Source: an uncultured Actinomycetes bacterium
GTDB lineage: Bacteria; Actinomycetota; UBA4738; JBBDTT01
Direction: 5' to 3'
Length of the DNA: 64,000 nt
Assembly: GCA_963742735.1 (NCBI GenBank)
Contig: CAVUMN010000003.1
Location: 224,001 to 288,000, forward strand
Each line of letters begins with the position of its first letter. Position 1 is the stretch's first letter. The notes under the pieces are model-generated. The model was given only the letters and a program-made list of their open reading frames with translations, made no database searches and was not told where the DNA came from. Below, piece by piece: positions 1 through 64,000 of the stretch. The translations under genes and the position numbers were made by a program.

Positions 1-417
1 CCGCTGTTCATCCGCGCCCCGGGGATGACCTCGGCCTCGCTCCCCGCGCTGGTGAGCAACGTGGACATCGCCCCGACCCTCGCCGAGCTGGCCGGGGTGG
101 CACCGGCTTCGTCGGTCGACGGGCACAGCCTGGTGCCGTTGATGACCGGTGTCGAGACCCAGGTGCGCCAGGACGTGCTCATCGAATGGATCGGGAACCG
201 CTTCGTGCCCCGGTACTGGGCGCTGCGAAACACCACCTACACCTACGTCGAGTACGCGACCGGAGAGGTCGAGCTCTACGACCTCGCCGGGGCGCTCGGC
301 CCCGCCGACCCCGACGAGCTCGTCAACAAGTGCCCGGGGCTTCCCGCGGTGTGCGCCCAGGGGTACACCTCGGTGCGCAACGCCCTGTCGGCTCGACTCG
401 CGGCCCTGAAGGCGTAG
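1..417 (+). CDS. Sulfatase family protein, C-terminal part (5' truncated by window edge)
   Basis: Frame open from the window start; LVSNVDIAPTLAELAG, DGHSLVPL and ELYDL...DPDELVN are typical sulfatase C-terminal motifs; resembles the sulfatase at 48187-49584. Confidence 0.8.
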   Translation, partial: PLFIRAPGMTSASLPALVSNVDIAPTLAELAGVAPASSVDGHSLVPLMTGVETQVRQDVLIEWIGNRFVPRYWALRNTTYTYVEYATGEVELYDLAGALGPADPDELVNKCPGLPAVCAQGYTSVRNALSARLAALKA

Positions 418-422
418 GAACG

Positions 423-452
423 CGAACGCGCCGCCCGAGGGCGGCGCGTTCG
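423..452. terminator. Intrinsic, probably bidirectional, terminator hairpin
   Basis: Perfect inverted repeat CGAACGCGCCGCCC-GA-GGGCGGCGCGTTCG between convergent stop codons at 417 and 473. Confidence 0.8.
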
Positions 453-472
453 AGCTTCGTTCGAGGTGGCGT

Positions 473-1357
473 CTACTGGGTGAACAGCGTCCCCATGATC
501 CGGATGATGGCCGGGCCCAGGATCACGATCAGCAGGGCCGGGAAGATCCCGAAGATCAGCGGGAACAGGATCTTGACCGGGGTCTTGGCGGCCTGCTCAC
601 GGGCCCGCTGACGGCGCTTCGTCCGCTGCTCGTTCGCCTGGGTGCGCAGGACCTTGCCCACGGCAATGCCGAGCGAGTCCGCCTGCAACAGCGCCAGGAC
701 GAACGAGCTCATCTCCGGGACGTTCACCCGGCGGCGCATCTCCATGAACGCCTCGCGGCGCGACGCCCCGAGCTGCATCTCGCGCAGCAGGCGGGAGTAC
801 TCCTCGCCGAGCGCGCCGCCCAGGTCCTCGGCCGCGCGAGCGAGCGCGCCCTCGAGCCCGACGCCGGCCTCGACCGAGATGGCCATGAGGTCGAGCGAGT
901 CGGGGAGCGCCCGGCGGATGTCCGCCGACCGTGTCTCCTGCCGCCGGCGAAGCCACACGTCCGGGTAGAAGAACCCGATCGGCGCCATGAGCACCAGGAC
1001 CGTCATCCCGAGGGCGAACGACGACGCCATGGTCCACAACCCGAGGACGACGCCGATGGCCAGGGTCATCCCCTTGTAGGCGATGAACCGCTCGGCCGAG
1101 ATGTTCGCGCCGAGGTCGGACAGCTTCGAGCGGGTGCCTTCCAGGAACCCCGCCGGCGTGAGCCTGCGGGCGATCCCGCCGAACCACCGGATCGCGGGTC
1201 CGCCGTCGGCGGCGCCCTCGATGCCGTTGGTGCCACCCAGGTACCGCATGGCGGCGTGGTGGCCGGCCTGCACGGTGCGCGCCCGGGACATGCCCAGGGC
1301 GAGCGCCGGGATGGAGGCGGCGAGGGCCGCCAGTCCGATGACCAGTAGGAGACCCAT
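473..1357 (-). CDS. tadC: Tad pilus membrane platform protein TadC (T2SS F family)
   Basis: LPDSLDLMAISVEAGVGL, LLQADSLG, KILFPLIFGIFPALLIVILGPA; last gene of the tad operon. Confidence 0.92.
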   Translation of the reverse strand: MGLLLVIGLAALAASIPALALGMSRARTVQAGHHAAMRYLGGTNGIEGAADGGPAIRWFGGIARRLTPAGFLEGTRSKLSDLGANISAERFIAYKGMTLAIGVVLGLWTMASSFALGMTVLVLMAPIGFFYPDVWLRRRQETRSADIRRALPDSLDLMAISVEAGVGLEGALARAAEDLGGALGEEYSRLLREMQLGASRREAFMEMRRRVNVPEMSSFVLALLQADSLGIAVGKVLRTQANEQRTKRRQRAREQAAKTPVKILFPLIFGIFPALLIVILGPAIIRIMGTLFTQ

Positions 1358-1360
1358 CGT

Positions 1361-2284
1361 CTACACCTCCACCTTCACGATTTTCATCATCCACGCCGCG
1401 CCGATCGCCATCAGGACCGTGGCGGCGAGGGTCATTCCCCAGCCCAACGGCGTCGAGATGAGCGGCGCGAGGTAGCCGGGGTTGGTCAGGGTGAAGAAGC
1501 CGGCGACCGCGAACGGGAGCCCGACCAGCACGTACGCGCTGACCCGGCCCTCCGCCGTGAGCGCCGAGACCTCACGCTTGAGCTCCTGGCGCCACCGCAT
1601 GAACTCGCCGAGCGTCCGCAGGACGCCCGCGAGCGAGGCCCCGAACTCCTGCTGGATGCCGACGGCCTGCACGCACCAGGCGTAGTCGCGGCTGCCGACC
1701 CGCTGGACGCTGGCCTGCATCGCCTCGGTGAGCGGCACGCCCAGGCGAGTCTCCGCCAGGACCTGCGCGAACTCCTCGCTGACCGGCGGGTCGCCCTCGT
1801 CGGCGACGAGCGCCATGGCCTGCGGGAGCGACGAACCGGCCTCGAGCGAGGCGGCCAGCAGGTCGAACGCCTCCGGAAGCTGTGCGTCGAAGGTGGTCAG
1901 CCACCGCTTGGCCCGCATCCGGACCCACAGACGGGCCACGAGGGCGACGACGCCCGCGAGGATCAGCCCGAACAACGGCGAGAACAGCAGTCCGGTGAGC
2001 AAGCCGAAGATCGCCATCCCCACCGCGGTGGCGGCGACGAACTCGGCCGGCGTGTAGGCGATGCCCGCGCGGGGCAGCTCCAGCGTCAGCGAACGGGTGA
2101 GCTCCTTGCCGGCCAGGACCTCCCCGGCCACGCGGGCCACCGCGCCGAAGCGCGGGCTGCCCGGGTTCCCGTAGCCGATGTTGTCCGGGATGTCGACCTT
2201 CTTCGGCCGCGCGGCCAGCGCCCAGGCCCAGGCCGTGATGGCCAGGCCCAGGAACACGATCCCTGCGTAGCCGACGACGCTCAC
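1361..2284 (-). CDS. tadB: Tad pilus membrane platform protein TadB (T2SS F family)
   Basis: FDAQLPEAFDLLAASLEAGSSL, EFAQVLAETRLG, LTAEGRVSAYVL; start placed at a GTG overlapping the cpaF stop (GTGA 2281-2284). Confidence 0.9.
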   Translation of the reverse strand: MSVVGYAGIVFLGLAITAWAWALAARPKKVDIPDNIGYGNPGSPRFGAVARVAGEVLAGKELTRSLTLELPRAGIAYTPAEFVAATAVGMAIFGLLTGLLFSPLFGLILAGVVALVARLWVRMRAKRWLTTFDAQLPEAFDLLAASLEAGSSLPQAMALVADEGDPPVSEEFAQVLAETRLGVPLTEAMQASVQRVGSRDYAWCVQAVGIQQEFGASLAGVLRTLGEFMRWRQELKREVSALTAEGRVSAYVLVGLPFAVAGFFTLTNPGYLAPLISTPLGWGMTLAATVLMAIGAAWMMKIVKVEV

Positions 2285-3633
2285 GACGCCCTCCGCTTCG
2301 ACGCGCTCCGAGAGGGCGCGCTGGTCCGGGCGAACGGCGGCGGGATGTCCACCCCATGCTCGATCAGCTTGTCCAGCAGGTGGGGACGCAGTCCGGTCCA
2401 CTTGATCTTTCCGGCGTGGTAGTCGTAGTCGAACAGGGTCTGCAGGATGATCACGTCGCCCTCCATGCCCTGCACCTCGGTCACCTCGGTCACGCGGCGG
2501 GTTCCGTCCTTCATCCGCGAGAGGTGCACGATGAGGTTGATGCCGGACGCGATCTGCTCGCGGATGGCCCGCACCGGAAGGTCCAGGCCCGCCATCAGCA
2601 CCATGGTCTCCACCCGCGACAGCACGTCGCGGGGGGAGTTCGCGTGCACCGTCGTGAGCGAGCCCTCGTGGCCGGTGTTCATGGCCTGGAGCATGTCCAG
2701 CGCCTCGCCGCCACGAGCCTCGCCGACCACGATGCGGTCGGGCCGCATGCGCAGGGCGTTGCGGACCAGGTCGCGGATCCCGACCTCGCCCCGTCCCTCC
2801 GCATTGGCCGGCCGCGACTCGAGGCTCACCACGTGCGGCTGCATGAGGCGCAGCTCCGCGGCGTCCTCGATCGTGACGATGCGCTCCTCGTCGGGGATGA
2901 AGCTCGACACCACGTTCAGCAGCGTCGTCTTGCCGGTGCCGGTTCCGCCGCTGACGATGGCGTTCTGCTTGCCCCGGACGCAGCACTCGAGGAACAGCGC
3001 GAGCTCCATGGAGATCGACCCCAGGTTGATGAGGTCCTTCACCCGATACGGCTCCGTCCGGAACTTGCGGATCGTCAGGATCGGCGCGTGGGTCGCCAGC
3101 GGCGGGATGATCGCGTTCACGCGGCTGCCGTCGGGGAGCCGCGCGTCGACCATCGGCGATGACTCGTCCAGGCGCCGGCCGACGCCGGTCACGATCTTGT
3201 CGATGACCGCGCGGTAGTGCTCGTCGTCGGAGAACCCGGTGGTGGTCTTCTCGATGATGCCGGCGCGCTCCACCCAGACCTCGTCGTGGGCGTTGCACAT
3301 GATCTCGGTCACGCTCGGGTCGGCCAGGTACGGGTCGAGGGGACCGTAGCCCAGGATGTCGCTGGCGATCTCCTCGACGAAGGCCTTGCGCGTCGACGGC
3401 GTGACCCGGACGTCCTCACGGTCCAGGACGTCGTCGAGCGCGTCGCGAACCACGGCGCGGAGCTCGGCCTGGGTGTGGCGCTCGCGGTACAGCTTGGGGC
3501 CGATCTCGGCGAGGACCCGGCCGCGGATCTGACGCTTGAGCGCGCCCCAGGCGGAGGGAGCCTTCGGGCGCTCCTCCTTCATGGGGGCCGGGCCGTTGGT
3601 GTCGGCTCGGGCCAGCTTCTCGGACAGTTTCAT
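2281..3633 (-). CDS. cpaF: Tad pilus assembly ATPase CpaF/TadA
   Basis: Walker A SGGTGTGKTT, RIVTIEDAAEL, LRMRPDRIVVGE, MNTGHEGS. Confidence 0.96.
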   Translation of the reverse strand: MKLSEKLARADTNGPAPMKEERPKAPSAWGALKRQIRGRVLAEIGPKLYRERHTQAELRAVVRDALDDVLDREDVRVTPSTRKAFVEEIASDILGYGPLDPYLADPSVTEIMCNAHDEVWVERAGIIEKTTTGFSDDEHYRAVIDKIVTGVGRRLDESSPMVDARLPDGSRVNAIIPPLATHAPILTIRKFRTEPYRVKDLINLGSISMELALFLECCVRGKQNAIVSGGTGTGKTTLLNVVSSFIPDEERIVTIEDAAELRLMQPHVVSLESRPANAEGRGEVGIRDLVRNALRMRPDRIVVGEARGGEALDMLQAMNTGHEGSLTTVHANSPRDVLSRVETMVLMAGLDLPVRAIREQIASGINLIVHLSRMKDGTRRVTEVTEVQGMEGDVIILQTLFDYDYHAGKIKWTGLRPHLLDKLIEHGVDIPPPFARTSAPSRSASKRRAS

Positions 3634-3654
3634 CGTCGTGCCTCCTCTGGGTGT

Positions 3655-4905
3655 CTAGTGGTCGTCCGCGGGCACGAACGTGCGGAAGATGCGCTTCCAG
3701 ACGCCCGGCTGGTGGCCGTTTCCGTTGGTCTCGGCCGAGGCCGACGAGAACAGCGCCGGCTCCTCGGGCACGATCTGGTGGATCGTCTCCAGGAGCTTCC
3801 GGCTGATGTCGCTGTCGGGGCTCAGCTCGAGCACCGGGTTGCCGGTGTTGAAGGAGCGGGAGACCTCCTTGGAGTAGGGAAGGATCCCGCTGAAGGCCTG
3901 CGGGAACAGCCGCTGGACCTCCGCGGGGGACAGCCCCACGTCCCGCTCGGCCTTGTTCAGGATCAGCGACACGCCGTCCTGGGGGATCTTCAACCGGTCG
4001 AGGGTCGACAGGAACACGCCCAGGTTCTTGACCGACGGCAGGTCGAGGGTCGCCAGCACGACCAGCGCCTCGGAGACGTCGAACGCGGCGAGCACCGGCT
4101 CGGACAGCGCAGCCGGGGTGTCGATGATCACGTAGTGGTAGAGCTCCTTGGCGATCGCCAGGATCGACGTGACGTCGGGCGAGGTGATCGTGTCGGCCTG
4201 GTGCGGCTCGTGCGGCGCGGCAAGGACCTCGACGCCGCTCGAGTGCCGGGACATGTACTCGCGCAGCTGGTGCTTCAACGCGTCGTGGCCGGCGTCGCGG
4301 CCCTCCAGGACGTCGTGGATCGTGTACTTCGGCCGCAGCCGGAGCGCGGTCTCCACCTCGCCGAACTGGAAGTCCAGGTCGATGACGCCGACCCGCTTGC
4401 CGGTCTTCACCGCAAGCAGGTAGGCCAGGTTCGTGGCGAAGAACGTCTTGCCGGAGCCCCCGCTGGGGCTCGTGATCGTGATCGCCCTGCCGAGCCCCGT
4501 GCCGTCACCGTTCGACGACTCGCGACCGTGCAGGATGCCGGCCATGTCGACCGCGCGCTCCAGGGCGGCGCGGATCGTCTGCGCCGCCGCGGGGAACGGA
4601 ACCAGGTCCGACGCGCCGGCGCGCACGACGTCGCGCACCGGGACGTGGGCACCCTCCTTCGTGGTGACCAGGACGGTCACCACCGAGGGGTGCTGCTCGT
4701 GGACGCGCTGGAGGAATCGCATCCCTCCGGGCGTCACGAACGACGGACCCGCAACCAGCACTCGATACCGGTCACCCGCCAGCTCCCGTTCGGCCTTGGC
4801 CGTCTGGTGGCAGGCGTCGATCAGGCCCTCCAGCGTGGGCGCCGCGTCGCGGCAGGCGAGCGCGAGCTCGTCGTCGCGATCGAGGACCAGGATCCGTCCG
4901 GGCAT
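3655..4905 (-). CDS. cpaE: CpaE/TadZ pilus localisation protein (receiver-like domain plus MinD/ParA ATPase)
   Basis: N-terminal degenerate REC-like domain; SPSGGSGKTFFATNLA, IDLDFQFG, IIDTP, LILNK. Confidence 0.88.
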   Translation of the reverse strand: MPGRILVLDRDDELALACRDAAPTLEGLIDACHQTAKAERELAGDRYRVLVAGPSFVTPGGMRFLQRVHEQHPSVVTVLVTTKEGAHVPVRDVVRAGASDLVPFPAAAQTIRAALERAVDMAGILHGRESSNGDGTGLGRAITITSPSGGSGKTFFATNLAYLLAVKTGKRVGVIDLDFQFGEVETALRLRPKYTIHDVLEGRDAGHDALKHQLREYMSRHSSGVEVLAAPHEPHQADTITSPDVTSILAIAKELYHYVIIDTPAALSEPVLAAFDVSEALVVLATLDLPSVKNLGVFLSTLDRLKIPQDGVSLILNKAERDVGLSPAEVQRLFPQAFSGILPYSKEVSRSFNTGNPVLELSPDSDISRKLLETIHQIVPEEPALFSSASAETNGNGHQPGVWKRIFRTFVPADDH

Positions 4906-5648
4906 CAGATCTGCCCCTGGGGGTTCAGCGAGACGGCCAGGCCGCCGGTCGCGTCGGCCGCGTCGGGGTCGGGGCTGATCTGCCCTTCGGGAATCAGGGT
5001 GAGGCTGACCTCGCCCATCCGCTGTCCGTAGATGAGCTTTCCGGCCTGCTGCGGGGTGACCGCGAGGACGAACAGCAGCCCCGTGGTCGTGCCCGGCGAG
5101 ACGCCGGTCAGCTTGTCGCCGGCCTGCGGGTTCGCCTGGGTGGCGATCACCAGGACGTTGGACAGCAGCTTGCGGGTGGTCGCAACGCCCTGCTTGAACG
5201 TGGCGTAGACGCTGACCTTGTCGCCGGGCTGGGCGTACTGCCCGAGCCCGCCGTCGATGCTGGTGGCGATCGCGACGGCCTCGTGGCCCTTCGGGATCGG
5301 CAGCCGGCCCTCGGACTCGCCCACCTGGCCGAAGTCGGAGGTGGTCAGGGTCTGTCCGGGCACGATGGTGCGGGTCGTGAACTGTTCGGTCACGGCCGCG
5401 AGGTCCTCGAGCGCCCCGGGCTGCAGGTACGCCCGCGGGATCTCCTTCTCCTCGGTGACGTCCACGATGACCGAGCCGGGGGTCCCCGCGGCGATCGGCT
5501 CGAGCGCCACGAAGGCGGTCACCATCTCGGACTTGGACGCGGCGCGTCCCTCGACGTTCCGCACGTACGCGAAGGTCAGGGTGGCCCCCAACAGGCCCAG
5601 CACCAGCCCTCCGATGAGCAGCATTGACTGACGGCGCATCTGACTCAC
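4905..5648 (-). CDS. cpaB: Flp pilus assembly protein CpaB/RcpC (SAF domain)
   Basis: N-terminal TM, SAF-like region, PGDKVSVYAT, LAVTPQQA; position in tad operon. Confidence 0.85.
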   Translation of the reverse strand: MSQMRRQSMLLIGGLVLGLLGATLTFAYVRNVEGRAASKSEMVTAFVALEPIAAGTPGSVIVDVTEEKEIPRAYLQPGALEDLAAVTEQFTTRTIVPGQTLTTSDFGQVGESEGRLPIPKGHEAVAIATSIDGGLGQYAQPGDKVSVYATFKQGVATTRKLLSNVLVIATQANPQAGDKLTGVSPGTTTGLLFVLAVTPQQAGKLIYGQRMGEVSLTLIPEGQISPDPDAADATGGLAVSLNPQGQI

Positions 5649-6109
5649 TCCTCTCTCATGGTTGCGGTCGAGGTGATCACGACGCCGCCCTCGGGAAAGG
5701 GCTCATCGGCGCTGACCATCCCGGCGATCCAATTGGCCACTCGGCCCAGCGGACCGAACGACACGTTCTTCGTCACCGTCACGGTGATCTGCGTCCCCGG
5801 GAAGGCGTTCGCCGGGTCCGGGCTCACGGTGACGGAGTCCAGGGGGGCGTCGGAGATCCGGCGGATGTAGGCCACCACGGCGGCCGCGTCCGGTCGGAAC
5901 CGATAGACGCCCGGGTTCTCGGGGTCCTGGTGGGCGGCGGTCGCGTATCGCGCCCCCGCCTCGGACACCTGGTTCATCTGGATGTAGCCGATGACGGAGG
6001 ACACGACGGGGACCGCCGTCATCACGATGAAGACCATGATCGGCAGGAACAGGGCGAACTCGATCGCCGCCGTGCCTCGCTGGTCCCGGATGCGGCGCCG
6101 CAGGCTCAT
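5645..6109 (-). CDS. tadE: TadE/TadF-like pseudopilin
   Basis: Prepilin motif DQRG|TAAIEFAL, hydrophobic helix, GARYA. Confidence 0.85.
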   Translation of the reverse strand: MSLRRRIRDQRGTAAIEFALFLPIMVFIVMTAVPVVSSVIGYIQMNQVSEAGARYATAAHQDPENPGVYRFRPDAAAVVAYIRRISDAPLDSVTVSPDPANAFPGTQITVTVTKNVSFGPLGRVANWIAGMVSADEPFPEGGVVITSTATMREE

Positions 6110-6540
6110 TCGCGCCTCACCTCCGCCTCGGAGCTGATGGTCAGGGTGCTCGGGATCTCCTCGCCCCAGCCGAAGGCGCGAAGCGGGGCGAACAGGGCGT
6201 AGACCGGGTTGGCGACCTCGTAGGTGACGACGACCTTGAAGGGGGCGCCGCGGGTCGAGCCGCTCGGGGACGTGATGGTGACGGTGGAGGGGGTCAGCAG
6301 CGGGGTGGAGGTGTCGACGGCCTGGAACACCTCGGCGTTGGTCGGGTAGGCGCGCAGGTTGGCCGACGAGGGGATCGAGGCGTAGCGCGCGCCCTCCTGG
6401 GCCCCGCGGTCAAGGATCGTCTTCGCGACCCCGACCCATCCGCCGAACAGGACCAGGCCCACGACGGCGAGGAAGATCGGCAGGACGAGAGCGAACTCGA
6501 CCACGGCGGCGCCCCGCTGCTCGGACCGAAGGCGGGTCAT
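6106..6540 (-). CDS. tadE: TadE-like pseudopilin
   Basis: MTRLRSEQRG|AAVVEFALVLP...AQEGARYA; ATG overlaps the upstream stop (ATGA 6537-6540). Confidence 0.88.
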   Translation of the reverse strand: MTRLRSEQRGAAVVEFALVLPIFLAVVGLVLFGGWVGVAKTILDRGAQEGARYASIPSSANLRAYPTNAEVFQAVDTSTPLLTPSTVTITSPSGSTRGAPFKVVVTYEVANPVYALFAPLRAFGWGEEIPSTLTISSEAEVRRE

Positions 6541-7718
6541 GACCGGACCAGGGTTGCGCCGAAGAGGCCGTTCGCCCGGGAGAGGTCCGCGAGCGGGACG
6601 GGGACCAGCCCGCGGAAGTTGCCGTTCGCGAGGGGCGACAGGTACGCGGCGGTGAAGTCGAAGGCGGGGATGCCCAGGATCGGCATCGTGAACACCCGCA
6701 GGATGAAGACGGGCTCCCCGCGCCGAGCCGCCTCGAGGGCGATCTCGGCCGGCGAGGGCGGCGTCGCGCCGGTCGGCGGGTTGTACACGTCCTCGATGTC
6801 CAGGAGCATCCCGGACAGGTCGACCTGGCCGGCCGTACGCGAGGACAGCTCCTGGTTGGCCCGCCACAGCTGCGGCATGATCGTGTTGCGGACCTGCGCG
6901 GCGGTGACGTTCAGGTTCAGGTTGTTGAGGTCGCCCGGCGCCCCGCTCAGGAGGTCCGTGACGATCGAGGGCAGGCCCAGGGCGCTGGTGCGCACCGCCG
7001 GGACGACGACGATGTTCTTGAACCGGCGGCGGGCCAGCGCGGTCGCGGTCAGCGTGTTCACGCCCGAGAAGAAGCCGGGGACGGGGACGGGCGCCTCGAC
7101 CTTCTCGCGGATCGTGACGCGAACCTTGGGGGTCAGGGCGGCCGGCGACAGGTTGTTGGGCAGGCCGTCGATGAGGGCGTCGAGCCGGTTGCAGTCGCCC
7201 AGCGACAACAGACCCAGCAGCGGATCGAGGAGCCCGCGAAGCGGGCCACACAGGTTCTGGGCCTGAACCGGCCCGAGCAGCGAGGACAGCGCCTGCTGGA
7301 CCCGGGCGATCAGCGCCCAGTCGAACAGAGCCTCGACGCTCACGCCGTCGACGCAGGTCGGGCCGGCGGCCGTGGCGGCCAGCTCGTTGGACAGGGGGGC
7401 GGCGGCGGGGGTCAGCAGGCGCTCGGCCTGGTCGCACGCCGTGGTCTGGGGCTCGGCCGGGGCCAGGAGCCCCGTGAGCGGAAGGTTGGCCGCGCCGGCG
7501 AGCGCGGAGAGGTTGGCGGCGCGCTGGTGCTCGCGCTTGACGCCGACCAGGGTCGCGCCGTTCGCAGCCCAGAGAGAGATGAGGACCAGGCCCGCGATCA
7601 GCGCCGCCATCAGGGGGGCGATCGCGCCGTCTTCGCGGCCGAGCCGGATCATGATGCAGCCGGACAACGACGAGCGGCGCCGGGTGCTCTTGAGCTCCCG
7701 GCGCCGCGTCATCGTCAT
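6537..7718 (-). CDS. TadG-like pilus-associated protein
   Basis: REDG|AIAPLMAALI followed by QRAANLSALAGAANL (TadG N-terminal pattern); start uncertain (ATG 7718 with AAGGGA RBS, or 7712, or 7652). Confidence 0.7.
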   Translation of the reverse strand: MTMTRRRELKSTRRRSSLSGCIMIRLGREDGAIAPLMAALIAGLVLISLWAANGATLVGVKREHQRAANLSALAGAANLPLTGLLAPAEPQTTACDQAERLLTPAAAPLSNELAATAAGPTCVDGVSVEALFDWALIARVQQALSSLLGPVQAQNLCGPLRGLLDPLLGLLSLGDCNRLDALIDGLPNNLSPAALTPKVRVTIREKVEAPVPVPGFFSGVNTLTATALARRRFKNIVVVPAVRTSALGLPSIVTDLLSGAPGDLNNLNLNVTAAQVRNTIMPQLWRANQELSSRTAGQVDLSGMLLDIEDVYNPPTGATPPSPAEIALEAARRGEPVFILRVFTMPILGIPAFDFTAAYLSPLANGNFRGLVPVPLADLSRANGLFGATLVRS

Positions 7719-7749
7719 CAGTCCCTTGAGATCTCGATCGGGATCCGGG

Positions 7750-7950
7750 TTAGACGCCTGCGCCGGTAAGGGCGTCGACGATCGCCTGGAACGCGTCCTT
7801 GATCTTCGGGCCAAGCAGGGCGACGGTCGCAACCACAACGGCCGCGATCAGGGCGACGAGCATGCCGTACTCGACGGCGGACGCACCCTCCTCACGGTCG
7901 CGAAGGTCGGAGACCTTGCCGGTCAGGAACAGGTAGAAACGAGTGATCAT
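7750..7950 (-). CDS. flp: Flp family type IVb major pilin
   Basis: REEG|ASAVEYGMLVALIA Flp motif, 66 aa, AAGGAG RBS. Confidence 0.95.
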   Translation of the reverse strand: MITRFYLFLTGKVSDLRDREEGASAVEYGMLVALIAAVVVATVALLGPKIKDAFQAIVDALTGAGV

Positions 7951-8099
7951 GACGGTGCTCCTTTCGCGGGCAGATCGTGTTGCTCTGTCGGTGAGGTCGG
8001 GCGGCGGGCGAGTGTCGTGGTTCCGAGAACTCGCGTACCGGCCCGCCTCACCTCCTTCGGCCGACGGCTTCTTGGGCCGCCTCTGCCTCTCACGTAAGG

Positions 8100-8127
8100 A
8101 GATCGGCTACAAGCGGGAAGCGCTTGA
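8100..8127 (-). promoter_or_regulatory. Sigma-28 (FliA/WhiG)-like promoter of the flp/tad operon
   Basis: Minus strand reads TCAAG-N15-GCCGATCT; the same motif recurs at 43621 and 52145. Confidence 0.7.
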
Positions 8128-8226
8128 TGAGCCGAGCGGATACGGCGGATGGTCGGATCGGGTTGAAATTCCTTGCCGCGTTAGCCCCGATGGATCAACG
8201 AGACGTACGAATGCGGACGGATCGAC

Positions 8227-8931
8227 CTATCGATTCGGGCTGCCGGTGATCAGATAGACCATCACGTAGTGACAGGCGGTCGCGACGACCACGAAGACGT
8301 GCCAGATCTCGTGGTACCCGAAGGAGGCCGGCCACGGATCGGGCCGCTTGCGAGCCAGGACGAGGGACCCGACGGCGCTGAGACCCAGCCCCACGAGTCC
8401 GAGCTGGGCTTCCGTCGGCGTCAGCCTCTCGAGGAGCGGGGGGATGATGAACAGGGCCAGTGCGCTCAGGAAGGAGTACAGGAAGGCTCCGAACGCCCTG
8501 ACCGTGTCGAATCGCGTGAGCTTCAGCGTGATCCCCAGGGCCGCACCGCCCCACTCGATGCCGAGCACGATCCAGCGGAGCCAGCCGTCGAGGGCGATCA
8601 GGGCGACGGGCGTGTACGAGGCCGCGATCATCACGTAGATCATCGAGTGGTCGATCCGCTGGATCGATCGGATCCCTCCGAGTCGCCAGGCGCCTCGGTG
8701 GTGGCCCGCGCTGCTCAGATACATGCAGGTGAACGCGGTCGCGAACACCGCGGCGGCGAACTGGCCGGCGGTCCCCCGGGCGTGCAGCACGAGGATCACC
8801 CCCGCCGGGATGGATACGTAGACCCACGTCTGGTGGAGCCGCCCTCGATGCCGGGGCTTGCCGTGAAGTCGGTCGGCCACGGAGACCACCGCGACCGCCT
8901 GATCCGCCGGGGTCTCGCCCCCGTCCGTCAC
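8227..8931 (-). CDS. Hemolysin III / PAQR family membrane protein
   Basis: KPRHRGRLH, SAGHHR, IDHSMIYVMIAASYTP, FGYHEIWHVFV; start codon uncertain. Confidence 0.88.
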   Translation of the reverse strand: MTDGGETPADQAVAVVSVADRLHGKPRHRGRLHQTWVYVSIPAGVILVLHARGTAGQFAAAVFATAFTCMYLSSAGHHRGAWRLGGIRSIQRIDHSMIYVMIAASYTPVALIALDGWLRWIVLGIEWGGAALGITLKLTRFDTVRAFGAFLYSFLSALALFIIPPLLERLTPTEAQLGLVGLGLSAVGSLVLARKRPDPWPASFGYHEIWHVFVVVATACHYVMVYLITGSPNR

Positions 8932-8945
8932 CTCCGGGCGGGGCG

Positions 8946-10367
8946 TTACGAGTTGCCTTCGGCGAGCCACCGCAGCGCACCGATGCTCGGCTGGAACAGA
9001 TACTCGCCACCGCGACATTCGGTGAAGCTCGGCTGGGGGTGGAGGAAGAAGGGCGGGTTCCCGGGGATCGTCATCTTGTCGTTCTCGTCGTCCGGCTCAC
9101 CGATCAGGAAGTCTCGGTCCTTGCCCACGCCGAGCGCGTCGCCGTCGTCGACCCAGAACGCCTGGATCGTCTCGAACTGCCGCTCGATGCTCGTGCAGAA
9201 GCACACGAAAGCCAGTCCGCGCTCCTGGCCGTCATCCTCCAGGGCGCCCTCCGCCAGGGGCGGTCCGTACGACCTCCCTCGCCGGATGATGCGGTGGCGC
9301 CGGGTGAGCTCGCCGCCGTAGAACTCGCGCGAGTCGCGAGGATTGGCCCGCCGGATGTGCGCGCCGAGCGGGCAGCGGAGCCCCTGGTCGTCCGGCTCGT
9401 AGGTGAAGTCGTTGATCCGGTTGGGATCGCCCGAGATCGCGGGGTCCGGCCGGTCGGGCGAGAGCTCGAGCGGGGTTCCGTCGCGCCACCGGCCGACGAT
9501 CTTCGCCGCGAGCATCTCGGGACCACCCGGATAGGCCTTCCCCTTCTCCTCGAGGTAGGAGCGGAATCCGGCGACGTTCGTGGCGAGCTTGCGAAACACC
9601 ATGAAGGTGGCGTTGCGGTCGAACGGGGCGGCCGGGGCGGCGGGGATGCCCTTGTCCTCGTCCACGTACCCGAACACGAAGTCGCCCGTGGCCAGGGCGC
9701 GCCAGCGACCCTTGCCCGTCGGGTGGCCGTCTCCCGGCCGTGGGGTCACGCCGCTTCCCTCGATGGCCGGCTGGGAGATTCCGTCGATGAAGCCGAAGTG
9801 GTCTCGCCCGCCGGGCAAGGCCTCCGCGCGCTGCTCGAAGAGGACCGTCGTCGATCCCGAGGACTGTCCGATCTGGTGCAGCTGATCGCGGCGCGCGTCC
9901 AGCCGTTCGTCGTCGACCGCGTACACCGTCACCAGCGCGTGGACCTCGCCGCTCCCCAGGCCCGGATCCCAGCGCTCCGGCGCGCTCGGCCCTCGGTCGC
10001 CGAGGCGAGCCGCCCGCGCGGCCATGCCCTCGCGAAACTCCGGCGGGAACGTCTCCAGGATGGCATCGGACACCCCGAGCGCCTGCAACCCGGCATAGGT
10101 GAAGGCAACCTGCATGGCGGTTGGAGGAGGGTCGCCGGTCCACGGCTCGGCCGTGGTGATCTGGGGCAGCATCCCGCGCAGCAGCTCCCGCGCGCGATCG
10201 GGGTGGTCGATGCGAAGGAAGACGTACGCCGCTGTCGGGTAGGTGTAGCCGCGGAGGACGTTGCCCTGCAGGTCGGCCAGGTCGACGTTCGCGGTCTCGC
10301 CCTCGCGAACGGGGAGGTCCGGCGGCCGTCGAACGGGCTCGGTCTTCGTCTGCCCCTGATCAGCCAT
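8946..10367 (-). CDS. DyP-type heme peroxidase, copy 1
   Basis: GxxDG motif (FGFIDGISQP), CPLGAHIRRANPRD (proximal His), HRIIRRGRSYG, GLAFVCF; TGATG coupling to the upstream gene. Confidence 0.92.
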   Translation of the reverse strand: MADQGQTKTEPVRRPPDLPVREGETANVDLADLQGNVLRGYTYPTAAYVFLRIDHPDRARELLRGMLPQITTAEPWTGDPPPTAMQVAFTYAGLQALGVSDAILETFPPEFREGMAARAARLGDRGPSAPERWDPGLGSGEVHALVTVYAVDDERLDARRDQLHQIGQSSGSTTVLFEQRAEALPGGRDHFGFIDGISQPAIEGSGVTPRPGDGHPTGKGRWRALATGDFVFGYVDEDKGIPAAPAAPFDRNATFMVFRKLATNVAGFRSYLEEKGKAYPGGPEMLAAKIVGRWRDGTPLELSPDRPDPAISGDPNRINDFTYEPDDQGLRCPLGAHIRRANPRDSREFYGGELTRRHRIIRRGRSYGPPLAEGALEDDGQERGLAFVCFCTSIERQFETIQAFWVDDGDALGVGKDRDFLIGEPDDENDKMTIPGNPPFFLHPQPSFTECRGGEYLFQPSIGALRWLAEGNS

Positions 10368-10921
10368 CAGCTCTGTCCCTCCCCGAAGGTGGCGTAGAAG
10401 CGTCGATGCAGTTCCTCGGCGTCCAGACCCTGCGCCGCGATCGCGAAGTCGACGACTCGCCGCCGGGCGTCGAGGCTCTCCAGGACCTCCGGAACCGACC
10501 CCTGAAAGCTCGAGGCGAACGACGACGAGAGCAGCTGGTGAGCGCGCATGTAGCGCTTGAATGCGATGCGGTCTGAGGTCCCGGGATAGCCGATGCAGTG
10601 GCTCCACCACGAGTCCGCCTCCGCGGGAAGCCGCTCGCAGATCGCGTCGAGGAAGGCCTCGGCGTCGCCGCTGATCGTGGCCGTGAACACCATGTAGTTC
10701 GTGGTCAGGTGGTCCGGCTTCACCTTGGGTCCCGGATGCACCAGGTGGTCGAAGATCTGCAGGCGCGAATAGTGGAGCTGTTCGAGCCGCGCCAGCGGGC
10801 TGGCTTCCCCCCACGCGAGCGCGTCGATGGCCTCGCGCGCGGCGGTCTCGTGACCGGGGGTCACGGGCGCGAAGACGGTGAGCGCGTAGTGGACCCCGTC
10901 CTTGTTCCCCCGCTCACCCAT
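10367..10921 (-). CDS. DyP-associated hypothetical protein B, copy 1
   Basis: MGERGNKDGVHYALTVFAP...LHYSRLQI...FLDAICERLP..ADSWW..CIGYPG; coupled on both sides by TGATG; clear paralog at 19942-20499. Confidence 0.85.
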   Translation of the reverse strand: MGERGNKDGVHYALTVFAPVTPGHETAAREAIDALAWGEASPLARLEQLHYSRLQIFDHLVHPGPKVKPDHLTTNYMVFTATISGDAEAFLDAICERLPAEADSWWSHCIGYPGTSDRIAFKRYMRAHQLLSSSFASSFQGSVPEVLESLDARRRVVDFAIAAQGLDAEELHRRFYATFGEGQS

Positions 10922-11532
10922 CAGAGCGACCTCTGGTAGGTGGTGAGGAACCGGTCGTACGCCGTCTTGAACTCCGCCGGGCTCAGCCCGCGACCCTCCG
11001 CCTTCAGGGCCTCGAGACCGGTGCGGACCCGTAGCGCGTCCCGGACGATCTCCGGGCTCGCCTCGGGGTAGGCGGCGTAGTAGTGGCCGCCCTCCATGCT
11101 GTTGCGGGCGATCCAGGCCTTCAGCGGCTCGGCCGGGGGCGGCTTCGGGAAGTGGAAGCCCCGTCCCCACACGAACCCGATCACCTGAGGGATCACGTAG
11201 GCGAACGCGTCGATGTAGTTCTGCCACGACTGGTCGAAGTGCGCCTCGAAGAAGATGTAGTTGTAGTTGAGCTTGGTGTGGTCCTTCGGATCACCGACGT
11301 TGGGCATCGTCTTCTTGAGCACCGCCGTGCGCATGAAGGCGATCCGCCCCACGACGACCAGGCGCTTGTTCAGCTTCGGGAAGTACTTCGCCAGCCACAG
11401 CACCACCCTCAGGGGGCGCACCCACGCCGGCCGGACCGGCGTGTACAGGGAGAGCCCGGTCATGCGCCCGATCGTGTTGCCGGGAACGGGACCCGCGTTG
11501 CGCGGGAGTGGACTCGTCAGGGCCTGCGCCAT
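10921..11532 (-). CDS. DyP-associated hypothetical protein A, copy 1
   Basis: GGAGG RBS, MAQALTSPL...; YIFFEAHFD...YIDAFAYV, FPKPPPAEPLKAWI, YAAYPEA; paralog at 19319-19942. Confidence 0.85.
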   Translation of the reverse strand: MAQALTSPLPRNAGPVPGNTIGRMTGLSLYTPVRPAWVRPLRVVLWLAKYFPKLNKRLVVVGRIAFMRTAVLKKTMPNVGDPKDHTKLNYNYIFFEAHFDQSWQNYIDAFAYVIPQVIGFVWGRGFHFPKPPPAEPLKAWIARNSMEGGHYYAAYPEASPEIVRDALRVRTGLEALKAEGRGLSPAEFKTAYDRFLTTYQRSL

Positions 11533-11536
11533 CGAT

Positions 11537-12994
11537 CTACCTCCCCCATAGTTGCTTGCCTTCCACCTGCCGGCGCGCGTGATTCGGGTTGCCGAACCGC
11601 TCGTAGTACTCGAGCTCGAGATGCGAGAACTGTGTCCAGATGCCCGGAAGGTAGAACGCGTCGGTGTGCGCGGGGAACCGTCCGTACGTCTCGTACAGAT
11701 AGCGACAGATCTCCTTGGCGTACTTGATCGCTTCCGGCGGATGCGGCTTGGCGTTGCGGAGGTAGGTCTCCGCGCTGTCGCGATCCTTGTACGCCAGACC
11801 GAACATCTCGACGTCCCCGTAGATCCCCTTCGGGCCCATCTTCTCCTCCAGGAGCTGGTCGACGGCCGCATCCATGTCCGTGACGTACGGTGGGCACAAT
11901 CCCTCGAGCACGCCGTCGATCCCGACGTAGTTCGGCTGCGAGGCCGGAACCGGCGGCATCCGGCGCCAGCGCCCCTTCGGCGTCTTGGTGGTGTGCTGTC
12001 GGAAGCCCAGTCCGAGCGCCTGGTTCTCGGGATCGCGCTGCATGATGTGCGGGGCCAGGGGAGCGCTGTGCACCCAGCCGCCCAGGCGGAGGGCCTCGCC
12101 GGTCAGCAGCAGGTTCTGCAGCAGCAGGAACGCCTCGTAGTCGGTGCGCGCCGAGCCGAGGGCCCCCATGGGCACGGGCACGTCGGTGGTGACGAATCCT
12201 CCCTTGACCCGCTTGATGCCGCCGATCGGCTGGTAGGGGATCGGGTCGACGAACCCCAGCTTGGCGGCGGCCCACGCAATGCGCTCGACGGGGCCCTTCG
12301 GATGGAACTTCCGCCAGTCATCGACGAAGAGCGGTGCGGCACCCGGCTGCTCCGAAAGCAGGATCAGGAGCGCGTTGATGTACTGCCGGGTGTTGTCGAC
12401 GACCGGCAGGAAGCACGTGGTGCCCGGCGCGTTGGAGTGGTGGGCGTTCCAACCCAGGTAGTAGGGCCACCGGCGCGGGAACGTCATCCGCTCCTCGTGG
12501 ACCTTCACCTTGACCAGGTTCGCGTAGGTGAGCCAGTCGTCCTCGGTGCGGTCCTCCCACCGGCGGGGAATCTGCCGGAAGATCTCCAGGGCGTCCCGGC
12601 CCCACGGGCGCCGCAGGAGCCAGATGCCCTCGTCGTTGATCATGAACATCGTGGTCGCCTGGGCGTTGTCCGGGCTCGGGCCGGCCCGGCCGACGGGATG
12701 CATCATCGACATGCCCATCTCCGGGAAGCCGTCCAACCGGAACAGCGGGCCGTCGTTCATGATCGGCCCCGTCGGCCCCGTGGCGGCGATGAGGATCGCC
12801 TCCTCGAGCGGGGTGACGGGTGACGGCGGATTGGCGCTCTCGTACGTCATCGGCCCGGCGGGCAGCGAGACCCCTTGCGCCACCCGTCGTGTTCGGCGGT
12901 CCTGGAGCGCCTCGGTCAACGGGTAGCTGAAGAGGTCCTGGAGGCCGGCATGGGCCGCCGGTCCGGAGGCCGGGCGCGCGTTCGCTGGATCCAT
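11537..12994 (-). CDS. Large nitroreductase-fold-like hypothetical protein
   Basis: RRTRR near the N-terminus, RAGPSPDN, LQNLLLTGEALRLGGW resemble FMN-binding nitroreductase superfamily motifs; first gene of the operon. Confidence 0.6.
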   Translation of the reverse strand: MDPANARPASGPAAHAGLQDLFSYPLTEALQDRRTRRVAQGVSLPAGPMTYESANPPSPVTPLEEAILIAATGPTGPIMNDGPLFRLDGFPEMGMSMMHPVGRAGPSPDNAQATTMFMINDEGIWLLRRPWGRDALEIFRQIPRRWEDRTEDDWLTYANLVKVKVHEERMTFPRRWPYYLGWNAHHSNAPGTTCFLPVVDNTRQYINALLILLSEQPGAAPLFVDDWRKFHPKGPVERIAWAAAKLGFVDPIPYQPIGGIKRVKGGFVTTDVPVPMGALGSARTDYEAFLLLQNLLLTGEALRLGGWVHSAPLAPHIMQRDPENQALGLGFRQHTTKTPKGRWRRMPPVPASQPNYVGIDGVLEGLCPPYVTDMDAAVDQLLEEKMGPKGIYGDVEMFGLAYKDRDSAETYLRNAKPHPPEAIKYAKEICRYLYETYGRFPAHTDAFYLPGIWTQFSHLELEYYERFGNPNHARRQVEGKQLWGR

Positions 12995-13229
12995 CAATGC
13001 GGGAGCTGCCCCTGTGGCGGGCGCTCGGTCTGGAACGTGCTCGGGCCGCTACGGGGCGCCACAGTCAATCCGGACCCTTCGTCTCGAGAGTAACGATCGG
13101 AAGAAATCTATCGGCGATCTGGGCCCGCGCGCAAGCGCGCGACCCGCCCCCGGGGACGGCTAGCGGTCGCCTGCGCCTGCGTGATACAAGGACCGACGAG
13201 TCCGACGAAACCAACATGAAGGGATGTGG

Positions 13230-14303
13230 ATGAGCGTGAGCGGCGCCCCGGCGCCCTGGACGGGTGCCGCCCCCGAGCACCCGCAGCGACCGCTTCGGCT
13301 CGACGCCCCGCGCCCTCTGGGCGTGACGACGTCGGACGGGTATCGGGTGGGCCTCACCCGCTACTCGGGGGGATCGAAGGGGCCGGTCATGCTGGCTCCC
13401 GGCTTCGGCACCACCACCTACGGGTTCGTCCTCGACACCGTGGAGACGAACCTCACGGAATTCCTGGTCGCGGAGGGATACGACGTCTGGCTTTTCGACT
13501 ACCGGGCCAGTCCCGCGCTGGACTCCGCCGACCAGCCGTACTCGGTCGACGACATCGCCCTGCGCGACTGGCCCGCCGCGGTCGACACCGTGCGCGCCGA
13601 GACCGGAGCCGACAGCGTCCAGGTCGTGGCGCACTGCGTCGGATCGATCTCCTTCCTGATGGCGAAGCTCGGGGGCCTCGAGGGAGTTCGGTCGGCGGTG
13701 TCCTCCGCGCTCACGACGCACCCGGCGCCGCCCACGTCGCTCGCCCTGAAGACCGGCCTGCACTTCTCCTCCTTCCTCGAGGGGGCGGGGGTCGACACGA
13801 TCACCACCGACTACGAGGGCGACTGGGACGACCGGGTGATCGATCGACTCATGCACGCGTATCCCACGCAGGAGCGCTGCGAGCTCCCGGAGTGCCGGCG
13901 GATCCTGTTCATCTACGGCGAGGTCTTCGACCACGACCAGCTGAACACCGCGACCCATCAGGCGGTCCCGGAGATGTTCGGGATGGCGAGCCTGAGCCCG
14001 TTCCGCCACCTGGCCCGCATCATGCGCAAGGGGCACGTCGTGAACACGGAGGGGGAGGAGACCTACCTCACACACCTCGACCGGCTGGCGTTCCCCCTGA
14101 CGTTCATCCACGGGGCGAACAACCGGATGTTCCTCCCCGAGGGGACCAAGAACACGTACGACATCGTCAGGGAAGCCAACGGCGACCACTGGTACAAGCA
14201 CCACGTGATCCCCGGCTACTCCCACATGGACGCGTTCATCGGCAAGGACGCCTCCCGCGACGTCTTCCCGCTGATCCTGCAGGAGCTCGCCGAGCACCAG
14301 TGA
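13230..14303 (+). CDS. Alpha/beta-hydrolase resembling the C-terminal domain of cholesterol-oxidase-like GMC fusions
   Basis: GYDVWLFDYRAS, nucleophile elbow AHCVG, IPGYSHMDAFIG; aligns by eye with the last ~330 aa of 15694-19101. Confidence 0.85.
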   Translation: MSVSGAPAPWTGAAPEHPQRPLRLDAPRPLGVTTSDGYRVGLTRYSGGSKGPVMLAPGFGTTTYGFVLDTVETNLTEFLVAEGYDVWLFDYRASPALDSADQPYSVDDIALRDWPAAVDTVRAETGADSVQVVAHCVGSISFLMAKLGGLEGVRSAVSSALTTHPAPPTSLALKTGLHFSSFLEGAGVDTITTDYEGDWDDRVIDRLMHAYPTQERCELPECRRILFIYGEVFDHDQLNTATHQAVPEMFGMASLSPFRHLARIMRKGHVVNTEGEETYLTHLDRLAFPLTFIHGANNRMFLPEGTKNTYDIVREANGDHWYKHHVIPGYSHMDAFIGKDASRDVFPLILQELAEHQ

Positions 14304-14343
14304 CGTGGAGGCCCCGCCGGGGGGCGGGGTGCGCGGCGGCCCG

Positions 14344-15683
14344 TCAGCCGATCTCGTGCGTGCTCAGGTCGTTGATCGTGCCGGTCCAGGCCTCGAACGC
14401 GGGGGCGCCCTTCACGAGCTGTGACCCCGCGTGCTCACCCTCCCGGTAGAAGATCGTGTACGTCAGGCTCTTCCAGCTGAGCCAGTCGTCACCCGCGTCC
14501 CCCTGCCGGTGGACCGGACGCCACGTGCCCGTGTTGATGTAGATGCGCTCGTGGTCGTTCGGAGGGTCGCCGACGAAGCCGACCGGCCGCACGTCGGCCG
14601 CGTGGGTGTGTCCGTACACGACGTACAGCACGCGGCCGGCGGTCTCGACGTCGCGATCCAGGCGACGGAACTCCTCGACCGCCTTTTGGCCGAACGCCAC
14701 CTCCTGCTTCAGCTCCGCCTGGTCGATCCCCTTCAGGGAACGGTCGAACTTGGTGAACTTGAGGACCTGCAGGGCCTTCATCAAGATCTGGAGCCGGTCG
14801 GCCCGGTCGAACGGGTTCGACATGCGGTCGTGCTTGTCGAACCAGCCCTTCACGAACGGAACGCTCTCGAAATCGTCCGCGGCCCCGCGCATGGCCTCGT
14901 TCAGCATCGCCTTGACGTCCTCGTCGAAGCGGTCCGTGTGGTAGCCGAGCCAGTGGATAAGCGACATCATCGGCCGCACGTCGAAGAGGTTCTGGAACTT
15001 GTGGTACAGCCCGATGCGGTCGGGGTGGTCCTCGGGCATCACCTCCAGCACCTTCAGCGGCAGCTTCGAGGCCATCTCGCTGGCCAGCAGGTCGCCGATG
15101 GGGATCTTCATGTAGTCCTCGAACGGGATCTGGACGTGGTCGCGGATGCTGAACGCGTCGCTCTCCTCGAAGTTGAACGGGTCCCACTCCTGGCCGTGGC
15201 GGGCATACACGCCGTAGTCGAGGTCCAGGAACGTGTGGTCGAACGGAGCGTCGCTCGGAGGGATGCCGAAAACCTCCCGCGCGCGGACCCGGAGCGTCGG
15301 ATACAGGTTGACGAGCCGGTCGTGGTTGCCGGGGACGAAGACGCGCTCGGGCTCCACCGGAAAGTCGAACTGCTCGCCAAGGCTCCCCTGGAAGATGTCG
15401 AAGGTCGCCTTGTTCTCCGAGACCACGCTCTCGAACACCTTCGTCACCGCCTCCAGGGAGGGGTTCCCCCCCACGGGCGCTCCTCGGGATCGATCGTGAA
15501 CCACTGCTCCGTTCGGATCAGGTCGAAGATGTCGCCGAGGAACACGATCTTGATGTCCTTGGCGCCGGCCTCCCGGGCCTTGGTACCCAGGTCGCGGAAG
15601 ATCCGCTGAAACACGTCGACGCCCAGGTAGTGCTGACCGCTCGACCCGTCCATGAGATGGAGATCGCTGACGATGATGAGCAC
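14344..15683 (-). pseudogene. Calcineurin-like metallophosphoesterase, split by a frameshift at a G7 run
   Basis: GGAGGA RBS, GTG, SDLH and LGDIFD in one frame; PGNHD, RHG, YGHTH and YINTGTW in another; the frames switch at 15466-15472 (GGGGGGG on the minus strand). Confidence 0.8.
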
Positions 15684-15693
15684 GCTGTCCTCC

Positions 15694-18600
15694 CTACTCC
15701 TGTTCCAGTGCCTGGAGCACGATCGGGTACACGTTCTTGGCGGCGCCCTCGCCGATGAGGACATCTGCATGACCATTGCCGGGGATCAGGTGCCGGCTGA
15801 CCCGCGCGGCCGGGTTCCCCTGCAGGAGCGTCTCCACGGTCGTGGCGCTGCCCTCGGGGAGGAACACGACGTCCTCCTCGCCGTGCACGAACGTGAGGGG
15901 CAACCCGAGCCGGTCGAGGTGGGGGAGGTAGACGTCCTCTCCGGTCGCCGAGACGAGCCGTCCCCGCGCGGCCATCAGGCCGAGGTGGTCGAGCAGCGTG
16001 GGATCGGGTGCTCCGTACAGCTCCGCCAGGGCGCCGTGGGTCGCCGGCGCCAGGCCCGTGTGTGAGAACTGTGGCCCGTAGAGGACCGAGATCCTGGCGC
16101 ACGCAGGGCTGCCACAGTCGTCCGCCGCATCCCGGCCGAGCGTGGCGCCCGCCGCGTCGATCAGGGGGATCCACCCGCCACGATCCACGCCCAGCATCGC
16201 CGACGCGGAGTCGGCCTGAAGCGTCTGAAGGGCCGCGGGGACGAACAGGCCGCCCCGGGCGCCGTCGCCCGTGACCGCGGGGTGAGCGCTCGCGCCGATC
16301 ACCACGGCGGCGCGCACTCCCTCGGTCCCTCCGAGCAGGCTCATGAGCAGGGTGAGCCCGCCGGCGCCGTGGCCGACCGCCTGCACGCTGGCGGCGGCGG
16401 TGCGGCTCAGGACCTCCTGGATCGCGGCGGGCCAGTCCTGCGTCGCGACGTCGTCCGCGTTCGAGGCGTCGCGGGCCCCGGGGAGGATCACGCTGTCCCG
16501 CCAGTCCAGGAGCCAGACGTCGAACTTGTGGGCCACCAGGTACTCGACCAGGTTGGGCTGCACGGTGTCCAGGGCGAACACCCGGCTCCACGTCCCCACG
16601 TCGTGGGCGAGGATCACCGGGCCGCGGGTCCCTCCCTCGAACCGGGTCAGACGCAGCCCGACGCCGGCGTCCGATCGGACGGGGAACACCTCGGGGGTCG
16701 GAGCCCGAAGCGGTCGCAGCTTGCGCGGCGGGACGTCGGGGTCGAGGAAGGACGCGCGGGGGGGCCGGTCCTTGCCGCCCCCGAACCCCAGGTAGACGTG
16801 GGCCAGCTCGCCCATGAAGAACCGGATGAACTTCGTCTGGGTCTCCAGGCGTTCGACGATCGAGCCGGTGTTGATCGCGACCGTGCCCTGCATCTGGCGC
16901 AGGAAGTCGAGGGGCGCGATCTTCAGCAGTCCGCGGCCGGCGAGCGGCGCCGCGTCGTCCTCACCGTCGTAGACGGAGATGTACAGGGTGGTCGTGTCGG
17001 CCCAGGTGTCCGGCCCCGGGTCGTCGCGGACCACCTTGTAGCCGTCGAAGAACAGGCGGCGGCCCTCCTCGGTGGACAGGTGCATGCGATACCGCATCTC
17101 CCGTCCCCGGCCGCGTTCCGGATCCGGGGCCAGCAGGTTGAACTCCCCCTTGGTCACGGCGATCGGGTCGCGGGAGAGATGGGGAGCGACGACGGAGCCC
17201 ACGATCTGGGCGGCGTGGCGGTCGTCGCCCAGGAGCCCGTCGAGGTCCTGGCTGGCGATCGTCAGCGTGAACTCGAAGGAGGACCCGTTCGCCTCGCCCT
17301 GCGCGGCTCCCTCCGCGTAGTCGTCGATCGGGAGCGTGGACACATGGCCGTGCATCCGCTCCGTGAACCGGACCCCGGGCTTGCGGGCGGGCGGCGCGGC
17401 GCGCGGCGCCGGTGGCTCGGCGGGCTCCGTCCAGCCGCGCTCGGAGGTGAGCAGGGCCACCGATCGTTCGGCCACCGCCGAGATCGTGAACGAGGGGTTG
17501 ATCCCGAGCGAGCGCGGCACCACCGACCCGTCGCAAACCAGGAGCGAGTCGTACACCGCGTCACCCTCTCCCGTGAACACCTGGCCGCGGTGGTTCACCG
17601 CACCCGTCGAGGCGTCCTCGCCCATGGGGCACCCGCCCAGCGGATGCACGGTGACCAGGTCGTGCCCCAGGAGGCCGCTCCAGACCGGGTTCCGGATGTA
17701 CCGGCCGCCGTTCGCCTCGGCGGCGCGGCGCATGACGTCGTCCAGCCGCGCCCATCGGGCCTGCTCTCCCACGCCCGGCCACACGACCCGCGACCGGTCG
17801 TCGTCCAGGACGATGCGGCCGCCGGCGTCGTCGTGCGCCATGACCAGGTAGATCTGCGAGTGGTTCACGGAGCCGGAGTACGGACCGTTCACCAGGCTGT
17901 CGAGCTCGTGCTGCGTCTCGACGGGCGAGGCCGCGCCGGGGGTCACATCGACACCGGCGGTCCGCGCCGCGAGGGCGAACGCCTCCGGCAGCGCGCCGGC
18001 CAGCGCCCCGGGGATGACTCCCTCCTGGACGATCAACCCCTGGTCCAGCTCGGGCTGCTCGCGGAGGTCGATCACGCCCGTGATGCAGGGACCCACCGGC
18101 TCTCGGCCCGCCGGGCTCTGCGAGCCGAACCCGACGGCGTTCACCGGCTGCTCCCCGTTGTAGGCGAACCCGATCAGGTCACCGTTCCCGGAGAACCTCG
18201 ACCCGACGGCCGACGAGAGGGGGAGCCCGCGATCCCGCGAGCGAAGGAGGATCTCCGTCGAGCCGAGCGTGCCGGCGCCGAGCACGACCACGCCGGCCCG
18301 GACGAAGAGCTCCGGCGCGTGGAACCGCTCCCGTCCGGCCTGCATGGGCTGGTAGTGGACCAGCCAGCCGTCGTCGGACCGCTCGAGGGACCGCACCGCC
18401 GCCTGCGTGAAGATGTCCGCGCCGTGCGCGTAGGCGTCCGGCAGATAGTTCATGAGCGTCGTGCTCTTGGCGGCGTAGTTGCATCCCGAGACGCAGTCGC
18501 CGCACAGCATGCATGCGCTCTGCTGGACCCCAACGGGGTTGGGACCGTCCTCGTACCGCACGTTGATCGGCGTGCGGGCGAACGGCGCCCCCAGGTGCGC

Positions 18601-19101
18601 CGCGGAGCGCTCGAGGGCCTCCAGCTTCAGCAGCCGCGGCCAGTCCGCGGGAAAGGCCCCCGGGGTGAGCATCGCCTCGGCGCGCCGGTAGCCCTGCTCC
18701 AGGCCTCCCTCGACGTCGGCCCGGAACGCTTCCGGCCACTCGGGGGCCTGCAGCACCCGGGGCTCGGGGCGCATGTAGACGTTGGCGTTGATGAGGGAGG
18801 TCCCCCCCAGGCCGCACCCCACCAGGACGTGCATGTCCTGGTTGGCATGGAAGTCGAACATTCCGACGTGGGAACCGATATGGCCGGCGGGGGCGTCGAG
18901 CTGAAACTCGAGGGCCGCCTCCAGCTGCGTGTCGGGGTACTCGCCGGGCCGGATCTCTCTGCCGCGCTCGAGGACGCAGACCCGCCGCCCGGCGCGTGCC
19001 AGCCGAGAAGCGGCGATGCCTCCACCGTAGCCGGACCCCACGACGACGACGTCGTAGCGGTCCCCGATGTTCTGGAGCGGAGAGGAGATCGCCGAGATCA
19101 T
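15694..19101 (-). CDS. GMC oxidoreductase (cholesterol oxidase-like) fused to a central domain and a C-terminal alpha/beta-hydrolase-like domain
   Basis: VVVGSGYGG, GLGGTSLINA, CMLCGDCVSGC, TVHPLGGC, GINPSFTISA; C-terminal FDVWLLDWR...GHGAGG...GHADVLIG. Confidence 0.9.
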   Translation of the reverse strand: MISAISSPLQNIGDRYDVVVVGSGYGGGIAASRLARAGRRVCVLERGREIRPGEYPDTQLEAALEFQLDAPAGHIGSHVGMFDFHANQDMHVLVGCGLGGTSLINANVYMRPEPRVLQAPEWPEAFRADVEGGLEQGYRRAEAMLTPGAFPADWPRLLKLEALERSAAHLGAPFARTPINVRYEDGPNPVGVQQSACMLCGDCVSGCNYAAKSTTLMNYLPDAYAHGADIFTQAAVRSLERSDDGWLVHYQPMQAGRERFHAPELFVRAGVVVLGAGTLGSTEILLRSRDRGLPLSSAVGSRFSGNGDLIGFAYNGEQPVNAVGFGSQSPAGREPVGPCITGVIDLREQPELDQGLIVQEGVIPGALAGALPEAFALAARTAGVDVTPGAASPVETQHELDSLVNGPYSGSVNHSQIYLVMAHDDAGGRIVLDDDRSRVVWPGVGEQARWARLDDVMRRAAEANGGRYIRNPVWSGLLGHDLVTVHPLGGCPMGEDASTGAVNHRGQVFTGEGDAVYDSLLVCDGSVVPRSLGINPSFTISAVAERSVALLTSERGWTEPAEPPAPRAAPPARKPGVRFTERMHGHVSTLPIDDYAEGAAQGEANGSSFEFTLTIASQDLDGLLGDDRHAAQIVGSVVAPHLSRDPIAVTKGEFNLLAPDPERGRGREMRYRMHLSTEEGRRLFFDGYKVVRDDPGPDTWADTTTLYISVYDGEDDAAPLAGRGLLKIAPLDFLRQMQGTVAINTGSIVERLETQTKFIRFFMGELAHVYLGFGGGKDRPPRASFLDPDVPPRKLRPLRAPTPEVFPVRSDAGVGLRLTRFEGGTRGPVILAHDVGTWSRVFALDTVQPNLVEYLVAHKFDVWLLDWRDSVILPGARDASNADDVATQDWPAAIQEVLSRTAAASVQAVGHGAGGLTLLMSLLGGTEGVRAAVVIGASAHPAVTGDGARGGLFVPAALQTLQADSASAMLGVDRGGWIPLIDAAGATLGRDAADDCGSPACARISVLYGPQFSHTGLAPATHGALAELYGAPDPTLLDHLGLMAARGRLVSATGEDVYLPHLDRLGLPLTFVHGEEDVVFLPEGSATTVETLLQGNPAARVSRHLIPGNGHADVLIGEGAAKNVYPIVLQALEQE

Positions 19102-19318
19102 GGGCCCTCACAGACGTGGGGCGTGCAGTGGTGGGCTGGGGCGAGCATGTGGGTCCGAAGCCTGAAGGGCAGCCCTCGTACCTGTCAAGAGTTGCGGAGT
19201 GGACACCCGCGGACCGTCGAGTTCCGACTCGGGACCCAGGCGAAGTGGCACCTTGTCAGTCCCTCCGGACGCGTAGGACAATGCGCCGCCAGGGCAGCGC
19301 AACCGCAGGAAGGGACCG

Positions 19319-19942
19319 ATGAAGCGTCAACCCGCCGCTCCTCCCGGCCCCGGCCGGGCAGCCGAGCCGTCCTCGCGTCGCCGCCGCAACCCCCTGAGCA
19401 GGCTCACCAGCGTGCAGGGGTTCACGCCGATCCGTCCCGCCCTGCTCCCGGTGGTTCGGCCGCAGATGTTCCTGGTCCGCTACCTGCTGCCCCTGCAGAA
19501 GCGAGCCCTCAAGGTGGGCAAGGTCCACTTCATGCGCTTCGTGGTCATGCGGGAGCTTCCCCACGCCGGCGGGAAGGAGATGAGCCAGCGGCTGAACTAT
19601 CCCTACGTCTTCTTCGAGAGCTACTTCGACGGCGAGCTGGGCCACTATCTCGACGCCTTCGCCTACGTGTTCCCGGTCGTGCTCATCCAGGCCTGGGGAG
19701 CCGGGTTCGACTTCCCCAAGCCGCCCCCCTCGGAGCCGATGAAGGCCTGGGTCACTCGCAACATGCTTCGGGGCGCCCACACGTACTCCGCGTACCCGGA
19801 GGCGACCGTCCAGATGGTGCGGGCCTCGCTGAACGTCCGCGACCGCCTCCGGGAGCTCCTCAGGACCGCTCCCGGCCTGAGCCCCGGAGCCTTCAAGGCG
19901 GCGTACGAGGAGTTCCTGACCGATCTGCAGGGCGATCTGTAG
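19319..19942 (+). CDS. DyP-associated hypothetical protein A, copy 2
   Basis: VHFMRFVV, YVFFESYFDG...YLDAFAYV, FPKPPPSEPMKAWV, YSAYPEA; paralog of 10921-11532. Confidence 0.85.
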   Translation: MKRQPAAPPGPGRAAEPSSRRRRNPLSRLTSVQGFTPIRPALLPVVRPQMFLVRYLLPLQKRALKVGKVHFMRFVVMRELPHAGGKEMSQRLNYPYVFFESYFDGELGHYLDAFAYVFPVVLIQAWGAGFDFPKPPPSEPMKAWVTRNMLRGAHTYSAYPEATVQMVRASLNVRDRLRELLRTAPGLSPGAFKAAYEEFLTDLQGDL

Positions 19943-20499
19943 TGGGCGAGCGTCGCAACCGCCGCGGGATCCACTACGGGCTCACCGTGTTCACGCCGAT
20001 CGCCGAGGGCAAGGAGGCCGAGGTTCGGGCGCGGATCGAGTCCCTGCAGCCCGACGAGGACAGCCCGTTGGCCGGCCTCGACTCCCTGCACTTCGCGCGC
20101 CTCGTGATCATGGACCGCATCAACGCGTTCGGGCCGAAGCAGAAGAAGCCCGACACCCTGAAGTACCCCTACCTGGTGTTCACCGCCGTCTTCGACGGCG
20201 ACCTCGACCGGTTCCTGGACGCGATCTGCGACCGCATCCCCGATGCGGCCGACGACTGGTGGGGCGCCTGCGTGGGGTACCCCGGGACCTCCGACCGCCG
20301 GGCGTTCGCCGACTACATCCGAGCGCACCAGATCGACGCGGCCGTGTTCGAGGGGGCCGAGCAGAAGTCCACCGTGGCCGAGCGTCTCGCCAGCCTGGAT
20401 CTGCGGGACCGGGTCATCCGGTTCGCCGGCGAGGGACAGTCGCTCGACCCGGCCGCGCTCAAGGAGCGCTTCCTGGCCTCGTTCGCGGGAGACGCATGA
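19942..20499 (+). CDS. DyP-associated hypothetical protein B, copy 2
   Basis: GTG overlapping the upstream TAG; GERRNRRGIHYGLTVFTP, LHFARLVI, FDGDLDRFLDAIC, WWGACVGYPG. Confidence 0.85.
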   Translation: MGERRNRRGIHYGLTVFTPIAEGKEAEVRARIESLQPDEDSPLAGLDSLHFARLVIMDRINAFGPKQKKPDTLKYPYLVFTAVFDGDLDRFLDAICDRIPDAADDWWGACVGYPGTSDRRAFADYIRAHQIDAAVFEGAEQKSTVAERLASLDLRDRVIRFAGEGQSLDPAALKERFLASFAGDA

Positions 20500-21908
20500 G
20501 CGAGGCGACGCCGACTCGGCTCGAGGGCCGGCCTCCCGAGCTGGGGCGGCGCCCGCCCGAGCCGGCCGCGGTCGACCTTGCCGATCTGCAGGGCAACGTC
20601 CTTCGCGGCTACACGTACCCGACCGCCGCCTACATCTTTCTGCGCATCGACGACCCCGCCCGGGCCCGGACCCTCCTCGGCTCGATGCTGCCGCAGGTGA
20701 CCACGGCCGAGCCGTGGTCGAACGGGGGGCCGCACACCGCCATGCAGGTCGCGTTCACCAACACGGGACTGCAGGCGCTCGGCGTGTCGGAGAGCATCCT
20801 CGAGACGTTTCCGCCGGAGTTCCGCGAGGGGATGGCCGCCCGAGCGGAGCTCCTGGGCGATCGTGGCCCCTCGGCGCCCGAGCGATGGGACCCGGGGTTG
20901 GGCACCGGCGAGGCGCACGTCCTGGTGACCGTCTACGCGGACGACGACGCGCATCTCCAGGAACGGCGGGCGCAGCTCCACGAGATCGGCCAGGCCGCCG
21001 GCGCGTCGACGGTCGTCCACGAGCAGCGTGCCGCGGCCCTGCCCGGAGGGCGGGATCAGTTCGGATTCTTCGACGGGATCGCCCAGCCGGACGTCCGGGG
21101 CAACGGGGTCCAGGCGCGGCCGGGGGACGGCCACCCGAACGGCAAGGGGCGGTGGCGGTCGCTGGCCACCGGCGAGTTCCTCCACGGCTACCCCGACGAG
21201 GACGGTGGGCTCCCCGCCGCCCCGGCGGCCCCGCTCGATCGCAACGGGACGTTCGCGGTGTACCGCAAGCTCGCGACGGACGTCGCCGGGTTCCGTGCCT
21301 ACCTCCATGAGCGCGGGCAGCACTATCCGGGTGGAGCGGAGATGCTCGCGGCCAAGATCGTCGGCCGCTGGCCGGACGGCACCCCGCTGGAGCTCTCTCC
21401 GGACCGGCCCGACGCGGCGATCTCCGGCGATCCGAACCGGATCAACGACTTCACCTACGCCGACGACGACGCCGGTCTCCGATGCCCCGTGGGCGCGCAC
21501 ATCCGCCGTGTGAACCCTCGCGAGTCCAAGGGGTTCTTCGACGGCGCGCTCAGCCTGCGGCACCGCATCATCCGACGCGGCCGCCCCTACGGGCCCGCGC
21601 TCCCGGAGGGGGCCCTCGAGGACGACGGCCAGGACCGCGGGCTCGTCTTCGTCTGCTTCGAGGCGAGCATCGCGAGGCAGTTCGAGATCATCCAGGCCCT
21701 GTGGATCGACGACGGGGATCCGTTCGGCCTGGGTCGGGACCGAGACTTCTTCGTCGGCCAGCCGGAGGGAGACGACGGCAAGATGACGATCCCCGGACGC
21801 CCGCCGTTCTTCCTGACGCCCCAGCCGGGGTTCGTGACGTGCCGGGGCGGCGAATACCTCTACCAGCCGAGCCTGACGGGCCTCCGCTGGCTCGCCGAGG
21901 GGGGCTGA
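20496..21908 (+). CDS. DyP-type heme peroxidase, copy 2
   Basis: ATGA overlap; FGFFDGIAQP, CPVGAHIRRVNPRE, HRIIRRGRPYG; long stretches identical to copy 1. Confidence 0.92.
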   Translation: MSEATPTRLEGRPPELGRRPPEPAAVDLADLQGNVLRGYTYPTAAYIFLRIDDPARARTLLGSMLPQVTTAEPWSNGGPHTAMQVAFTNTGLQALGVSESILETFPPEFREGMAARAELLGDRGPSAPERWDPGLGTGEAHVLVTVYADDDAHLQERRAQLHEIGQAAGASTVVHEQRAAALPGGRDQFGFFDGIAQPDVRGNGVQARPGDGHPNGKGRWRSLATGEFLHGYPDEDGGLPAAPAAPLDRNGTFAVYRKLATDVAGFRAYLHERGQHYPGGAEMLAAKIVGRWPDGTPLELSPDRPDAAISGDPNRINDFTYADDDAGLRCPVGAHIRRVNPRESKGFFDGALSLRHRIIRRGRPYGPALPEGALEDDGQDRGLVFVCFEASIARQFEIIQALWIDDGDPFGLGRDRDFFVGQPEGDDGKMTIPGRPPFFLTPQPGFVTCRGGEYLYQPSLTGLRWLAEGG

Positions 21909-21914
21909 CCCGAG

Positions 21915-22802
21915 CTACTTCGTGCGCCCGGCCTTGTCGTCGAAGGCCTGGCCGGTCGCGCCGAGGACGCCGGCCAGCAGGTTCGTCAGCTCCATCGGGA
22001 TGACGAACTTCGTGGACGGTGACAGGCCGATCTGCTTGAGGGCCTCCAGGTACTGAAGGCTCATCGTGTTCGCGTCGATCCCCTTCGCCGTCTCGAAGAT
22101 CTTCTGCAGCGCGAGCGCGAAGCCCTCGGCCTGCAGGATCGCGGCCTGACGAAGACCCTGGGCGTTGAGGATCGCGGCGTCCTTGTTGCCCTCGGCGATG
22201 GTGACCGCGGCCTCGCGCGTGCCCTCGGCCTCGGTGACCACGGCCCGCCGGGTTCGCTCGGCGGACATCTGACGGGTCATCGCGTCCAGGACGTCGGGCG
22301 GGGGCAGGATCTCGCGGACCTCGACGTTCGTCACCTTCACGCCCCATCGCTCGGTGACCTCGTCGAGCTTCGCGCGCAGCGTCTCGTTGATCTGGTCGCG
22401 CTTGGCCAGCACATCGTCCAGGGACATGTCGCCGACCACGCTCCGCAGGGTCGTGGCCGCGATCGACTGGGCGGCGCCGGCGAAGTTCTGGACCTGGATC
22501 ACGCTCATCGCCGGGTCGACGACCTTGTAGAAGACGATGAAGTCGATGTTGATCGAGGCGTTGTCCTTCGTGATCGCGGTCTGCGAGGGGATCTCCAGGT
22601 AGAACTCGCGCAGGTCGACCCACACGCCCTTGTCCACGATGGGGATCAGGATCACCAGGCCCGGGCCCTTCGTCCCGATGGCCCGGCCCAAGCGAAACAC
22701 CATCAGCCGCTGGTACTCGGGGACGACCTTCAGCGCCGCGCGCAGGAACAGCAGCACGAACAGGACGACGACGCCGATGATGATCAGGCTGGTCGGACTC
22801 AT
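21915..22802 (-). CDS. SPFH/band 7 stomatin-like protein
   Basis: N-terminal TM, FRLGR...GPGL, ITKDN, TTLRSVVG, WGVKVTNVE, AER.RRA. Confidence 0.93.
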   Translation of the reverse strand: MSPTSLIIIGVVVLFVLLFLRAALKVVPEYQRLMVFRLGRAIGTKGPGLVILIPIVDKGVWVDLREFYLEIPSQTAITKDNASINIDFIVFYKVVDPAMSVIQVQNFAGAAQSIAATTLRSVVGDMSLDDVLAKRDQINETLRAKLDEVTERWGVKVTNVEVREILPPPDVLDAMTRQMSAERTRRAVVTEAEGTREAAVTIAEGNKDAAILNAQGLRQAAILQAEGFALALQKIFETAKGIDANTMSLQYLEALKQIGLSPSTKFVIPMELTNLLAGVLGATGQAFDDKAGRTK

Positions 22803-24148
22803 CAGGTTTCGCTTCCTCTCTTGGCCGGGGCGGGCTCCGCCGCCTCGTCGGTCTCCGCCGGCTCGACCTCGAGCCGAAGGCTGTTCACGGCGCGGACCCG
22901 CACCGGCGCGCCCTTGGGGATCGCCGCTCCGTTGGTGTAGGCGCTCCAGGACTCGCCGCGGACCCGGACGTTGCCGCCCTGGGCGATGCGCGTCTCGGCG
23001 ACGCCGACCGAGCCGATCAGCGCCTCCTGTCCGGCCTCGACCGGCAGGCGCCGGGCCTCCAGGACCTTCTTGACGGTGAACCCGAAGAACAGCGCGAGGA
23101 GCACCGCCACGGCGCCGATCATCGGGATCGACACGCGGGCGTTCGGCACGCTCGAGTCGAACAGGAACAGCCCGCCCAGGATCAGCGTGACCAGGCCGAT
23201 GCCGGTCGCGGCTCCCGTTCCCGGCGCCTTGAGGTCCACGAAGAACGAGATCGCCGAGATCGCGAGCAGGACGAGGCCCACGACCGTGACCGGGAGCTGG
23301 CCCAGCGCGATGAACGACGCAGCGATCATCAGCAGGCCCAGCACGCCGGGCACCGAGACCCCCGGGTGCAGCGCCTCGACGATCAGCAGGATGAGCCCCA
23401 GGAAGAAGAACAGGAAGGCCAGGTCCGGCGTCAGCAGACCGTGCAGGATCGACGCCCCGAGCCCCATGTTCCGCTCGACGACGATTGCGCCGGCGGTGAA
23501 CAGGGTCACCGTCTCGCCGGCCGCAACCTCGACCTCGCGGCCATCCGCCGCGGCGAGAAGCTCCGTTCGATCAGGGGCGATGAGGTCGATCACGTCCAGT
23601 TCGAGAGCCTCCTCGGCGGTGGCGCTGACCGACTGCCTCACCGCGCGCTCCGCCCAGTCGGCGTTGCGGCCGCGTGCCTCGGCGAGAGATCTGATGTACG
23701 CCGCCGCGTCGTTCTCGGCCTTCTGCGACTCGATCACGCCCGACACGCCGACGGGGTGGGCGGCACCGACGTTCGTTCCGGGAGCCATCGCCGCGAGCGG
23801 ACAGGCGATCAGGATGAACGCCCCGGCGCTCGCCGCCCGCGCTCCCTGCGGTCCAACCCAGCAGATCACCGGGACGCGCGAGTTGAGGACCGCCTGGATG
23901 ATGTCGCGCATGGACGAGGACAGCCCGCCCGGCGTGTCGATCGTCAGGAGGATCGCCTCGTTGCCCGCGGCTTCCGCGTCATCGATCGCCTCCTGCACGT
24001 AGGAGGCCAGGAACGGGTCCACCACGCCCTCGAGCGAGACCTCCAGGACGGGCGCAGGCTGGCTGCCCTGGGCGGATGCGGTCGAGGAGAGGCCGAGGAT
24101 GCCGGCGAGCAGGAGCACGATCGCGAGCGGGAGGCGAACGCTTCTCAC
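22802..24148 (-). CDS. nfeD: Long-form NfeD (ClpP-class membrane serine protease plus OB fold)
   Basis: IDTPGG, AASAGAFI, APGTNVGAAHPV, TM bundle, VRGESWSA; coupled to the SPFH gene. Confidence 0.92.
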   Translation of the reverse strand: MRSVRLPLAIVLLLAGILGLSSTASAQGSQPAPVLEVSLEGVVDPFLASYVQEAIDDAEAAGNEAILLTIDTPGGLSSSMRDIIQAVLNSRVPVICWVGPQGARAASAGAFILIACPLAAMAPGTNVGAAHPVGVSGVIESQKAENDAAAYIRSLAEARGRNADWAERAVRQSVSATAEEALELDVIDLIAPDRTELLAAADGREVEVAAGETVTLFTAGAIVVERNMGLGASILHGLLTPDLAFLFFFLGLILLIVEALHPGVSVPGVLGLLMIAASFIALGQLPVTVVGLVLLAISAISFFVDLKAPGTGAATGIGLVTLILGGLFLFDSSVPNARVSIPMIGAVAVLLALFFGFTVKKVLEARRLPVEAGQEALIGSVGVAETRIAQGGNVRVRGESWSAYTNGAAIPKGAPVRVRAVNSLRLEVEPAETDEAAEPAPAKRGSET

Positions 24149-24234
24149 GTCCTCTCCATGATCGCACCCGCGCGCGGACTGCGTGCGGTTGCGGGGCCCG
24201 ATCCGGGAAACGGTGACTCACGGCACCGCACGAG

Positions 24235-24250
24235 GGTGATAATGATCACC
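24235..24250. promoter_or_regulatory. Palindromic operator, CRP/GlxR-like
   Basis: GGTGAT-AATG-ATCACC between divergent nfeD and ECF sigma genes; a weaker GGTGA-N6-GCACC lies at 24212-24227. Confidence 0.45.
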
Positions 24251-24309
24251 GAGGCTCGTCAGTCCCCGGACGGGCGGGCTCACGTACTACCGAGCGAAGG
24301 AGCGGCACG

Positions 24310-24879
24310 TTGGCGTTCCCCATCGAAGGGCCCCTGACCCCGGAGGTGGAACGGCAGTTGATGCGAGATCTCACGCTCGGCAACGAGGAGGCGGTGCGCG
24401 TGCTCTACGCGCGCTTCTCCCGTCCCGTCTACACGCTGGGCCGGCGGCTCCTCGGCACGCCCGAGGCCGCCGAGGAGCTCACCCAGGACGTGTTCCTCGC
24501 CGCGTGGCGCAAGGCCCCGCGGTTCGACCCCGCGCGCGGACGGCTCTCCACCTGGCTGATGACCATCGCCCACAACCTGGCGGTCGACCGGATCCGCCAC
24601 GACCGCGGGACCACCAGGCCGCCGCTGGTCCTGGTCGACGAGCTGCCCGAGCCGCTCGACCTGCCCGAGGAGGACGAGGCCGCGCTGAACCGCGAGACCG
24701 CTCGGCGGGCCATGGCCACGCTGAGCCCGGCCGAGCGCAAGCTGCTCTCGCTCGCGTATTTCCACGGGTGGACCGCCCGTGAGATCGCCCTGGCCGACGG
24801 GATCCCCCTCGGAACCGTGAAGACCCGGCTGCGCACGGCGCTCATCCGCCTGCGCCGGACCCAGATCAAGGCGGAGTGA
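24310..24879 (+). CDS. ECF sigma factor (SigK-like)
   Basis: AEELTQDVFLAAWRKA..FDPARG..STWLMTIAHNLAVD; LAYFHG, IPLGTVKTRLR; AAGGAG RBS before TTG. Confidence 0.92.
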   Translation: MAFPIEGPLTPEVERQLMRDLTLGNEEAVRVLYARFSRPVYTLGRRLLGTPEAAEELTQDVFLAAWRKAPRFDPARGRLSTWLMTIAHNLAVDRIRHDRGTTRPPLVLVDELPEPLDLPEEDEAALNRETARRAMATLSPAERKLLSLAYFHGWTAREIALADGIPLGTVKTRLRTALIRLRRTQIKAE

Positions 24880-25664
24880 TGGCCCGGCAGAGCTCTCCCA
24901 CCTCCGGCGTCTCCTCGATCGCCTGCGCGGACGTTCGCGAGCGGCTCGACGAGTACGTCCTCGGGGCCCTGGACCAGGAGGACAGCCGGCGGCTGTCCCG
25001 CCACCTGGAGTGGTGCGCCGGATGCCGCAAGGAGCTCGCCGAGCTCGAGGAGGGCGTCGCCGCGGTGGGCCTGGCCCTCGAGCCGATCGCGCCGCCGGCC
25101 GAGCTCGAGGCGAAGGTGGTCGAGCGCGTCGCCCTGGCCACCGGGGCCCGGGCCCGCGAGCGCCGCCGGTTCCGGATCGTCACCACGATCGCGGTGCTGG
25201 CCACGTTCTTCGGCGTCGCGTCGCTCGGCTACGCGGCCGCCGTCGCCGGCAAGCTGTCCCGGCTGGAGGCCGAGTCCGCCACGGCGGTCGAGCAGGCGCA
25301 GGTGCTCCAGGGGCTGCTCGACACCTTCGGCGGCCGCCAGATCCTTCCCGCCCGCCTCGGCCCCGTCGAGGGCCGCGAGGGCGGCGGCCAGGCCATCGTC
25401 TATCTCTCCGGCGCCGACAGCTCCGACTGGGTGCTGGTCATCGCCGGCGGCCTGCCGGCGGGGGGCGGGCCGTACCACGCGAGCCTGGTCCACGGCAGCG
25501 GCATCGAGGTCCCGATCGGGGAGATGTTCCCGAGCCAGGAGGGACAGGTCAGCGCGTACCGGTTCTTCACCCAAGACCTTGCGTCGTTCCGCCGCATCGT
25601 CGTGACGAACGACGCCGGCCAGGTCGTCCTGCGCGGAGTGATCCAGGCCCTAGAGGCCGGCTGA
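24879..25664 (+). CDS. Membrane anti-sigma factor (zinc-binding HxxxCxxC, RskA-like)
   Basis: EYVLGAL...HLEWCAGC, single TM, extracytoplasmic domain; coupled to the sigma gene. Confidence 0.85.
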   Translation: MARQSSPTSGVSSIACADVRERLDEYVLGALDQEDSRRLSRHLEWCAGCRKELAELEEGVAAVGLALEPIAPPAELEAKVVERVALATGARARERRRFRIVTTIAVLATFFGVASLGYAAAVAGKLSRLEAESATAVEQAQVLQGLLDTFGGRQILPARLGPVEGREGGGQAIVYLSGADSSDWVLVIAGGLPAGGGPYHASLVHGSGIEVPIGEMFPSQEGQVSAYRFFTQDLASFRRIVVTNDAGQVVLRGVIQALEAG

Positions 25665-25936
25665 GCCAAGATGCGGGCGCGGGAGCTGGGCTGGCACGGG
25701 CAGCCGGACGTCGAGCCCTTTTTGATGGCTGGCACTCCGTCGGCGAGGGCTGGGTGTTCCGGTTCTCCGAGGCGGATAGAGACGAAGTCATCGAGCCGGC
25801 CTAGCAACTTCGCGCAGGTCGCCGGCGGGACCGGGCAACGAGGGGGGGGACGGCCGGCGCGGGAGCAGCAGGCCATAGTCAGATGATCCGCTGGGCTCGA
25901 GACACGAGCGAAGGGCAGGAAAAGAGATCGGGACAT

Positions 25937-26215
25937 TCAGCTCGCTGCGGAAACCCCTCGACCCGCCCCACGAGACAAGCCAAGCAAGACGCTTGAAGCT
26001 ATAACCCCAACCCCAAGAATCAGAATCTGGCGGGGTTGCCGATTCACTGGGCAGGAGGCGATTTTCGGGTCCGGGGCGCGCATCCCGTCCGGACCCCGCG
26101 AAGGGATCACGCAATCCCGAAACTGTGGGACCAAGAGCGCCGCTACGATCGAGCCGAGAAGGATCATCCCTGCAAAGACCCCAAAAGCCACGCGAAGTCT
26201 CTGGCTTCTCGCCAT
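25937..26215 (-). CDS. Small two-TM hypothetical protein
   Basis: Two hydrophobic segments flanking a loop with two Cys; lower GC; start uncertain. Confidence 0.45.
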   Translation of the reverse strand: MARSQRLRVAFGVFAGMILLGSIVAALLVPQFRDCVIPSRGPDGMRAPDPKIASCPVNRQPRQILILGVGVIASSVLLGLSRGAGRGVSAAS

Positions 26216-26289
26216 AGCTACAACTCGTTCTGTTGATAACGCGGTGATGTTGACAACCGGCGTAACGTTACTCGATGGAGGGTTGACAC

Positions 26290-27069
26290 GTGACGACGTC
26301 CCGTCTTCGTCAACTGGCTTCCATCGCATCACTGCTGCTAGTTGTGGCGTCGATCGTTCCGGTCAGGAGCGCATACGCCCAGGACCCACTCACCTGTATC
26401 ACGGAGGAGTCGATCTTCTGGGGCTATCAGTCCGGAGGCCAGTTTCGGCAGCAGTACGGAACGAAATCCGATCACACCGTCAGGAATCGCGGAGTCAACG
26501 CCGCTTGTGATGGCGCCAACGCAGGCAGTACCAGCAATAACTTTCTCGGCACCTACCAAGGGAATTGGATTGAGGGGGGGTGGTTTATCTGGAAGGACTC
26601 CCCAACGGCGCCCAAGGAGTACCACTGGTTCGTGGAGGCGGCGATCAATGGCGCGCTCCTGATAAATCCCGTTCCCCATGGGGAGCTGACGTCCAAGTGC
26701 GACAAGGCAGTGGGCGATGGAACGGCTCTTCAGTTCAAGGTGGCGCACTTTCCCATCGGCTCAACGGACTGGATTGTCGACCTAAATTGCCTTGATGGAC
26801 AGGGTTGGCAGAACCTTCGGACACTCGACAACCTCGGCTGGTACACCGGCCTCTCTATGGTCGAAACCTTTCGCTTTGGGGGGACACTCACAGGGATGGC
26901 CGACGATCAGGACAACATTCAGCGCAAGGACTCCAGCAACGTCTGGCGTAACTGGGCCGATATGTCGTGCCACAGTGACAACGCGAGCAACTGGCACGGC
27001 GGGTACATATCCACCGACCACTACAAGACGACCAAATCGACTCTGAACTACTGTCCTGGACCGGTCTGA
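26290..27069 (+). CDS. Secreted Cys-containing protein, possibly a neprosin-like glutamic peptidase
   Basis: GGAGGG RBS; signal peptide ending SAYA; NWIEGGW motif; six Cys; lower GC than flanks. Confidence 0.6.
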   Translation: MTTSRLRQLASIASLLLVVASIVPVRSAYAQDPLTCITEESIFWGYQSGGQFRQQYGTKSDHTVRNRGVNAACDGANAGSTSNNFLGTYQGNWIEGGWFIWKDSPTAPKEYHWFVEAAINGALLINPVPHGELTSKCDKAVGDGTALQFKVAHFPIGSTDWIVDLNCLDGQGWQNLRTLDNLGWYTGLSMVETFRFGGTLTGMADDQDNIQRKDSSNVWRNWADMSCHSDNASNWHGGYISTDHYKTTKSTLNYCPGPV

Positions 27070-27070
27070 C

Positions 27071-27661
27071 ATGGAGGTTGTCTTGGGGCGGAGATGGCGC
27101 GCTCTGACGGTAGGACTCCTTCTCGTTCTTCTAACCGCGTGCGCTGGGCTGGGTGGTCCGGCGCAGGAGGCTATGCCTGCCCCAGACGAACCTCCGGCCC
27201 GAGGCCCCGCTCTGAACTGGGATCAACCGAGTATCTGCGGTGTACACGTGGGGAATGCTGAGGCCGCGAGAGACGACCTGAATTTCGTCCCCGAGGATGC
27301 CCGAACCTTGGGTGAACCGGAAGCGATCACGCTCGACGGTATCTGTGTACCCCGCGCCAATAGAACTCTCGCGTTTGTATTCAACGACAGCCGGGGACGA
27401 TTCCTCGTCCTCCAACGGGCCGCCGGGCAGCGAACGGAGGAGAGCCTGACCGGACTGCTCGCCTACAACAGCCCGACGAATCTCACCAAACTCTCAACGA
27501 CCTCGATCCGCGGGAACATTACGGCGCTACTCATTCAGGCTGGTGGCCCGGGCCAAGCAAACAGCATTGAGTGGATCGAAGGTGGCGTGGACTACGTCAT
27601 CCTGGGCCCTATGGAAACGTTCTCGCTGGAGCTCGCCGAACAACTCGCGAACGAACTCTGA
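27071..27661 (+). CDS. Lipoprotein of unknown function
   Basis: Lipobox LLTA|C; starts 2 nt after the upstream stop; C-terminus IEWIEGGVDYVILGP...LANEL is reminiscent of DUF4367-like domains. Confidence 0.65.
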   Translation: MEVVLGRRWRALTVGLLLVLLTACAGLGGPAQEAMPAPDEPPARGPALNWDQPSICGVHVGNAEAARDDLNFVPEDARTLGEPEAITLDGICVPRANRTLAFVFNDSRGRFLVLQRAAGQRTEESLTGLLAYNSPTNLTKLSTTSIRGNITALLIQAGGPGQANSIEWIEGGVDYVILGPMETFSLELAEQLANEL

Positions 27662-27760
27662 GCAGCGAAATCCCGAGCGGACCGTGCGACGAGTGCGGCC
27701 TCCCGTGGCCGTTCGTTTGCATAGCGTTCCCCCTCTATATTGCTCGCCCGCCGTACCCCG

Positions 27761-30079
27761 CTAGTCCACCCCGCTGGACACCGGCTCGGGCTTCGACGCC
27801 GGCGCACGGGTGCTCCCCTCCAGCGCGACGTGCGGAAGCAGGCGGTCCAGCCAGCCGGGCAGCCACCAGTTCCAGTCGCCCATCAGCCGCATCGTGGCCG
27901 GCACCAGGATCGTTCGGATCAAGGTGGCGTCCAGGAACACCGCCGTGGCCAGCCCGAAGCCCATCGCCTTGATCGGAACGAGCTCGGCGAACGCGAAGGC
28001 CCCGAACACCACGACCATGATCGCCGCGGCGCTGGTGATGATCCTCGCCGTGTGCTCCAGGCCCCACCCGACGGCCTCGGTGTTGTCCTTCGTCCGCAGG
28101 TACTCCTCGCGGATGCGGGCGAGCAGGAACACCTCGTAGTCCATGGACAGCCCGAACAGGGTGGTGAACAGGAACAGCGGCAGGAAGGCCTCGATGTGGC
28201 CCGAGGCCTGGAAGCCGAGCAGCCCCTCGAAGTGCCCGTCCTGGAACACGTACACCAGCACCCCGTAGGCGGCCAGCACCGACGCCAGGTTCATCAGGAT
28301 CGCCTTCAGCGGCAGCAGCAGCGACCGGAAGAACAGCATCAGCACCAGGAACGAGAGCAGCAGGACCAGACCGACCACCGGGATGAGCTTGTCGCCCATC
28401 TCCTCGGTCAGGTCCAGGTCCAGGCCCGGCTGCCCGCCGACCAGGACGGTCGAGCCCGCGCCGACGACGCCGGGGAGCCGGTCGCGGAGCCGGTTGATGA
28501 GCTGGTGCACGGTCTCCGACTGCGCCGAGTGCACCGTGACGGCCTGGATCTGCGTGGAGCGCCCGTCGGAGCTCACGAACTGGGCGAACAGCTGCCGGCC
28601 CTCGGGGGTGCCGAGCGCCTGCTCCGGCGTCGTTCCCGGCGGCAGGAGCGTCGTGATCGACGCCACCTGCAGGACCTCGGGGTCGGCCTGGGCGGCCTCG
28701 GAGACCGCGGCCACCTCCGCCAGTCCCTCGGACGAGGTCACCGGCTCCGAGGTCCGGAGCAGGATCACCGTGGGCTCGCCCTGGCCCTCGCCGAACGCCT
28801 CGGAGGCGATCTCGAACGCGCGGCGGGCGGGGTGGTCCGCCGGAAGGATCGAGGGGCCCGAGGAACCCAGGGCCAGGTTGCGCGCCGGCAGGGCCAGGAA
28901 CAGCAGCAGCCCCAGCGACAGGAGCAGGGCGGTCCACGGCCGCTTCATGACGGCCATGGCCCAGCGGTGCCAGTAGCGGCCCTCCTGCCGGTCCGCCCGG
29001 CGATGGATCGAGAACTTGTCGATGCGCTTGCCCACCCAGCCGAGGAGCGCGGGGAGCAGGGTGACCGCCGCGAGCGCGGCGATCGTGACCGCGATCATGG
29101 CGGCGACGCCCATCGTCCGGTAGGCCTGGATGTTGACCAGCAGCACGCCCGACAGCGCCACGACCACCGTGAGCCCCGAGACCAGCACGGCCTTCCCCGA
29201 GGTGGCCACGGCCTCGGCCACGGCCTCGCCGACCGACAGGCCCGACTTCAGCTCCGAGCGGAACCGGGCCAGGATGAACAGGGCGTAGTCGATCCCGACG
29301 CCGATCCCGATCATCGACGCCAGGTTCTGTGCGAAGACGTTGGTCTCGACGAACGTGGCGAACAGGCCGATGAGCGCGAACGAGATCATGAGGCTCATCA
29401 GGGCGAGGGCCAGCGGCATCCCCGCCGCGATCAGCGACCCGAGGGCGGCGATCAGGATCAGCAGCGCGATGGGGACGGCGATGCTCTCGGAGCGCTCCAG
29501 GTCGTGCTGGGTGATGTCCTGGAACGCGCGGTAGAAGGAGGGAGCGCCCGTGATCAGCACCTGGACGTCGTCGGTCGACGCCGCCTTCACGGCGGCCTCG
29601 AGATCCGGCGCGATCTCCAGGGCGTCGTCCTGCGTCCCGTCGACGTTGACGATGGAGGTCGCGACCGTCCCGTCCTTCGAGATCAGCTGGGCCGGGGCGT
29701 CGTACGGGCTGGCCGCGGAGGAGATGTGGTCCACCTGCAGCAGCCGGCGCAGGGTGTCCTGGACGACCGCCTGGTACTCGGGTTCCTGCGCCGTGCTCGT
29801 CTCCGAGGAGAACACGACGAGCGCCGTCAGCTCGGTCTGTCCCTCGAACTCGGTCTCCAGGGCCTGCCGGACCTGGTCCGACTGCGAGCCGGGCACCTCG
29901 AACCCGCCGTTGGACAGCCGCGACGTCAGCGAGCTCAGCATCGGGACCGACGCGAGCGTCGCCACCAGCCAGATCAGGATCATCACCCGGCGGTTGCGCA
30001 CGCCGAACATCGCGATGCGATAGATCAGGGTCTGCTCGACGGGCTTGGGTTGCTGGGCTCCGTTGCCGCTGCGCGCCAT
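27761..30079 (-). CDS. MMPL family RND transporter
   Basis: GIGVGIDYALF, SGKAVLVSG, FGLSMDYEVFL, DATLIRTILVPA.M.L.G.WNWW. Confidence 0.95.
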   Translation of the reverse strand: MARSGNGAQQPKPVEQTLIYRIAMFGVRNRRVMILIWLVATLASVPMLSSLTSRLSNGGFEVPGSQSDQVRQALETEFEGQTELTALVVFSSETSTAQEPEYQAVVQDTLRRLLQVDHISSAASPYDAPAQLISKDGTVATSIVNVDGTQDDALEIAPDLEAAVKAASTDDVQVLITGAPSFYRAFQDITQHDLERSESIAVPIALLILIAALGSLIAAGMPLALALMSLMISFALIGLFATFVETNVFAQNLASMIGIGVGIDYALFILARFRSELKSGLSVGEAVAEAVATSGKAVLVSGLTVVVALSGVLLVNIQAYRTMGVAAMIAVTIAALAAVTLLPALLGWVGKRIDKFSIHRRADRQEGRYWHRWAMAVMKRPWTALLLSLGLLLFLALPARNLALGSSGPSILPADHPARRAFEIASEAFGEGQGEPTVILLRTSEPVTSSEGLAEVAAVSEAAQADPEVLQVASITTLLPPGTTPEQALGTPEGRQLFAQFVSSDGRSTQIQAVTVHSAQSETVHQLINRLRDRLPGVVGAGSTVLVGGQPGLDLDLTEEMGDKLIPVVGLVLLLSFLVLMLFFRSLLLPLKAILMNLASVLAAYGVLVYVFQDGHFEGLLGFQASGHIEAFLPLFLFTTLFGLSMDYEVFLLARIREEYLRTKDNTEAVGWGLEHTARIITSAAAIMVVVFGAFAFAELVPIKAMGFGLATAVFLDATLIRTILVPATMRLMGDWNWWLPGWLDRLLPHVALEGSTRAPASKPEPVSSGVD

Positions 30080-30130
30080 GGAAACGGCCTCCTCGGAGTT
30101 CGGGTGGTCGCCGACGATCCTATCCCCGAA

Positions 30131-30143
30131 TGACCGATGGTCA
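30131..30143. promoter_or_regulatory. TetR-type palindromic operator upstream of MMPL
   Basis: TGACC-GAT-GGTCA next to a minus-strand TAGGAT -10 box; a CRP-like TGTGA-N6-TCTCA lies at 30157-30172. Confidence 0.55.
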
Positions 30144-30178
30144 CTAGGTCGAGGGATGTGAGCTTCGTCTCATTCGTT

Positions 30179-31195
30179 CTACGTCAGGCGCTCCGCGAGG
30201 TAGCGCATGGCGATCGGGTAGCGGTACTCGATGTCCATGTGCGTGCCCTCGAACAGCTCGAAGAAGGGCTCGATCCCCAGCGCGTCGAGCTCGCCAACGA
30301 ACGCCTCGGCGCCCAGGTCCAGGTACCACTCGTCGTTCTTGCCGGCGTCGACGTAGATCGCCCGCATCGACTTGAGCTCCTCGGCCTTGAACGGCGCCAT
30401 CCGCACCGGGTCCAGGGCCAGCCACCGCGACCACACCTCGGGGATCAGCCGGCCCGTGGCGGGCTCGAAGGGCAGGTCGATCGTGCCGTCCTCGTTCGCC
30501 GAGTAGCAGGCGGCCATGCACCACGAGTTCAGGAGTGCGCCGTCCTCCTTGTGCGAGAACGCAGGCCTCGACCGGAAGTTCGCCCAGAACTGTTCGTACG
30601 AGCCGTCGTACGTGTCGCGCAGCGTCCGGGCGTTCTCCCGGAACTCGGGCTGGTAGCAGACCTCGAACAGCGCGTCGCCGGCGTGGGTGGCCAGGGCGCC
30701 GAACACCTCGGGCCGCATCATCGGCACGACCATCGCCCCGTAGCCGCCGCTCGACTTCCCGAGGATCCCCCGGTGGTCGCGGTCGGCCTGCGTCCGATAG
30801 TTCGCGTCGACGAACGGGACGATCTCGTCGCACAGGTAGTCCTGGTAGCGGCCGGTGCCGGGGGAGTTCACGTACTGCGACCCGCCGAGGGAGGTCATCG
30901 CGTCCACGTAGACGACCACCGCCGGCGGGCATCCATCCTTCGCGAACAGGCTGTCGGTGAGCTCGGGGAACGTCGGGCGGAACGGCTTGCGGTTCCACCA
31001 CATGTCCACCGAGCCGGTGAGGCCCTGGATCAGGTACAGCGTGGGGTAGCGCGCGTCCGAGGCGTCGTAGCCGGGCGGCGTGTACACCCACAGGGGGCGC
31101 TCGGCAGGGTCGCCCAGCGCGTTTCCCTGCAGGACATCGCTGGTGATCGTGTGGTCGTGGAACGTGCCCCCGAACTCGCCTCGATACGGCTGCAT
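30179..31195 (-). CDS. Putative esterase (Fes/antigen-85-like alpha/beta hydrolase)
   Basis: VYTPPGY...YPTLY, DEIVPFVDANYRT, GKSSGG nucleophile, FEGTH. Confidence 0.9.
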   Translation of the reverse strand: MQPYRGEFGGTFHDHTITSDVLQGNALGDPAERPLWVYTPPGYDASDARYPTLYLIQGLTGSVDMWWNRKPFRPTFPELTDSLFAKDGCPPAVVVYVDAMTSLGGSQYVNSPGTGRYQDYLCDEIVPFVDANYRTQADRDHRGILGKSSGGYGAMVVPMMRPEVFGALATHAGDALFEVCYQPEFRENARTLRDTYDGSYEQFWANFRSRPAFSHKEDGALLNSWCMAACYSANEDGTIDLPFEPATGRLIPEVWSRWLALDPVRMAPFKAEELKSMRAIYVDAGKNDEWYLDLGAEAFVGELDALGIEPFFELFEGTHMDIEYRYPIAMRYLAERLT

Positions 31196-31242
31196 GCCCT
31201 CGCCTCCCTGTGATCGCGTCAAATGGGGAACAATCTTGACCG

Positions 31243-32592
31243 ATGCCAGGGGTATCCGACGTGGTGGGGATCGGCCTGGCCGGTGGTTCCGGGGTCCGCG
31301 CCCGCCCGCTCACGCTGAAGGCTCCCGGATACCTGCGGTCGAAGGCGGCGATGGCGTTCGTCGGCCGCCGCCTGATCCGGTGGGTCCTGCAGATCCTCCA
31401 GGCCGAGGGGATGAAGGAGTACTACATCGTCGCCCACGGCAAGGAGAACCGGTACCAGATCAAGGTGCTGGTGGGCTACGGCGAGGACCTCGGCGTCGAC
31501 ATCCAGTACTCGCCGGTCAAGTACGACGCGCTGTCCACGGGGAGCGCCGACTCGACGCTGCGGCTCCTGGAGCACTGGGACCTCGGCGGACCGGCCCTGG
31601 TGTTCCCGACGGACTCGATCATCGACTTCGACCTGGAGCCGATGCTCCAACAGCACCTGGAGACGGGGGCCGTGGTCACCATCGCCGCGATGACCCGCGC
31701 CCCCGAGGACGTGGCGGAGAAGTACGGGGTCATGCTCACCGACTCGAACGGACGGATCTTCGAGTTCGTCGAGAAGCCGACGATCGCGGACATCCGCAAC
31801 CACTTCAAGGTCCGCGACGAGGACGAGTTCGACCGGCTGCCGCTGCTCACGAACGCGGGGTTCTACCTGGTCGACGCGGCCCGCCTGCGCGCGCTGGCCG
31901 AGGACCCGCACGTCGCGCGCCTGCGGCGGACCCGGCTCGACTTCGGCAAGGACCTCCTGCCGTGGCTGGTCGGCAACGGCCACCTGCTGCAGGCGTTCCC
32001 GGTCCGCCGCCTGGGCGACCTGGGCAACATCGAGGACTACGTGAACACCACGGTCGATGTGCTGCAGGGCAACTTCGCCTCGGTGGCCCGGCTGATGGGG
32101 GAGCCGTTCGACCGGGAGCAGAACGTGTGGATCGCGCCGGAGACCCTGCACCTGCGCGACGAGCTGACCGGCAAGAGCCTGGCCGAGAAGCTGGCCGAGG
32201 GGCTGGTGACCATCGGGCCGGCCGTGCGCCTGGGCCGGTACTGCGAGATCGGGCCCGGCGTGGTGATCACCGAGTCGAACCTGGACGACGACGTCGAGGT
32301 ACGCGAGGGCGCCTACATCTCCCGGTCCCAGGTCCGCGACGGGGCGATCATCGGGGCCGGGGCCACGATCCGAGACTCCGTGATCGGCTCCATGAGCGAG
32401 GTTCGGTCGAGCCGCCGGAACCCGACGACGATCGAGCGGTTCGTCGCGCTGGGCGACGAGGTCACCGTCTACGAGGGCCTCCGGCTGGCCGATCACGTCA
32501 GCGTCTACCCCCGCCTGAAGATCCCCACGGGCGTCCGCGCGCCCGCCGGCGTGGAGATCACCGACGCCGAGGACGTCCTGAAGTACCTCTAG
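31243..32592 (+). CDS. NDP-sugar pyrophosphorylase (mannose-1-P guanylyltransferase / GlgC-like) with hexapeptide tail
   Basis: LAGGSGVRARPLT, YGV...FVEKP, DFGKDLLP, DLGN, C-terminal left-handed beta-helix repeats. Confidence 0.85.
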   Translation: MPGVSDVVGIGLAGGSGVRARPLTLKAPGYLRSKAAMAFVGRRLIRWVLQILQAEGMKEYYIVAHGKENRYQIKVLVGYGEDLGVDIQYSPVKYDALSTGSADSTLRLLEHWDLGGPALVFPTDSIIDFDLEPMLQQHLETGAVVTIAAMTRAPEDVAEKYGVMLTDSNGRIFEFVEKPTIADIRNHFKVRDEDEFDRLPLLTNAGFYLVDAARLRALAEDPHVARLRRTRLDFGKDLLPWLVGNGHLLQAFPVRRLGDLGNIEDYVNTTVDVLQGNFASVARLMGEPFDREQNVWIAPETLHLRDELTGKSLAEKLAEGLVTIGPAVRLGRYCEIGPGVVITESNLDDDVEVREGAYISRSQVRDGAIIGAGATIRDSVIGSMSEVRSSRRNPTTIERFVALGDEVTVYEGLRLADHVSVYPRLKIPTGVRAPAGVEITDAEDVLKYL

Positions 32593-32604
32593 TAGGGTCG
32601 CGCG

Positions 32605-33603
32605 ATGCGGTTCGGCCTGGCCCTTCCCCACTACGGCTACTCGTTCCCCGACGGCGGACCGCTGGACTGGGGACGGGTGATCGAGTACGCCCGGCGCGCG
32701 GAAACGCTCGGCTTCGACTCCCTCTGGGTCTCCGACCACTTCTTCTCCGACCCGTCCCGGACTCCCGGGCCGCAGGAGCTCCTGGCGACGGTGGAGCCCT
32801 TCACCGCGCTCGCGGCGCTCGCCACTCACACCGAGCGCGTCCGGCTGGGCACGCTCGTGGCCTCGGCCGGCTTCCGCCACCCCGCCCACGTCGCCAAGAT
32901 GGCCACCACGATCGACCTGCTCTCCGGCGGTCGGTTCGACCTGGGGCTGGGCGCCGGGTGGATGGAGGCCGAGTACACGGCCTTCGGCTACGACTTCGGC
33001 ACGGTGGGGGAACGCTTCGACCTCCTCGAGGAGTCGCTCGAGGTCCTGACGCGCCTGTTCGGCGAGGCCGAACCGGTGGACTACGTCGGGAAGCGGATCA
33101 CGCTCCAGGAGGCGTACCTGCACCCCCGGCCGCCTCAATCCGGGGGTCCCCCGATCTGGCTCGGCGGCAAGGGCGGCCCGCGCGGCCTGAAGCTGGCGGC
33201 GCGGTTCGCCCACGGATGGAACACCGTGTGGCGGTGGTCTCCTCGGGACTTCGCCGAGGTTTCCGGCCGCCTGGACCGGGCCTGTGAGGACGTGGACCGG
33301 GATCCGGCCACCCTGCGCCGGAGCGTGGGGCTCTACACGCTCGTCGGCGAGGACGAGGTGGACCTCCACGACCGGTGGCGGGCGCTGCAGCGGTGGGCGC
33401 CGGGCGACGCGCTCGCCGGCGAGATGCTCGAGGACTACGCGCGGGGGGCCCTGGTCGGCACTCCGGAGCAGGTCGCCGAGCAGGTCGCGGCGTTCGAGGC
33501 GCTCGGCGTGGAGGAGATCATCCTGTCGCCCGCGTCGCTTCCGTTCGCCGTGGCCGAGGACTCCGAGCTCGACGTGATCGCGGACGTGCTGCTCGGGGCG
33601 TGA
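32605..33603 (+). CDS. LLM class (probably F420-dependent) oxidoreductase
   Basis: GFDSLWVSDHF, RLGTLV, SGGRFDLGLGAGW; TAGGGT -10 box 6 nt before ATG. Confidence 0.9.
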   Translation: MRFGLALPHYGYSFPDGGPLDWGRVIEYARRAETLGFDSLWVSDHFFSDPSRTPGPQELLATVEPFTALAALATHTERVRLGTLVASAGFRHPAHVAKMATTIDLLSGGRFDLGLGAGWMEAEYTAFGYDFGTVGERFDLLEESLEVLTRLFGEAEPVDYVGKRITLQEAYLHPRPPQSGGPPIWLGGKGGPRGLKLAARFAHGWNTVWRWSPRDFAEVSGRLDRACEDVDRDPATLRRSVGLYTLVGEDEVDLHDRWRALQRWAPGDALAGEMLEDYARGALVGTPEQVAEQVAAFEALGVEEIILSPASLPFAVAEDSELDVIADVLLGA

Positions 33604-33607
33604 GGCC

Positions 33608-33820
33608 GTGGAGTACCTCGAGGCGGCCCTGGCGGTGCTGGCGGAGGAGGGCGAGCCGCTGCACTGGACGGTGATCCAGGACCTGGCGCTGAAGCGCGGC
33701 TACCTTGACCCGTTCACCCAGACCGACATCCGCAAGCACCTCCTGTCCGCTCTGGCGAAGGCGGCGAAGGACGGGGCGATCCGCAAAGTCGAGACGGGGG
33801 TCTACGCGCTCCGGTGGTAG
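33608..33820 (+). CDS. Small winged-helix protein (HARE-HTH-like)
   Basis: EAALAVLAEEGEPLHWTVI...ALKRG...GVYAL pattern; 70 aa. Confidence 0.7.
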   Translation: MEYLEAALAVLAEEGEPLHWTVIQDLALKRGYLDPFTQTDIRKHLLSALAKAAKDGAIRKVETGVYALRW

Positions 33821-33896
33821 GGGTCGCACTGCTTCAGTTCTGGTGCCCCGTTTGCCGATGCCACTTCTCGACTGCATGAACGTCGAGGGGGCAGCA

Positions 33897-35230
33897 ATGG
33901 CGCGCCCCCGCTCGTTTCTGTTCTAACCCTCCTGGTCCTCGGCGGCATGCTGCCGGTGGGGACGTACATCGGCCGCGCCGCAGCCCAGACCAAAGACATC
34001 GTTCTGCCTCCGGCCGTCCCCCCACCGCTGCTGAGCGACGCGGAGCGCGAGCCCGTTGCCTACCCGCCGAAGCCCCCCAGGGAGCGAGCGCTATCCCTTC
34101 CGTCGGGAACGCCGGAGACGAAGACTGGGTCCCTGGACGAGACCGAAGCCCAGGCGACGGAGACGGCCTCGGTCTTCGAGTACGCCGGTGGGGAGCACCT
34201 GGCCCAGGTGACCACCGATCCCCAGAACTTCCAGGACGCCGACGGTCAGTGGCGCAAGATCGATCCCGAGCTGGAGCCCACCGACGCTGGCTACCGCAAC
34301 CGAGCGGGCGAGGTCTCGCTCGTATTCCCGGATGCGCTATCGGCCACCACCCCGCTGATGTTCGGGGTGGGCGATGGATCGCTGTCGATCTATCCCGAAG
34401 GCGCTTCGGAGAAGGTGCAGGCAGAGGTTGCCGGCAACGCCGCCACCTACCCGGAGGCGCTTCCAGGGACCGACTTGCGCTACTACTCCCTCGGCTCGGG
34501 CTACGCGGAGCATGTGATCCTCAAGACCACGCCCGAGGCCACCTCCATGGCCTGGCTCATCACGGCCACGGATCTGACGCTCCGTCAGAACGGGGCGGAG
34601 ATCGAGATCGTGCAGGGCGAGGAGGTCGTCGGCCGGGTCCCGCCGCTGACGGTGTTCGACGCGAGCGTGGGGCCGAACGCCTCGGCGGACGCGTACGCCG
34701 GAGGCTTCGAGCGCACGCTGATCGACCAAGGGGACGGGGTCTGTCGGATCGAGGTGGCGTTCGACACCGAGTGGCTGGCCGATCCCGATCGGGCCTACCC
34801 CGTCACCATCGACCCTTACTTCGAGGAGACCACCGGTAACCCGTCCAAGGACGCGTGGGTGAAGTCCTGCCCGGTGGCGGGAGGAGCGTCAACGAACCGA
34901 TCGTGGGAGGACGCGGTGAGGCTGCTTGCCCGGCGAATCGTTGACCTTCGAGAGGGGCGGACTTCACCGCTCTCAGTCAATGTCATCTATCAGATCCCGG
35001 GGGAGGTGATTGCTCCTGAATTTGAGGGTGTTCGCAGCGGCCGCTTCTCACAGAGGGAGCGTGGCCTTGTCGTACAAGTTGCGCTACCCGCAGAGCCGGA
35101 TGGTCCCGCCGACGCCGCGGTAATTCGCTACCTGGCCGAGGCTGTCGAGGTTGCGGAGGGTTTCGCCCGCGAAAGGGGCCTTATCAAGAACCGTCTTTCA
35201 GAGCTTCGAGCCATCCTCGCGGCACTATAG
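33897..35230 (+). pseudogene. Chimeric remnant: N-terminus of an Rhs/DNRLRE-type secreted protein fused in frame to an Imm12-like immunity fragment
   Basis: NFQDADGQWRKIDPEL, LPGTDLRY, EHVILK and WLADPDRAYPVTIDP, then an abrupt GC/codon change near 34875 to IYQIPGE...PEFEGVRSGRFS...LVVQVALP; the signal peptide needs +1 C in the C5 run at 33905-33909. Confidence 0.6.
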
Positions 35231-35329
35231 CGTCAGCAGGGATCACGCCGGAGCCCTGCCCGCCGGAAGTGCACGCGCCGCGAGAAGCGTGGGTGACCGA
35301 TTAGCGTCTGCGGTGAGGTTCGCGCCTTT

Positions 35330-36325
35330 TCAGCGGTAGGCGATCTGGGAGAACTTCTCGAGCTTCTCGAAGGCGTGTCGGGCCTCGACCCGCCGGACCG
35401 TTCCCGAGCGCGCGCGCATCACCAGCGACCACGTCGTGGCGAAGTCGCCGTGATAGCGCACCCCGCGCAATAGATAGCCGTCGGTGATGCCCGTCGCGGC
35501 GAAGAACACGTCGTCGCCGGCCACCAGGTCCTCGGTGGTGAGAACCTTGTCCAGGTCGTAGCCAGCGTCGACGAGGGCGCCGCGCTCCTCGTCGTTGCGG
35601 GGGAACAGCTTGCCCTGCATCGCGCCGCCCATGCACTTGAGCGCGGCCGCGGCGATCACTCCTTCCGGCGTTCCGCCGATGCCGATCAGCAGGTCCGGGA
35701 TCGAGCTGTGGTCCGCCGCGGCGATGGCCCCCGCGACGTCGCCGTCGGTGATGAACAGGATCCGCGAGCCCGCCTCGCGGACCTTCTCGACCAGGGGCAG
35801 GTGGCGGTCGCGCTCGAGCATGATCACCGTCACCTGCTCGACGCGCTTGCCGAGGGCCTTGGCGACCTTGCGGCAGTTCTCGTCCGCGGGTGCCTCGATG
35901 TCGATCGCGTCGGCCGCCTCCGGCCCCGTGGCGATCTTCTCCATGTACACGGCCGCGCCGGGAAAGAACATCGAGCCCCGCGCGGCCAGGGCGATCACCG
36001 CGAGGGCGTTGCCCATGCCCTTGGCGGTGAGGGTCGTTCCGTCGATGGGGTCCACCGCGACGTCGGCGCCCGGCCCGTCGCCGGTCCCGACCTGCTCGCC
36101 GTTGAACAGCATCGGCGCCGCGTCCTTCTCGCCCTCGCCGATCACGACGACGCCATCCATCGAGACGCTGTCGATCATCAGCCGCATCGCGTCGACCGCC
36201 GCCCCGTCGGCGGCGAGCTTGTCGCCGCGGCCGACCCACCGGCCCGCGGCGAGGGCCGCCGCCTCGGTGACCCGGACCAGCTCCATCGCCAGGTTCCGGT
36301 CGGGCCGTCCCTTCGCCTCGGTCAT
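35330..36325 (-). CDS. glpX: Class II fructose-1,6-bisphosphatase
   Basis: [48 protein letters not shown]. Confidence 0.96.
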
Positions 36326-37317
36326 GTCAGACACTCCAGGATCGTCGAGGGGTCCTCGCCCCCGAACACGATGCGGTCCACGGCGGCGTGGAAGGGCACG
36401 TCCACGCCGGTCTCCTTGGTCAGGCGGCCGACGTCCTTCGCGGAGTCGACGCCCTCCACGGTCATCCCCCGGCTCACCATGCCGTCCAGGGCCTCCTGCG
36501 GCTTCGACCCCTCCCCGAGGAGCTCGCCGTACAGCCGGTTCCGGCCACCCAGGCTGGTGACCAGGGTGTCGCCGAGTCCCGCCAGCCCGGTCACGGTCTC
36601 GGCCCGGCCGCCCAGGGCGGTGATCAGCTTCACCTGCTCGTTGACGGCCTGGGCGAACAGCGCCGACTTCGCGTTGCGGTACTCGCGGTTGCCGCCACCC
36701 TTTGCCAGGCCGTCCAGGATGCCGAGGCCGATCGCGGCCACGTTCTTCAGCACCGTGCAGTACTCGACGCCGATCAGGTCCTCGGTGACGTGGACGCGGT
36801 AGTTCGGGGTCTGGAAGACCTCCCGGGCCTCGTCGGCCGTCGCCGATCGGGCGCTCGCGTAGACGACCGCGGACGGCAACCCCTCGGCGAGCTCGCCGGC
36901 CAGGCAGGGCCCGCCGACCGAGACCACCAGGTCGTGACCGAACGCCTCGCCGTAGACCTCGGACATCCGCTTGCCGGTCTCGGGCTCCGTCCCCTTGGCC
37001 AGGCTCACGACGACGGGTTCGCTGCCCACGTCCTCGGCCACCATGCCTGCGAGGCTTCGCGCGCCCCCGGAGGAGGCCCCCATGACCGCGACATCGGCGT
37101 GCTCGCTCGCCTCGGGCAGGTCGTCGGGTCCCATCACCCGCAGGGACTCCGGGAGGTGCTCGGGCAGGGCGGGGTGCTTGCGCTCGTCCTGCAGGACGGG
37201 CAGGACGCGGGCATCGAACTCGCTGGCCCAAAGGATCGTGTCGTTCCCGGCCCGGCACGAGTGGATGGCCAGGGCGGTCCCCATCGCGCCCGCGCCGAAG
37301 ACGGTCACCTTCGCCAT
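36322..37317 (-). CDS. gpsA: NAD(P)H-dependent glycerol-3-phosphate dehydrogenase
   Basis: [39 protein letters not shown]. Confidence 0.9.
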
Positions 37318-37670
37318 CAGAAGGTCAGGCTCTGCGCGCCGTTGGCCAGATACTCGACGACGGTCGCCGCCCCCACGATCTCGGCGCCTTCGATGACCTC
37401 GGTGATCCCGCGGGGCTTCGTGCAGGCCTGGCAGGCCCAGACCTTGCCGCCGCCCTCGATGAACTCGCCGATCAGCTGCTTCAGGGGGGCCGCGGCGGGG
37501 TGCTCGACACCGTCGGCGCCGCCCTCGGTGACCAGGCGGACGGCCTCGATCGTCAGCATGATCGCGGCCTCCTGGCCGGTCACCAGGGCCATGTTCCCGA
37601 AGATGAACGGCAGCGTCGCCCGCTCGTGGTCCTCGGCGCCGTGTTGCCCATGGATCAGGATGCTCGCCAT
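37317..37670 (-). CDS. DsrE family protein
   Basis: [30 protein letters not shown]. Confidence 0.8.
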
Positions 37671-37930
37671 CAGGTCTCTCCTCGCGTGATGAGCCAGCGG
37701 TCGCCCTCGGACCCGCCCGCCGTGGTCGCCAGGGCGTGGCCCTTCAGCCGCGCCCAGGCCTCAAGGTTCGTCCGGCCCACCGGGTCGCGGGTCCGAACCT
37801 CCAGGGCCTGGCCCGCCTCGAGGGCGTCGAGCAGCGCGCCGATCTCCTTCAGGGTCGGGCCGCTGCACCCCTCGTCGCCGGCGTCGTAGAAGGCGTCCGC
37901 GTCGAGCTCGGGTTCCGGCACGCCGGTCAT
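37670..37930 (-). CDS. TusA/SirA family sulfur-carrier protein
   Basis: DAGDEGCSGP, GQALEVRTRDP, LEAWARLKGH. Confidence 0.8.
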   Translation of the reverse strand: MTGVPEPELDADAFYDAGDEGCSGPTLKEIGALLDALEAGQALEVRTRDPVGRTNLEAWARLKGHALATTAGGSEGDRWLITRGET

Positions 37931-37967
37931 CTTCGCAGAACGACCCGTCGCGTACGATCCGGGCCCT

Positions 37968-38864
37968 ATGTCCCCGCGAACGATCGGGCTGCTCGTTCTC
38001 GGCGTGGTCGCGGTCTCGTTCTCGGCCATCCTCATTCGCCTGACGGACGCGCCCCCGATGACCGTGGCGATGTACCGCAACGCCATCGCCGCGGCGATCC
38101 TGGTCCCGTTCGCGCTGGCCCGGCACCGACCCGAGCTGCGCTCGCTGAGCCGCCGCCAGTGGGGCCTGGCCGCCCTGGCCGGGGTGTTCCTGGCCGCGCA
38201 CTTCGCCACGTGGATCCCCTCGCTCGACTACACGACCGTCGCCGCGAGCACGGTCCTGGTCACCACCCAGCCCCTGTGGGTGGCCGCCATCGCCTACCTG
38301 GCATTCCGGGAACGGTTGAGCCGCGCGGCGGTCATCGGGATCCTGGTCGCGCTCAGCGGCACTGCGGTCGTCTCAGGGGGCGACGTGTCGCTGTCCGGCC
38401 GCGCCGTGTTCGGCGACATGCTGGCGCTCCTCGGAGCGGGACTGGCCGCCTGCTACTTCGTCATCGGGCGCGGGCTTCGACAGCAGATGTCGCTGCTGGC
38501 CTACGTGAGCGTCTGCTACACGGTGTGCGCCGTGGTGATGATCCCGGTCGTGGCCGCGTCGGGCCAGCCGTTCTTCGATCTCCGGTGGCAGGACTGGGGC
38601 CTGCTGGCCCTGATGGCCCTGGCCCCGCAGATCCTGGGGCACACGGTGTTCAACTACCTGCTGGGCGAGGTCGAGGCCACCGTGATCGCGATCGCGGTGA
38701 TGGGCGAGCCCGTCGGCGCGTCGCTGCTGGCGCTGGCGTTCTTCGGCGAGACGCCGCCGTGGACGGCCGCCGTCGGTGGCGCGCTCATCCTGACCGGCGT
38801 CTACGTGGCGATCACCGCGCAGGCCCGCCGCAACCGGGCGACCCTCCCGGCGCCGGTCGAGTGA
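37968..38864 (+). CDS. DMT/EamA family transporter
   Basis: About 10 TM segments, two EamA repeats, GEPVGASLLA. Confidence 0.92.
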   Translation: MSPRTIGLLVLGVVAVSFSAILIRLTDAPPMTVAMYRNAIAAAILVPFALARHRPELRSLSRRQWGLAALAGVFLAAHFATWIPSLDYTTVAASTVLVTTQPLWVAAIAYLAFRERLSRAAVIGILVALSGTAVVSGGDVSLSGRAVFGDMLALLGAGLAACYFVIGRGLRQQMSLLAYVSVCYTVCAVVMIPVVAASGQPFFDLRWQDWGLLALMALAPQILGHTVFNYLLGEVEATVIAIAVMGEPVGASLLALAFFGETPPWTAAVGGALILTGVYVAITAQARRNRATLPAPVE

Positions 38865-38888
38865 GCGACCCCGGATAAGCTTTCGGCC

Positions 38889-41018
38889 GTGGCGAAGCGC
38901 AAGGCCGCCGTCGACATCCGCGACGTCCAGGTCATCAAGCACGACCGGACGTTCCTGGTCACCGACGAGTGGGGCGACCTCCCCGAGGACAACACCGCCG
39001 CGCTCGGCCTCTACTACCGGGACACGCGCTACCTCTCCCGTTTCGAGCTGACCCTCGACGAGCTCCGGCCGCTCCTGCTGCACTCCTCGCCGGAGCGCAA
39101 CTACAACCAGATCATCGAGCTGGCGTTCCCGATCACCACGGTCTCGCCGGACGGGGACGAGGACAAGGACAACATCTCGATCTCCCGGAACCGTGTGATC
39201 GCCGATTCGCTCGTGGAGAAGATCGGCATCGCGAACTACGGACGCCAGGATCGAACGCTTCGCGTCTGCGTCGAGTTCGGCGCCGACTTCCTGGACCTCT
39301 TCGAGGTCCGTGGCTGGCCCCGCGAGCGCCGAGGACAGGTCCAGCCCACGGTCGTCGAGCGGAGCCACGTCGTCCTGTCCTACCGGGGGCTCGACGGGGT
39401 GGTTCGCACGACGACCATCCGGTTCTCGCCCCAGCCCGCCGAGCTCAGCGAGGACCGGGCGACGTTCGAGGTGGCCCTCGAGCCGCGCGAGCGGGCGGAG
39501 ATCGACCTGGAGATCACGCCGGCCGAGGGCTCGGAGGAGCGCACCCGGCTGCCGTTCCGCGAGGCCAAGGAGATGCTCGAGCGCGAGTACTCCTCGTGGC
39601 GCAAGAAGTGCACGCGGTTCAAGACCAGCCAGGTGCAGCTCTCCCAGTACCTCGACCGCTCGGTCCTGGACCTGCGGATGCTCCAGACGAACGACGAGGA
39701 CGGCGTGCCGTGGATCGACGCCGGCGTGCCCTGGTACTCGACGCTGTTCGGCCGCGACAGCCTGATCACCGCCTACGAGGTGCTCGGAGTGAACACCGAA
39801 CTGGCGTGGGGGACGCTGCGCGGGCTCGCTGCGCTCCAGGGCACGAAGGTCGACGAGTGGCGCGACGAGGAACCCGGCAAGATCCTGCACGAGGTTCGGG
39901 TGGGGGAGCTGGCGAAGGCCGGCGAGATCCCGCACACCCCGTACTACGGCTCGATCGACTCGACCCCGCTGTGGCTGGCGGTCCTGGCCAGCGCGTACTT
40001 CTGGACGAACGACGTGGACTCGGTGAAGGAGCTGTGGCCGAACGCGCTCGCGTGCCTGGAGTGGATCGACACCTACGGAGACGTCGACGGCGACGGCTAC
40101 GTGGAGTACGTCCGCAAGTCCGAGAAGGGCCTCGCGAACCAGGGCTGGAAGGACAGCCACGACGCGATCGTGTTCCCCGACCGCACCCTGGCCGAGGCGC
40201 CGATCGCCCTGGTCGAGGTCCAGGGCTACGTGTACCTGGCGAAGATCCGGATGGCCCGCCTCGCGCGCGACCTCGGCGAGACGGCCCTGGCCGACAAGCT
40301 CGACGGCGAGGCCAAGGACCTCAAGGAGCGGTTCAACAAGGACTTCTGGATGGACAAGGAGGGCTACTTCGCCCTCGCCCTGGATGGGAAGAAGCAGCAG
40401 GTGCCGGTCCTGGCGTCGAACGCCGGCCACTGCCTGTGGGCGGAGATCGTCGACGAGGACAAGGCCCCGCGAGTGGCCCGGCGGCTCCTGGGCACGGGAC
40501 TGTCGTCGGGGTGGGGGATCCGGACCCTCGGGATGCGCCAGACCCCGTACGACCCGATCGGCTACCACACCGGCACGGTGTGGCCGCACGACAACGCGCT
40601 GATCGCCCACGGCCTGAAGCGCTACGGCCTGGACCGCGAGGCGATGCAGGTCATCGACCAGATGTCGCTCGCCGGCGTGTACTTCCCCCTCGCGCGCTAC
40701 CCCGAGCTGTTCTGCGGCTTCGGGGCCGACCAGGTCCCGGTGCCGGTGCAGTACCCGGTGGCGTGCAGCCCGCAGGCGTGGGCGACCGGCGCGCCGTTCC
40801 TGATGCTCCGCTCCTACGGGGGGATCACCGCCGATGCTCCCAAGGGCGTGCTGAACCTGATCCGTCCCAACCTGCCGAAGTGGCTCCAGAGCATCGACGT
40901 GATCGGCATGCACGTCGGCGACACCCGCATCGACCTCTCCTTCACCCAGGCCGACGGCGTGACCGCCACCCAGGTTCCCCGCAAGGACGGCGAGCTCGAC
41001 GTGGTCATCCGCCACTAG
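38889..41018 (+). CDS. Amylo-alpha-1,6-glucosidase / glycogen debranching enzyme-like
   Basis: AGVPWYSTLFGRDSLI, EEPGKILHE, NQGWKDS, YHTGTVWPHDN, ACSPQAW. Confidence 0.92.
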   Translation: MAKRKAAVDIRDVQVIKHDRTFLVTDEWGDLPEDNTAALGLYYRDTRYLSRFELTLDELRPLLLHSSPERNYNQIIELAFPITTVSPDGDEDKDNISISRNRVIADSLVEKIGIANYGRQDRTLRVCVEFGADFLDLFEVRGWPRERRGQVQPTVVERSHVVLSYRGLDGVVRTTTIRFSPQPAELSEDRATFEVALEPRERAEIDLEITPAEGSEERTRLPFREAKEMLEREYSSWRKKCTRFKTSQVQLSQYLDRSVLDLRMLQTNDEDGVPWIDAGVPWYSTLFGRDSLITAYEVLGVNTELAWGTLRGLAALQGTKVDEWRDEEPGKILHEVRVGELAKAGEIPHTPYYGSIDSTPLWLAVLASAYFWTNDVDSVKELWPNALACLEWIDTYGDVDGDGYVEYVRKSEKGLANQGWKDSHDAIVFPDRTLAEAPIALVEVQGYVYLAKIRMARLARDLGETALADKLDGEAKDLKERFNKDFWMDKEGYFALALDGKKQQVPVLASNAGHCLWAEIVDEDKAPRVARRLLGTGLSSGWGIRTLGMRQTPYDPIGYHTGTVWPHDNALIAHGLKRYGLDREAMQVIDQMSLAGVYFPLARYPELFCGFGADQVPVPVQYPVACSPQAWATGAPFLMLRSYGGITADAPKGVLNLIRPNLPKWLQSIDVIGMHVGDTRIDLSFTQADGVTATQVPRKDGELDVVIRH

Positions 41019-41032
41019 CCGGTCGTACACTC

Positions 41033-41055
41033 CGTGCACACGTCAAAGGAGACAA
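41033..41055 (+). promoter_or_regulatory. Short leader with RBS, downstream of a TACACT -10 box, for the secreted-protein array
   Basis: TACACT at 41026-41031 and AAGGAG just before the ATG at 41056. Confidence 0.45.
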
Positions 41056-42315
41056 ATGCGCCCCCGCATCCTGTTCGTTCTGCTTGTCATCTCGCTGGCC
41101 ATCCCGCTCTTCCCGCGACCCGCCGGCGCCGCCTATCCGGGCTTCAACGGCCTGATCGCCTACATCGCGGACGGGGCCGTCTACGTGGTCGATCCGCTCG
41201 CCCCCCACCTGGGCGGCGACCCCCTGACCGGGGGATCGCCGGCCGACGAGACGCCCGTGTGGTCGCCCGACGGCTCCACCCTCGCCTTCACCCGAACCAG
41301 CCAGCTGTGGACCATGGACGCCGACGGCACCAACGAGGCCATGCTGCTGGCAGAGAGCCCACAGGGGATCACCTGGTCTCCGGATGGAGCGAAGCTCGCG
41401 TACGGCCGGAGCTCGCTTGGGCTGTACGTCGTGAACGCCAACGGGACCGGCTCGGTGCAGATCTCCTCCGACACCACCGCGCAGGAGCCCTCCTGGTCTG
41501 TGGGAAACCGAATCGTGTTCACCTCGTCGAGGGACGGAAACGCCGAGCTGTACGCCATCGATCCGGACGGCACCGACGAGGTCCGGCTGACGACGAACAC
41601 GACCACCGACCAGCAGGCGAACTGGTCGCCCGACGGGCTGAAGCTGGCGTTCGCCACGAACCGGGACGGAAACTTCGAGATCTACTCGATGAAGCCCGAC
41701 GGGACGCTGGTCAGCCGCCTGACGAACCGGTCCAACACCCAGACCGACCCGGCCTGGTCCCCGGACGGGCTGAAGATCACCTTCACGACCTCCACGGACC
41801 TGTGGAAGCAGATCGAGCAGATGAACAACAACGGTACGAACCAGACGACCCTGATCGACAACGGGACCGCCTCCTCGGAGAGCCAGCCAGACTGGCAGCC
41901 GCTCGCCCAGGAACCGCCTCCGGACGACTTCTTCGACCCCATATCGACGATCTCCCGGCCGAAGCAGGGCGTGTCCTATTACCAGGCCAACATCAAGGTC
42001 TTCAGCGGGACCGCGCGGGACGTGGGCGCGTCGGGGCTGGCCAGGGTCGAGGTCGCCCTCCGACGCGTTCTGACCGACGGGAACTGTCTGAGCTGGAACG
42101 GCAGCGTGTTCGTCAAGACGTCCTGCACGTTCAAGAACTGGCGGCTCGCCACCGGGAAGGCGGCGTGGACCTACACGCTGCCGAAGGGGCTCACCAAGAG
42201 CGTGGGCACAAACGTGAAGCACTACGTCCTGCTGTCACGGGCCACCGACGTGGCCGGCAACGTCGAGGTGACCTTCGGGGACGGCCGGAACCGAAACCGG
42301 TTCGAGGTGGTCTAG
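41056..42315 (+). CDS. Secreted PD40/TolB-like beta-propeller protein with conserved C-terminal domain (1 of 4)
   Basis: Signal peptide, AYPGFNGLIAY, repeated WSPDG; C-terminal RPKQGVSYYQ...GRNRNRFEVV. Confidence 0.9.
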   Translation: MRPRILFVLLVISLAIPLFPRPAGAAYPGFNGLIAYIADGAVYVVDPLAPHLGGDPLTGGSPADETPVWSPDGSTLAFTRTSQLWTMDADGTNEAMLLAESPQGITWSPDGAKLAYGRSSLGLYVVNANGTGSVQISSDTTAQEPSWSVGNRIVFTSSRDGNAELYAIDPDGTDEVRLTTNTTTDQQANWSPDGLKLAFATNRDGNFEIYSMKPDGTLVSRLTNRSNTQTDPAWSPDGLKITFTTSTDLWKQIEQMNNNGTNQTTLIDNGTASSESQPDWQPLAQEPPPDDFFDPISTISRPKQGVSYYQANIKVFSGTARDVGASGLARVEVALRRVLTDGNCLSWNGSVFVKTSCTFKNWRLATGKAAWTYTLPKGLTKSVGTNVKHYVLLSRATDVAGNVEVTFGDGRNRNRFEVV

Positions 42316-43611
42316 ATGCGCAGGTCGCTTACGTCCATGGCCGCCGCCCTACTGGCGGCCGTCCTGCTTCCGTCGCCGGCGCAGGCTGCGTTTCCCGGCC
42401 AGAACGGACTGGTCCTTTTCGTCCAGAGGGCCCCGAGCTCGAGCGAGGCCATCTACGTGATGAACGCCGACGGCACCGGCCGGACGCCGCTGACCGCCGA
42501 CGGCACCTTCCACGAGGACTTCGGGCCGGCGTTCTCGCCCGACGGGACGAGGATCGCGTTCGTGCGGAACCTCATGGCCCAGTCCGACGTGTGGGTCATG
42601 GACGCCGACGGCACCGGCGAGACGCGCCTCACGACCCTGCAGAACGTGGGCTCCGTGGCCTGGGCGCCGAGCGGCGCGGAGATCGTCTTCGACAACGCCC
42701 ACACGGTGGCCTCGACGTTCAACTACGACATCTACAAGGTCGCCGCAACGGGAGGAGCGCCGACGCAGCTGACGAACACCACCACGTGGGAGACGAACCC
42801 CTCGTGGGCGCCCGACGGCAGCAAGATCGCCTTCGAGCTCGGGTCGGAGATCCACACGATGGACCCGGACGGCACCGACGCGGCGAACACGGGCATCGAC
42901 GGGGTGGGGGTCGACTGGTCTCCCGACTCCCTGCGGTTCGCGTTCACGCTGGGCGGGCGGGTTCGGACGGCGAACATCAACGGGACGAACAACGTCGCGG
43001 TGACCTCCGGCTCGCACGACGAGGCCCCCGCCTGGTCTCCGGACGGCACGAAGATCCTGTTCATGCGCCAGTCCGCCAACGGCGTCAGCACCGACGTCTG
43101 GCAGATCACCTCGGACGGCGCCAACCCCGTGAACCTGACGGGGACTTCGGGAGGCATCCGCGAGCGCTACCCGAACTGGGGTCCGTGTCCCACGGGAGGA
43201 TGCACCACGCTTCCGTCGGACTCCGTCAAGCCGTCCTCCACGATCACGCGCCCCAAGAACGGCCTGAGCTACTACCAGAACAAGCTCCTGCAGTTCACCG
43301 GGACGGCGAGCGACACGGGAGGCTCCGGCCTGGCCCGGGTACAGATCGCCCTGCGCCGCTATCTCACCAACGGCACGTGCGCGAACTGGAACGGCTCGGT
43401 CTTCGTGGCCGCGTCGTGCACGACAGCGCTGTGGAAGGACGTCTCGGGGTGGACCTCCTGGGCGTACAACCTGCCGAAGGGCCTGACGAAGAGCACCGGC
43501 AGCTCGACCACGAAGCACTACCTCCTGTTCAGCCGCGCAATCGACGTGGAGGGCAACACCGAATCGCTGTTCACCAACGGCCGCAACCGCAACCAGTTCG
43601 AGGTGATCTAG
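42316..43611 (+). CDS. Secreted PD40/TolB-like beta-propeller protein with conserved C-terminal domain (2 of 4)
   Basis: Signal peptide, AFPGQNG, W[SA]PDG repeats; RPKNGLSYYQ...GRNRNQFEVI. Confidence 0.9.
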   Translation: MRRSLTSMAAALLAAVLLPSPAQAAFPGQNGLVLFVQRAPSSSEAIYVMNADGTGRTPLTADGTFHEDFGPAFSPDGTRIAFVRNLMAQSDVWVMDADGTGETRLTTLQNVGSVAWAPSGAEIVFDNAHTVASTFNYDIYKVAATGGAPTQLTNTTTWETNPSWAPDGSKIAFELGSEIHTMDPDGTDAANTGIDGVGVDWSPDSLRFAFTLGGRVRTANINGTNNVAVTSGSHDEAPAWSPDGTKILFMRQSANGVSTDVWQITSDGANPVNLTGTSGGIRERYPNWGPCPTGGCTTLPSDSVKPSSTITRPKNGLSYYQNKLLQFTGTASDTGGSGLARVQIALRRYLTNGTCANWNGSVFVAASCTTALWKDVSGWTSWAYNLPKGLTKSTGSSTTKHYLLFSRAIDVEGNTESLFTNGRNRNQFEVI

Positions 43612-43620
43612 CCGGATCGC

Positions 43621-43648
43621 TCAAGTTGGGTCCCGAACGCGCCGATGG
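43621..43648 (+). promoter_or_regulatory. Sigma-28/WhiG-like promoter, probably giving a leaderless mRNA
   Basis: TCAAG-N15-GCCGATGG, 7 nt before the ATG at 43656, no SD. Confidence 0.7.
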
Positions 43649-43655
43649 TTCAGAT

Positions 43656-44891
43656 ATGCGTCGTATCGCCCGCTTTAGCCTGCTCGCGCTCACCGCGGCG
43701 CTGATCCTGCCCGCCACGGCGACTCCCGCGCTCGCGGCGTACCCCGGCGAGAACGGCCTGATCGTGTATGTCAGCAATGGCGGTCTCTACACCACGCCCG
43801 CGATGTCCTGGAACATCGACGGCGAGTACCTCGCGGACGGTTTCGAGCCGTCCTGGTCGCCGGACGGGCAGCGCATCGTCTTCACCCGGGACGGCGGCGT
43901 CTGGGTCATGAACGCGAACGCCACCGGGCAGACGCGACTCACGCCCGGCAGCGGGGATTCCCCGAGCTGGTCCGGTGACGGAACCAGGATCGTCTACACG
44001 GCGTTCGACGGTCTCCACGTGATGGATGCGGACGGCACCGATGCCTCCTTCGTCCACGCGGACGCGGCCGCCGAGGATCCGGCGTGGTCGCCGGTCTCGA
44101 ACCAGATCGCGTTCTCCGCGCTCCGCGAAGGCAATCGAGAGATCGTCCGCGTCAACGCCGACGGCACCGGCGAGCTCCGGCTGACCACCCTCGCGGGGGC
44201 GGACATCGATCCCGACTGGTCGCCCGACGGGCTGAAGATCGCGTTCTCCTCCAGCTGGGACGGCGACGCGGAGATCCACACCATCAACCCCGATGGAACC
44301 GGGCTGCGGAACCTCACCGATGACTCCTCGGGAGACTTCAAGCCAGCCTGGTCCCCCGACGGGACCGAGATCGCGTTCACCCGCGGCGGACAGGTGTATC
44401 GAATGTTTGCCGACGGCACGTCACAGAGGATCGTCATCGAGTACTACGGCGCCTCGAGGAGCAGCCCCGACTGGCAGCCCGCCGCCGAGGAGGTCGTCAG
44501 GGAGTTCTTCCCGCCGAACACCCACGTCACCAGGCCGAGAAACGGCCTGTCCTACTACCAGGCGAACCTGCGGTCGATCACGGGGACCACCAACGACATC
44601 GGCGAGCATGGGGTCGAATTCGGGCAGGTCGCCCTGCGCCGGGTGTTCACCAACGGCACCTGCGCGAACTGGAACGGTTCGAAGTTCGTGATGGCCTCCT
44701 GCAAGGCCCGGCTGTGGAACACGGCCGTCGGCGCCCCGGGGTGGACGTACTCCATCTCGAAGCTGCTCACCCGAAGCCGGGGAACGAACGTGAAGCACTA
44801 CGTGGTCCTGGCCCGTGGCATCGATCGCGGGGGAAACATCGAAACGAACTTCGTGGATGGCCGAAACCGCAACTCCTTCGAGGTGATCTAG
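43656..44891 (+). CDS. Secreted PD40/TolB-like beta-propeller protein with conserved C-terminal domain (3 of 4)
   Basis: MRRIARFSLL... signal peptide, AYPGENG, WSPDG repeats; RPRNGLSYYQ...GRNRNSFEVI. Confidence 0.9.
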   Translation: MRRIARFSLLALTAALILPATATPALAAYPGENGLIVYVSNGGLYTTPAMSWNIDGEYLADGFEPSWSPDGQRIVFTRDGGVWVMNANATGQTRLTPGSGDSPSWSGDGTRIVYTAFDGLHVMDADGTDASFVHADAAAEDPAWSPVSNQIAFSALREGNREIVRVNADGTGELRLTTLAGADIDPDWSPDGLKIAFSSSWDGDAEIHTINPDGTGLRNLTDDSSGDFKPAWSPDGTEIAFTRGGQVYRMFADGTSQRIVIEYYGASRSSPDWQPAAEEVVREFFPPNTHVTRPRNGLSYYQANLRSITGTTNDIGEHGVEFGQVALRRVFTNGTCANWNGSKFVMASCKARLWNTAVGAPGWTYSISKLLTRSRGTNVKHYVVLARGIDRGGNIETNFVDGRNRNSFEVI

Positions 44892-44914
44892 CCATGCGTA
44901 GCTCCAACGAAGCA

Positions 44915-44943
44915 TTTACACGACGCGACGCATCCGCCACACT
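44915..44943 (+). promoter_or_regulatory. SigA-type promoter
   Basis: TTTACA-N17-CACACT upstream of the GTG at 44957. Confidence 0.5.
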
Positions 44944-44956
44944 CCCGCTACTTCCC

Positions 44957-46678
44957 GTGAACGCACACGCGAATCGCCCCAGTAGGCGCGCGCCCGCCGC
45001 CTTGATCACGCTCGTCCTGTTCGTCGCGCTGCTCGCGACGCCCGCCCAGGCCGCGCCCGCGGGCGAGTTGGACCCGACGTTCACGCTCGACGGTCGGGTC
45101 ATCACGTCGGTCGGGAACTCCATCGACCAGGCCAACGCGGTCGCGGTCCAGCCCGACGGCAGGATCGTGGCCGGCGGTGGGACCCTGTCCGCCGAGTGCG
45201 GAGTGAGCGGCTGCGACACCCACTGGGCCCTCCTGCGCTACCAGTCCAACGGCTTCCTCGACCCGAACTTCGGCGGGGGCGACGGCATCGTCACCACCGA
45301 CATGGGCTCCGGCTCGATCTACGACATCGCGATTCAGGGCGACGGCAAAATCGTCGCCGTGGGCGACGGCTTCGAGGGCGTCGAGAACGACTTCGTGGTC
45401 GCTCGGTACCTGGCCAACGGCACCCCCGACTCCAACTTCGGCTCGGGAGGGATCGTCCGGACCGACTTCGGGCTGCACGACGCCGCGAGCGCCGTGGCCA
45501 TCAACCCCGACGGTACGATCGTGGTCGCCGGCTCACAGGGCCTCGCGGCCCCGGCCTTCAACAGCACGTTCGCCCTCGCCCGGTACCTGACGACCGGCCT
45601 CCCCGACACGACGTTCGACGGCGACGGCAAGGCCGTGACGATCATCGGCACCGAGACCAGCTTCGCGAACGACGTGGCGCTCCAGGGCGGCAAGCCGGTC
45701 GCGGTCGGGGCGAGCCGCGACGCCGGCGGAGACATGATCTTCACGACCGTCCGCTACACGACGGGCGGCCTCCCCGACACGACCTTCGACGGCGACGGCA
45801 TCGCCCTGAAGGGGTTCGGCACGGGGCCCGACACCGCCACCTCGGTCCTGATCGATCCGGCCGGCAAGATCGTGGTGGCCGGCTCGGCCGTGATCGGCAC
45901 CGAGTTCGACTTCGCCGCGGTCAGGTATCTCAGCACGGGGCCGCCCGACACCACCTTCGACATCGACGGGTTCCGCACCGTGGACATCACCGGCGACGAC
46001 GTGGCCCAGGGCCTGGTTCGCCAGGCCGACGGAGCGCTCGTGCTGGGCGGGGTGACGGGCTCCGGGGAGAGCACCGACTTCGCGCTGGTCCGACTGACGT
46101 CCGCCGGCGCGCTCGACCCCTCGTGGGGCGGCAACGGGAGGGTCACCACGGACTTCCTGGAGAGCGCCGACTCCGCCGCCGCCATCGCCCTGCAGCCCGA
46201 CGGAAAGCTCGTCGCGGCCGGGGCGGTGTTCGACCCGTTCATCGCCGAGACCGACGTCGCCCTCGCCCGCTACCTCACGGTGGGGACCGGGGACACCACG
46301 GTCCCGGTCTCGCGGATCTCCCGGCCGAAGAACGGCCTGAGCTACTACCAGGCCAACATCAAGACGTTCTCGGGGACCGCCACCGATACCGCGTCCGGGG
46401 TGGCCAAGGTCGAGATCGCGCTGCGCCGCCACTTCACCAACGGGCTGTGCGCGAACTGGAACGGAAGCGTGTTCGTGTCGGGTTCCTGCACCACCCCGAC
46501 GTGGCGCCTGGCGACGGGACGTGGGAGCTGGACCTACTCGCTCCCGAAGGGGCTGACGAAGAGCCGGGGGACCAACGTGGCCTACTACGTCCTGTTCTCG
46601 CGGGCGACCGACGCGGAGGGGAACGTCGAGTCGTCGTTCGCCACCGGACGCAACCGCAACCAGTTCGAGGTGATCTAG
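44957..46678 (+). CDS. Secreted delta-60-repeat beta-propeller protein with conserved C-terminal domain (4 of 4)
   Basis: Repeats of QPDGKIVAAG...ALARY...G.LD.TF..DG; RPKNGLSYYQ...GRNRNQFEVI; alternative ATG at 44894. Confidence 0.88.
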   Translation: MNAHANRPSRRAPAALITLVLFVALLATPAQAAPAGELDPTFTLDGRVITSVGNSIDQANAVAVQPDGRIVAGGGTLSAECGVSGCDTHWALLRYQSNGFLDPNFGGGDGIVTTDMGSGSIYDIAIQGDGKIVAVGDGFEGVENDFVVARYLANGTPDSNFGSGGIVRTDFGLHDAASAVAINPDGTIVVAGSQGLAAPAFNSTFALARYLTTGLPDTTFDGDGKAVTIIGTETSFANDVALQGGKPVAVGASRDAGGDMIFTTVRYTTGGLPDTTFDGDGIALKGFGTGPDTATSVLIDPAGKIVVAGSAVIGTEFDFAAVRYLSTGPPDTTFDIDGFRTVDITGDDVAQGLVRQADGALVLGGVTGSGESTDFALVRLTSAGALDPSWGGNGRVTTDFLESADSAAAIALQPDGKLVAAGAVFDPFIAETDVALARYLTVGTGDTTVPVSRISRPKNGLSYYQANIKTFSGTATDTASGVAKVEIALRRHFTNGLCANWNGSVFVSGSCTTPTWRLATGRGSWTYSLPKGLTKSRGTNVAYYVLFSRATDAEGNVESSFATGRNRNQFEVI

Positions 46679-46905
46679 ACCTCGTAGCCCAGAACGATCA
46701 GCGACGCCGTCCCCAGGCGGGTCAGGCGTCCGTCGTCCCCGAAGCCGAGCAGGAACTCGACGTGGGGTGACACGCCGCCGTGCCGGAGCTCTCGCAGTCC
46801 GTCGCGCAACGCGCGCACGGCGTCCCAGGGGTGGCCGGGCGTCACGGGGGCGATGAGGATCCCCGATGGGGTGTCCGCGAGTGTGCGGGCATTCGTGCCG
46901 CTCAC
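46675..46905 (-). CDS. Small hypothetical protein
   Basis: AAGGAG RBS before GTG; 76 aa; stop overlaps the convergent gene's stop. Confidence 0.5.
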   Translation of the reverse strand: MSGTNARTLADTPSGILIAPVTPGHPWDAVRALRDGLRELRHGGVSPHVEFLLGFGDDGRLTRLGTASLIVLGYEV

Positions 46906-46998
46906 CGGCGGGCTCCTTTCGCGGTTCGAGTGAGGCGCGGTCTCCCAACGTTTCGACGCACCTCGTCGCCTATCCTTGTCGCGGTCCGAAATTGCCGG

Positions 46999-47014
46999 TG
47001 TGACGCCGGTCACG
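46999..47014. promoter_or_regulatory. CRP/GlxR-type binding site
   Basis: TGTGA-CGCCGG-TCACG in the divergent intergenic region upstream of the acyl-CoA dehydrogenase. Confidence 0.65.
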
Positions 47015-47031
47015 ATCCTGAACGGAGACCC

Positions 47032-48183
47032 ATGGACTTCGAGCTCAGCCCCGAGCAGGAGATGGTCCGCAAGACCGCCCGGGAGTGGGTGGACAAGGAG
47101 GTGATCCCCCGGGCGCGCGACGCCGACCGCGAGGAGGCCCTCGATCCCGAGGTCATCCGCCAGCTCGGCGAGCTCGGCTTCCTGGGCGCCGTCATCCCGG
47201 AGGAGTACGGGGGGATGGGCCTGGACAACCTGTCCTACTGCCTGATCATCGAGGAGCTCGGCCGCGGCGACTCCAGCGTTCGAGGCGTGGTCTCGGTGAA
47301 CGTCGGGCTCGTCGGCAAGACGATCTACAAGTGGGGGACCGAGGCGCAGAAACGGGAATGGCTTCCGCGTCTTGCCTCCGGTGAGGCCCTCGGCTGCTAC
47401 GGCCTGACCGAGCCGGAGGTCGGCTCCGACGCCGGGAACCTCACCTCACGCGCGAAGCGCGACGGCGATGACTGGATCCTGTCCGGCGAGAAGCTGTTCA
47501 TCACCAACGGCAACACCGCGAAGCTGGCGATGATCTTCGCCCGCACCGGCGGCGAGGGCCCAAAGGGGATCTCCGCGTTCCTCGTTCCCACGGACCTGGA
47601 GGGCTTCTCCTCGACCTACGTGAAGGGCAAGCTCGGCCTGCGTGCCCAGGACACCGGCGCCCTACACCTGGACGGCGTCCGGGTTCCCGACTCGGCCCGA
47701 CTGGGCGAGGAGGGTGAAGGCTTCAGGATCGCGATGTCGGCCCTCGACGGCGGGCGGATGTCCCTCGCCGCCGGCTGCGTCGGGATCGCCCAGGGCTCGC
47801 TCGAGGCGAGCATCGCCTACGCGAAGGAGCGCCACGCCTTCGGCAAGCCGATCGCCGCCTTCCAGCTGGTCCAGGAGCTCATCGCCGACACCGCCGTCGA
47901 GACCGACGCCGCCCGGCTGCTGGTGTGGCGGGTCGCGACCATGGCGGACGCCGGAAAGACCCACACCCTGGAGTCGAGCTACGCGAAGTACTTCGCCAGC
48001 GAGACCGCCGTGCGGGCCGCGAACGCGGCGGTCCAGGTCCACGGCGGGTTCGGCTACGTGGACGAGTACCCGGTCGGCAAGTACCTGCGCGACGCGCGCG
48101 TCACCACCCTCTACGAGGGAACCAGCCAGATCCAGAAGCTGATCATCGGCCGCGCCCTCACCGGCGAGTCCGCGTTCGCGTAA
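47032..48183 (+). CDS. Acyl-CoA dehydrogenase
   Basis: GLTEPEVGSD, GEKLFITNG, FGKPIAAFQ, QVHGGFGY, LYEGTSQIQ. Confidence 0.95.
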   Translation: MDFELSPEQEMVRKTAREWVDKEVIPRARDADREEALDPEVIRQLGELGFLGAVIPEEYGGMGLDNLSYCLIIEELGRGDSSVRGVVSVNVGLVGKTIYKWGTEAQKREWLPRLASGEALGCYGLTEPEVGSDAGNLTSRAKRDGDDWILSGEKLFITNGNTAKLAMIFARTGGEGPKGISAFLVPTDLEGFSSTYVKGKLGLRAQDTGALHLDGVRVPDSARLGEEGEGFRIAMSALDGGRMSLAAGCVGIAQGSLEASIAYAKERHAFGKPIAAFQLVQELIADTAVETDAARLLVWRVATMADAGKTHTLESSYAKYFASETAVRAANAAVQVHGGFGYVDEYPVGKYLRDARVTTLYEGTSQIQKLIIGRALTGESAFA

Positions 48184-48186
48184 GGC

Positions 48187-49584
48187 TCAGGGACAGGCCG
48201 GCTCGCCGGTGGTTCCGACGCACGTCCGGTCGTGGTCGAGCTGCGCCTCGATCGCGTCGGTGTTCGGGTCGTTGGCCGTCGAGGCGTCGCCGAGCAGGTT
48301 CAGGTTCTGCCAGGGATCGCTCGTGAGGTTGTAGTACTCGCGTTCGATGATCGTGGTTCCGTCGAGCGCGTAATACTCGACGTACTGGTAGGTCGGCGTC
48401 CGGATCGAAGCCCAGGTCGGCGTCCCCACCGGATCGTTCGTCCCCGCCTGCCAGTACTCGGTCAGGATCCGAGTGCGGGCGAAGCTTCCCAGGAGCGGCC
48501 GGCCGTCGATGGGTCTGCTCGGATCCGGGTCGATCCCGGCCAGGTCCAGGATGGTGGGCATGATGTCCGCGATCGCCACGATGCGCGAGTCTTTCGCGCC
48601 CCGGGCGATGCCCCGGCTGGGCCCCCACATGTAGAAGGGGACCTTTATGGAGTTGGAGTACGGCTGCGACTTCCCGGTGATGCCGTGTTCGCGCCACATG
48701 AACCCGTTGTCCGAGAGATAGAAGACGATCGTCCTGCCGGCTTCGCCGAACCGGTTCATCTGGGTGAACGCGTTCTCCACCAGGTCGTCCACGGACATCA
48801 GGGTGCGAAGCTGGTTGACCCGCGTGGTCTTCAGCGTGCTGAGCGGGACGTATCGGTCCTGCACGTACTGGGGTTTGTCCGAGCGGTCGGTCTCGTTGAC
48901 CGCGGGGTTGGCGAAGAACGGCCCCACCGACGACTTGGCGTAGGCGCCCTTCGGCTGCTGCGGGTAGTGGGGGGCGAACGGCGTCATCATGAGGAACCAC
49001 GGCCGCGAGTCGTTGCCCTCGGCCACCTCCAGGAACGGCCCGATGCGCGAGGAGAGGTAGTCGGTGCTGTACCCGCCGGGCTTGATGATGGCGCCGTTGC
49101 TGTTGTAGGTGACACCCCAGTACCCCGGCTCGGGGGTGAAGATCGCCCACCGGTCGAAGTACGGCGGGTCGTCGTTGATGTCCCACCGGTTCAGGTACTT
49201 GCCGAAAATCCCGTTCCAGTAGCCGTTGTCGTGCAGGTACTTCTGGAGCGTGTCGCCCTGGTCGAGCGACGTGGCGTCCCCGTTCGTGCGCACGCCGGTG
49301 TTGTGGGCGTACTGGCCCGTCATGAGCGAGGCGCGCGACGGGCAGCACAGGGGCGTCGTGGCGTACGCCTGTGTGAACTCGGTCCCGGCTTTCACGAAGC
49401 GCCCGGTCACCTCGGGCATCACGCCGAGCGTGCCCGGGGTCCGCTGATCGTCGGTCATGATGATCAGGATGTTGGGCTGGTCGAGCGCCTGCGCGCGCGC
49501 GGCGCGGTCGGCGGGCGGCAGCAGCGTGGCCGAGGCGATCAGCAGGGATACGGCCAAGAGACGGAAAGCGGGCTTGGGGGGCAT
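48187..49584 (-). CDS. Secreted Cys-type (formylglycine) sulfatase
   Basis: Signal peptide, PNILIIMTDDQ, LCCPSRASLMTG, GKYLN, SDNG. Confidence 0.93.
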   Translation of the reverse strand: MPPKPAFRLLAVSLLIASATLLPPADRAARAQALDQPNILIIMTDDQRTPGTLGVMPEVTGRFVKAGTEFTQAYATTPLCCPSRASLMTGQYAHNTGVRTNGDATSLDQGDTLQKYLHDNGYWNGIFGKYLNRWDINDDPPYFDRWAIFTPEPGYWGVTYNSNGAIIKPGGYSTDYLSSRIGPFLEVAEGNDSRPWFLMMTPFAPHYPQQPKGAYAKSSVGPFFANPAVNETDRSDKPQYVQDRYVPLSTLKTTRVNQLRTLMSVDDLVENAFTQMNRFGEAGRTIVFYLSDNGFMWREHGITGKSQPYSNSIKVPFYMWGPSRGIARGAKDSRIVAIADIMPTILDLAGIDPDPSRPIDGRPLLGSFARTRILTEYWQAGTNDPVGTPTWASIRTPTYQYVEYYALDGTTIIEREYYNLTSDPWQNLNLLGDASTANDPNTDAIEAQLDHDRTCVGTTGEPACP

Positions 49585-49644
49585 CGAGGCACCCTACCGG
49601 CGGCCCCCGCGGCGTACAAGCCCCTCCGATAGCATGGCCGCCCC

Positions 49645-50481
49645 ATGCCCGGGATCGACCTGCACTCGCACACGACCTGCTCGGACGGCACGTTCGCGCC
49701 GGCGGAGACCGTGCGCCTGGCGGTGGAGCGGGGCCTCGACGTCCTCGCGGTGAGCGATCACGACACCACCGAGGGCCTGGCCGAGGCGGCGGACGCCGCC
49801 GGGGGCACCGGGCTCGAGATCGTCCCCGCCACCGAGTTCTCCACGGTCTACGAGGGCGGAAGCATCCACGTCCTGGCGTACTGGATCGACCCGGCGAACG
49901 CCGAGTTCCTGGCCGAGCTGGCCCGCCTGCAGGACGACCGCGAGTGGCGGGCCCAGGAGATCGTGAAGAAGCTGAACGAGCTGGGGTTCCCGATCGGCTA
50001 CGCGCGCGTCCGCGAGCTCGCCGGCGGCTCCGTGGTGGCGCGGCCCCACATCGCCCAGGCGATGGTCGAGGCGGGCATCGTCCCCACCTACGAGGAGGCG
50101 TTCACCGAGGACTTCATCCTGGACGGGGGGCGGGCGTACGTGGAGAAGCACGCCCTGCATCCCGTCGACGCCCTCGCGCTGATCCACCGCGCAGGCGGGG
50201 TGTGCGTGATCGCCCACCCCGGGATGTGGTCCGACGCCGATCCGGTCCCCGACGCGCTCATCGAGCGGATGGCCGAGGAGGGCCTGGACGGCATCGAGGC
50301 CGATCACCCCGATCACCCGGAGGAGACCCGGGAGCGCTACCGGCAGATGGCCGGGCGGTTCGGGATCCCGTTCACCGGTTCCAGCGACTGCCACGGGACG
50401 CGATACGACCCGGTCCGCCTGGGGACCGTGACGACACATCCCGAGGAATTCGCCAAACTGAAGGCTCGCGTGGGCCGGTAA
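49645..50481 (+). CDS. PHP domain phosphoesterase
   Basis: DLHSHTTCSDG, SDHDT, HVLAY, RPHIA, AHP, SSDCHG. Confidence 0.93.
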   Translation: MPGIDLHSHTTCSDGTFAPAETVRLAVERGLDVLAVSDHDTTEGLAEAADAAGGTGLEIVPATEFSTVYEGGSIHVLAYWIDPANAEFLAELARLQDDREWRAQEIVKKLNELGFPIGYARVRELAGGSVVARPHIAQAMVEAGIVPTYEEAFTEDFILDGGRAYVEKHALHPVDALALIHRAGGVCVIAHPGMWSDADPVPDALIERMAEEGLDGIEADHPDHPEETRERYRQMAGRFGIPFTGSSDCHGTRYDPVRLGTVTTHPEEFAKLKARVGR

Positions 50482-50509
50482 GGGCCCGCGCCAGGAGAGG
50501 AGGCCCGAC

Positions 50510-52114
50510 GTGGCCCAGGCCAGGACCGAGCGCGCGACCAAGAAGGCCACGCAGCCGAACGTCCTCGAGTCGTTCAACCCGGCGACGGGCGAGCTGCTGG
50601 GCACGGTCGAGGTCACCCCGCCCAAGGCGGTCGCGGCCATCGCCGAGGAGACCGCCCGGATCCAGCAGGGCTGGGCGCTGACGCCGCTCGCCGAGCGGCT
50701 GGCGATCATCCGCCGGGCGGGCCAGTGGGTCCTGGCCAACCGCGAGGAGCTCGCCGGCAAGCTCACCGACGAGAACGGCAAGACCCTCCTGGAGTCGCTG
50801 ACCATGGAGGTCTTCCCGATCGTCGACACGTTCCACTGGGTCGCGTCGTGGGCCGGGCGGTACCTCTCGCCCGAGCGCATCCCCAACCCCCAGCCGTACA
50901 TGAAGCACAAGCGGCACTACTTCCTGTTCGAGCCGCTGGGGGTCGTCGGGATCATCTCGCCCTGGAACTATCCGTTCTCGATCCCGGCCGGCGAGGTGGC
51001 CCTGGCACTGGCCGCGGGCAACGCGGTCCTGCTCAAGCCGAGCGAGCACACCCCGCTGATCGCGAACGAGATCGCTCGCGCCTTCGAGGCCGGCGGCCTC
51101 CCGCGGGGGGTCCTGCGGGTCCTGCACGGCCTGGGCGACACGGGCGCCGCGATCTGCGAGGCCCCGGCCGTCAAGAAGATCTTTTTCACCGGCTCCACGG
51201 CGACCGGCCGAAAGATCATGGAGGCCGCAGCCCACGACATGAAGCCGGTGATGCTCGAGCTTGGGGGCAAGGACGCGGCGGTGGTGCTCGCCGATGCGGA
51301 CCTCGGCCGCGCCGTCGGCGGCACGATGTGGGCCGGGTTCGCGAACGCCGGCCAGACCTGCGCCGGCGTCGAGCGCGTCTACGTCGACCGCCGCATCTAC
51401 GACGAGTTCGTGGAGCGGATCACCGACCTGGCCCGGGCCATCCACCCGGGCGACCCGCGGGACCCGACGACCCAGGTCGGCCCGATGACCAACGACATGC
51501 AGTACGACAAGGTCGTGGAGCTGCTGGATGACGCAAAGGCCTCGGGCGCCGAGCTGCGCACCGGCGGGCCCACGGAGCTCCCCGGCCTCGGCGGGAAGTT
51601 CATCGCCCCGGTGGTGCTCACCGGCGTGGACCACTCGATGCGCATCATGCGCGAAGAGATCTTCGGCCCCGTCGTGCCGATCATGCCGTTCGACTCCGAG
51701 GACGAGGCCGTGGCCCTGGCCAACGACAGCCAGTATGGGCTGGGCGCGTCCGTGTGGACCCGGGACACGGCCCGCGGACGGCTGATCGGCGAGCGGCTTC
51801 AGGCCGGCATGGTGTGGGTGAACGACCACATGTACTCACACGGGATCCCCCAGACCCCGTGGGGAGGCATCAAGGAGTCGGGGACCGGCGTCACCCACTC
51901 GAAGTTCGGGCTCTACGAGATGGTCGACAAGCGGCTGCTCTCCGTCGACGGCGGGCGGATCCCCGTCCCGTGGTGGCACCCGTACGAGGAGTTCAAGCGC
52001 CGCGGCCTGTCCGCGGTGCTCGAGGCCCTGTACGCGCCGGAGCTCGCGGAGAAGGCCCGGAAGCTGTGGGACCGGCGAAGCGACCTGCGGGAGCTGCTGC
52101 AGCGGATGCGCTAG
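50510..52114 (+). CDS. Aldehyde dehydrogenase
   Basis: ISPWNYP, KPSE, FTGS, LELGGKD, NAGQTC, EEIFGPV. Confidence 0.95.
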   Translation: MAQARTERATKKATQPNVLESFNPATGELLGTVEVTPPKAVAAIAEETARIQQGWALTPLAERLAIIRRAGQWVLANREELAGKLTDENGKTLLESLTMEVFPIVDTFHWVASWAGRYLSPERIPNPQPYMKHKRHYFLFEPLGVVGIISPWNYPFSIPAGEVALALAAGNAVLLKPSEHTPLIANEIARAFEAGGLPRGVLRVLHGLGDTGAAICEAPAVKKIFFTGSTATGRKIMEAAAHDMKPVMLELGGKDAAVVLADADLGRAVGGTMWAGFANAGQTCAGVERVYVDRRIYDEFVERITDLARAIHPGDPRDPTTQVGPMTNDMQYDKVVELLDDAKASGAELRTGGPTELPGLGGKFIAPVVLTGVDHSMRIMREEIFGPVVPIMPFDSEDEAVALANDSQYGLGASVWTRDTARGRLIGERLQAGMVWVNDHMYSHGIPQTPWGGIKESGTGVTHSKFGLYEMVDKRLLSVDGGRIPVPWWHPYEEFKRRGLSAVLEALYAPELAEKARKLWDRRSDLRELLQRMR

Positions 52115-52144
52115 GAAGCATCGGAAAAAAGTTCCCGAACCGGC

Positions 52145-52173
52145 TCAAGTCCGGCCCGCCGCCGCGCCGATAC
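52145..52173 (+). promoter_or_regulatory. Sigma-28/WhiG-like promoter, probably giving a leaderless mRNA
   Basis: TCAAG-N16-GCCGATAC, 7 nt before the GTG at 52181; A-tract upstream. Confidence 0.65.
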
Positions 52174-52180
52174 CACGACC

Positions 52181-52669
52181 GTGAGCGATCGACTGCGCGC
52201 CCGCCTGGTCGTTGCCGGCACGAGCACCTTCCTGTCCGTGCTGGTCGCGGCCGTGCTCCTGGTCGGCCTGGGCGCCCTGGCCGGACGCCTGTCGACGCCC
52301 ACCCTCCCCGGCCACAGCGAGACGCAGGTCTCGCTGCCGGTGCTCTCCGACACGGTCCCCGCGGCCGATTCCGGTCCCGGAGCCATCCCCCCGGGCGCGG
52401 GCGACGGGATCCCCAACCCTCCGGACGACGGCGACCCCGGAACCAACCCGCCCGTCATTCCCGAGGACGAGCCGGTCGTCGGCCTGACCGCCTCCGGTGA
52501 CGTGGGCAACCTCGGCCTCATCGGGGTGGACCTGCCGATCACGCTCGGCGACAGCTCCGGCGACACGACCACCACGCGGATCGAGGTCCTGGGCGTGTCG
52601 GTGGGCATCCAGACCAGCGACAACCTGATCCAGGACGTGGTCTGCCTGCTGCTGTGCCCGAAGGACTAG
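52181..52669 (+). CDS. Membrane-anchored hypothetical protein with Pro/Gly/Asp-rich linker
   Basis: N-terminal TM, low-complexity stalk, short C-terminal domain ending VVCLLLCPKD. Confidence 0.7.
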   Translation: MSDRLRARLVVAGTSTFLSVLVAAVLLVGLGALAGRLSTPTLPGHSETQVSLPVLSDTVPAADSGPGAIPPGAGDGIPNPPDDGDPGTNPPVIPEDEPVVGLTASGDVGNLGLIGVDLPITLGDSSGDTTTTRIEVLGVSVGIQTSDNLIQDVVCLLLCPKD

Positions 52670-52676
52670 CCGCGGC

Positions 52677-53147
52677 TCAGAACGACTTGCGGTAGTACCG
52701 GCTCTCGCCGGTCGAGAAGCCCATCCCCTCGTAGAACCCCTGAGCCTGCTCGCGGTGTGCCGCAGTCGTGACCTCGATCCCCAGGCAGCCGGTCCGCCGG
52801 GCCACGGTCTCCGCCGCCTCCACCAGCCGGCGTCCCACGCCGGTCCCACGGGCCCGGTTCGACACCATCAGCGCGAGGAGGCGGGCGAAGGGACCCGGCT
52901 TCTCCAACAGCTCGAACCAGTGGACGACCGCCAGCCCGATCACCCGGTCGCCGCCCTCGGCCACGAGGACCTTGGTGTTCCGCTCGCCGTCGAGCGCCCG
53001 CAGCCGGGCGTGCACGTCGTCGAGGGACATCGGGTACCCCAGGTCGGTCAGCAGCTCCAGGACGTCCGCCGCGTCGCGGTGGTCCACCGCGCGCACGGCG
53101 ACCATCTCGGCCGCGGGCGACAAGGGCAGGCGGCCGGCGTCGGTCAC
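52677..53147 (-). CDS. GNAT N-acetyltransferase
   Basis: RARGTGVGRRLV, AQGFYEGMGF; GTGA overlap with the AKR stop. Confidence 0.85.
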   Translation of the reverse strand: MTDAGRLPLSPAAEMVAVRAVDHRDAADVLELLTDLGYPMSLDDVHARLRALDGERNTKVLVAEGGDRVIGLAVVHWFELLEKPGPFARLLALMVSNRARGTGVGRRLVEAAETVARRTGCLGIEVTTAAHREQAQGFYEGMGFSTGESRYYRKSF

Positions 53148-54133
53148 GCGGTCGGGGTCGCCTCCAGGTCGAAGTTGCGCTCGTAGAGCTCGGCGATCGC
53201 CGCCAGCTCCTCCTCGGAGAGGTCGGGCGCCTCGCTGGCGCCGGCGAACTCCGCGAGCTGGGCCTCGTCGTAGATGTTGGGGAGCACCGTCGTGATGGCC
53301 GGCTCGGACAGGACCCACTTCAGGGCGGCCTGGCCGATCGTGCGCTCCGGTGTGACCAGGAACTCGATCTTGCGGAGCTTGCGCAGTCCCTCGGTCAGCC
53401 ACTCCCGCTTGCGGTGGCTGCGATGGTCGTTCTCGTCGAAGGTGGTGCTCTCGTCGTACTTGCCCTCCAGGAGCCCCGAGGAGTGCGGCACCCGGACCAT
53501 CACGCCGACCCCGCCCTCGCGCGCGGCCTGGTTGAAGTCCCGGCCGGGGTCCTGCTCGAGGAGGTTGAATATCTGATGGAACACCCGGATGCCGGGCCGG
53601 CGTTCGAACGCCGCCAGGCCCTCGTCGCGCCACCCGATCGCCGGCCCCATGGCCGGGCCGTAGATGCGGATCTTGCCCTCGGCCACCAGGTCCTCCAGCA
53701 GGGCCCAGACGTCGTCGCGCTCCACCGCGTCCATCCGCGGGTTGTGGAGCTGGTAGACGTCCACCCGGTCGGTCTCGAGCCGGGACAGGGTGTCTTCGAG
53801 GTTGCGGCGCAGGAAGGCGGGGTCCCAGTTGTGGGGCCGCTCCCGGTGGCCGGTCCGGTCGTGGTCGACGTTGATGTCGTAGCCGAACTTCGTGGCCAGG
53901 GTGATCTCGTCGCGTTTCGAGCCCAGCGCCTTCGCCAGCAGGCGGTCGGCCCGGCCCTCCGCGTAGGCGTCGGCGGAGTCGAACAGGGTGATCCCCGCGT
54001 CGAACGCGGCGCGGATCAGTTCCACCGCGCGGTCGTCGGAGACCTCGCCCCACCAGCCGGTGGACACGGTCCACAGGCCGAACCCGATCTCCGACGCCGT
54101 CACGTCGCTGTCGCCGAACGTCCGGTATCGCAT
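53144..54133 (-). CDS. Aldo/keto reductase
   Basis: GITLFDSADAY, LATKFG, LETDRVDVYQLH, EGKIR. Confidence 0.93.
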   Translation of the reverse strand: MRYRTFGDSDVTASEIGFGLWTVSTGWWGEVSDDRAVELIRAAFDAGITLFDSADAYAEGRADRLLAKALGSKRDEITLATKFGYDINVDHDRTGHRERPHNWDPAFLRRNLEDTLSRLETDRVDVYQLHNPRMDAVERDDVWALLEDLVAEGKIRIYGPAMGPAIGWRDEGLAAFERRPGIRVFHQIFNLLEQDPGRDFNQAAREGGVGVMVRVPHSSGLLEGKYDESTTFDENDHRSHRKREWLTEGLRKLRKIEFLVTPERTIGQAALKWVLSEPAITTVLPNIYDEAQLAEFAGASEAPDLSEEELAAIAELYERNFDLEATPTA

Positions 54134-54207
54134 CCGCCCCATCCTATGACGGGGCCACAACCCGGGACCCCGAGGGCCCGGAGGGCCTCGGCTACACTTC
54201 GCCGCCG

Positions 54208-54894
54208 ATGACCTCCCACCTGGACGTGGTGTTCCTCGACGTCGGCGGCCCGATCTACGACGACCGCGTCTACTACGCCTCGCTCCTGCGCGCGATCCGT
54301 CAGGAGGACCCCTCGGTCACGGACGAGGCCTTCGACCGTGAGTACCAGGCGTGCCGCGTGGCCCAGAACGGCTCGTTCCGGCGGCACATCATCCCGGCGC
54401 TCCTGGGCGCCGCCGCCGACCTCGAGCGGGTCGCGGAGAACGCCGAACGGTGGTGGGACTACCCGCCCGAATCGCTCCTGCCCGACGTCGAGCCGTGCCT
54501 GCGGGCCCTCACCGAGGCCGGCTACCGGCTGGCCGTGCTCGCCAACCAACCCGCACGGACGCGCGAGACGCTCGGCCGCGACGGCCTGGACCGCTACTTC
54601 TCCCTGTACTCGATCTCCGAGGAGCTCGGCTACGAGAAGCCCGACCCCCGGATCTTCGCCCACGCCGTGGACCAGGCCGGGGTCGATCCGTCCCGCGCGG
54701 CGATGGTGGGGGACCGGCTCGACAACGACGTCCGTCCCGCGAAAGCCGCGGGGATGTACGGCGTGTGGCTGCTCCGCGGGGAGGCCCCCGAGGAGCCGAC
54801 GCCGGAGCAGGCCGGCGAGGCCGACGCGGTGATCCGCTCCCTGGACGAGCTCCCCGACGCCCTCGGTTCCCTTCAGCCCAGATCGCGCACGTAG
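54208..54894 (+). CDS. HAD family hydrolase
   Basis: FLDVGGP, LANQ, EKPDPRIF, MVGDRLDND. Confidence 0.9.
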   Translation: MTSHLDVVFLDVGGPIYDDRVYYASLLRAIRQEDPSVTDEAFDREYQACRVAQNGSFRRHIIPALLGAAADLERVAENAERWWDYPPESLLPDVEPCLRALTEAGYRLAVLANQPARTRETLGRDGLDRYFSLYSISEELGYEKPDPRIFAHAVDQAGVDPSRAAMVGDRLDNDVRPAKAAGMYGVWLLRGEAPEEPTPEQAGEADAVIRSLDELPDALGSLQPRSRT

Positions 54895-55400
54895 CGGACC
54901 TCGGGGAGGCTCACCCCGCCGAAGCCGGGGAGCTCGAACCGCTGGGTCGAGCCGTCCGCTCGCCAGCCCATCGCCTCGTAGAAGCGCCGGCCCGGCGCGT
55001 TCTCGCGGAGCACCCACAGGGTGGCCAGGCCGAGGCCCTGCCGGCGGAACGCTTCAACGGCGTGATCGAGCAGGAGCCGTCCGATGCCCCGGCGGAGCCG
55101 GCCGGGGTCCACGTAGATCGCATACACCTCGCCGGCCGGGGGCTCGTCGAGTGGTGGACGGGCAGGCCCGAGGATCGCGAAGCCCGCCACGGCGCCGTCG
55201 GACTCGGCGACCCACGCCTCCACGCCGGACTGCGGCAGGCGGATCCGGCCCCGGTGTCGCTCGGCGTAGTTGTCGGCGGACAGCGCGTCCAGATAGGCGT
55301 CGGGGACGATCCCCGGGTAGGCGGACTGCCACCCGCGCACGTGGATGGAGGCGATCGCCCGGGCGTCGTCCTCGGAAGCGCGCCGGACCACCGGACTCAT
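54873..55400 (-). CDS. GNAT N-acetyltransferase
   Basis: EVYAIYVDP..LRRGIGR.L, LWVLREN..GRRFYE. Confidence 0.9.
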   Translation of the reverse strand: MSPVVRRASEDDARAIASIHVRGWQSAYPGIVPDAYLDALSADNYAERHRGRIRLPQSGVEAWVAESDGAVAGFAILGPARPPLDEPPAGEVYAIYVDPGRLRRGIGRLLLDHAVEAFRRQGLGLATLWVLRENAPGRRFYEAMGWRADGSTQRFELPGFGGVSLPEVRYVRDLG

Positions 55401-55435
55401 ACGTCGAGCCTAATCGCGGCCGACCTGACGGACCG

Positions 55436-56368
55436 TCAGATCCTGGCGGCCGTGGCGAGCCAGATCCCGTACGAGACGAGCGTGGTCGCCCCGAGGACCT
55501 TTCCGGCCTGCCCCCGCCACAGGAAGACCGCGGCGACCACGCCGTACAGCGCCGCGGCGTAGATCAGGGCCGCCCCGGTGGCGCCGTCCAGGGACAGGGG
55601 CCGCACCAGGGCGGTGATCCCGAGGACCGCCGTGGAGAACGCGGCCAGGGTGCCGAACAGGTTCCCGGTGGCGAGCTCGTCCTGGCCGCGACGGATCGGC
55701 AGGACCGAGAGGAGGACCTCGTCCAGGCTGGCCAGCACGCCGATGACCGCCGCGCCGATGAACCCGGGCGCGAACGTGGTTCGGGACAGGATCCGCACCC
55801 CGCCCTCCACCAGCCCGGCCGCTCCCAGTGCGATCACGCCGAGACCGGCCACCGTCAGCCCCAGCGCCCGGAGCCGGCCCGCCGGCCCCCGTTCGGCCTC
55901 GTGCTCGATCTCCGCGAGGCGCGGGGCGGCCAGCCGGCGGTCGTACACCACGAACGTCACGTAGACGGCGTAGAGGCCGATGAGCATCGCTCCCTCCAGA
56001 CGGCCCACGTACAGGTCGCGGCAGGCGATCGCCGCCGCGATCAGCCCCGCCGCCGGCAGCAGGACGTGCTCGGCCGAGGGGCTCGCCACCGGCCGGCGGG
56101 CCAGCAGGAGCCCCGCCCCGAACGCCGCGCCGAACAGGAACGCCACCGTCCCGAAGATCGAACCGCCGGCCACCGCCGGGTGACCGCGGCCCGCAGCGAC
56201 GACCGCCGTCCCCAGACCCTCCAGGTCGATGCCGAACAGCAGCGCTCCGATCGCGAACAGGGGGATGCCCGCCGCGCTCGCCAGGGCCCCGGCTCCGCGG
56301 ATGGCGATCTCCGCACCCACGAACAGCAGGAGCGCACCGGCCACCAGGAGCAGGATCGCGAGAACCAC
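55436..56368 (-). CDS. CaCA (Na/Ca exchanger-like) membrane protein
   Basis: About 10 TM segments, degenerate alpha repeats (GIDLEGL, LASLDEV, ATGNLFGT); start uncertain. Confidence 0.7.
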   Translation of the reverse strand: MVLAILLLVAGALLLFVGAEIAIRGAGALASAAGIPLFAIGALLFGIDLEGLGTAVVAAGRGHPAVAGGSIFGTVAFLFGAAFGAGLLLARRPVASPSAEHVLLPAAGLIAAAIACRDLYVGRLEGAMLIGLYAVYVTFVVYDRRLAAPRLAEIEHEAERGPAGRLRALGLTVAGLGVIALGAAGLVEGGVRILSRTTFAPGFIGAAVIGVLASLDEVLLSVLPIRRGQDELATGNLFGTLAAFSTAVLGITALVRPLSLDGATGAALIYAAALYGVVAAVFLWRGQAGKVLGATTLVSYGIWLATAARI

Positions 56369-56375
56369 GAAGGGA

Positions 56376-58403
56376 TTAGACCGCGCTGAGCATGCAGGCG
56401 AAGGCCGCACCGTCGGCGGCGGGGGGCGCGTACGAGCGGCGGCCCGCGGCGTGCACCGGGAACGCCGTGGAGCTCAGCCGGTAGCCGTTCGCCGAGATCA
56501 GGAACCGGTAGGTCCCCGAGGGGGTTCCGGACGGCACGTGCCAGGTCGCGGTGTAGCGGCCCTCGTCGTCCACCTCCCACACGATCCGCAGCCCCAGGTC
56601 GGTGGCCACGACCTTGCGGCCGCCGCTCACCCGTTCGATGGAGACGAACGCGCGGTCCAGCGGCCGGTCGAACCCGCGGAGGCCGCCGTCCCACACGAAG
56701 GACGTCATCGCCCCTGGGCGCACGGCACTCGGCTCGTCGACCGCCGTCGCCGACGTAGCACCCCGCGAGAACGGTTCGCCCTCGGGGCTCACGCCGTTCG
56801 TGGGATCGAACGCGTAGGCCACCGGCGCCCTCAGGCCGCGAACCAGGCTGGTGGCCAGGCCGACCAGGCTCTCCATCACCAGGTTCGAGGAGAACTCCCC
56901 GTAGAGGGTGGAGCCGCCCTCGTAGTGCTGCCGGGCGTACTCCTCCGGCGTCGTGAAGTAGTTGAGGTACTCGTTCGCCAGGCCCGAGATCACCACGCGG
57001 CGGATCCCGGCCCGCCGTGACACCGCCAGAACCGCGGCGCGCACGCGGTACCCCATGCCGGCGGTCATCTCGCCCGGCACGCTCACGATCATCCGGTCGT
57101 CCACCTGGAGCGCGAGCAGGGGGACCGCGATGGGCACCGAGTTCTCGTCCTGGCTGATGACGGGAATCTTGTGGCCCTGCGCGGGACGAAGCGGGTTGCG
57201 CGCGGGCAGCCGGCGGCCCTCGAAGGGCACCTGGGTGAGGTCGTACAGCGGGCCCCGCTGCTCCTCGGAGCCGGTGAAGAGCGGGAGCCCAACGAGCGCC
57301 TCGTCATCGACGGCACCACCTTCGACCTCCCGGCCGCAGAAGCACACCCGGGTCCACCGGCCGTCCAGGGCCGGCCGGGCCGTCATGCGCCGGCCCGCGG
57401 CCCGCCACGCGATGAGCATGGCCGCGGCCTGACGCCGCCCGACCGCCTCGGCGCCGGCGGGCCCGGTGTGCTCGATGCCCGAGGTCACGTCGCCCTCGTC
57501 GGTGTTGCCGAAGGCGTTGACGACGTCCTGCCCCGGGGGGACCTTGCCCGCCGCGCGGATGGCGTCCTCGACGAAGCGGACGGTCGGCCCGTGGTGGTCG
57601 GCGTTATACAGGCCGATGTCGTATTTGTTGACGGTCCCGTGGTTCGCGAACGTGCTCCACATCCCGACCGGCACGAACCGCCCCCCGACGCGCTTGTCCA
57701 CACGCAGCACGTCGATCGACGGGTCGATCGTGTGCCGGTAGCCGCCGGGGTCCTGGGCCACCATGCCCTGGCCGAACTCCGCCTCGATGCCGTGGTTGGC
57801 CAGGTGCGCCTCGAGGCTTCGGTTCTGGGTCACGCCGAGCAGGTCGACCGTGCCCCACCCCAGTCGGCCCTCGCCGAGGTTCCGGTCGGCGCGAAGGATC
57901 GCCGTCGTCAGCCGGTCGATCAGGAACGCGTAGAGCTGCTGATCGCGCGCGCCGGCGATGTTCTGGTCCGTGGGCTCCTGCGCGGTCATGAACTCGGTGT
58001 TGTACGTCGAGAAGTTGAAGTACCCGCCCGGGCCGCTGTGGGTGTGGCTCGCGGAGATCAGGATGTTCTGCTCCGAGAACCCCCGGCCCCGCAGGCGGTT
58101 GGCCACCTCGGTCACCAGGCCGCCCGCGATCGCGCCGAGGTCCGCGGCCACCAGCGCGACCTTCTGGGACCGGTACTGCAGGACGATCGCGCGGGCGAAC
58201 AGCCGGGTGTGCTGTCCCCGCGACTGCGCGTCCGCCCGGACCCAGCCCATCATGTAGAAGCCGGTGGGCGGGGTGATGTCGGCCCGCCCGACGCCCACCC
58301 GAAGCGGCGAGCTCGCTGCGGCCGGGGCCGCGGGCAGGATCGTGAGGACCAGGACGGCCGCCAGGGCCGCGGGCGCCAGGCGGCGGGCGGGCCGGCGGCT
58401 CAT
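56376..58403 (-). CDS. Secreted neutral/alkaline ceramidase family protein
   Basis: Signal peptide, GRADITPP, ISASHTHSGPGG, VPGEMT, GLANEY..YFTTPEEY..Q.YEGG. Confidence 0.9.
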   Translation of the reverse strand: MSRRPARRLAPAALAAVLVLTILPAAPAAASSPLRVGVGRADITPPTGFYMMGWVRADAQSRGQHTRLFARAIVLQYRSQKVALVAADLGAIAGGLVTEVANRLRGRGFSEQNILISASHTHSGPGGYFNFSTYNTEFMTAQEPTDQNIAGARDQQLYAFLIDRLTTAILRADRNLGEGRLGWGTVDLLGVTQNRSLEAHLANHGIEAEFGQGMVAQDPGGYRHTIDPSIDVLRVDKRVGGRFVPVGMWSTFANHGTVNKYDIGLYNADHHGPTVRFVEDAIRAAGKVPPGQDVVNAFGNTDEGDVTSGIEHTGPAGAEAVGRRQAAAMLIAWRAAGRRMTARPALDGRWTRVCFCGREVEGGAVDDEALVGLPLFTGSEEQRGPLYDLTQVPFEGRRLPARNPLRPAQGHKIPVISQDENSVPIAVPLLALQVDDRMIVSVPGEMTAGMGYRVRAAVLAVSRRAGIRRVVISGLANEYLNYFTTPEEYARQHYEGGSTLYGEFSSNLVMESLVGLATSLVRGLRAPVAYAFDPTNGVSPEGEPFSRGATSATAVDEPSAVRPGAMTSFVWDGGLRGFDRPLDRAFVSIERVSGGRKVVATDLGLRIVWEVDDEGRYTATWHVPSGTPSGTYRFLISANGYRLSSTAFPVHAAGRRSYAPPAADGAAFACMLSAV

Positions 58404-58407
58404 CGCG

Positions 58408-59757
58408 CTAGTGGTCGCTCTTGCCGGTGAAGTTGAAGCCGCCGATCTTCAGGGCGGGAACGCGCGACGCCGCGAAGAAGAACTCGCTGGCCAGCTCGGC
58501 CTCGGCCCCGATCATCTCGGTGTTGGTGAGGGCCTCCAGGATCGACTGCGTGAACCGCAGGTTCTTGACCGGGTAGGCCACCTGGCCGTTCTCGATCATC
58601 CACGTGCCGTCGCGAGTCATGCCCGTGATGATCGCCTCCCGCGGGTGCACGATGTTCGAGTAGTGGAACCGTGTCACGAGCAGGCCGCGCTCGGTCGCGG
58701 CGATCATCTGCTCGAGCGTCGAGTCGCCCGGGGCGACGACAACGTTCAAGGGGAAGGGCCCCTCCGGGTTCGGCGGGGGGAGGGCATGGCCGGTGGACTC
58801 TGTGTCGGCCAGCGTTCCCGAGCGGCGGTCGTGGACCCCGCCCAGCGCCACTCCGTCGGTGATCAGGTCCACGCGCCGCTTCGGGGTGCCCTCGAAGTCG
58901 AACGGTATCCCCAGGGCGTCCGGCGCCAGCGCGTCGTCGTAGATGTCGATCGAGGGCGACACGACCTGCTCCCCGATCCGGCCCGAGAAGCAGGACCGGC
59001 CCTCGATGATCTGACGGCCCCCGAACCCGAGCCACCCAAGGAACGCGATCAGCGTCGAGACCGCGAGGGGCTCGAGGACGACGTCGTAGCGGCCGAGGTC
59101 CAGGTCGCGCGGGTTCGTGCTGTCCCGGGCCTTCTGCGCCGCGCGTTCGCCGACGAACTCGCGGTCGAGGTCGGCGGGGGACCGGCCGAATGCCTCGGCG
59201 TATCCGGCCCCGCCGTCGGGGCCCGACATCAGCACGCTGATGCTCGCCTGGGTTCCGGGGTGGTAGCAGAACTGCCCCTCGGTGTTGGCGAGGGCCACCT
59301 CGACGCACTGGGTCTCGTACGCGCCGGCGCCCTCCAGGCCGCCGGTCGCGTGGGCCATGATCTGGGCGACCTCCTCGGCCTGCTGCGCCGGCGACATCGA
59401 TGCCGCCGCCTCCTCGAAGCCGTCGATCTCGGGGTAGGCCGCCTTGGGCGCCAGGCCCGGGAAGGCCGGGTCGGGCGCCACCACCTGGGCGATCTCGAGC
59501 GCGTCGCGCGTGGCCCGGACGGCGCCCTCCTTCGAGAGGTCGTTGGTCGAGGCCACGCCCACGCGGCCCTCCACGACCACCCGCACCTTGACGCCGGTGT
59601 CCTCCCGCCACGTGTTCTGGTGGATGGCCGAGCGAGCGAATCGCGTCAGCCCGCCCCACTCGTGGATGGCCAGCACCTCGACGTCCTCGGGTCCCTTGAC
59701 CTCCAGCGCGGCGCCCATCAGGTCGCGGAGGTCGTCGGCGCCGATCAGGCCGGGCAT
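58408..59757 (-). CDS. pmbA: PmbA/TldE family protein
   Basis: LTRFARSAIHQN, PFDFEG, TGMTRDG, VKNLRFTQ; no HExxGH motif; TGATG coupling to tldD. Confidence 0.85.
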   Translation of the reverse strand: MPGLIGADDLRDLMGAALEVKGPEDVEVLAIHEWGGLTRFARSAIHQNTWREDTGVKVRVVVEGRVGVASTNDLSKEGAVRATRDALEIAQVVAPDPAFPGLAPKAAYPEIDGFEEAAASMSPAQQAEEVAQIMAHATGGLEGAGAYETQCVEVALANTEGQFCYHPGTQASISVLMSGPDGGAGYAEAFGRSPADLDREFVGERAAQKARDSTNPRDLDLGRYDVVLEPLAVSTLIAFLGWLGFGGRQIIEGRSCFSGRIGEQVVSPSIDIYDDALAPDALGIPFDFEGTPKRRVDLITDGVALGGVHDRRSGTLADTESTGHALPPPNPEGPFPLNVVVAPGDSTLEQMIAATERGLLVTRFHYSNIVHPREAIITGMTRDGTWMIENGQVAYPVKNLRFTQSILEALTNTEMIGAEAELASEFFFAASRVPALKIGGFNFTGKSDH

Positions 59758-61196
59758 CAGCGCACCCCGACCTGGACGTTGCGGAACCGCGCCGGCGGCG
59801 TGCCGTGGCCGACCCGCGCCGTCTGGGGCGGCTGGCCCTTCCCGCAGTTCGGGGTTCCCCACACCGTCCACTCCTCCGGGCCGCCGACCGCGTCGCAGGA
59901 GCCCCAGAACTCCGTCGTGATCCCCGTGTAGTTGGGGTTGCGGTACATCTGGGTGAGCTTGCCGTCCTTGATCCGCCAGGCGATCTCGCAGCCGAACTGG
60001 AAGTTCACTCGCTTGTCGTCGATCGACCACGACGTGTTGGTCGAGAAGTAGATGCCGTCCTTGGTGTCCGCGATGATCTCCGCCAGCGTCCCCTCCCGCG
60101 GCAGCAGGTTGATGTTCGTCATCCGGATGATCGGCAGGTTCTGCCACCCGTCGCATCGGCTGGTCCCGTTCGAGGTCTCCCCGATCATGGCCGCGGTGTC
60201 CCGCGAGGAGATGAAGTTCTGGAAGACGCCGTCCTCGATCACCGTGACGGCCTGCGCCGGCACCCCTTCGTCGTCGTAGCCGTACGTTCCGAGCCCTCCC
60301 GGCAGGGTGGCGTCGGCGGTGATGGTGATCAGCTCCGAGCCGTAGCGGAGCTTCCCCCGGTCCTCCGGCGTGAGGAACGACGTTCCCGCGAACGCCTCCT
60401 CCATGCGGAGCACGCGGTCGAGCTCGATCGGATGGCCGACCGACTCGTGGACCTGCAGGATCACCTGGTTCGAGTCCAGGACGAGTGTGGTCAGCTCGCT
60501 CGGACAGTCCGGCGCGGTGAGGAGCTCGACCGCCTCGGTGGCGACGCGCTCCGCCTCGGTCACCAGCGGGAGCGTGCGGATGTGCTCGTAGCCCGCCGCG
60601 GTGATGTGCCCACGGAACGAGTTCGGGAACGAGCGCCGCTGGATCTCGCCGTCGCCGATCGCGGTCGCCTCGATCCCGCCCCCGGAGTGCACGATGGTCT
60701 GCTCGATCGCGGCGCCCTCGCTCGAGGCGAACGAGGACCGGCGGCGATAGAAGTCTAGGCCGGCCTCCCCGAACGCCACCCCGGGGACGGCCTGCATCCG
60801 TCGGGACGCCTCCATGAGGAGCGAGACCTTCTCGTCCAGGGCGACCGTGAACGGGTCCTCGACGATGTGGGTCTCCCACCGCCCGGTCACCGGCTCGACC
60901 TCGGCGAGGGTCATCGGCTCGCGGGGCAGGCGCGACGCCGCCCGGGCGATCTCCACGGCGAGGGCGGCCGTGCGGTTGATCTCGGCCTCGTCGGTGCGGG
61001 CGGTCGCCGCGAACCCGAGGTAGCCGTCGACCAGAACGCGGATGCCGATCCCCTCGGAGTAGGAACGGTCTACGCCCTCCATCTCCTGGTTCTTGACCGT
61101 GAGGGACTCGTTGTCGGTCGCGATGAACCGGGCGTCCGCGTACTCGGCGCCGGCCGCGCGCGCGGCCTCGACCGCCTGCTGGACGAGCTCGATCAC
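59757..61196 (-). CDS. tldD: TldD family metalloprotease
   Basis: EYADARF, HESVGH, YDDEG, RMTN, NCGKGQP; GGAGG RBS before GTG. Confidence 0.92.
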   Translation of the reverse strand: MIELVQQAVEAARAAGAEYADARFIATDNESLTVKNQEMEGVDRSYSEGIGIRVLVDGYLGFAATARTDEAEINRTAALAVEIARAASRLPREPMTLAEVEPVTGRWETHIVEDPFTVALDEKVSLLMEASRRMQAVPGVAFGEAGLDFYRRRSSFASSEGAAIEQTIVHSGGGIEATAIGDGEIQRRSFPNSFRGHITAAGYEHIRTLPLVTEAERVATEAVELLTAPDCPSELTTLVLDSNQVILQVHESVGHPIELDRVLRMEEAFAGTSFLTPEDRGKLRYGSELITITADATLPGGLGTYGYDDEGVPAQAVTVIEDGVFQNFISSRDTAAMIGETSNGTSRCDGWQNLPIIRMTNINLLPREGTLAEIIADTKDGIYFSTNTSWSIDDKRVNFQFGCEIAWRIKDGKLTQMYRNPNYTGITTEFWGSCDAVGGPEEWTVWGTPNCGKGQPPQTARVGHGTPPARFRNVQVGVR

Positions 61197-61231
61197 GGCG
61201 AGATCCTCCCCCCGATCCGGAACGCCGAAGC

Positions 61232-62692
61232 CTAGCGGAGCCGCGGGCCTCCACGCTGGGCGACGTACATCGTGTCCTTCGTGGCCTGGGCTCCCAGGAC
61301 CAGGGCCTCCTCGGGAGGCCCGAGTCCCACCGGACCGTTCGCGCCGGCGCTCACGTCCTCGACGTAGGCGATGTGGAAGCGGCCGTCGGGGCCGACGGCG
61401 ATCTGCAGGAAGTCCCACAGCTCCCGCAGGAGCGGGCCGTAGTGGACGGGTGTCGGGTCGGCCACGCGGCGGACGACCTGCGGCCGCCGGTCGGCGTTGA
61501 GCACCACGCCGGCGTGCAGGTACCAGGCCGCGGGGTCGGCCGGAGCACCGGCCGCGACCTGCGGGTTGGCGTCGGCGTTCGGGATCGGGGCGTCGGCCTC
61601 GTACCAGGCCAGCGCCACGCGGCCGCGAGCCCCGCCCACGATCCAGGGGAACACCGCGCACCCCGTTCCGTCGCTCACCCGGACCTTCCTGCCCCAGGTG
61701 TGCCCGCCGTCGCGGGACGCCGCGTAGTACACGTCGCAACCGTCGTCGGCGTCGGGCTGGGTCGGGTTCGGCGCGTCCTCGGAGGCGTCGTCCGCGTCGT
61801 CCTCGGCCCACGTCCCGTAGACGATGCCTGCGTCGTCGACCGCGGTGGAGACCATGAAGTCCGCGATCTCGCGGCCCTCCTCGACATCCGCGACCCCAAC
61901 CTCCTCCCACGTCGCGCCGCCGTCGTGGGTTGACCGCGAGCACAGCGAGAGGTAGTCGCCGCAGTTCCCGAACAGGTACGCGTCCTCCGTGCGGTCCCGG
62001 GGGGCCGCGATCATCCCGGGGAAGTAGAGCTGCTCGGGCAGCGTGTTGGTCGTCTCGGTCCACGACATGCCGCCGTCCGTGCTCTTGTAGATCGCGATGT
62101 GCGACGAGTGGTTGACGTAGAGCCACAGGACCTCACCGGCATCGTCGCTCGCGTAGGCGAGCCAGGGCCGGTCGTCGACGCCGGGGAGGACGCCGATCGT
62201 GTGTGGGATCGTGTACTCCCACGCCGGTTGCTCGCCGTGCACGCCCGTCGCCGCCGCCCACCGGGTGAACGCCAGGAAGGAGATGCCGGTGTCCACGAAG
62301 TACATGGCGTCGTCGTCCGCGATGGCGATGTCGCCCTCGGCCCCGAGCGGCGAGAGCTCACGGAACTGTCCCGGCGTGTGAAGGACCTCGAAGCTCTTCC
62401 CGCCGTTCTGCGAGATCCACACCGGCGAGGCCCGGCCGACCGTGGTCACCCCGGAGAGGTAGATGACCCCCTTCGAGTCGACCTTGATGGAGGGCTCGCC
62501 CGAGCCCTGCCGTTCGCCGTTGCCGAGCACCGCGCTCGGAAGGTCGTGGGCCTCGACCTGGAGCGGCCGGGTGAACGTCAACGTCGGGGCGGGCCGCTTC
62601 GCCCTCTTCGCCTGGGCGGGAATGGTCGGCAGCAGCAGGGCGATGGCGAGGGCGAGGGCGAGGGCGAGTGGGAACGGCGAGCGTCGGCGCAT
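61232..62692 (-). CDS. Secreted BNR/Asp-box (sialidase-like) beta-propeller protein
   Basis: Signal peptide; Asp boxes SQNGGKSF, STDGGMSW, THDGGATW, SRDGGHTW; DDRPW. Confidence 0.8.
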   Translation of the reverse strand: MRRRSPFPLALALALAIALLLPTIPAQAKRAKRPAPTLTFTRPLQVEAHDLPSAVLGNGERQGSGEPSIKVDSKGVIYLSGVTTVGRASPVWISQNGGKSFEVLHTPGQFRELSPLGAEGDIAIADDDAMYFVDTGISFLAFTRWAAATGVHGEQPAWEYTIPHTIGVLPGVDDRPWLAYASDDAGEVLWLYVNHSSHIAIYKSTDGGMSWTETTNTLPEQLYFPGMIAAPRDRTEDAYLFGNCGDYLSLCSRSTHDGGATWEEVGVADVEEGREIADFMVSTAVDDAGIVYGTWAEDDADDASEDAPNPTQPDADDGCDVYYAASRDGGHTWGRKVRVSDGTGCAVFPWIVGGARGRVALAWYEADAPIPNADANPQVAAGAPADPAAWYLHAGVVLNADRRPQVVRRVADPTPVHYGPLLRELWDFLQIAVGPDGRFHIAYVEDVSAGANGPVGLGPPEEALVLGAQATKDTMYVAQRGGPRLR

Positions 62693-62805
62693 CGTCGGGC
62701 CTCCTGGATGGGCGGGTCCTGGGGTGAGGATTCTCCCTCGGTCCCGGCCGGGCCTGCCAGCCCTCACGTTGCGGCCGCGGGGCGGGTTCGGCCATGCTGG
62801 CCGGC

Positions 62806-63846
62806 ATGAAGCTCGGCCTGCACATGGGGTACTGGGGCGCCGCGCCGGTCGACGTCATGCCGTTCGTCCTGGCGGCCGAAGAGGCCGGGTGGGACTCGGT
62901 CTGGAGCGCCGAGGCGTACGGGTCGGACGCGGTGGTCATGATCGCGTGGGTGGCCGCCCGGACCTCTCGCATCTCGATCGGCACCTCGATCATGCAGATG
63001 CCCGCGCGGACGCCGGCCGCGAGTGCGATGACCGCGATCACGCTCGACCATCTGACCGAGGGCCGCTTCAAGCTCGGCCTCGGGACCAGCGGGCCGCAGG
63101 TGTCCGAGGGCTGGCACGGGGTGCCGTTCGGCAAGCCGCTGACGCGCACCCGGGAGTACGTGGAGATCGTCCGGCGGATCCTGGCCCGCGAAGCGCCGCT
63201 CGAGTTCCACGGCGAGTACTACGACGTCCCGGCCACCACCGGCAGCGGCCTGGGGAAGCCGCTGAAGACGATCGTGCACCCCTTCCGCGCCGACCTGCCC
63301 ATCTACCTGGCGTCGATCGGACCGAAGAACGTGGCGCTCACCGCCGAGATCGCCGACGGATGGATGCCGGCCTTCTATTCCCCGAATCACCCGGAAGCCT
63401 TCGAGCCCTACCTCAAGGAGGGGTTCGCGGCCGCCGGCAAGGACGGGTCGGACTTCGACGTCGCCCCGTTCTGCCCGATGTTCATCGGCTCGGACGTGCA
63501 GGCCTGCCGCGACCTGGTGAAGCCGATCATGGCGCTGTACATCGGCGGCATGGGCGCCCGGAACAAGAACTTCTACAACGAGCTCGTCCAGCGCTACGGC
63601 TACGAGGGCGAGGCCAAGCAGATCCAGGACCTGTACCTGGAGGGCAAGAAGGCCGAGGCCGCCGGCGCCGTCCCCGACGCCTTGGTGGACGAGGTGGCGC
63701 TGGTCGGTCCCGTCGAGCGCATAGCCGACTCCCTGCCGGCCTGGAAGGCGGCCGGGGTGACCACGCTCATCATGGGGACGGCCACCTTCGGGGACCCGCC
63801 CGTCAAGGAGTACGCCCTGCTCGCGGAGACCGCGGCCGCCCTGTAA
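62806..63846 (+). CDS. LLM class F420-dependent oxidoreductase
   Basis: WSAEAYGSDA, MQMPARTPA, LGLGTSGPQVSEGWHG, IGPKNV. Confidence 0.92.
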   Translation: MKLGLHMGYWGAAPVDVMPFVLAAEEAGWDSVWSAEAYGSDAVVMIAWVAARTSRISIGTSIMQMPARTPAASAMTAITLDHLTEGRFKLGLGTSGPQVSEGWHGVPFGKPLTRTREYVEIVRRILAREAPLEFHGEYYDVPATTGSGLGKPLKTIVHPFRADLPIYLASIGPKNVALTAEIADGWMPAFYSPNHPEAFEPYLKEGFAAAGKDGSDFDVAPFCPMFIGSDVQACRDLVKPIMALYIGGMGARNKNFYNELVQRYGYEGEAKQIQDLYLEGKKAEAAGAVPDALVDEVALVGPVERIADSLPAWKAAGVTTLIMGTATFGDPPVKEYALLAETAAAL

Positions 63847-63849
63847 GGA

Positions 63850-64000
63850 ATGACCGGGACCCGGGGGGCGGCACGCGCGCTGCTCGCGACCTTCGCCGCG
63901 GCGCTCGTCGTCGGGGCCCTGTTCCCCGTCCTCACCGAGCCCGGCGTGCAGGTGGTGGGCGTCGAGGAGCTCGTGGCCCGGAGATCCGACGCGTTGGCGT
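63850..64000 (+). CDS. Start of an exported or membrane protein (3' truncated)
   Basis: ATG 3 nt after the LLM stop; MTGTRGAARALLATFAAALVVGALFP, open to the window end. Confidence 0.5.
   Translation, partial: MTGTRGAARALLATFAAALVVGALFPVLTEPGVQVVGVEELVARRSDALA

Follow-up and report, generated by a model that had tools for sequence, protein, structure and literature searches.

The window, a 64,000-nt stretch of DNA, carries at positions 41056-46678 four consecutive genes, all on the + strand, of which three encode PD40/TolB-like β-propellers and one a delta-60 propeller. The first three, g1 (41056-42315; 419 aa, from the ORF and its translation), g2 (42316-43611; 431 aa) and g3 (43656-44891; 411 aa), code for secreted PD40/TolB-like propeller proteins, and g4 (44894-46678; 594 aa) for a secreted propeller protein of the delta-60-repeat (DUF5122) type. 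The pairs g1/g2, g2/g3 and g3/g4 are 0, 44 and 2 nt apart, with the g1 stop codon followed immediately by the g2 ATG; the g1 ATG is preceded, 7 nt away, by AAGGAG, and the tandem genes are probably co-transcribed. PD40 scores for g1-g3 are 88-97 bits (87.8 bits for g1), and g1 scores 129.5 bits against the TolB propeller model, far under its equivalog cut-off of 343. The fourth protein matches TIGR02608 at 250.2 bits (cut-off 76.5) and DUF5122 at 141.5 bits; its real start may be a later GTG, as in the homologue P0005, and the 594 aa form is also present in the public protein set. Read by eye, the signal peptides of g1-g4 consist of an h-region and AGA, AQA or ALA, followed by AYPG, AFPG or APAG; the putative signal peptide of g1 spans residues 1-25, and residues 1-28 of g2 fall below pLDDT 50 in the full-length AF2 model. 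Secreted-looking sulfatases and a glycoside hydrolase are also found near the locus; the neighbouring hydrolase has, as read from its sequence, no signal peptide, and the neighbours of the locus are not conserved across related loci.

Each of the four proteins ends in a common module of ~130 aa, located on the + strand at 41923-42312 in g1 (residues 290-419; HMM 244.7 bits; pI 9.9, net charge +8, two Cys), 43213-43608 in g2 (residues 300-431; 237.7 bits; pI 9.7, +7), 44496-44888 in g3 (residues 281-411; 239.2 bits; pI 10.4, +9) and 46286-46675 in g4 (residues 465-594; 235.4 bits; pI 10.0, +8). The ORFs, the PD40 and TIGR02608 matches and the HMM confirm the original prediction of four tandem secreted proteins with two kinds of passenger and one C-terminal module, whose HMM boundaries agree with the starts first proposed within 6-15 nt. 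The predicted consensus, Cys pair and FEV[IV]-stop are all present in the four-module alignment (136 columns, 51 invariant), the modules are basic as foreseen (pI 9.7-10.4, net +7 to +9), and the identical ends reported for g2 and g4 (27 nt) in fact extend over 30 nt. Identity to the g1 module is 52-68%, compared with 37-42% among the three PD40 passengers, and the modules are thus better conserved than what they are attached to. Run on every ORF of ≥60 aa from a six-frame translation of the window, the family profile matched exactly the four locus modules (E 5e-54 to 7e-45) and nothing beyond g1-g4; because it picks exactly these four ORFs, the sharing of the module is not a matter of chance. 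Pfam Big_7 scores 21.7 bits on the g2 module (cut-off 24.1; profile positions 1-39 of 70) and 21.1 bits, also below the gathering score, on that of g4, and the g1 and g3 modules have no Pfam match at E≤10.

By family, the module is a bacterial Ig-like domain of diverged Big_7/Big_13 type, and its fold is ordinary rather than new. A profile of the four modules matched 1332 representatives at E≤1e-3, of which the best 150 were covered; 155 matched proteins were classified, 91 as tandem arrays and 64 as single-copy proteins. Big_7, Big_13 or Big_3_x matches were present in nine of ten arrays scanned, and the Big_7 (PF17957), Big_13 (PF19077) and Big_3_x repeats of giant adhesin-like proteins are homologous to the module along its full length: when 61 terminal modules were compared with 30 repeats of Big_7-annotated proteins, hhalign gave 99.75% probability and E 3.3e-27 over 104 columns, with gaps exactly at both Cys positions. 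Modules and repeats have the same Ig-like sandwich fold, a common signature (P..S.I..P, GTA.D, WxG, W.Y, Y....RA.D..GN.E, ..N.F) and common core residues (P9, P16, G32, D36, W60, G62, W84, Y103, D111, N115 and F129). The YxxxxRAxDxxGN element was rightly taken as an Ig-like signature, and the internal repeats keep its Y103, R108, D111 and N115 at 95, 70, 99 and 92%, respectively. An AF2 model of the g4 module (61-row alignment; pLDDT 96.9, pTM 0.90) is all β, with ten strands. The terminal FEV[IV], once proposed as a free docking tail, instead forms the final strand of the domain itself (E126-131, pLDDT about 98), homologous to '..NTFxYD' of the internal repeats. Calling the domain unrecognised was accurate in that neither Pfam nor NCBIfam has a model that names it, but not for its fold, which is a known one; moreover, full-length Big-family homologues also occur internally, in the tandem arrays of giant adhesin-like proteins, a finding that the original prediction had named as counting against it and that weakens it in part.

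The unambiguous homology to spacer-type Ig repeats, together with a last strand that is the fold's own and the lack of a conserved partner gene beside the module in the window or in eight related loci, would suit an ordinary adhesin-repeat Ig end domain that passively caps its passenger, stabilising or spacing it, and whose charge merely offsets the acidic cargo. Against this stands the higher conservation of the module relative to its carriers, and the same is true of the full-length AF2 model of g2 (pLDDT 81.7, pTM 0.62). In that model the propeller can be overlaid on TolB (4pwz; E 2e-18, rmsd 2.8 Å over 272 columns) and is joined to the module by what is predicted to be a short, low-confidence linker (residues 293-295 and 297-302 below pLDDT 50); such a linker appears flexible, which would leave the module unpacked against the passenger.

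Within the Big_7/Big_13-type repeats, the module family is a separate, so far unnamed subfamily, being single, terminal, basic and presumably disulfide-bearing, whereas the arrays are acidic and internal, with 5-42 matched stretches per protein and without the Cys pair. In all 64 single-copy proteins the one module is C-terminal: it ends at most 5 aa from the C-terminus in 59 and is followed by tails of 6-24 aa in the remaining five. Per-domain scores are at least twice those of the arrays, 94.5-244.7 bits versus at most 50.7 except for 65.9 bits in P0090, a split terminal copy, a gap that may partly reflect the selection of the best 150 of 1332 representatives, beyond which weaker single-copy or internal members may exist. 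Two small insertions carry the invariant Cys pair, which brackets a β-hairpin and is found in 64/64 single-copy modules; at least two Cys occur in just 53/638 array repeats, with about 1% Cys at the corresponding columns. The pair presumably forms a disulfide, and the module would therefore be extracytoplasmic. N-terminal h-regions are seen in 52/64 module proteins, and the other 12 look N-truncated. Basic residues occupy columns 15, 49, 73, 101 and 124 in 84, 92, 74, 71 and 95% of the subfamily, compared with 9, 38, 5, 26 and 21% in arrays. These gained residues render the module strongly cationic, and a conserved last strand, GRNxNxFE[VI], further marks the subfamily. The median module pI is 9.9 (>8.5 in 56/64 and ≤8.5 in eight; net positive in 62/64), that of array repeats 4.5 and that of the passengers, which are very acidic, 4.1 (<6 in 58/60).

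The passengers themselves are diverse. Those of the 60 proteins from outside the window include Calx-beta (27), delta-60 (10), PD40 (6), cupredoxin (2), and β-helix, FG-GAP, VWA+PKD and a weak CAP match (one each), with no named passenger in 11. In other organisms the module is attached to seven or more types of passenger and, as anticipated, is not limited to a local duplication; the hosts of the genome matches are all uncultured Actinomycetota MAGs. Two proteins, P0148 (160 aa) and P0157 (198 aa), consist of a signal peptide and the module alone. In the module tree, where well-supported branches number only 6/58, the module of g1 (PD40) clusters with those of g4 and P0005 (delta-60; SH-aLRT 89), a grouping in favour of exchange of the module between carriers. 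Paralogy is seen in the four copies of the window locus and in adjacent pairs of module genes at L006, at L008 and probably at L004. The gain of basic residues and a presumed disulfide at specific positions, the strictly terminal, single-copy placement on unrelated cargoes and the secreted copies that have no passenger are all hard to reconcile with passive capping, which we regard as quite unlikely.

We propose instead that the module is a non-covalent, electrostatic or lectin-like surface-retention domain, analogous to WxL or GW domains, an explanation to which we give about an even chance. The contrast between basic module and acidic passenger fits an anchoring role, and we infer the anchoring step from the charge and placement of the module and from the lack of any other anchor: (i) no LPxTG-like motif is present near the C-termini of g1-g4, the sole regex matches lying inside the g3 signal peptide, and (ii) no transmembrane segment and no SLH, LysM, WxL or GW family match (models at E≤1) was found, in keeping with the predicted lack of an LPxTG or TM anchor. 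The acidic propeller would be exported by Sec, after which the module would fold and be oxidised; once folded, it would attach non-covalently to an anionic polymer of the envelope, such as a wall-linked secondary polymer or a lipoglycan, via charge and perhaps lectin-like contacts, and so keep its cargo at the cell surface. The four tandem paralogues would share and exchange the module, and different propellers would be displayed side by side. Against retention, eight of the 64 modules have a pI of only 8.5 or less, no conserved neighbour able to make or carry a ligand was seen in the window or the eight loci, and the Foldseek matches listed for the g4 module model (ranks up to 49; all at TMq ≤0.54) range over lectin-like Siglec domains, a dimerisation domain, CopC and CBMs, with no known wall-binding module among them. 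Alternatively, the proteins may not be retained at all but pass into the medium.

Released proteins might also use the basic Ig-like domain in the manner of a CBM, binding an anionic polymer outside the cell (an acidic or sulfated polysaccharide, humic matter or eDNA) rather than their own envelope. The charge and position of the module serve this explanation equally well, and the stand-alone secreted copies and the sulfatases and glycoside hydrolase close by in the window also agree with it. In Foldseek, the g4 module model matched the glycan-binding Siglec-type domains of SrpA/Hsa/GspB (E 1e-4 to 3e-3), the porphyran-binding CBM 8wae (E 2e-3) and the CelAly B1 domain 9kvu (TMt 0.66). These structural matches are, however, generic: only Ig-like sandwiches were retrieved, all at TMq ≤0.54. 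Since the module is carried by non-catalytic propellers, Calx-beta domains and cupredoxins rather than by polymer-degrading enzymes, and the hydrolase lacks a signal peptide in a neighbourhood that is not conserved, we consider such targeting unlikely.

The dimerisation domain among the matches, that of sulfite oxidase/dehydrogenase (Ig-like; E 4e-4 to 3e-3, TMq up to 0.54), hints at a module that oligomerises with itself or its paralogues, the co-encoded proteins forming one complex or lattice. Some array proteins carry PF03404, which we take to be the Mo-co dimerisation domain, in precomputed Pfam, and the tandem, probably co-transcribed arrangement with a common module points the same way, as do WxL clusters, which according to PMC5817068 are thought to form surface complexes. 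Loci with a single module gene exist as well, however (L001, L002, L003 and L007). Like-charged modules at +7 to +9 should repel each other, and the interface that assembly would need is hypothetical; we consider an assembly role very unlikely.

The original prediction went further in suggesting a sorting or anchoring system. As a true sorting signal, the module would be recognised by a dedicated export or attachment machine and perhaps then be cleaved or covalently processed. The T9SS CTD offers a parallel, being, like the module, a folded Ig-like β-sandwich that forms the very end of a wide range of unrelated secreted proteins and is present several times in a genome, and the polar residues of the last strand, GRNxNxFE[VI], are conserved in the subfamily (R124 95%, N125 100%, E130 82%). 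Yet none of the sorting models, T9SS-CTD, PEP-CTERM and LPXTG included, gives a match at E≤1, no conserved machine gene adjoins the module in the window or the eight loci, and the hosts are Actinomycetota MAGs, not Bacteroidota. Sec signal peptides are already present, a probable monoderm has no second membrane to cross, cargo-less copies exist, and the last strand is an ancestral feature of the repeat family. Neither a dedicated sorting system nor the module as a cleavable sorting signal is therefore supported, and we consider this explanation highly improbable; docking via the Tad pilus likewise finds no backing, with the Tad genes 35 kb from the locus.

Surface retention without a dedicated machine has several parallels. 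GW modules (SH3_8) and the basic C-terminal regions of Lactobacillus S-layer proteins are cationic and hold proteins non-covalently on anionic wall polymers; the module resembles them in charge and C-terminal position, although their folds are unrelated to it and there is no sequence match. The SH3-8/GW ligand is tabulated as 'PG and/or LTAs' (PMC5817068). In the same source, the WxL domain is described as the last ~120-190 residues of Sec-secreted proteins, as binding peptidoglycan non-covalently and as encoded in gene clusters (PMC5817068). The module is like WxL (PF13731; Lactobacillales/Bacillales) in position, size, gene clustering and the lack of a covalent anchor, but differs in having no sequence match or conserved WxL motifs (W-R-L in g1 and g4 only) and in its host phylum, and its binding is putative. 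Finally, the full-length g2 model retrieved an archaeal surface-layer fragment, 1l0q, in Foldseek (rank 23, E 9e-12; poor superposition, rmsd 19 Å, TMq 0.41), which, although archaeal and with a PKD rather than a Big_7-like domain, is likewise a cell-surface protein in which a propeller (tandem YVTN) is followed by an Ig-like domain.

The four consecutive secreted-protein genes g1–g4 all lie on the plus strand, at 41056–42315 (g1, 419 aa), 42316–43611 (g2, 431 aa), 43656–44891 (g3, 411 aa) and 44894–46678 (g4, 594 aa), with intergenic gaps of 0, 44 and 2 nt and an AAGGAG sequence upstream of g1. As originally predicted, the proteins end in one shared module, the HMM boundaries of which are 41923–42312, 43213–43608, 44496–44888 and 46286–46675 (all plus strand); the four-module alignment has 136 columns, 51 of them invariant, with 52–68% identity to g1, and the identical 3′ ends of g2 and g4 in fact cover the final 30 nt rather than the 27 nt claimed. 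A family profile run against all six-frame ORFs of the window with a length of 60 aa or more matched g1–g4 and nothing else. Read from sequence only, the N-termini are putative signal peptides: the n-region is basic, the h-region hydrophobic, and AYPG, AFPG or APAG comes after a site of the AxA type; residues 1–28 of g2 have pLDDT values below 50 in the full-length model.

The passengers, i.e. the parts N-terminal to the module, are of the two kinds first proposed: PD40 repeats in g1–g3 (88–97 bits, Pfam), and a delta-60/DUF5122 propeller in g4, which reaches 250.2 bits against the TIGR02608 cut-off of 76.5 in seven stretches, and 141.5 bits for DUF5122. With 113–133 bits against the TIGR02800 cut-off of 343, g1–g3 fall outside the TolB equivalog; the match is limited to the propeller and leaves the N-terminal alpha/beta domain of TolB unmatched, and the Foldseek superposition of the g2 model on TolB is restricted to the propeller (~272 of 431 residues). 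Passenger identity among g1–g3 is 37–42%, and the g4 passenger has no real similarity to these (23–27% in forced alignments). Identities alone were used here, and dN/dS among the four paralogues was dropped as uninformative (GC3 ~0.9, compressed dS). Promoter and terminator counts in 37500–47500 were at the level of shuffled sequence, and no transcription unit can therefore be drawn from the scan; neither an Rfam family nor a tRNA was found in the window. A GDE_N_bis + MGH1-like glycoside hydrolase gene (38889–41018, plus strand), without a signal peptide, ends 37 nt before g1 and may be on one transcript with g1–g4 despite its unrelated function.

The module was initially taken for an unrecognised domain, and it is true that no Pfam or NCBIfam model attains its cut-off on any of the four window modules. 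Scanned alone, the g2 and g4 modules score 21.7 and 21.1 bits against Big_7 (PF17957; gathering score 24.1) over profile positions 1–39 of 70, the g1 and g3 modules have no Pfam match at E ≤ 10, and NCBIfam returns a chance-level OmpL47 match alone (E 0.02). At the profile level, however, homology to Big_7/Big_13 repeats emerges. Against 1.84 billion cluster representatives, the four-module profile gave 1332 matches at E ≤ 1e-3, 551 at 1e-10 and 66 at 1e-30. The best 150 of the 1332, together with earlier matches, were re-scored as a set of 156 proteins, 155 of which matched: 91 are multi-copy carriers of roughly 460–7700 aa, where P0090 (459 aa) is counted but really holds one terminal copy split in two, and 64 are single-copy carriers. 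Big_7, Big_13, Big_3_2/3/4 or related Ig families occupy the same places in 9 of the 10 array proteins (giant adhesin-like proteins with tandem internal Ig repeats) scanned with Pfam, the tenth, P0033, having no such family; the module profile matches the protein P0010 at 237–335 (iE 1.6e-11), overlapping Pfam Big_7 at 241–322, and P0012 at 846–950 (iE 1.1e-14), overlapping Big_13 at 909–960. Within the best 150 plus earlier matches, Big_7 is found at E ≤ 1e-3 in 10 of 60 related single-copy proteins, and its cut-off is reached by three of the 60 among the matches listed (P0017, 27.0; P0025, 24.4; P0060, 25.2 bits).

An hhalign comparison of 61 terminal modules with 30 repeats from four proteins in which Big_7 is the only or main Pfam family gave 99.75% probability, E 3.3e-27, over 104 columns with 39% identity, and its gaps coincide exactly with the two cysteine positions of the terminal modules. 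The core is common to 520 array repeats: P9 (97%), P16 (97%), G32 (98%), D36 (84%), W60 (81%), G62 (82%), W84 (86%), Y103 (95%), D111 (99%), N115 (92%) and F129 (96% of those aligned). The similarity is thus significant over most of the domain and places the module in the Big_7/Big_13-type superfamily, yet the window copies stay below the Pfam Big_7 threshold. A search of PDB sequences with the four-module profile gave nothing significant (best 3pdd_A, E 0.043). Word-indexed protein searches returned 7 matches (3 being the window's own), 2 of 71–238 aa, and 52 matches; the module is unnamed in every protein source so matched, and the names follow the passengers (‘uncharacterized delta-60 repeat protein’, ‘TolB protein’, ‘Calx-beta domain-containing protein’, ‘hypothetical’). 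Scores of P0148, a short homologue, against the ESM Atlas were all ≤0.84 and amount to no more than leads; the clusters closest to it are ‘Bacterial Ig domain-containing protein’ entries with Big_7, Big_13 or Big_3_2.

AlphaFold2, run on a 61-row alignment, predicts an all-beta module of ten strands (pLDDT 96.9, pTM 0.90) with the fold of an Ig-like beta-sandwich. Foldseek against the PDB found 10 matches at E ≤ 1e-3, those listed being Ig-like domains of SrpA and related adhesins and of sulfite dehydrogenases. Its listed matches as a whole (best E 1.3e-4; TMq never above 0.54) are all Ig-like sandwiches: SrpA, Hsa and GspB domains of Siglec type, CopC, the sulfite oxidase/dehydrogenase dimerisation domain, the CelAly B1 domain and a CBM. 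Since the profile matches, the hhalign comparison, the shared core, and AlphaFold2 with Foldseek agree, we conclude that the module has no new fold but is a diverged form within the Big_7/Big_13-type family of bacterial Ig repeats. A limited literature search found no description of the subfamily, which does not prove that it is unpublished; the subfamily merits a family model of its own but does not represent a novel type of system. One of the structural matches is a dimerisation domain, and the module might itself act in oligomerisation, which we judge very unlikely.

The same model bears on the proposal that cargo docks through a free terminal FEV[IV] strand. The motif corresponds to strand E126–131, the last of the fold itself (pLDDT ~98 for the last blocks), and 42 array repeats among the matches listed, at internal sites, align as far as profile position 129 or further, many reading ‘..G.SSNTFxYD’. 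Docking by a free FEV[IV] tail was accordingly rejected, and the predicted structure is incompatible with a free-tail or donor-strand mechanism. In the full-length g2 model both propeller and module are confident; because the linker (293–295 and 297–302) has pLDDT values below 50 and the overall pTM is 0.62, the prediction suggests that the module is tethered to the propeller rather than packed on it. Among PDB entries, the closest in architecture is 1l0q, an archaeal surface-layer protein fragment with a YVTN propeller and a PKD domain. The module could also be a passive structural cap, a reading we consider quite unlikely; it would then define an unremarkable subfamily of Ig domains, deserving nothing beyond a database entry.

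Several features set the single-copy proteins apart from the arrays. Per-domain scores of the 64 single-copy proteins (best 150 of 1332 plus earlier matches) are 94.5–244.7 bits (median 112), as against a median of 18.7 and a maximum of 50.7, with the split P0090 copy set aside, for 756 array domains among the matches listed; the lower single-copy bound is fixed by taking the best 150 of 1332, and the gap may therefore partly be a listing effect. The expectation that the module is terminal and carried by varied passengers beyond the local duplication was borne out: among the matches listed, it lies within 5 residues of the C-terminus in 59 of 64 proteins, the other five having tails of 6–24 residues, and an internal position occurs in none of the 64 (best 150 of 1332 plus earlier matches). 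The last-strand pattern G[RQ]N.x.F[ED][VIA] has 59 matches in 193 proteins among those listed, and 57 of the 59 lie no more than 5 residues from the C-terminus. The 60 listed proteins from outside the window have as passengers Calx-beta (27), delta-60 (10), PD40 (6), cupredoxin (2) and, once each, beta-helix/NosD, FG-GAP, VWA+PKD+InlB-B-like and a weak CAP, with 11 lacking a named family; two listed proteins, P0148 (160 aa) and P0157 (198 aa), consist of a signal peptide and the module alone. An N-terminal h-region is present in 52 of the 64 listed proteins, and the other 12 begin without Met or look truncated. The commonest carriers, those with Calx-beta (P0052, P0059, P0067, P0094 and others), share a conserved block directly after the signal peptide, ‘[FH]H[LM]xKIxE[VI]F’, which has no Pfam name at E ≤ 1e-3 and which we take to resemble a lamin-tail-like domain.

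Two further differences, again among the matches listed, concern cysteine and charge. At least two cysteines are present in all 64 modules (exactly two in 59) versus 53 of 638 array repeats, and the two columns hold Cys in 100% of terminal modules versus ~1% of array repeats. The median module pI is 9.9 (>8.5 in 56 of 64; net positive in 62 of 64), that of the passengers is 4.1 (<6 in 58 of 60) and that of the array repeats 4.5 (8% above 8.5). Lys or Arg occupies columns 15, 49, 73, 101 and 124 in 84, 92, 74, 71 and 95% of terminal modules and in 9, 38, 5, 26 and 21% of array repeats; as read from these alignments, the basic charge of the subfamily is partly position-specific. A CBM-like module directed at an external polyanion is a conceivable role for a domain of such charge, with a CBM among its structural matches, and we rate it as unlikely.

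The window itself, with 66–73% GC over most of its length and genes for MMPL, luciferase-like monooxygenases and Tad proteins, fits Actinomycetota. A GTDB scan with the 12 closest modules (patterns GRNR[NS]xFEV[IV] and [FLY]T[DN]GxC[AL][NS]WN) gave 20 pattern matches and no relatives among 185,579 species representatives, which implies that the lineage of the window is missing from that set or masked in it. The scan for the Calx-beta branch (GRNAN[RT]FE[VI]) gave 8 loci, all in uncultured Actinomycetota MAGs, one labelled Solirubrobacterales. Paralogous copies occur four times in the window and as adjacent pairs in two of these loci (L006 and L008), a third (L004) has two adjacent Calx-beta genes, one MAG has three copies over two contigs and another has two. 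A quick maximum-likelihood tree built from 61 modules does not separate those of PD40 proteins from those of delta-60 proteins, and the g1 module clusters with g4 and the homologue P0005 (SH-aLRT 89); because strong support is limited to 6 of the 58 branches, exchange of the module between passengers is suggested and not shown.

The search for a co-occurring partner gene, among the checks originally proposed, was negative in the window and the 8 loci. The window neighbours are the GDE-like glycoside hydrolase, an EamA transporter, an acyl-CoA dehydrogenase and a sulfatase, and in the other loci aldehyde dehydrogenases, regulators and transporters take these places, joined in three of the loci by secreted proteins with RTX repeats; the neighbours of module carriers are not conserved across the window and the 8 loci, and no sortase-like or other candidate partner gene is present in either. 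The RTX calcium-binding repeat proteins, of secreted type, adjoin module genes in L005 (521–2230), L006 (2227–5319) and L008 (3421–5037), with LVIVD+RTX and M28 peptidase+PKD+RTX architectures, and L006 and L008 look syntenic. The sulfatase (48187–49584, minus strand), with a signal-peptide-like N-terminus, lies ~1.5 kb downstream of g1–g4, on the far side of the acyl-CoA dehydrogenase gene; the window start (25–417, plus strand) has the cut-off C-terminal domain of another sulfatase. Attachment to the Tad pilus was rejected as well: the Tad/Flp locus (473–6109) is 35 kb from g1–g4 on the opposite strand, with no link to the module, and no Tad genes stand beside module genes in the 8 loci. It encodes, all on the minus strand, a T2SSF-family protein (473–1357), a TadA-type ATPase (2281–3633), a CpaE-like ParA ATPase (3655–4905), RcpC/CpaB (4905–5648) and a TadE-like protein (5645–6109).

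We compared the module with known anchoring systems. The architecture is like that of the T9SS C-terminal domain, but T9SS sorting-domain models are absent from the g1–g4 matches at E ≤ 1 (Pfam/NCBIfam) and from the modules alone at E ≤ 10 (Pfam), and no T9SS machinery genes were seen in the 64-kb window or the 8 short MAG loci (Actinomycetota). That the module is a true sorting signal, read by some unlinked machine, is in our view its most improbable role. Hardly more credible is that it serves as the address label in a surface-display pathway, as yet undescribed, of uncultured Actinomycetota that are presumably monoderm, with a dedicated unlinked receptor or processing enzyme in the manner of T9SS C-terminal domains or sortase signals; if so, all the displayed proteins of these lineages would be delimited by the module HMM. 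An LPXTG-like C-terminal motif is absent from g1, g2 and g4 by regular expression, the two g3 matches falling within the N-terminal signal peptide; g1–g4 end at FEV[IV] and do not qualify as LPXTG sortase substrates. SLH, LysM, GW/SH3_8, CWB and PEP-CTERM-type models gave no match to g1–g4 at E ≤ 1 (Pfam/NCBIfam).

The WxL domain comprises the last ~120–190 residues of proteins encoded by clustered genes, binds peptidoglycan non-covalently and has two conserved Trp-x-Leu motifs, the distal one YxxxLTWxLxxxP (PMC5817068). Terminal placement on many cargoes, stand-alone forms and gene clustering make the module a parallel to it; by such analogy the function may be closest to that of WxL, GW or S-layer anchoring regions, although it does not qualify as a member of any of them. 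WxL (PF13731) has no Pfam match in g1–g4 or their modules, and W-R-L, present in just two of the four window modules, is not conserved.

The proteins thus combine secretion-type N-termini with a seemingly tethered terminal Ig-like module bearing subfamily-specific cysteines and basic residues. The Cys pair flanks the predicted hairpin 57–60/65–68 and would form a disulfide outside the cell, where the cationic module would retain its anionic cargo non-covalently on an anionic envelope polymer. We prefer such retention of acidic cargo, to which we give an even chance, because (i) the module is the sole candidate anchor on these proteins, (ii) the charge contrast is extreme and subfamily-specific, (iii) terminal placement, stand-alone forms and clustering parallel the WxL domain and (iv) the predicted model speaks against a free-tail or donor-strand mechanism. 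If the module is a wall-retention domain, Solirubrobacterales-like and other uncultured Actinomycetota would have in it their first proposed surface-anchoring device, on proteins where the usual anchors (LPXTG, SLH, WxL, LysM) were not seen; one small HMM would pick out displayed propeller, Calx-beta, cupredoxin and beta-helix proteins, and an adhesin spacer repeat would have become an anchor by means of two Cys-bearing insertions and about five basic substitutions.

Elsewhere in the window, the GC content falls to 0.609 at 26001–28000, compared with 0.66–0.73 in the remainder; the ORFs at 26290–27069 and 27071–27661 have no Pfam match at E ≤ 1e-4, and the stretch may be foreign or non-coding. 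A 948-aa ORF (58408–61254, minus strand) has PmbA/TldD domains confined to its C-terminal half (residues 526–944); either its N-terminal 500 residues lack a Pfam match or the start codon is over-called. Finally, the genes at 8946–10814 (minus strand) and 20259–21908 (plus strand) encode, by first start codon, proteins of 622 and 549 aa, the sole match of which is the DyP_N dimeric alpha+beta barrel and which are unusually long for dye-decolorising peroxidases.
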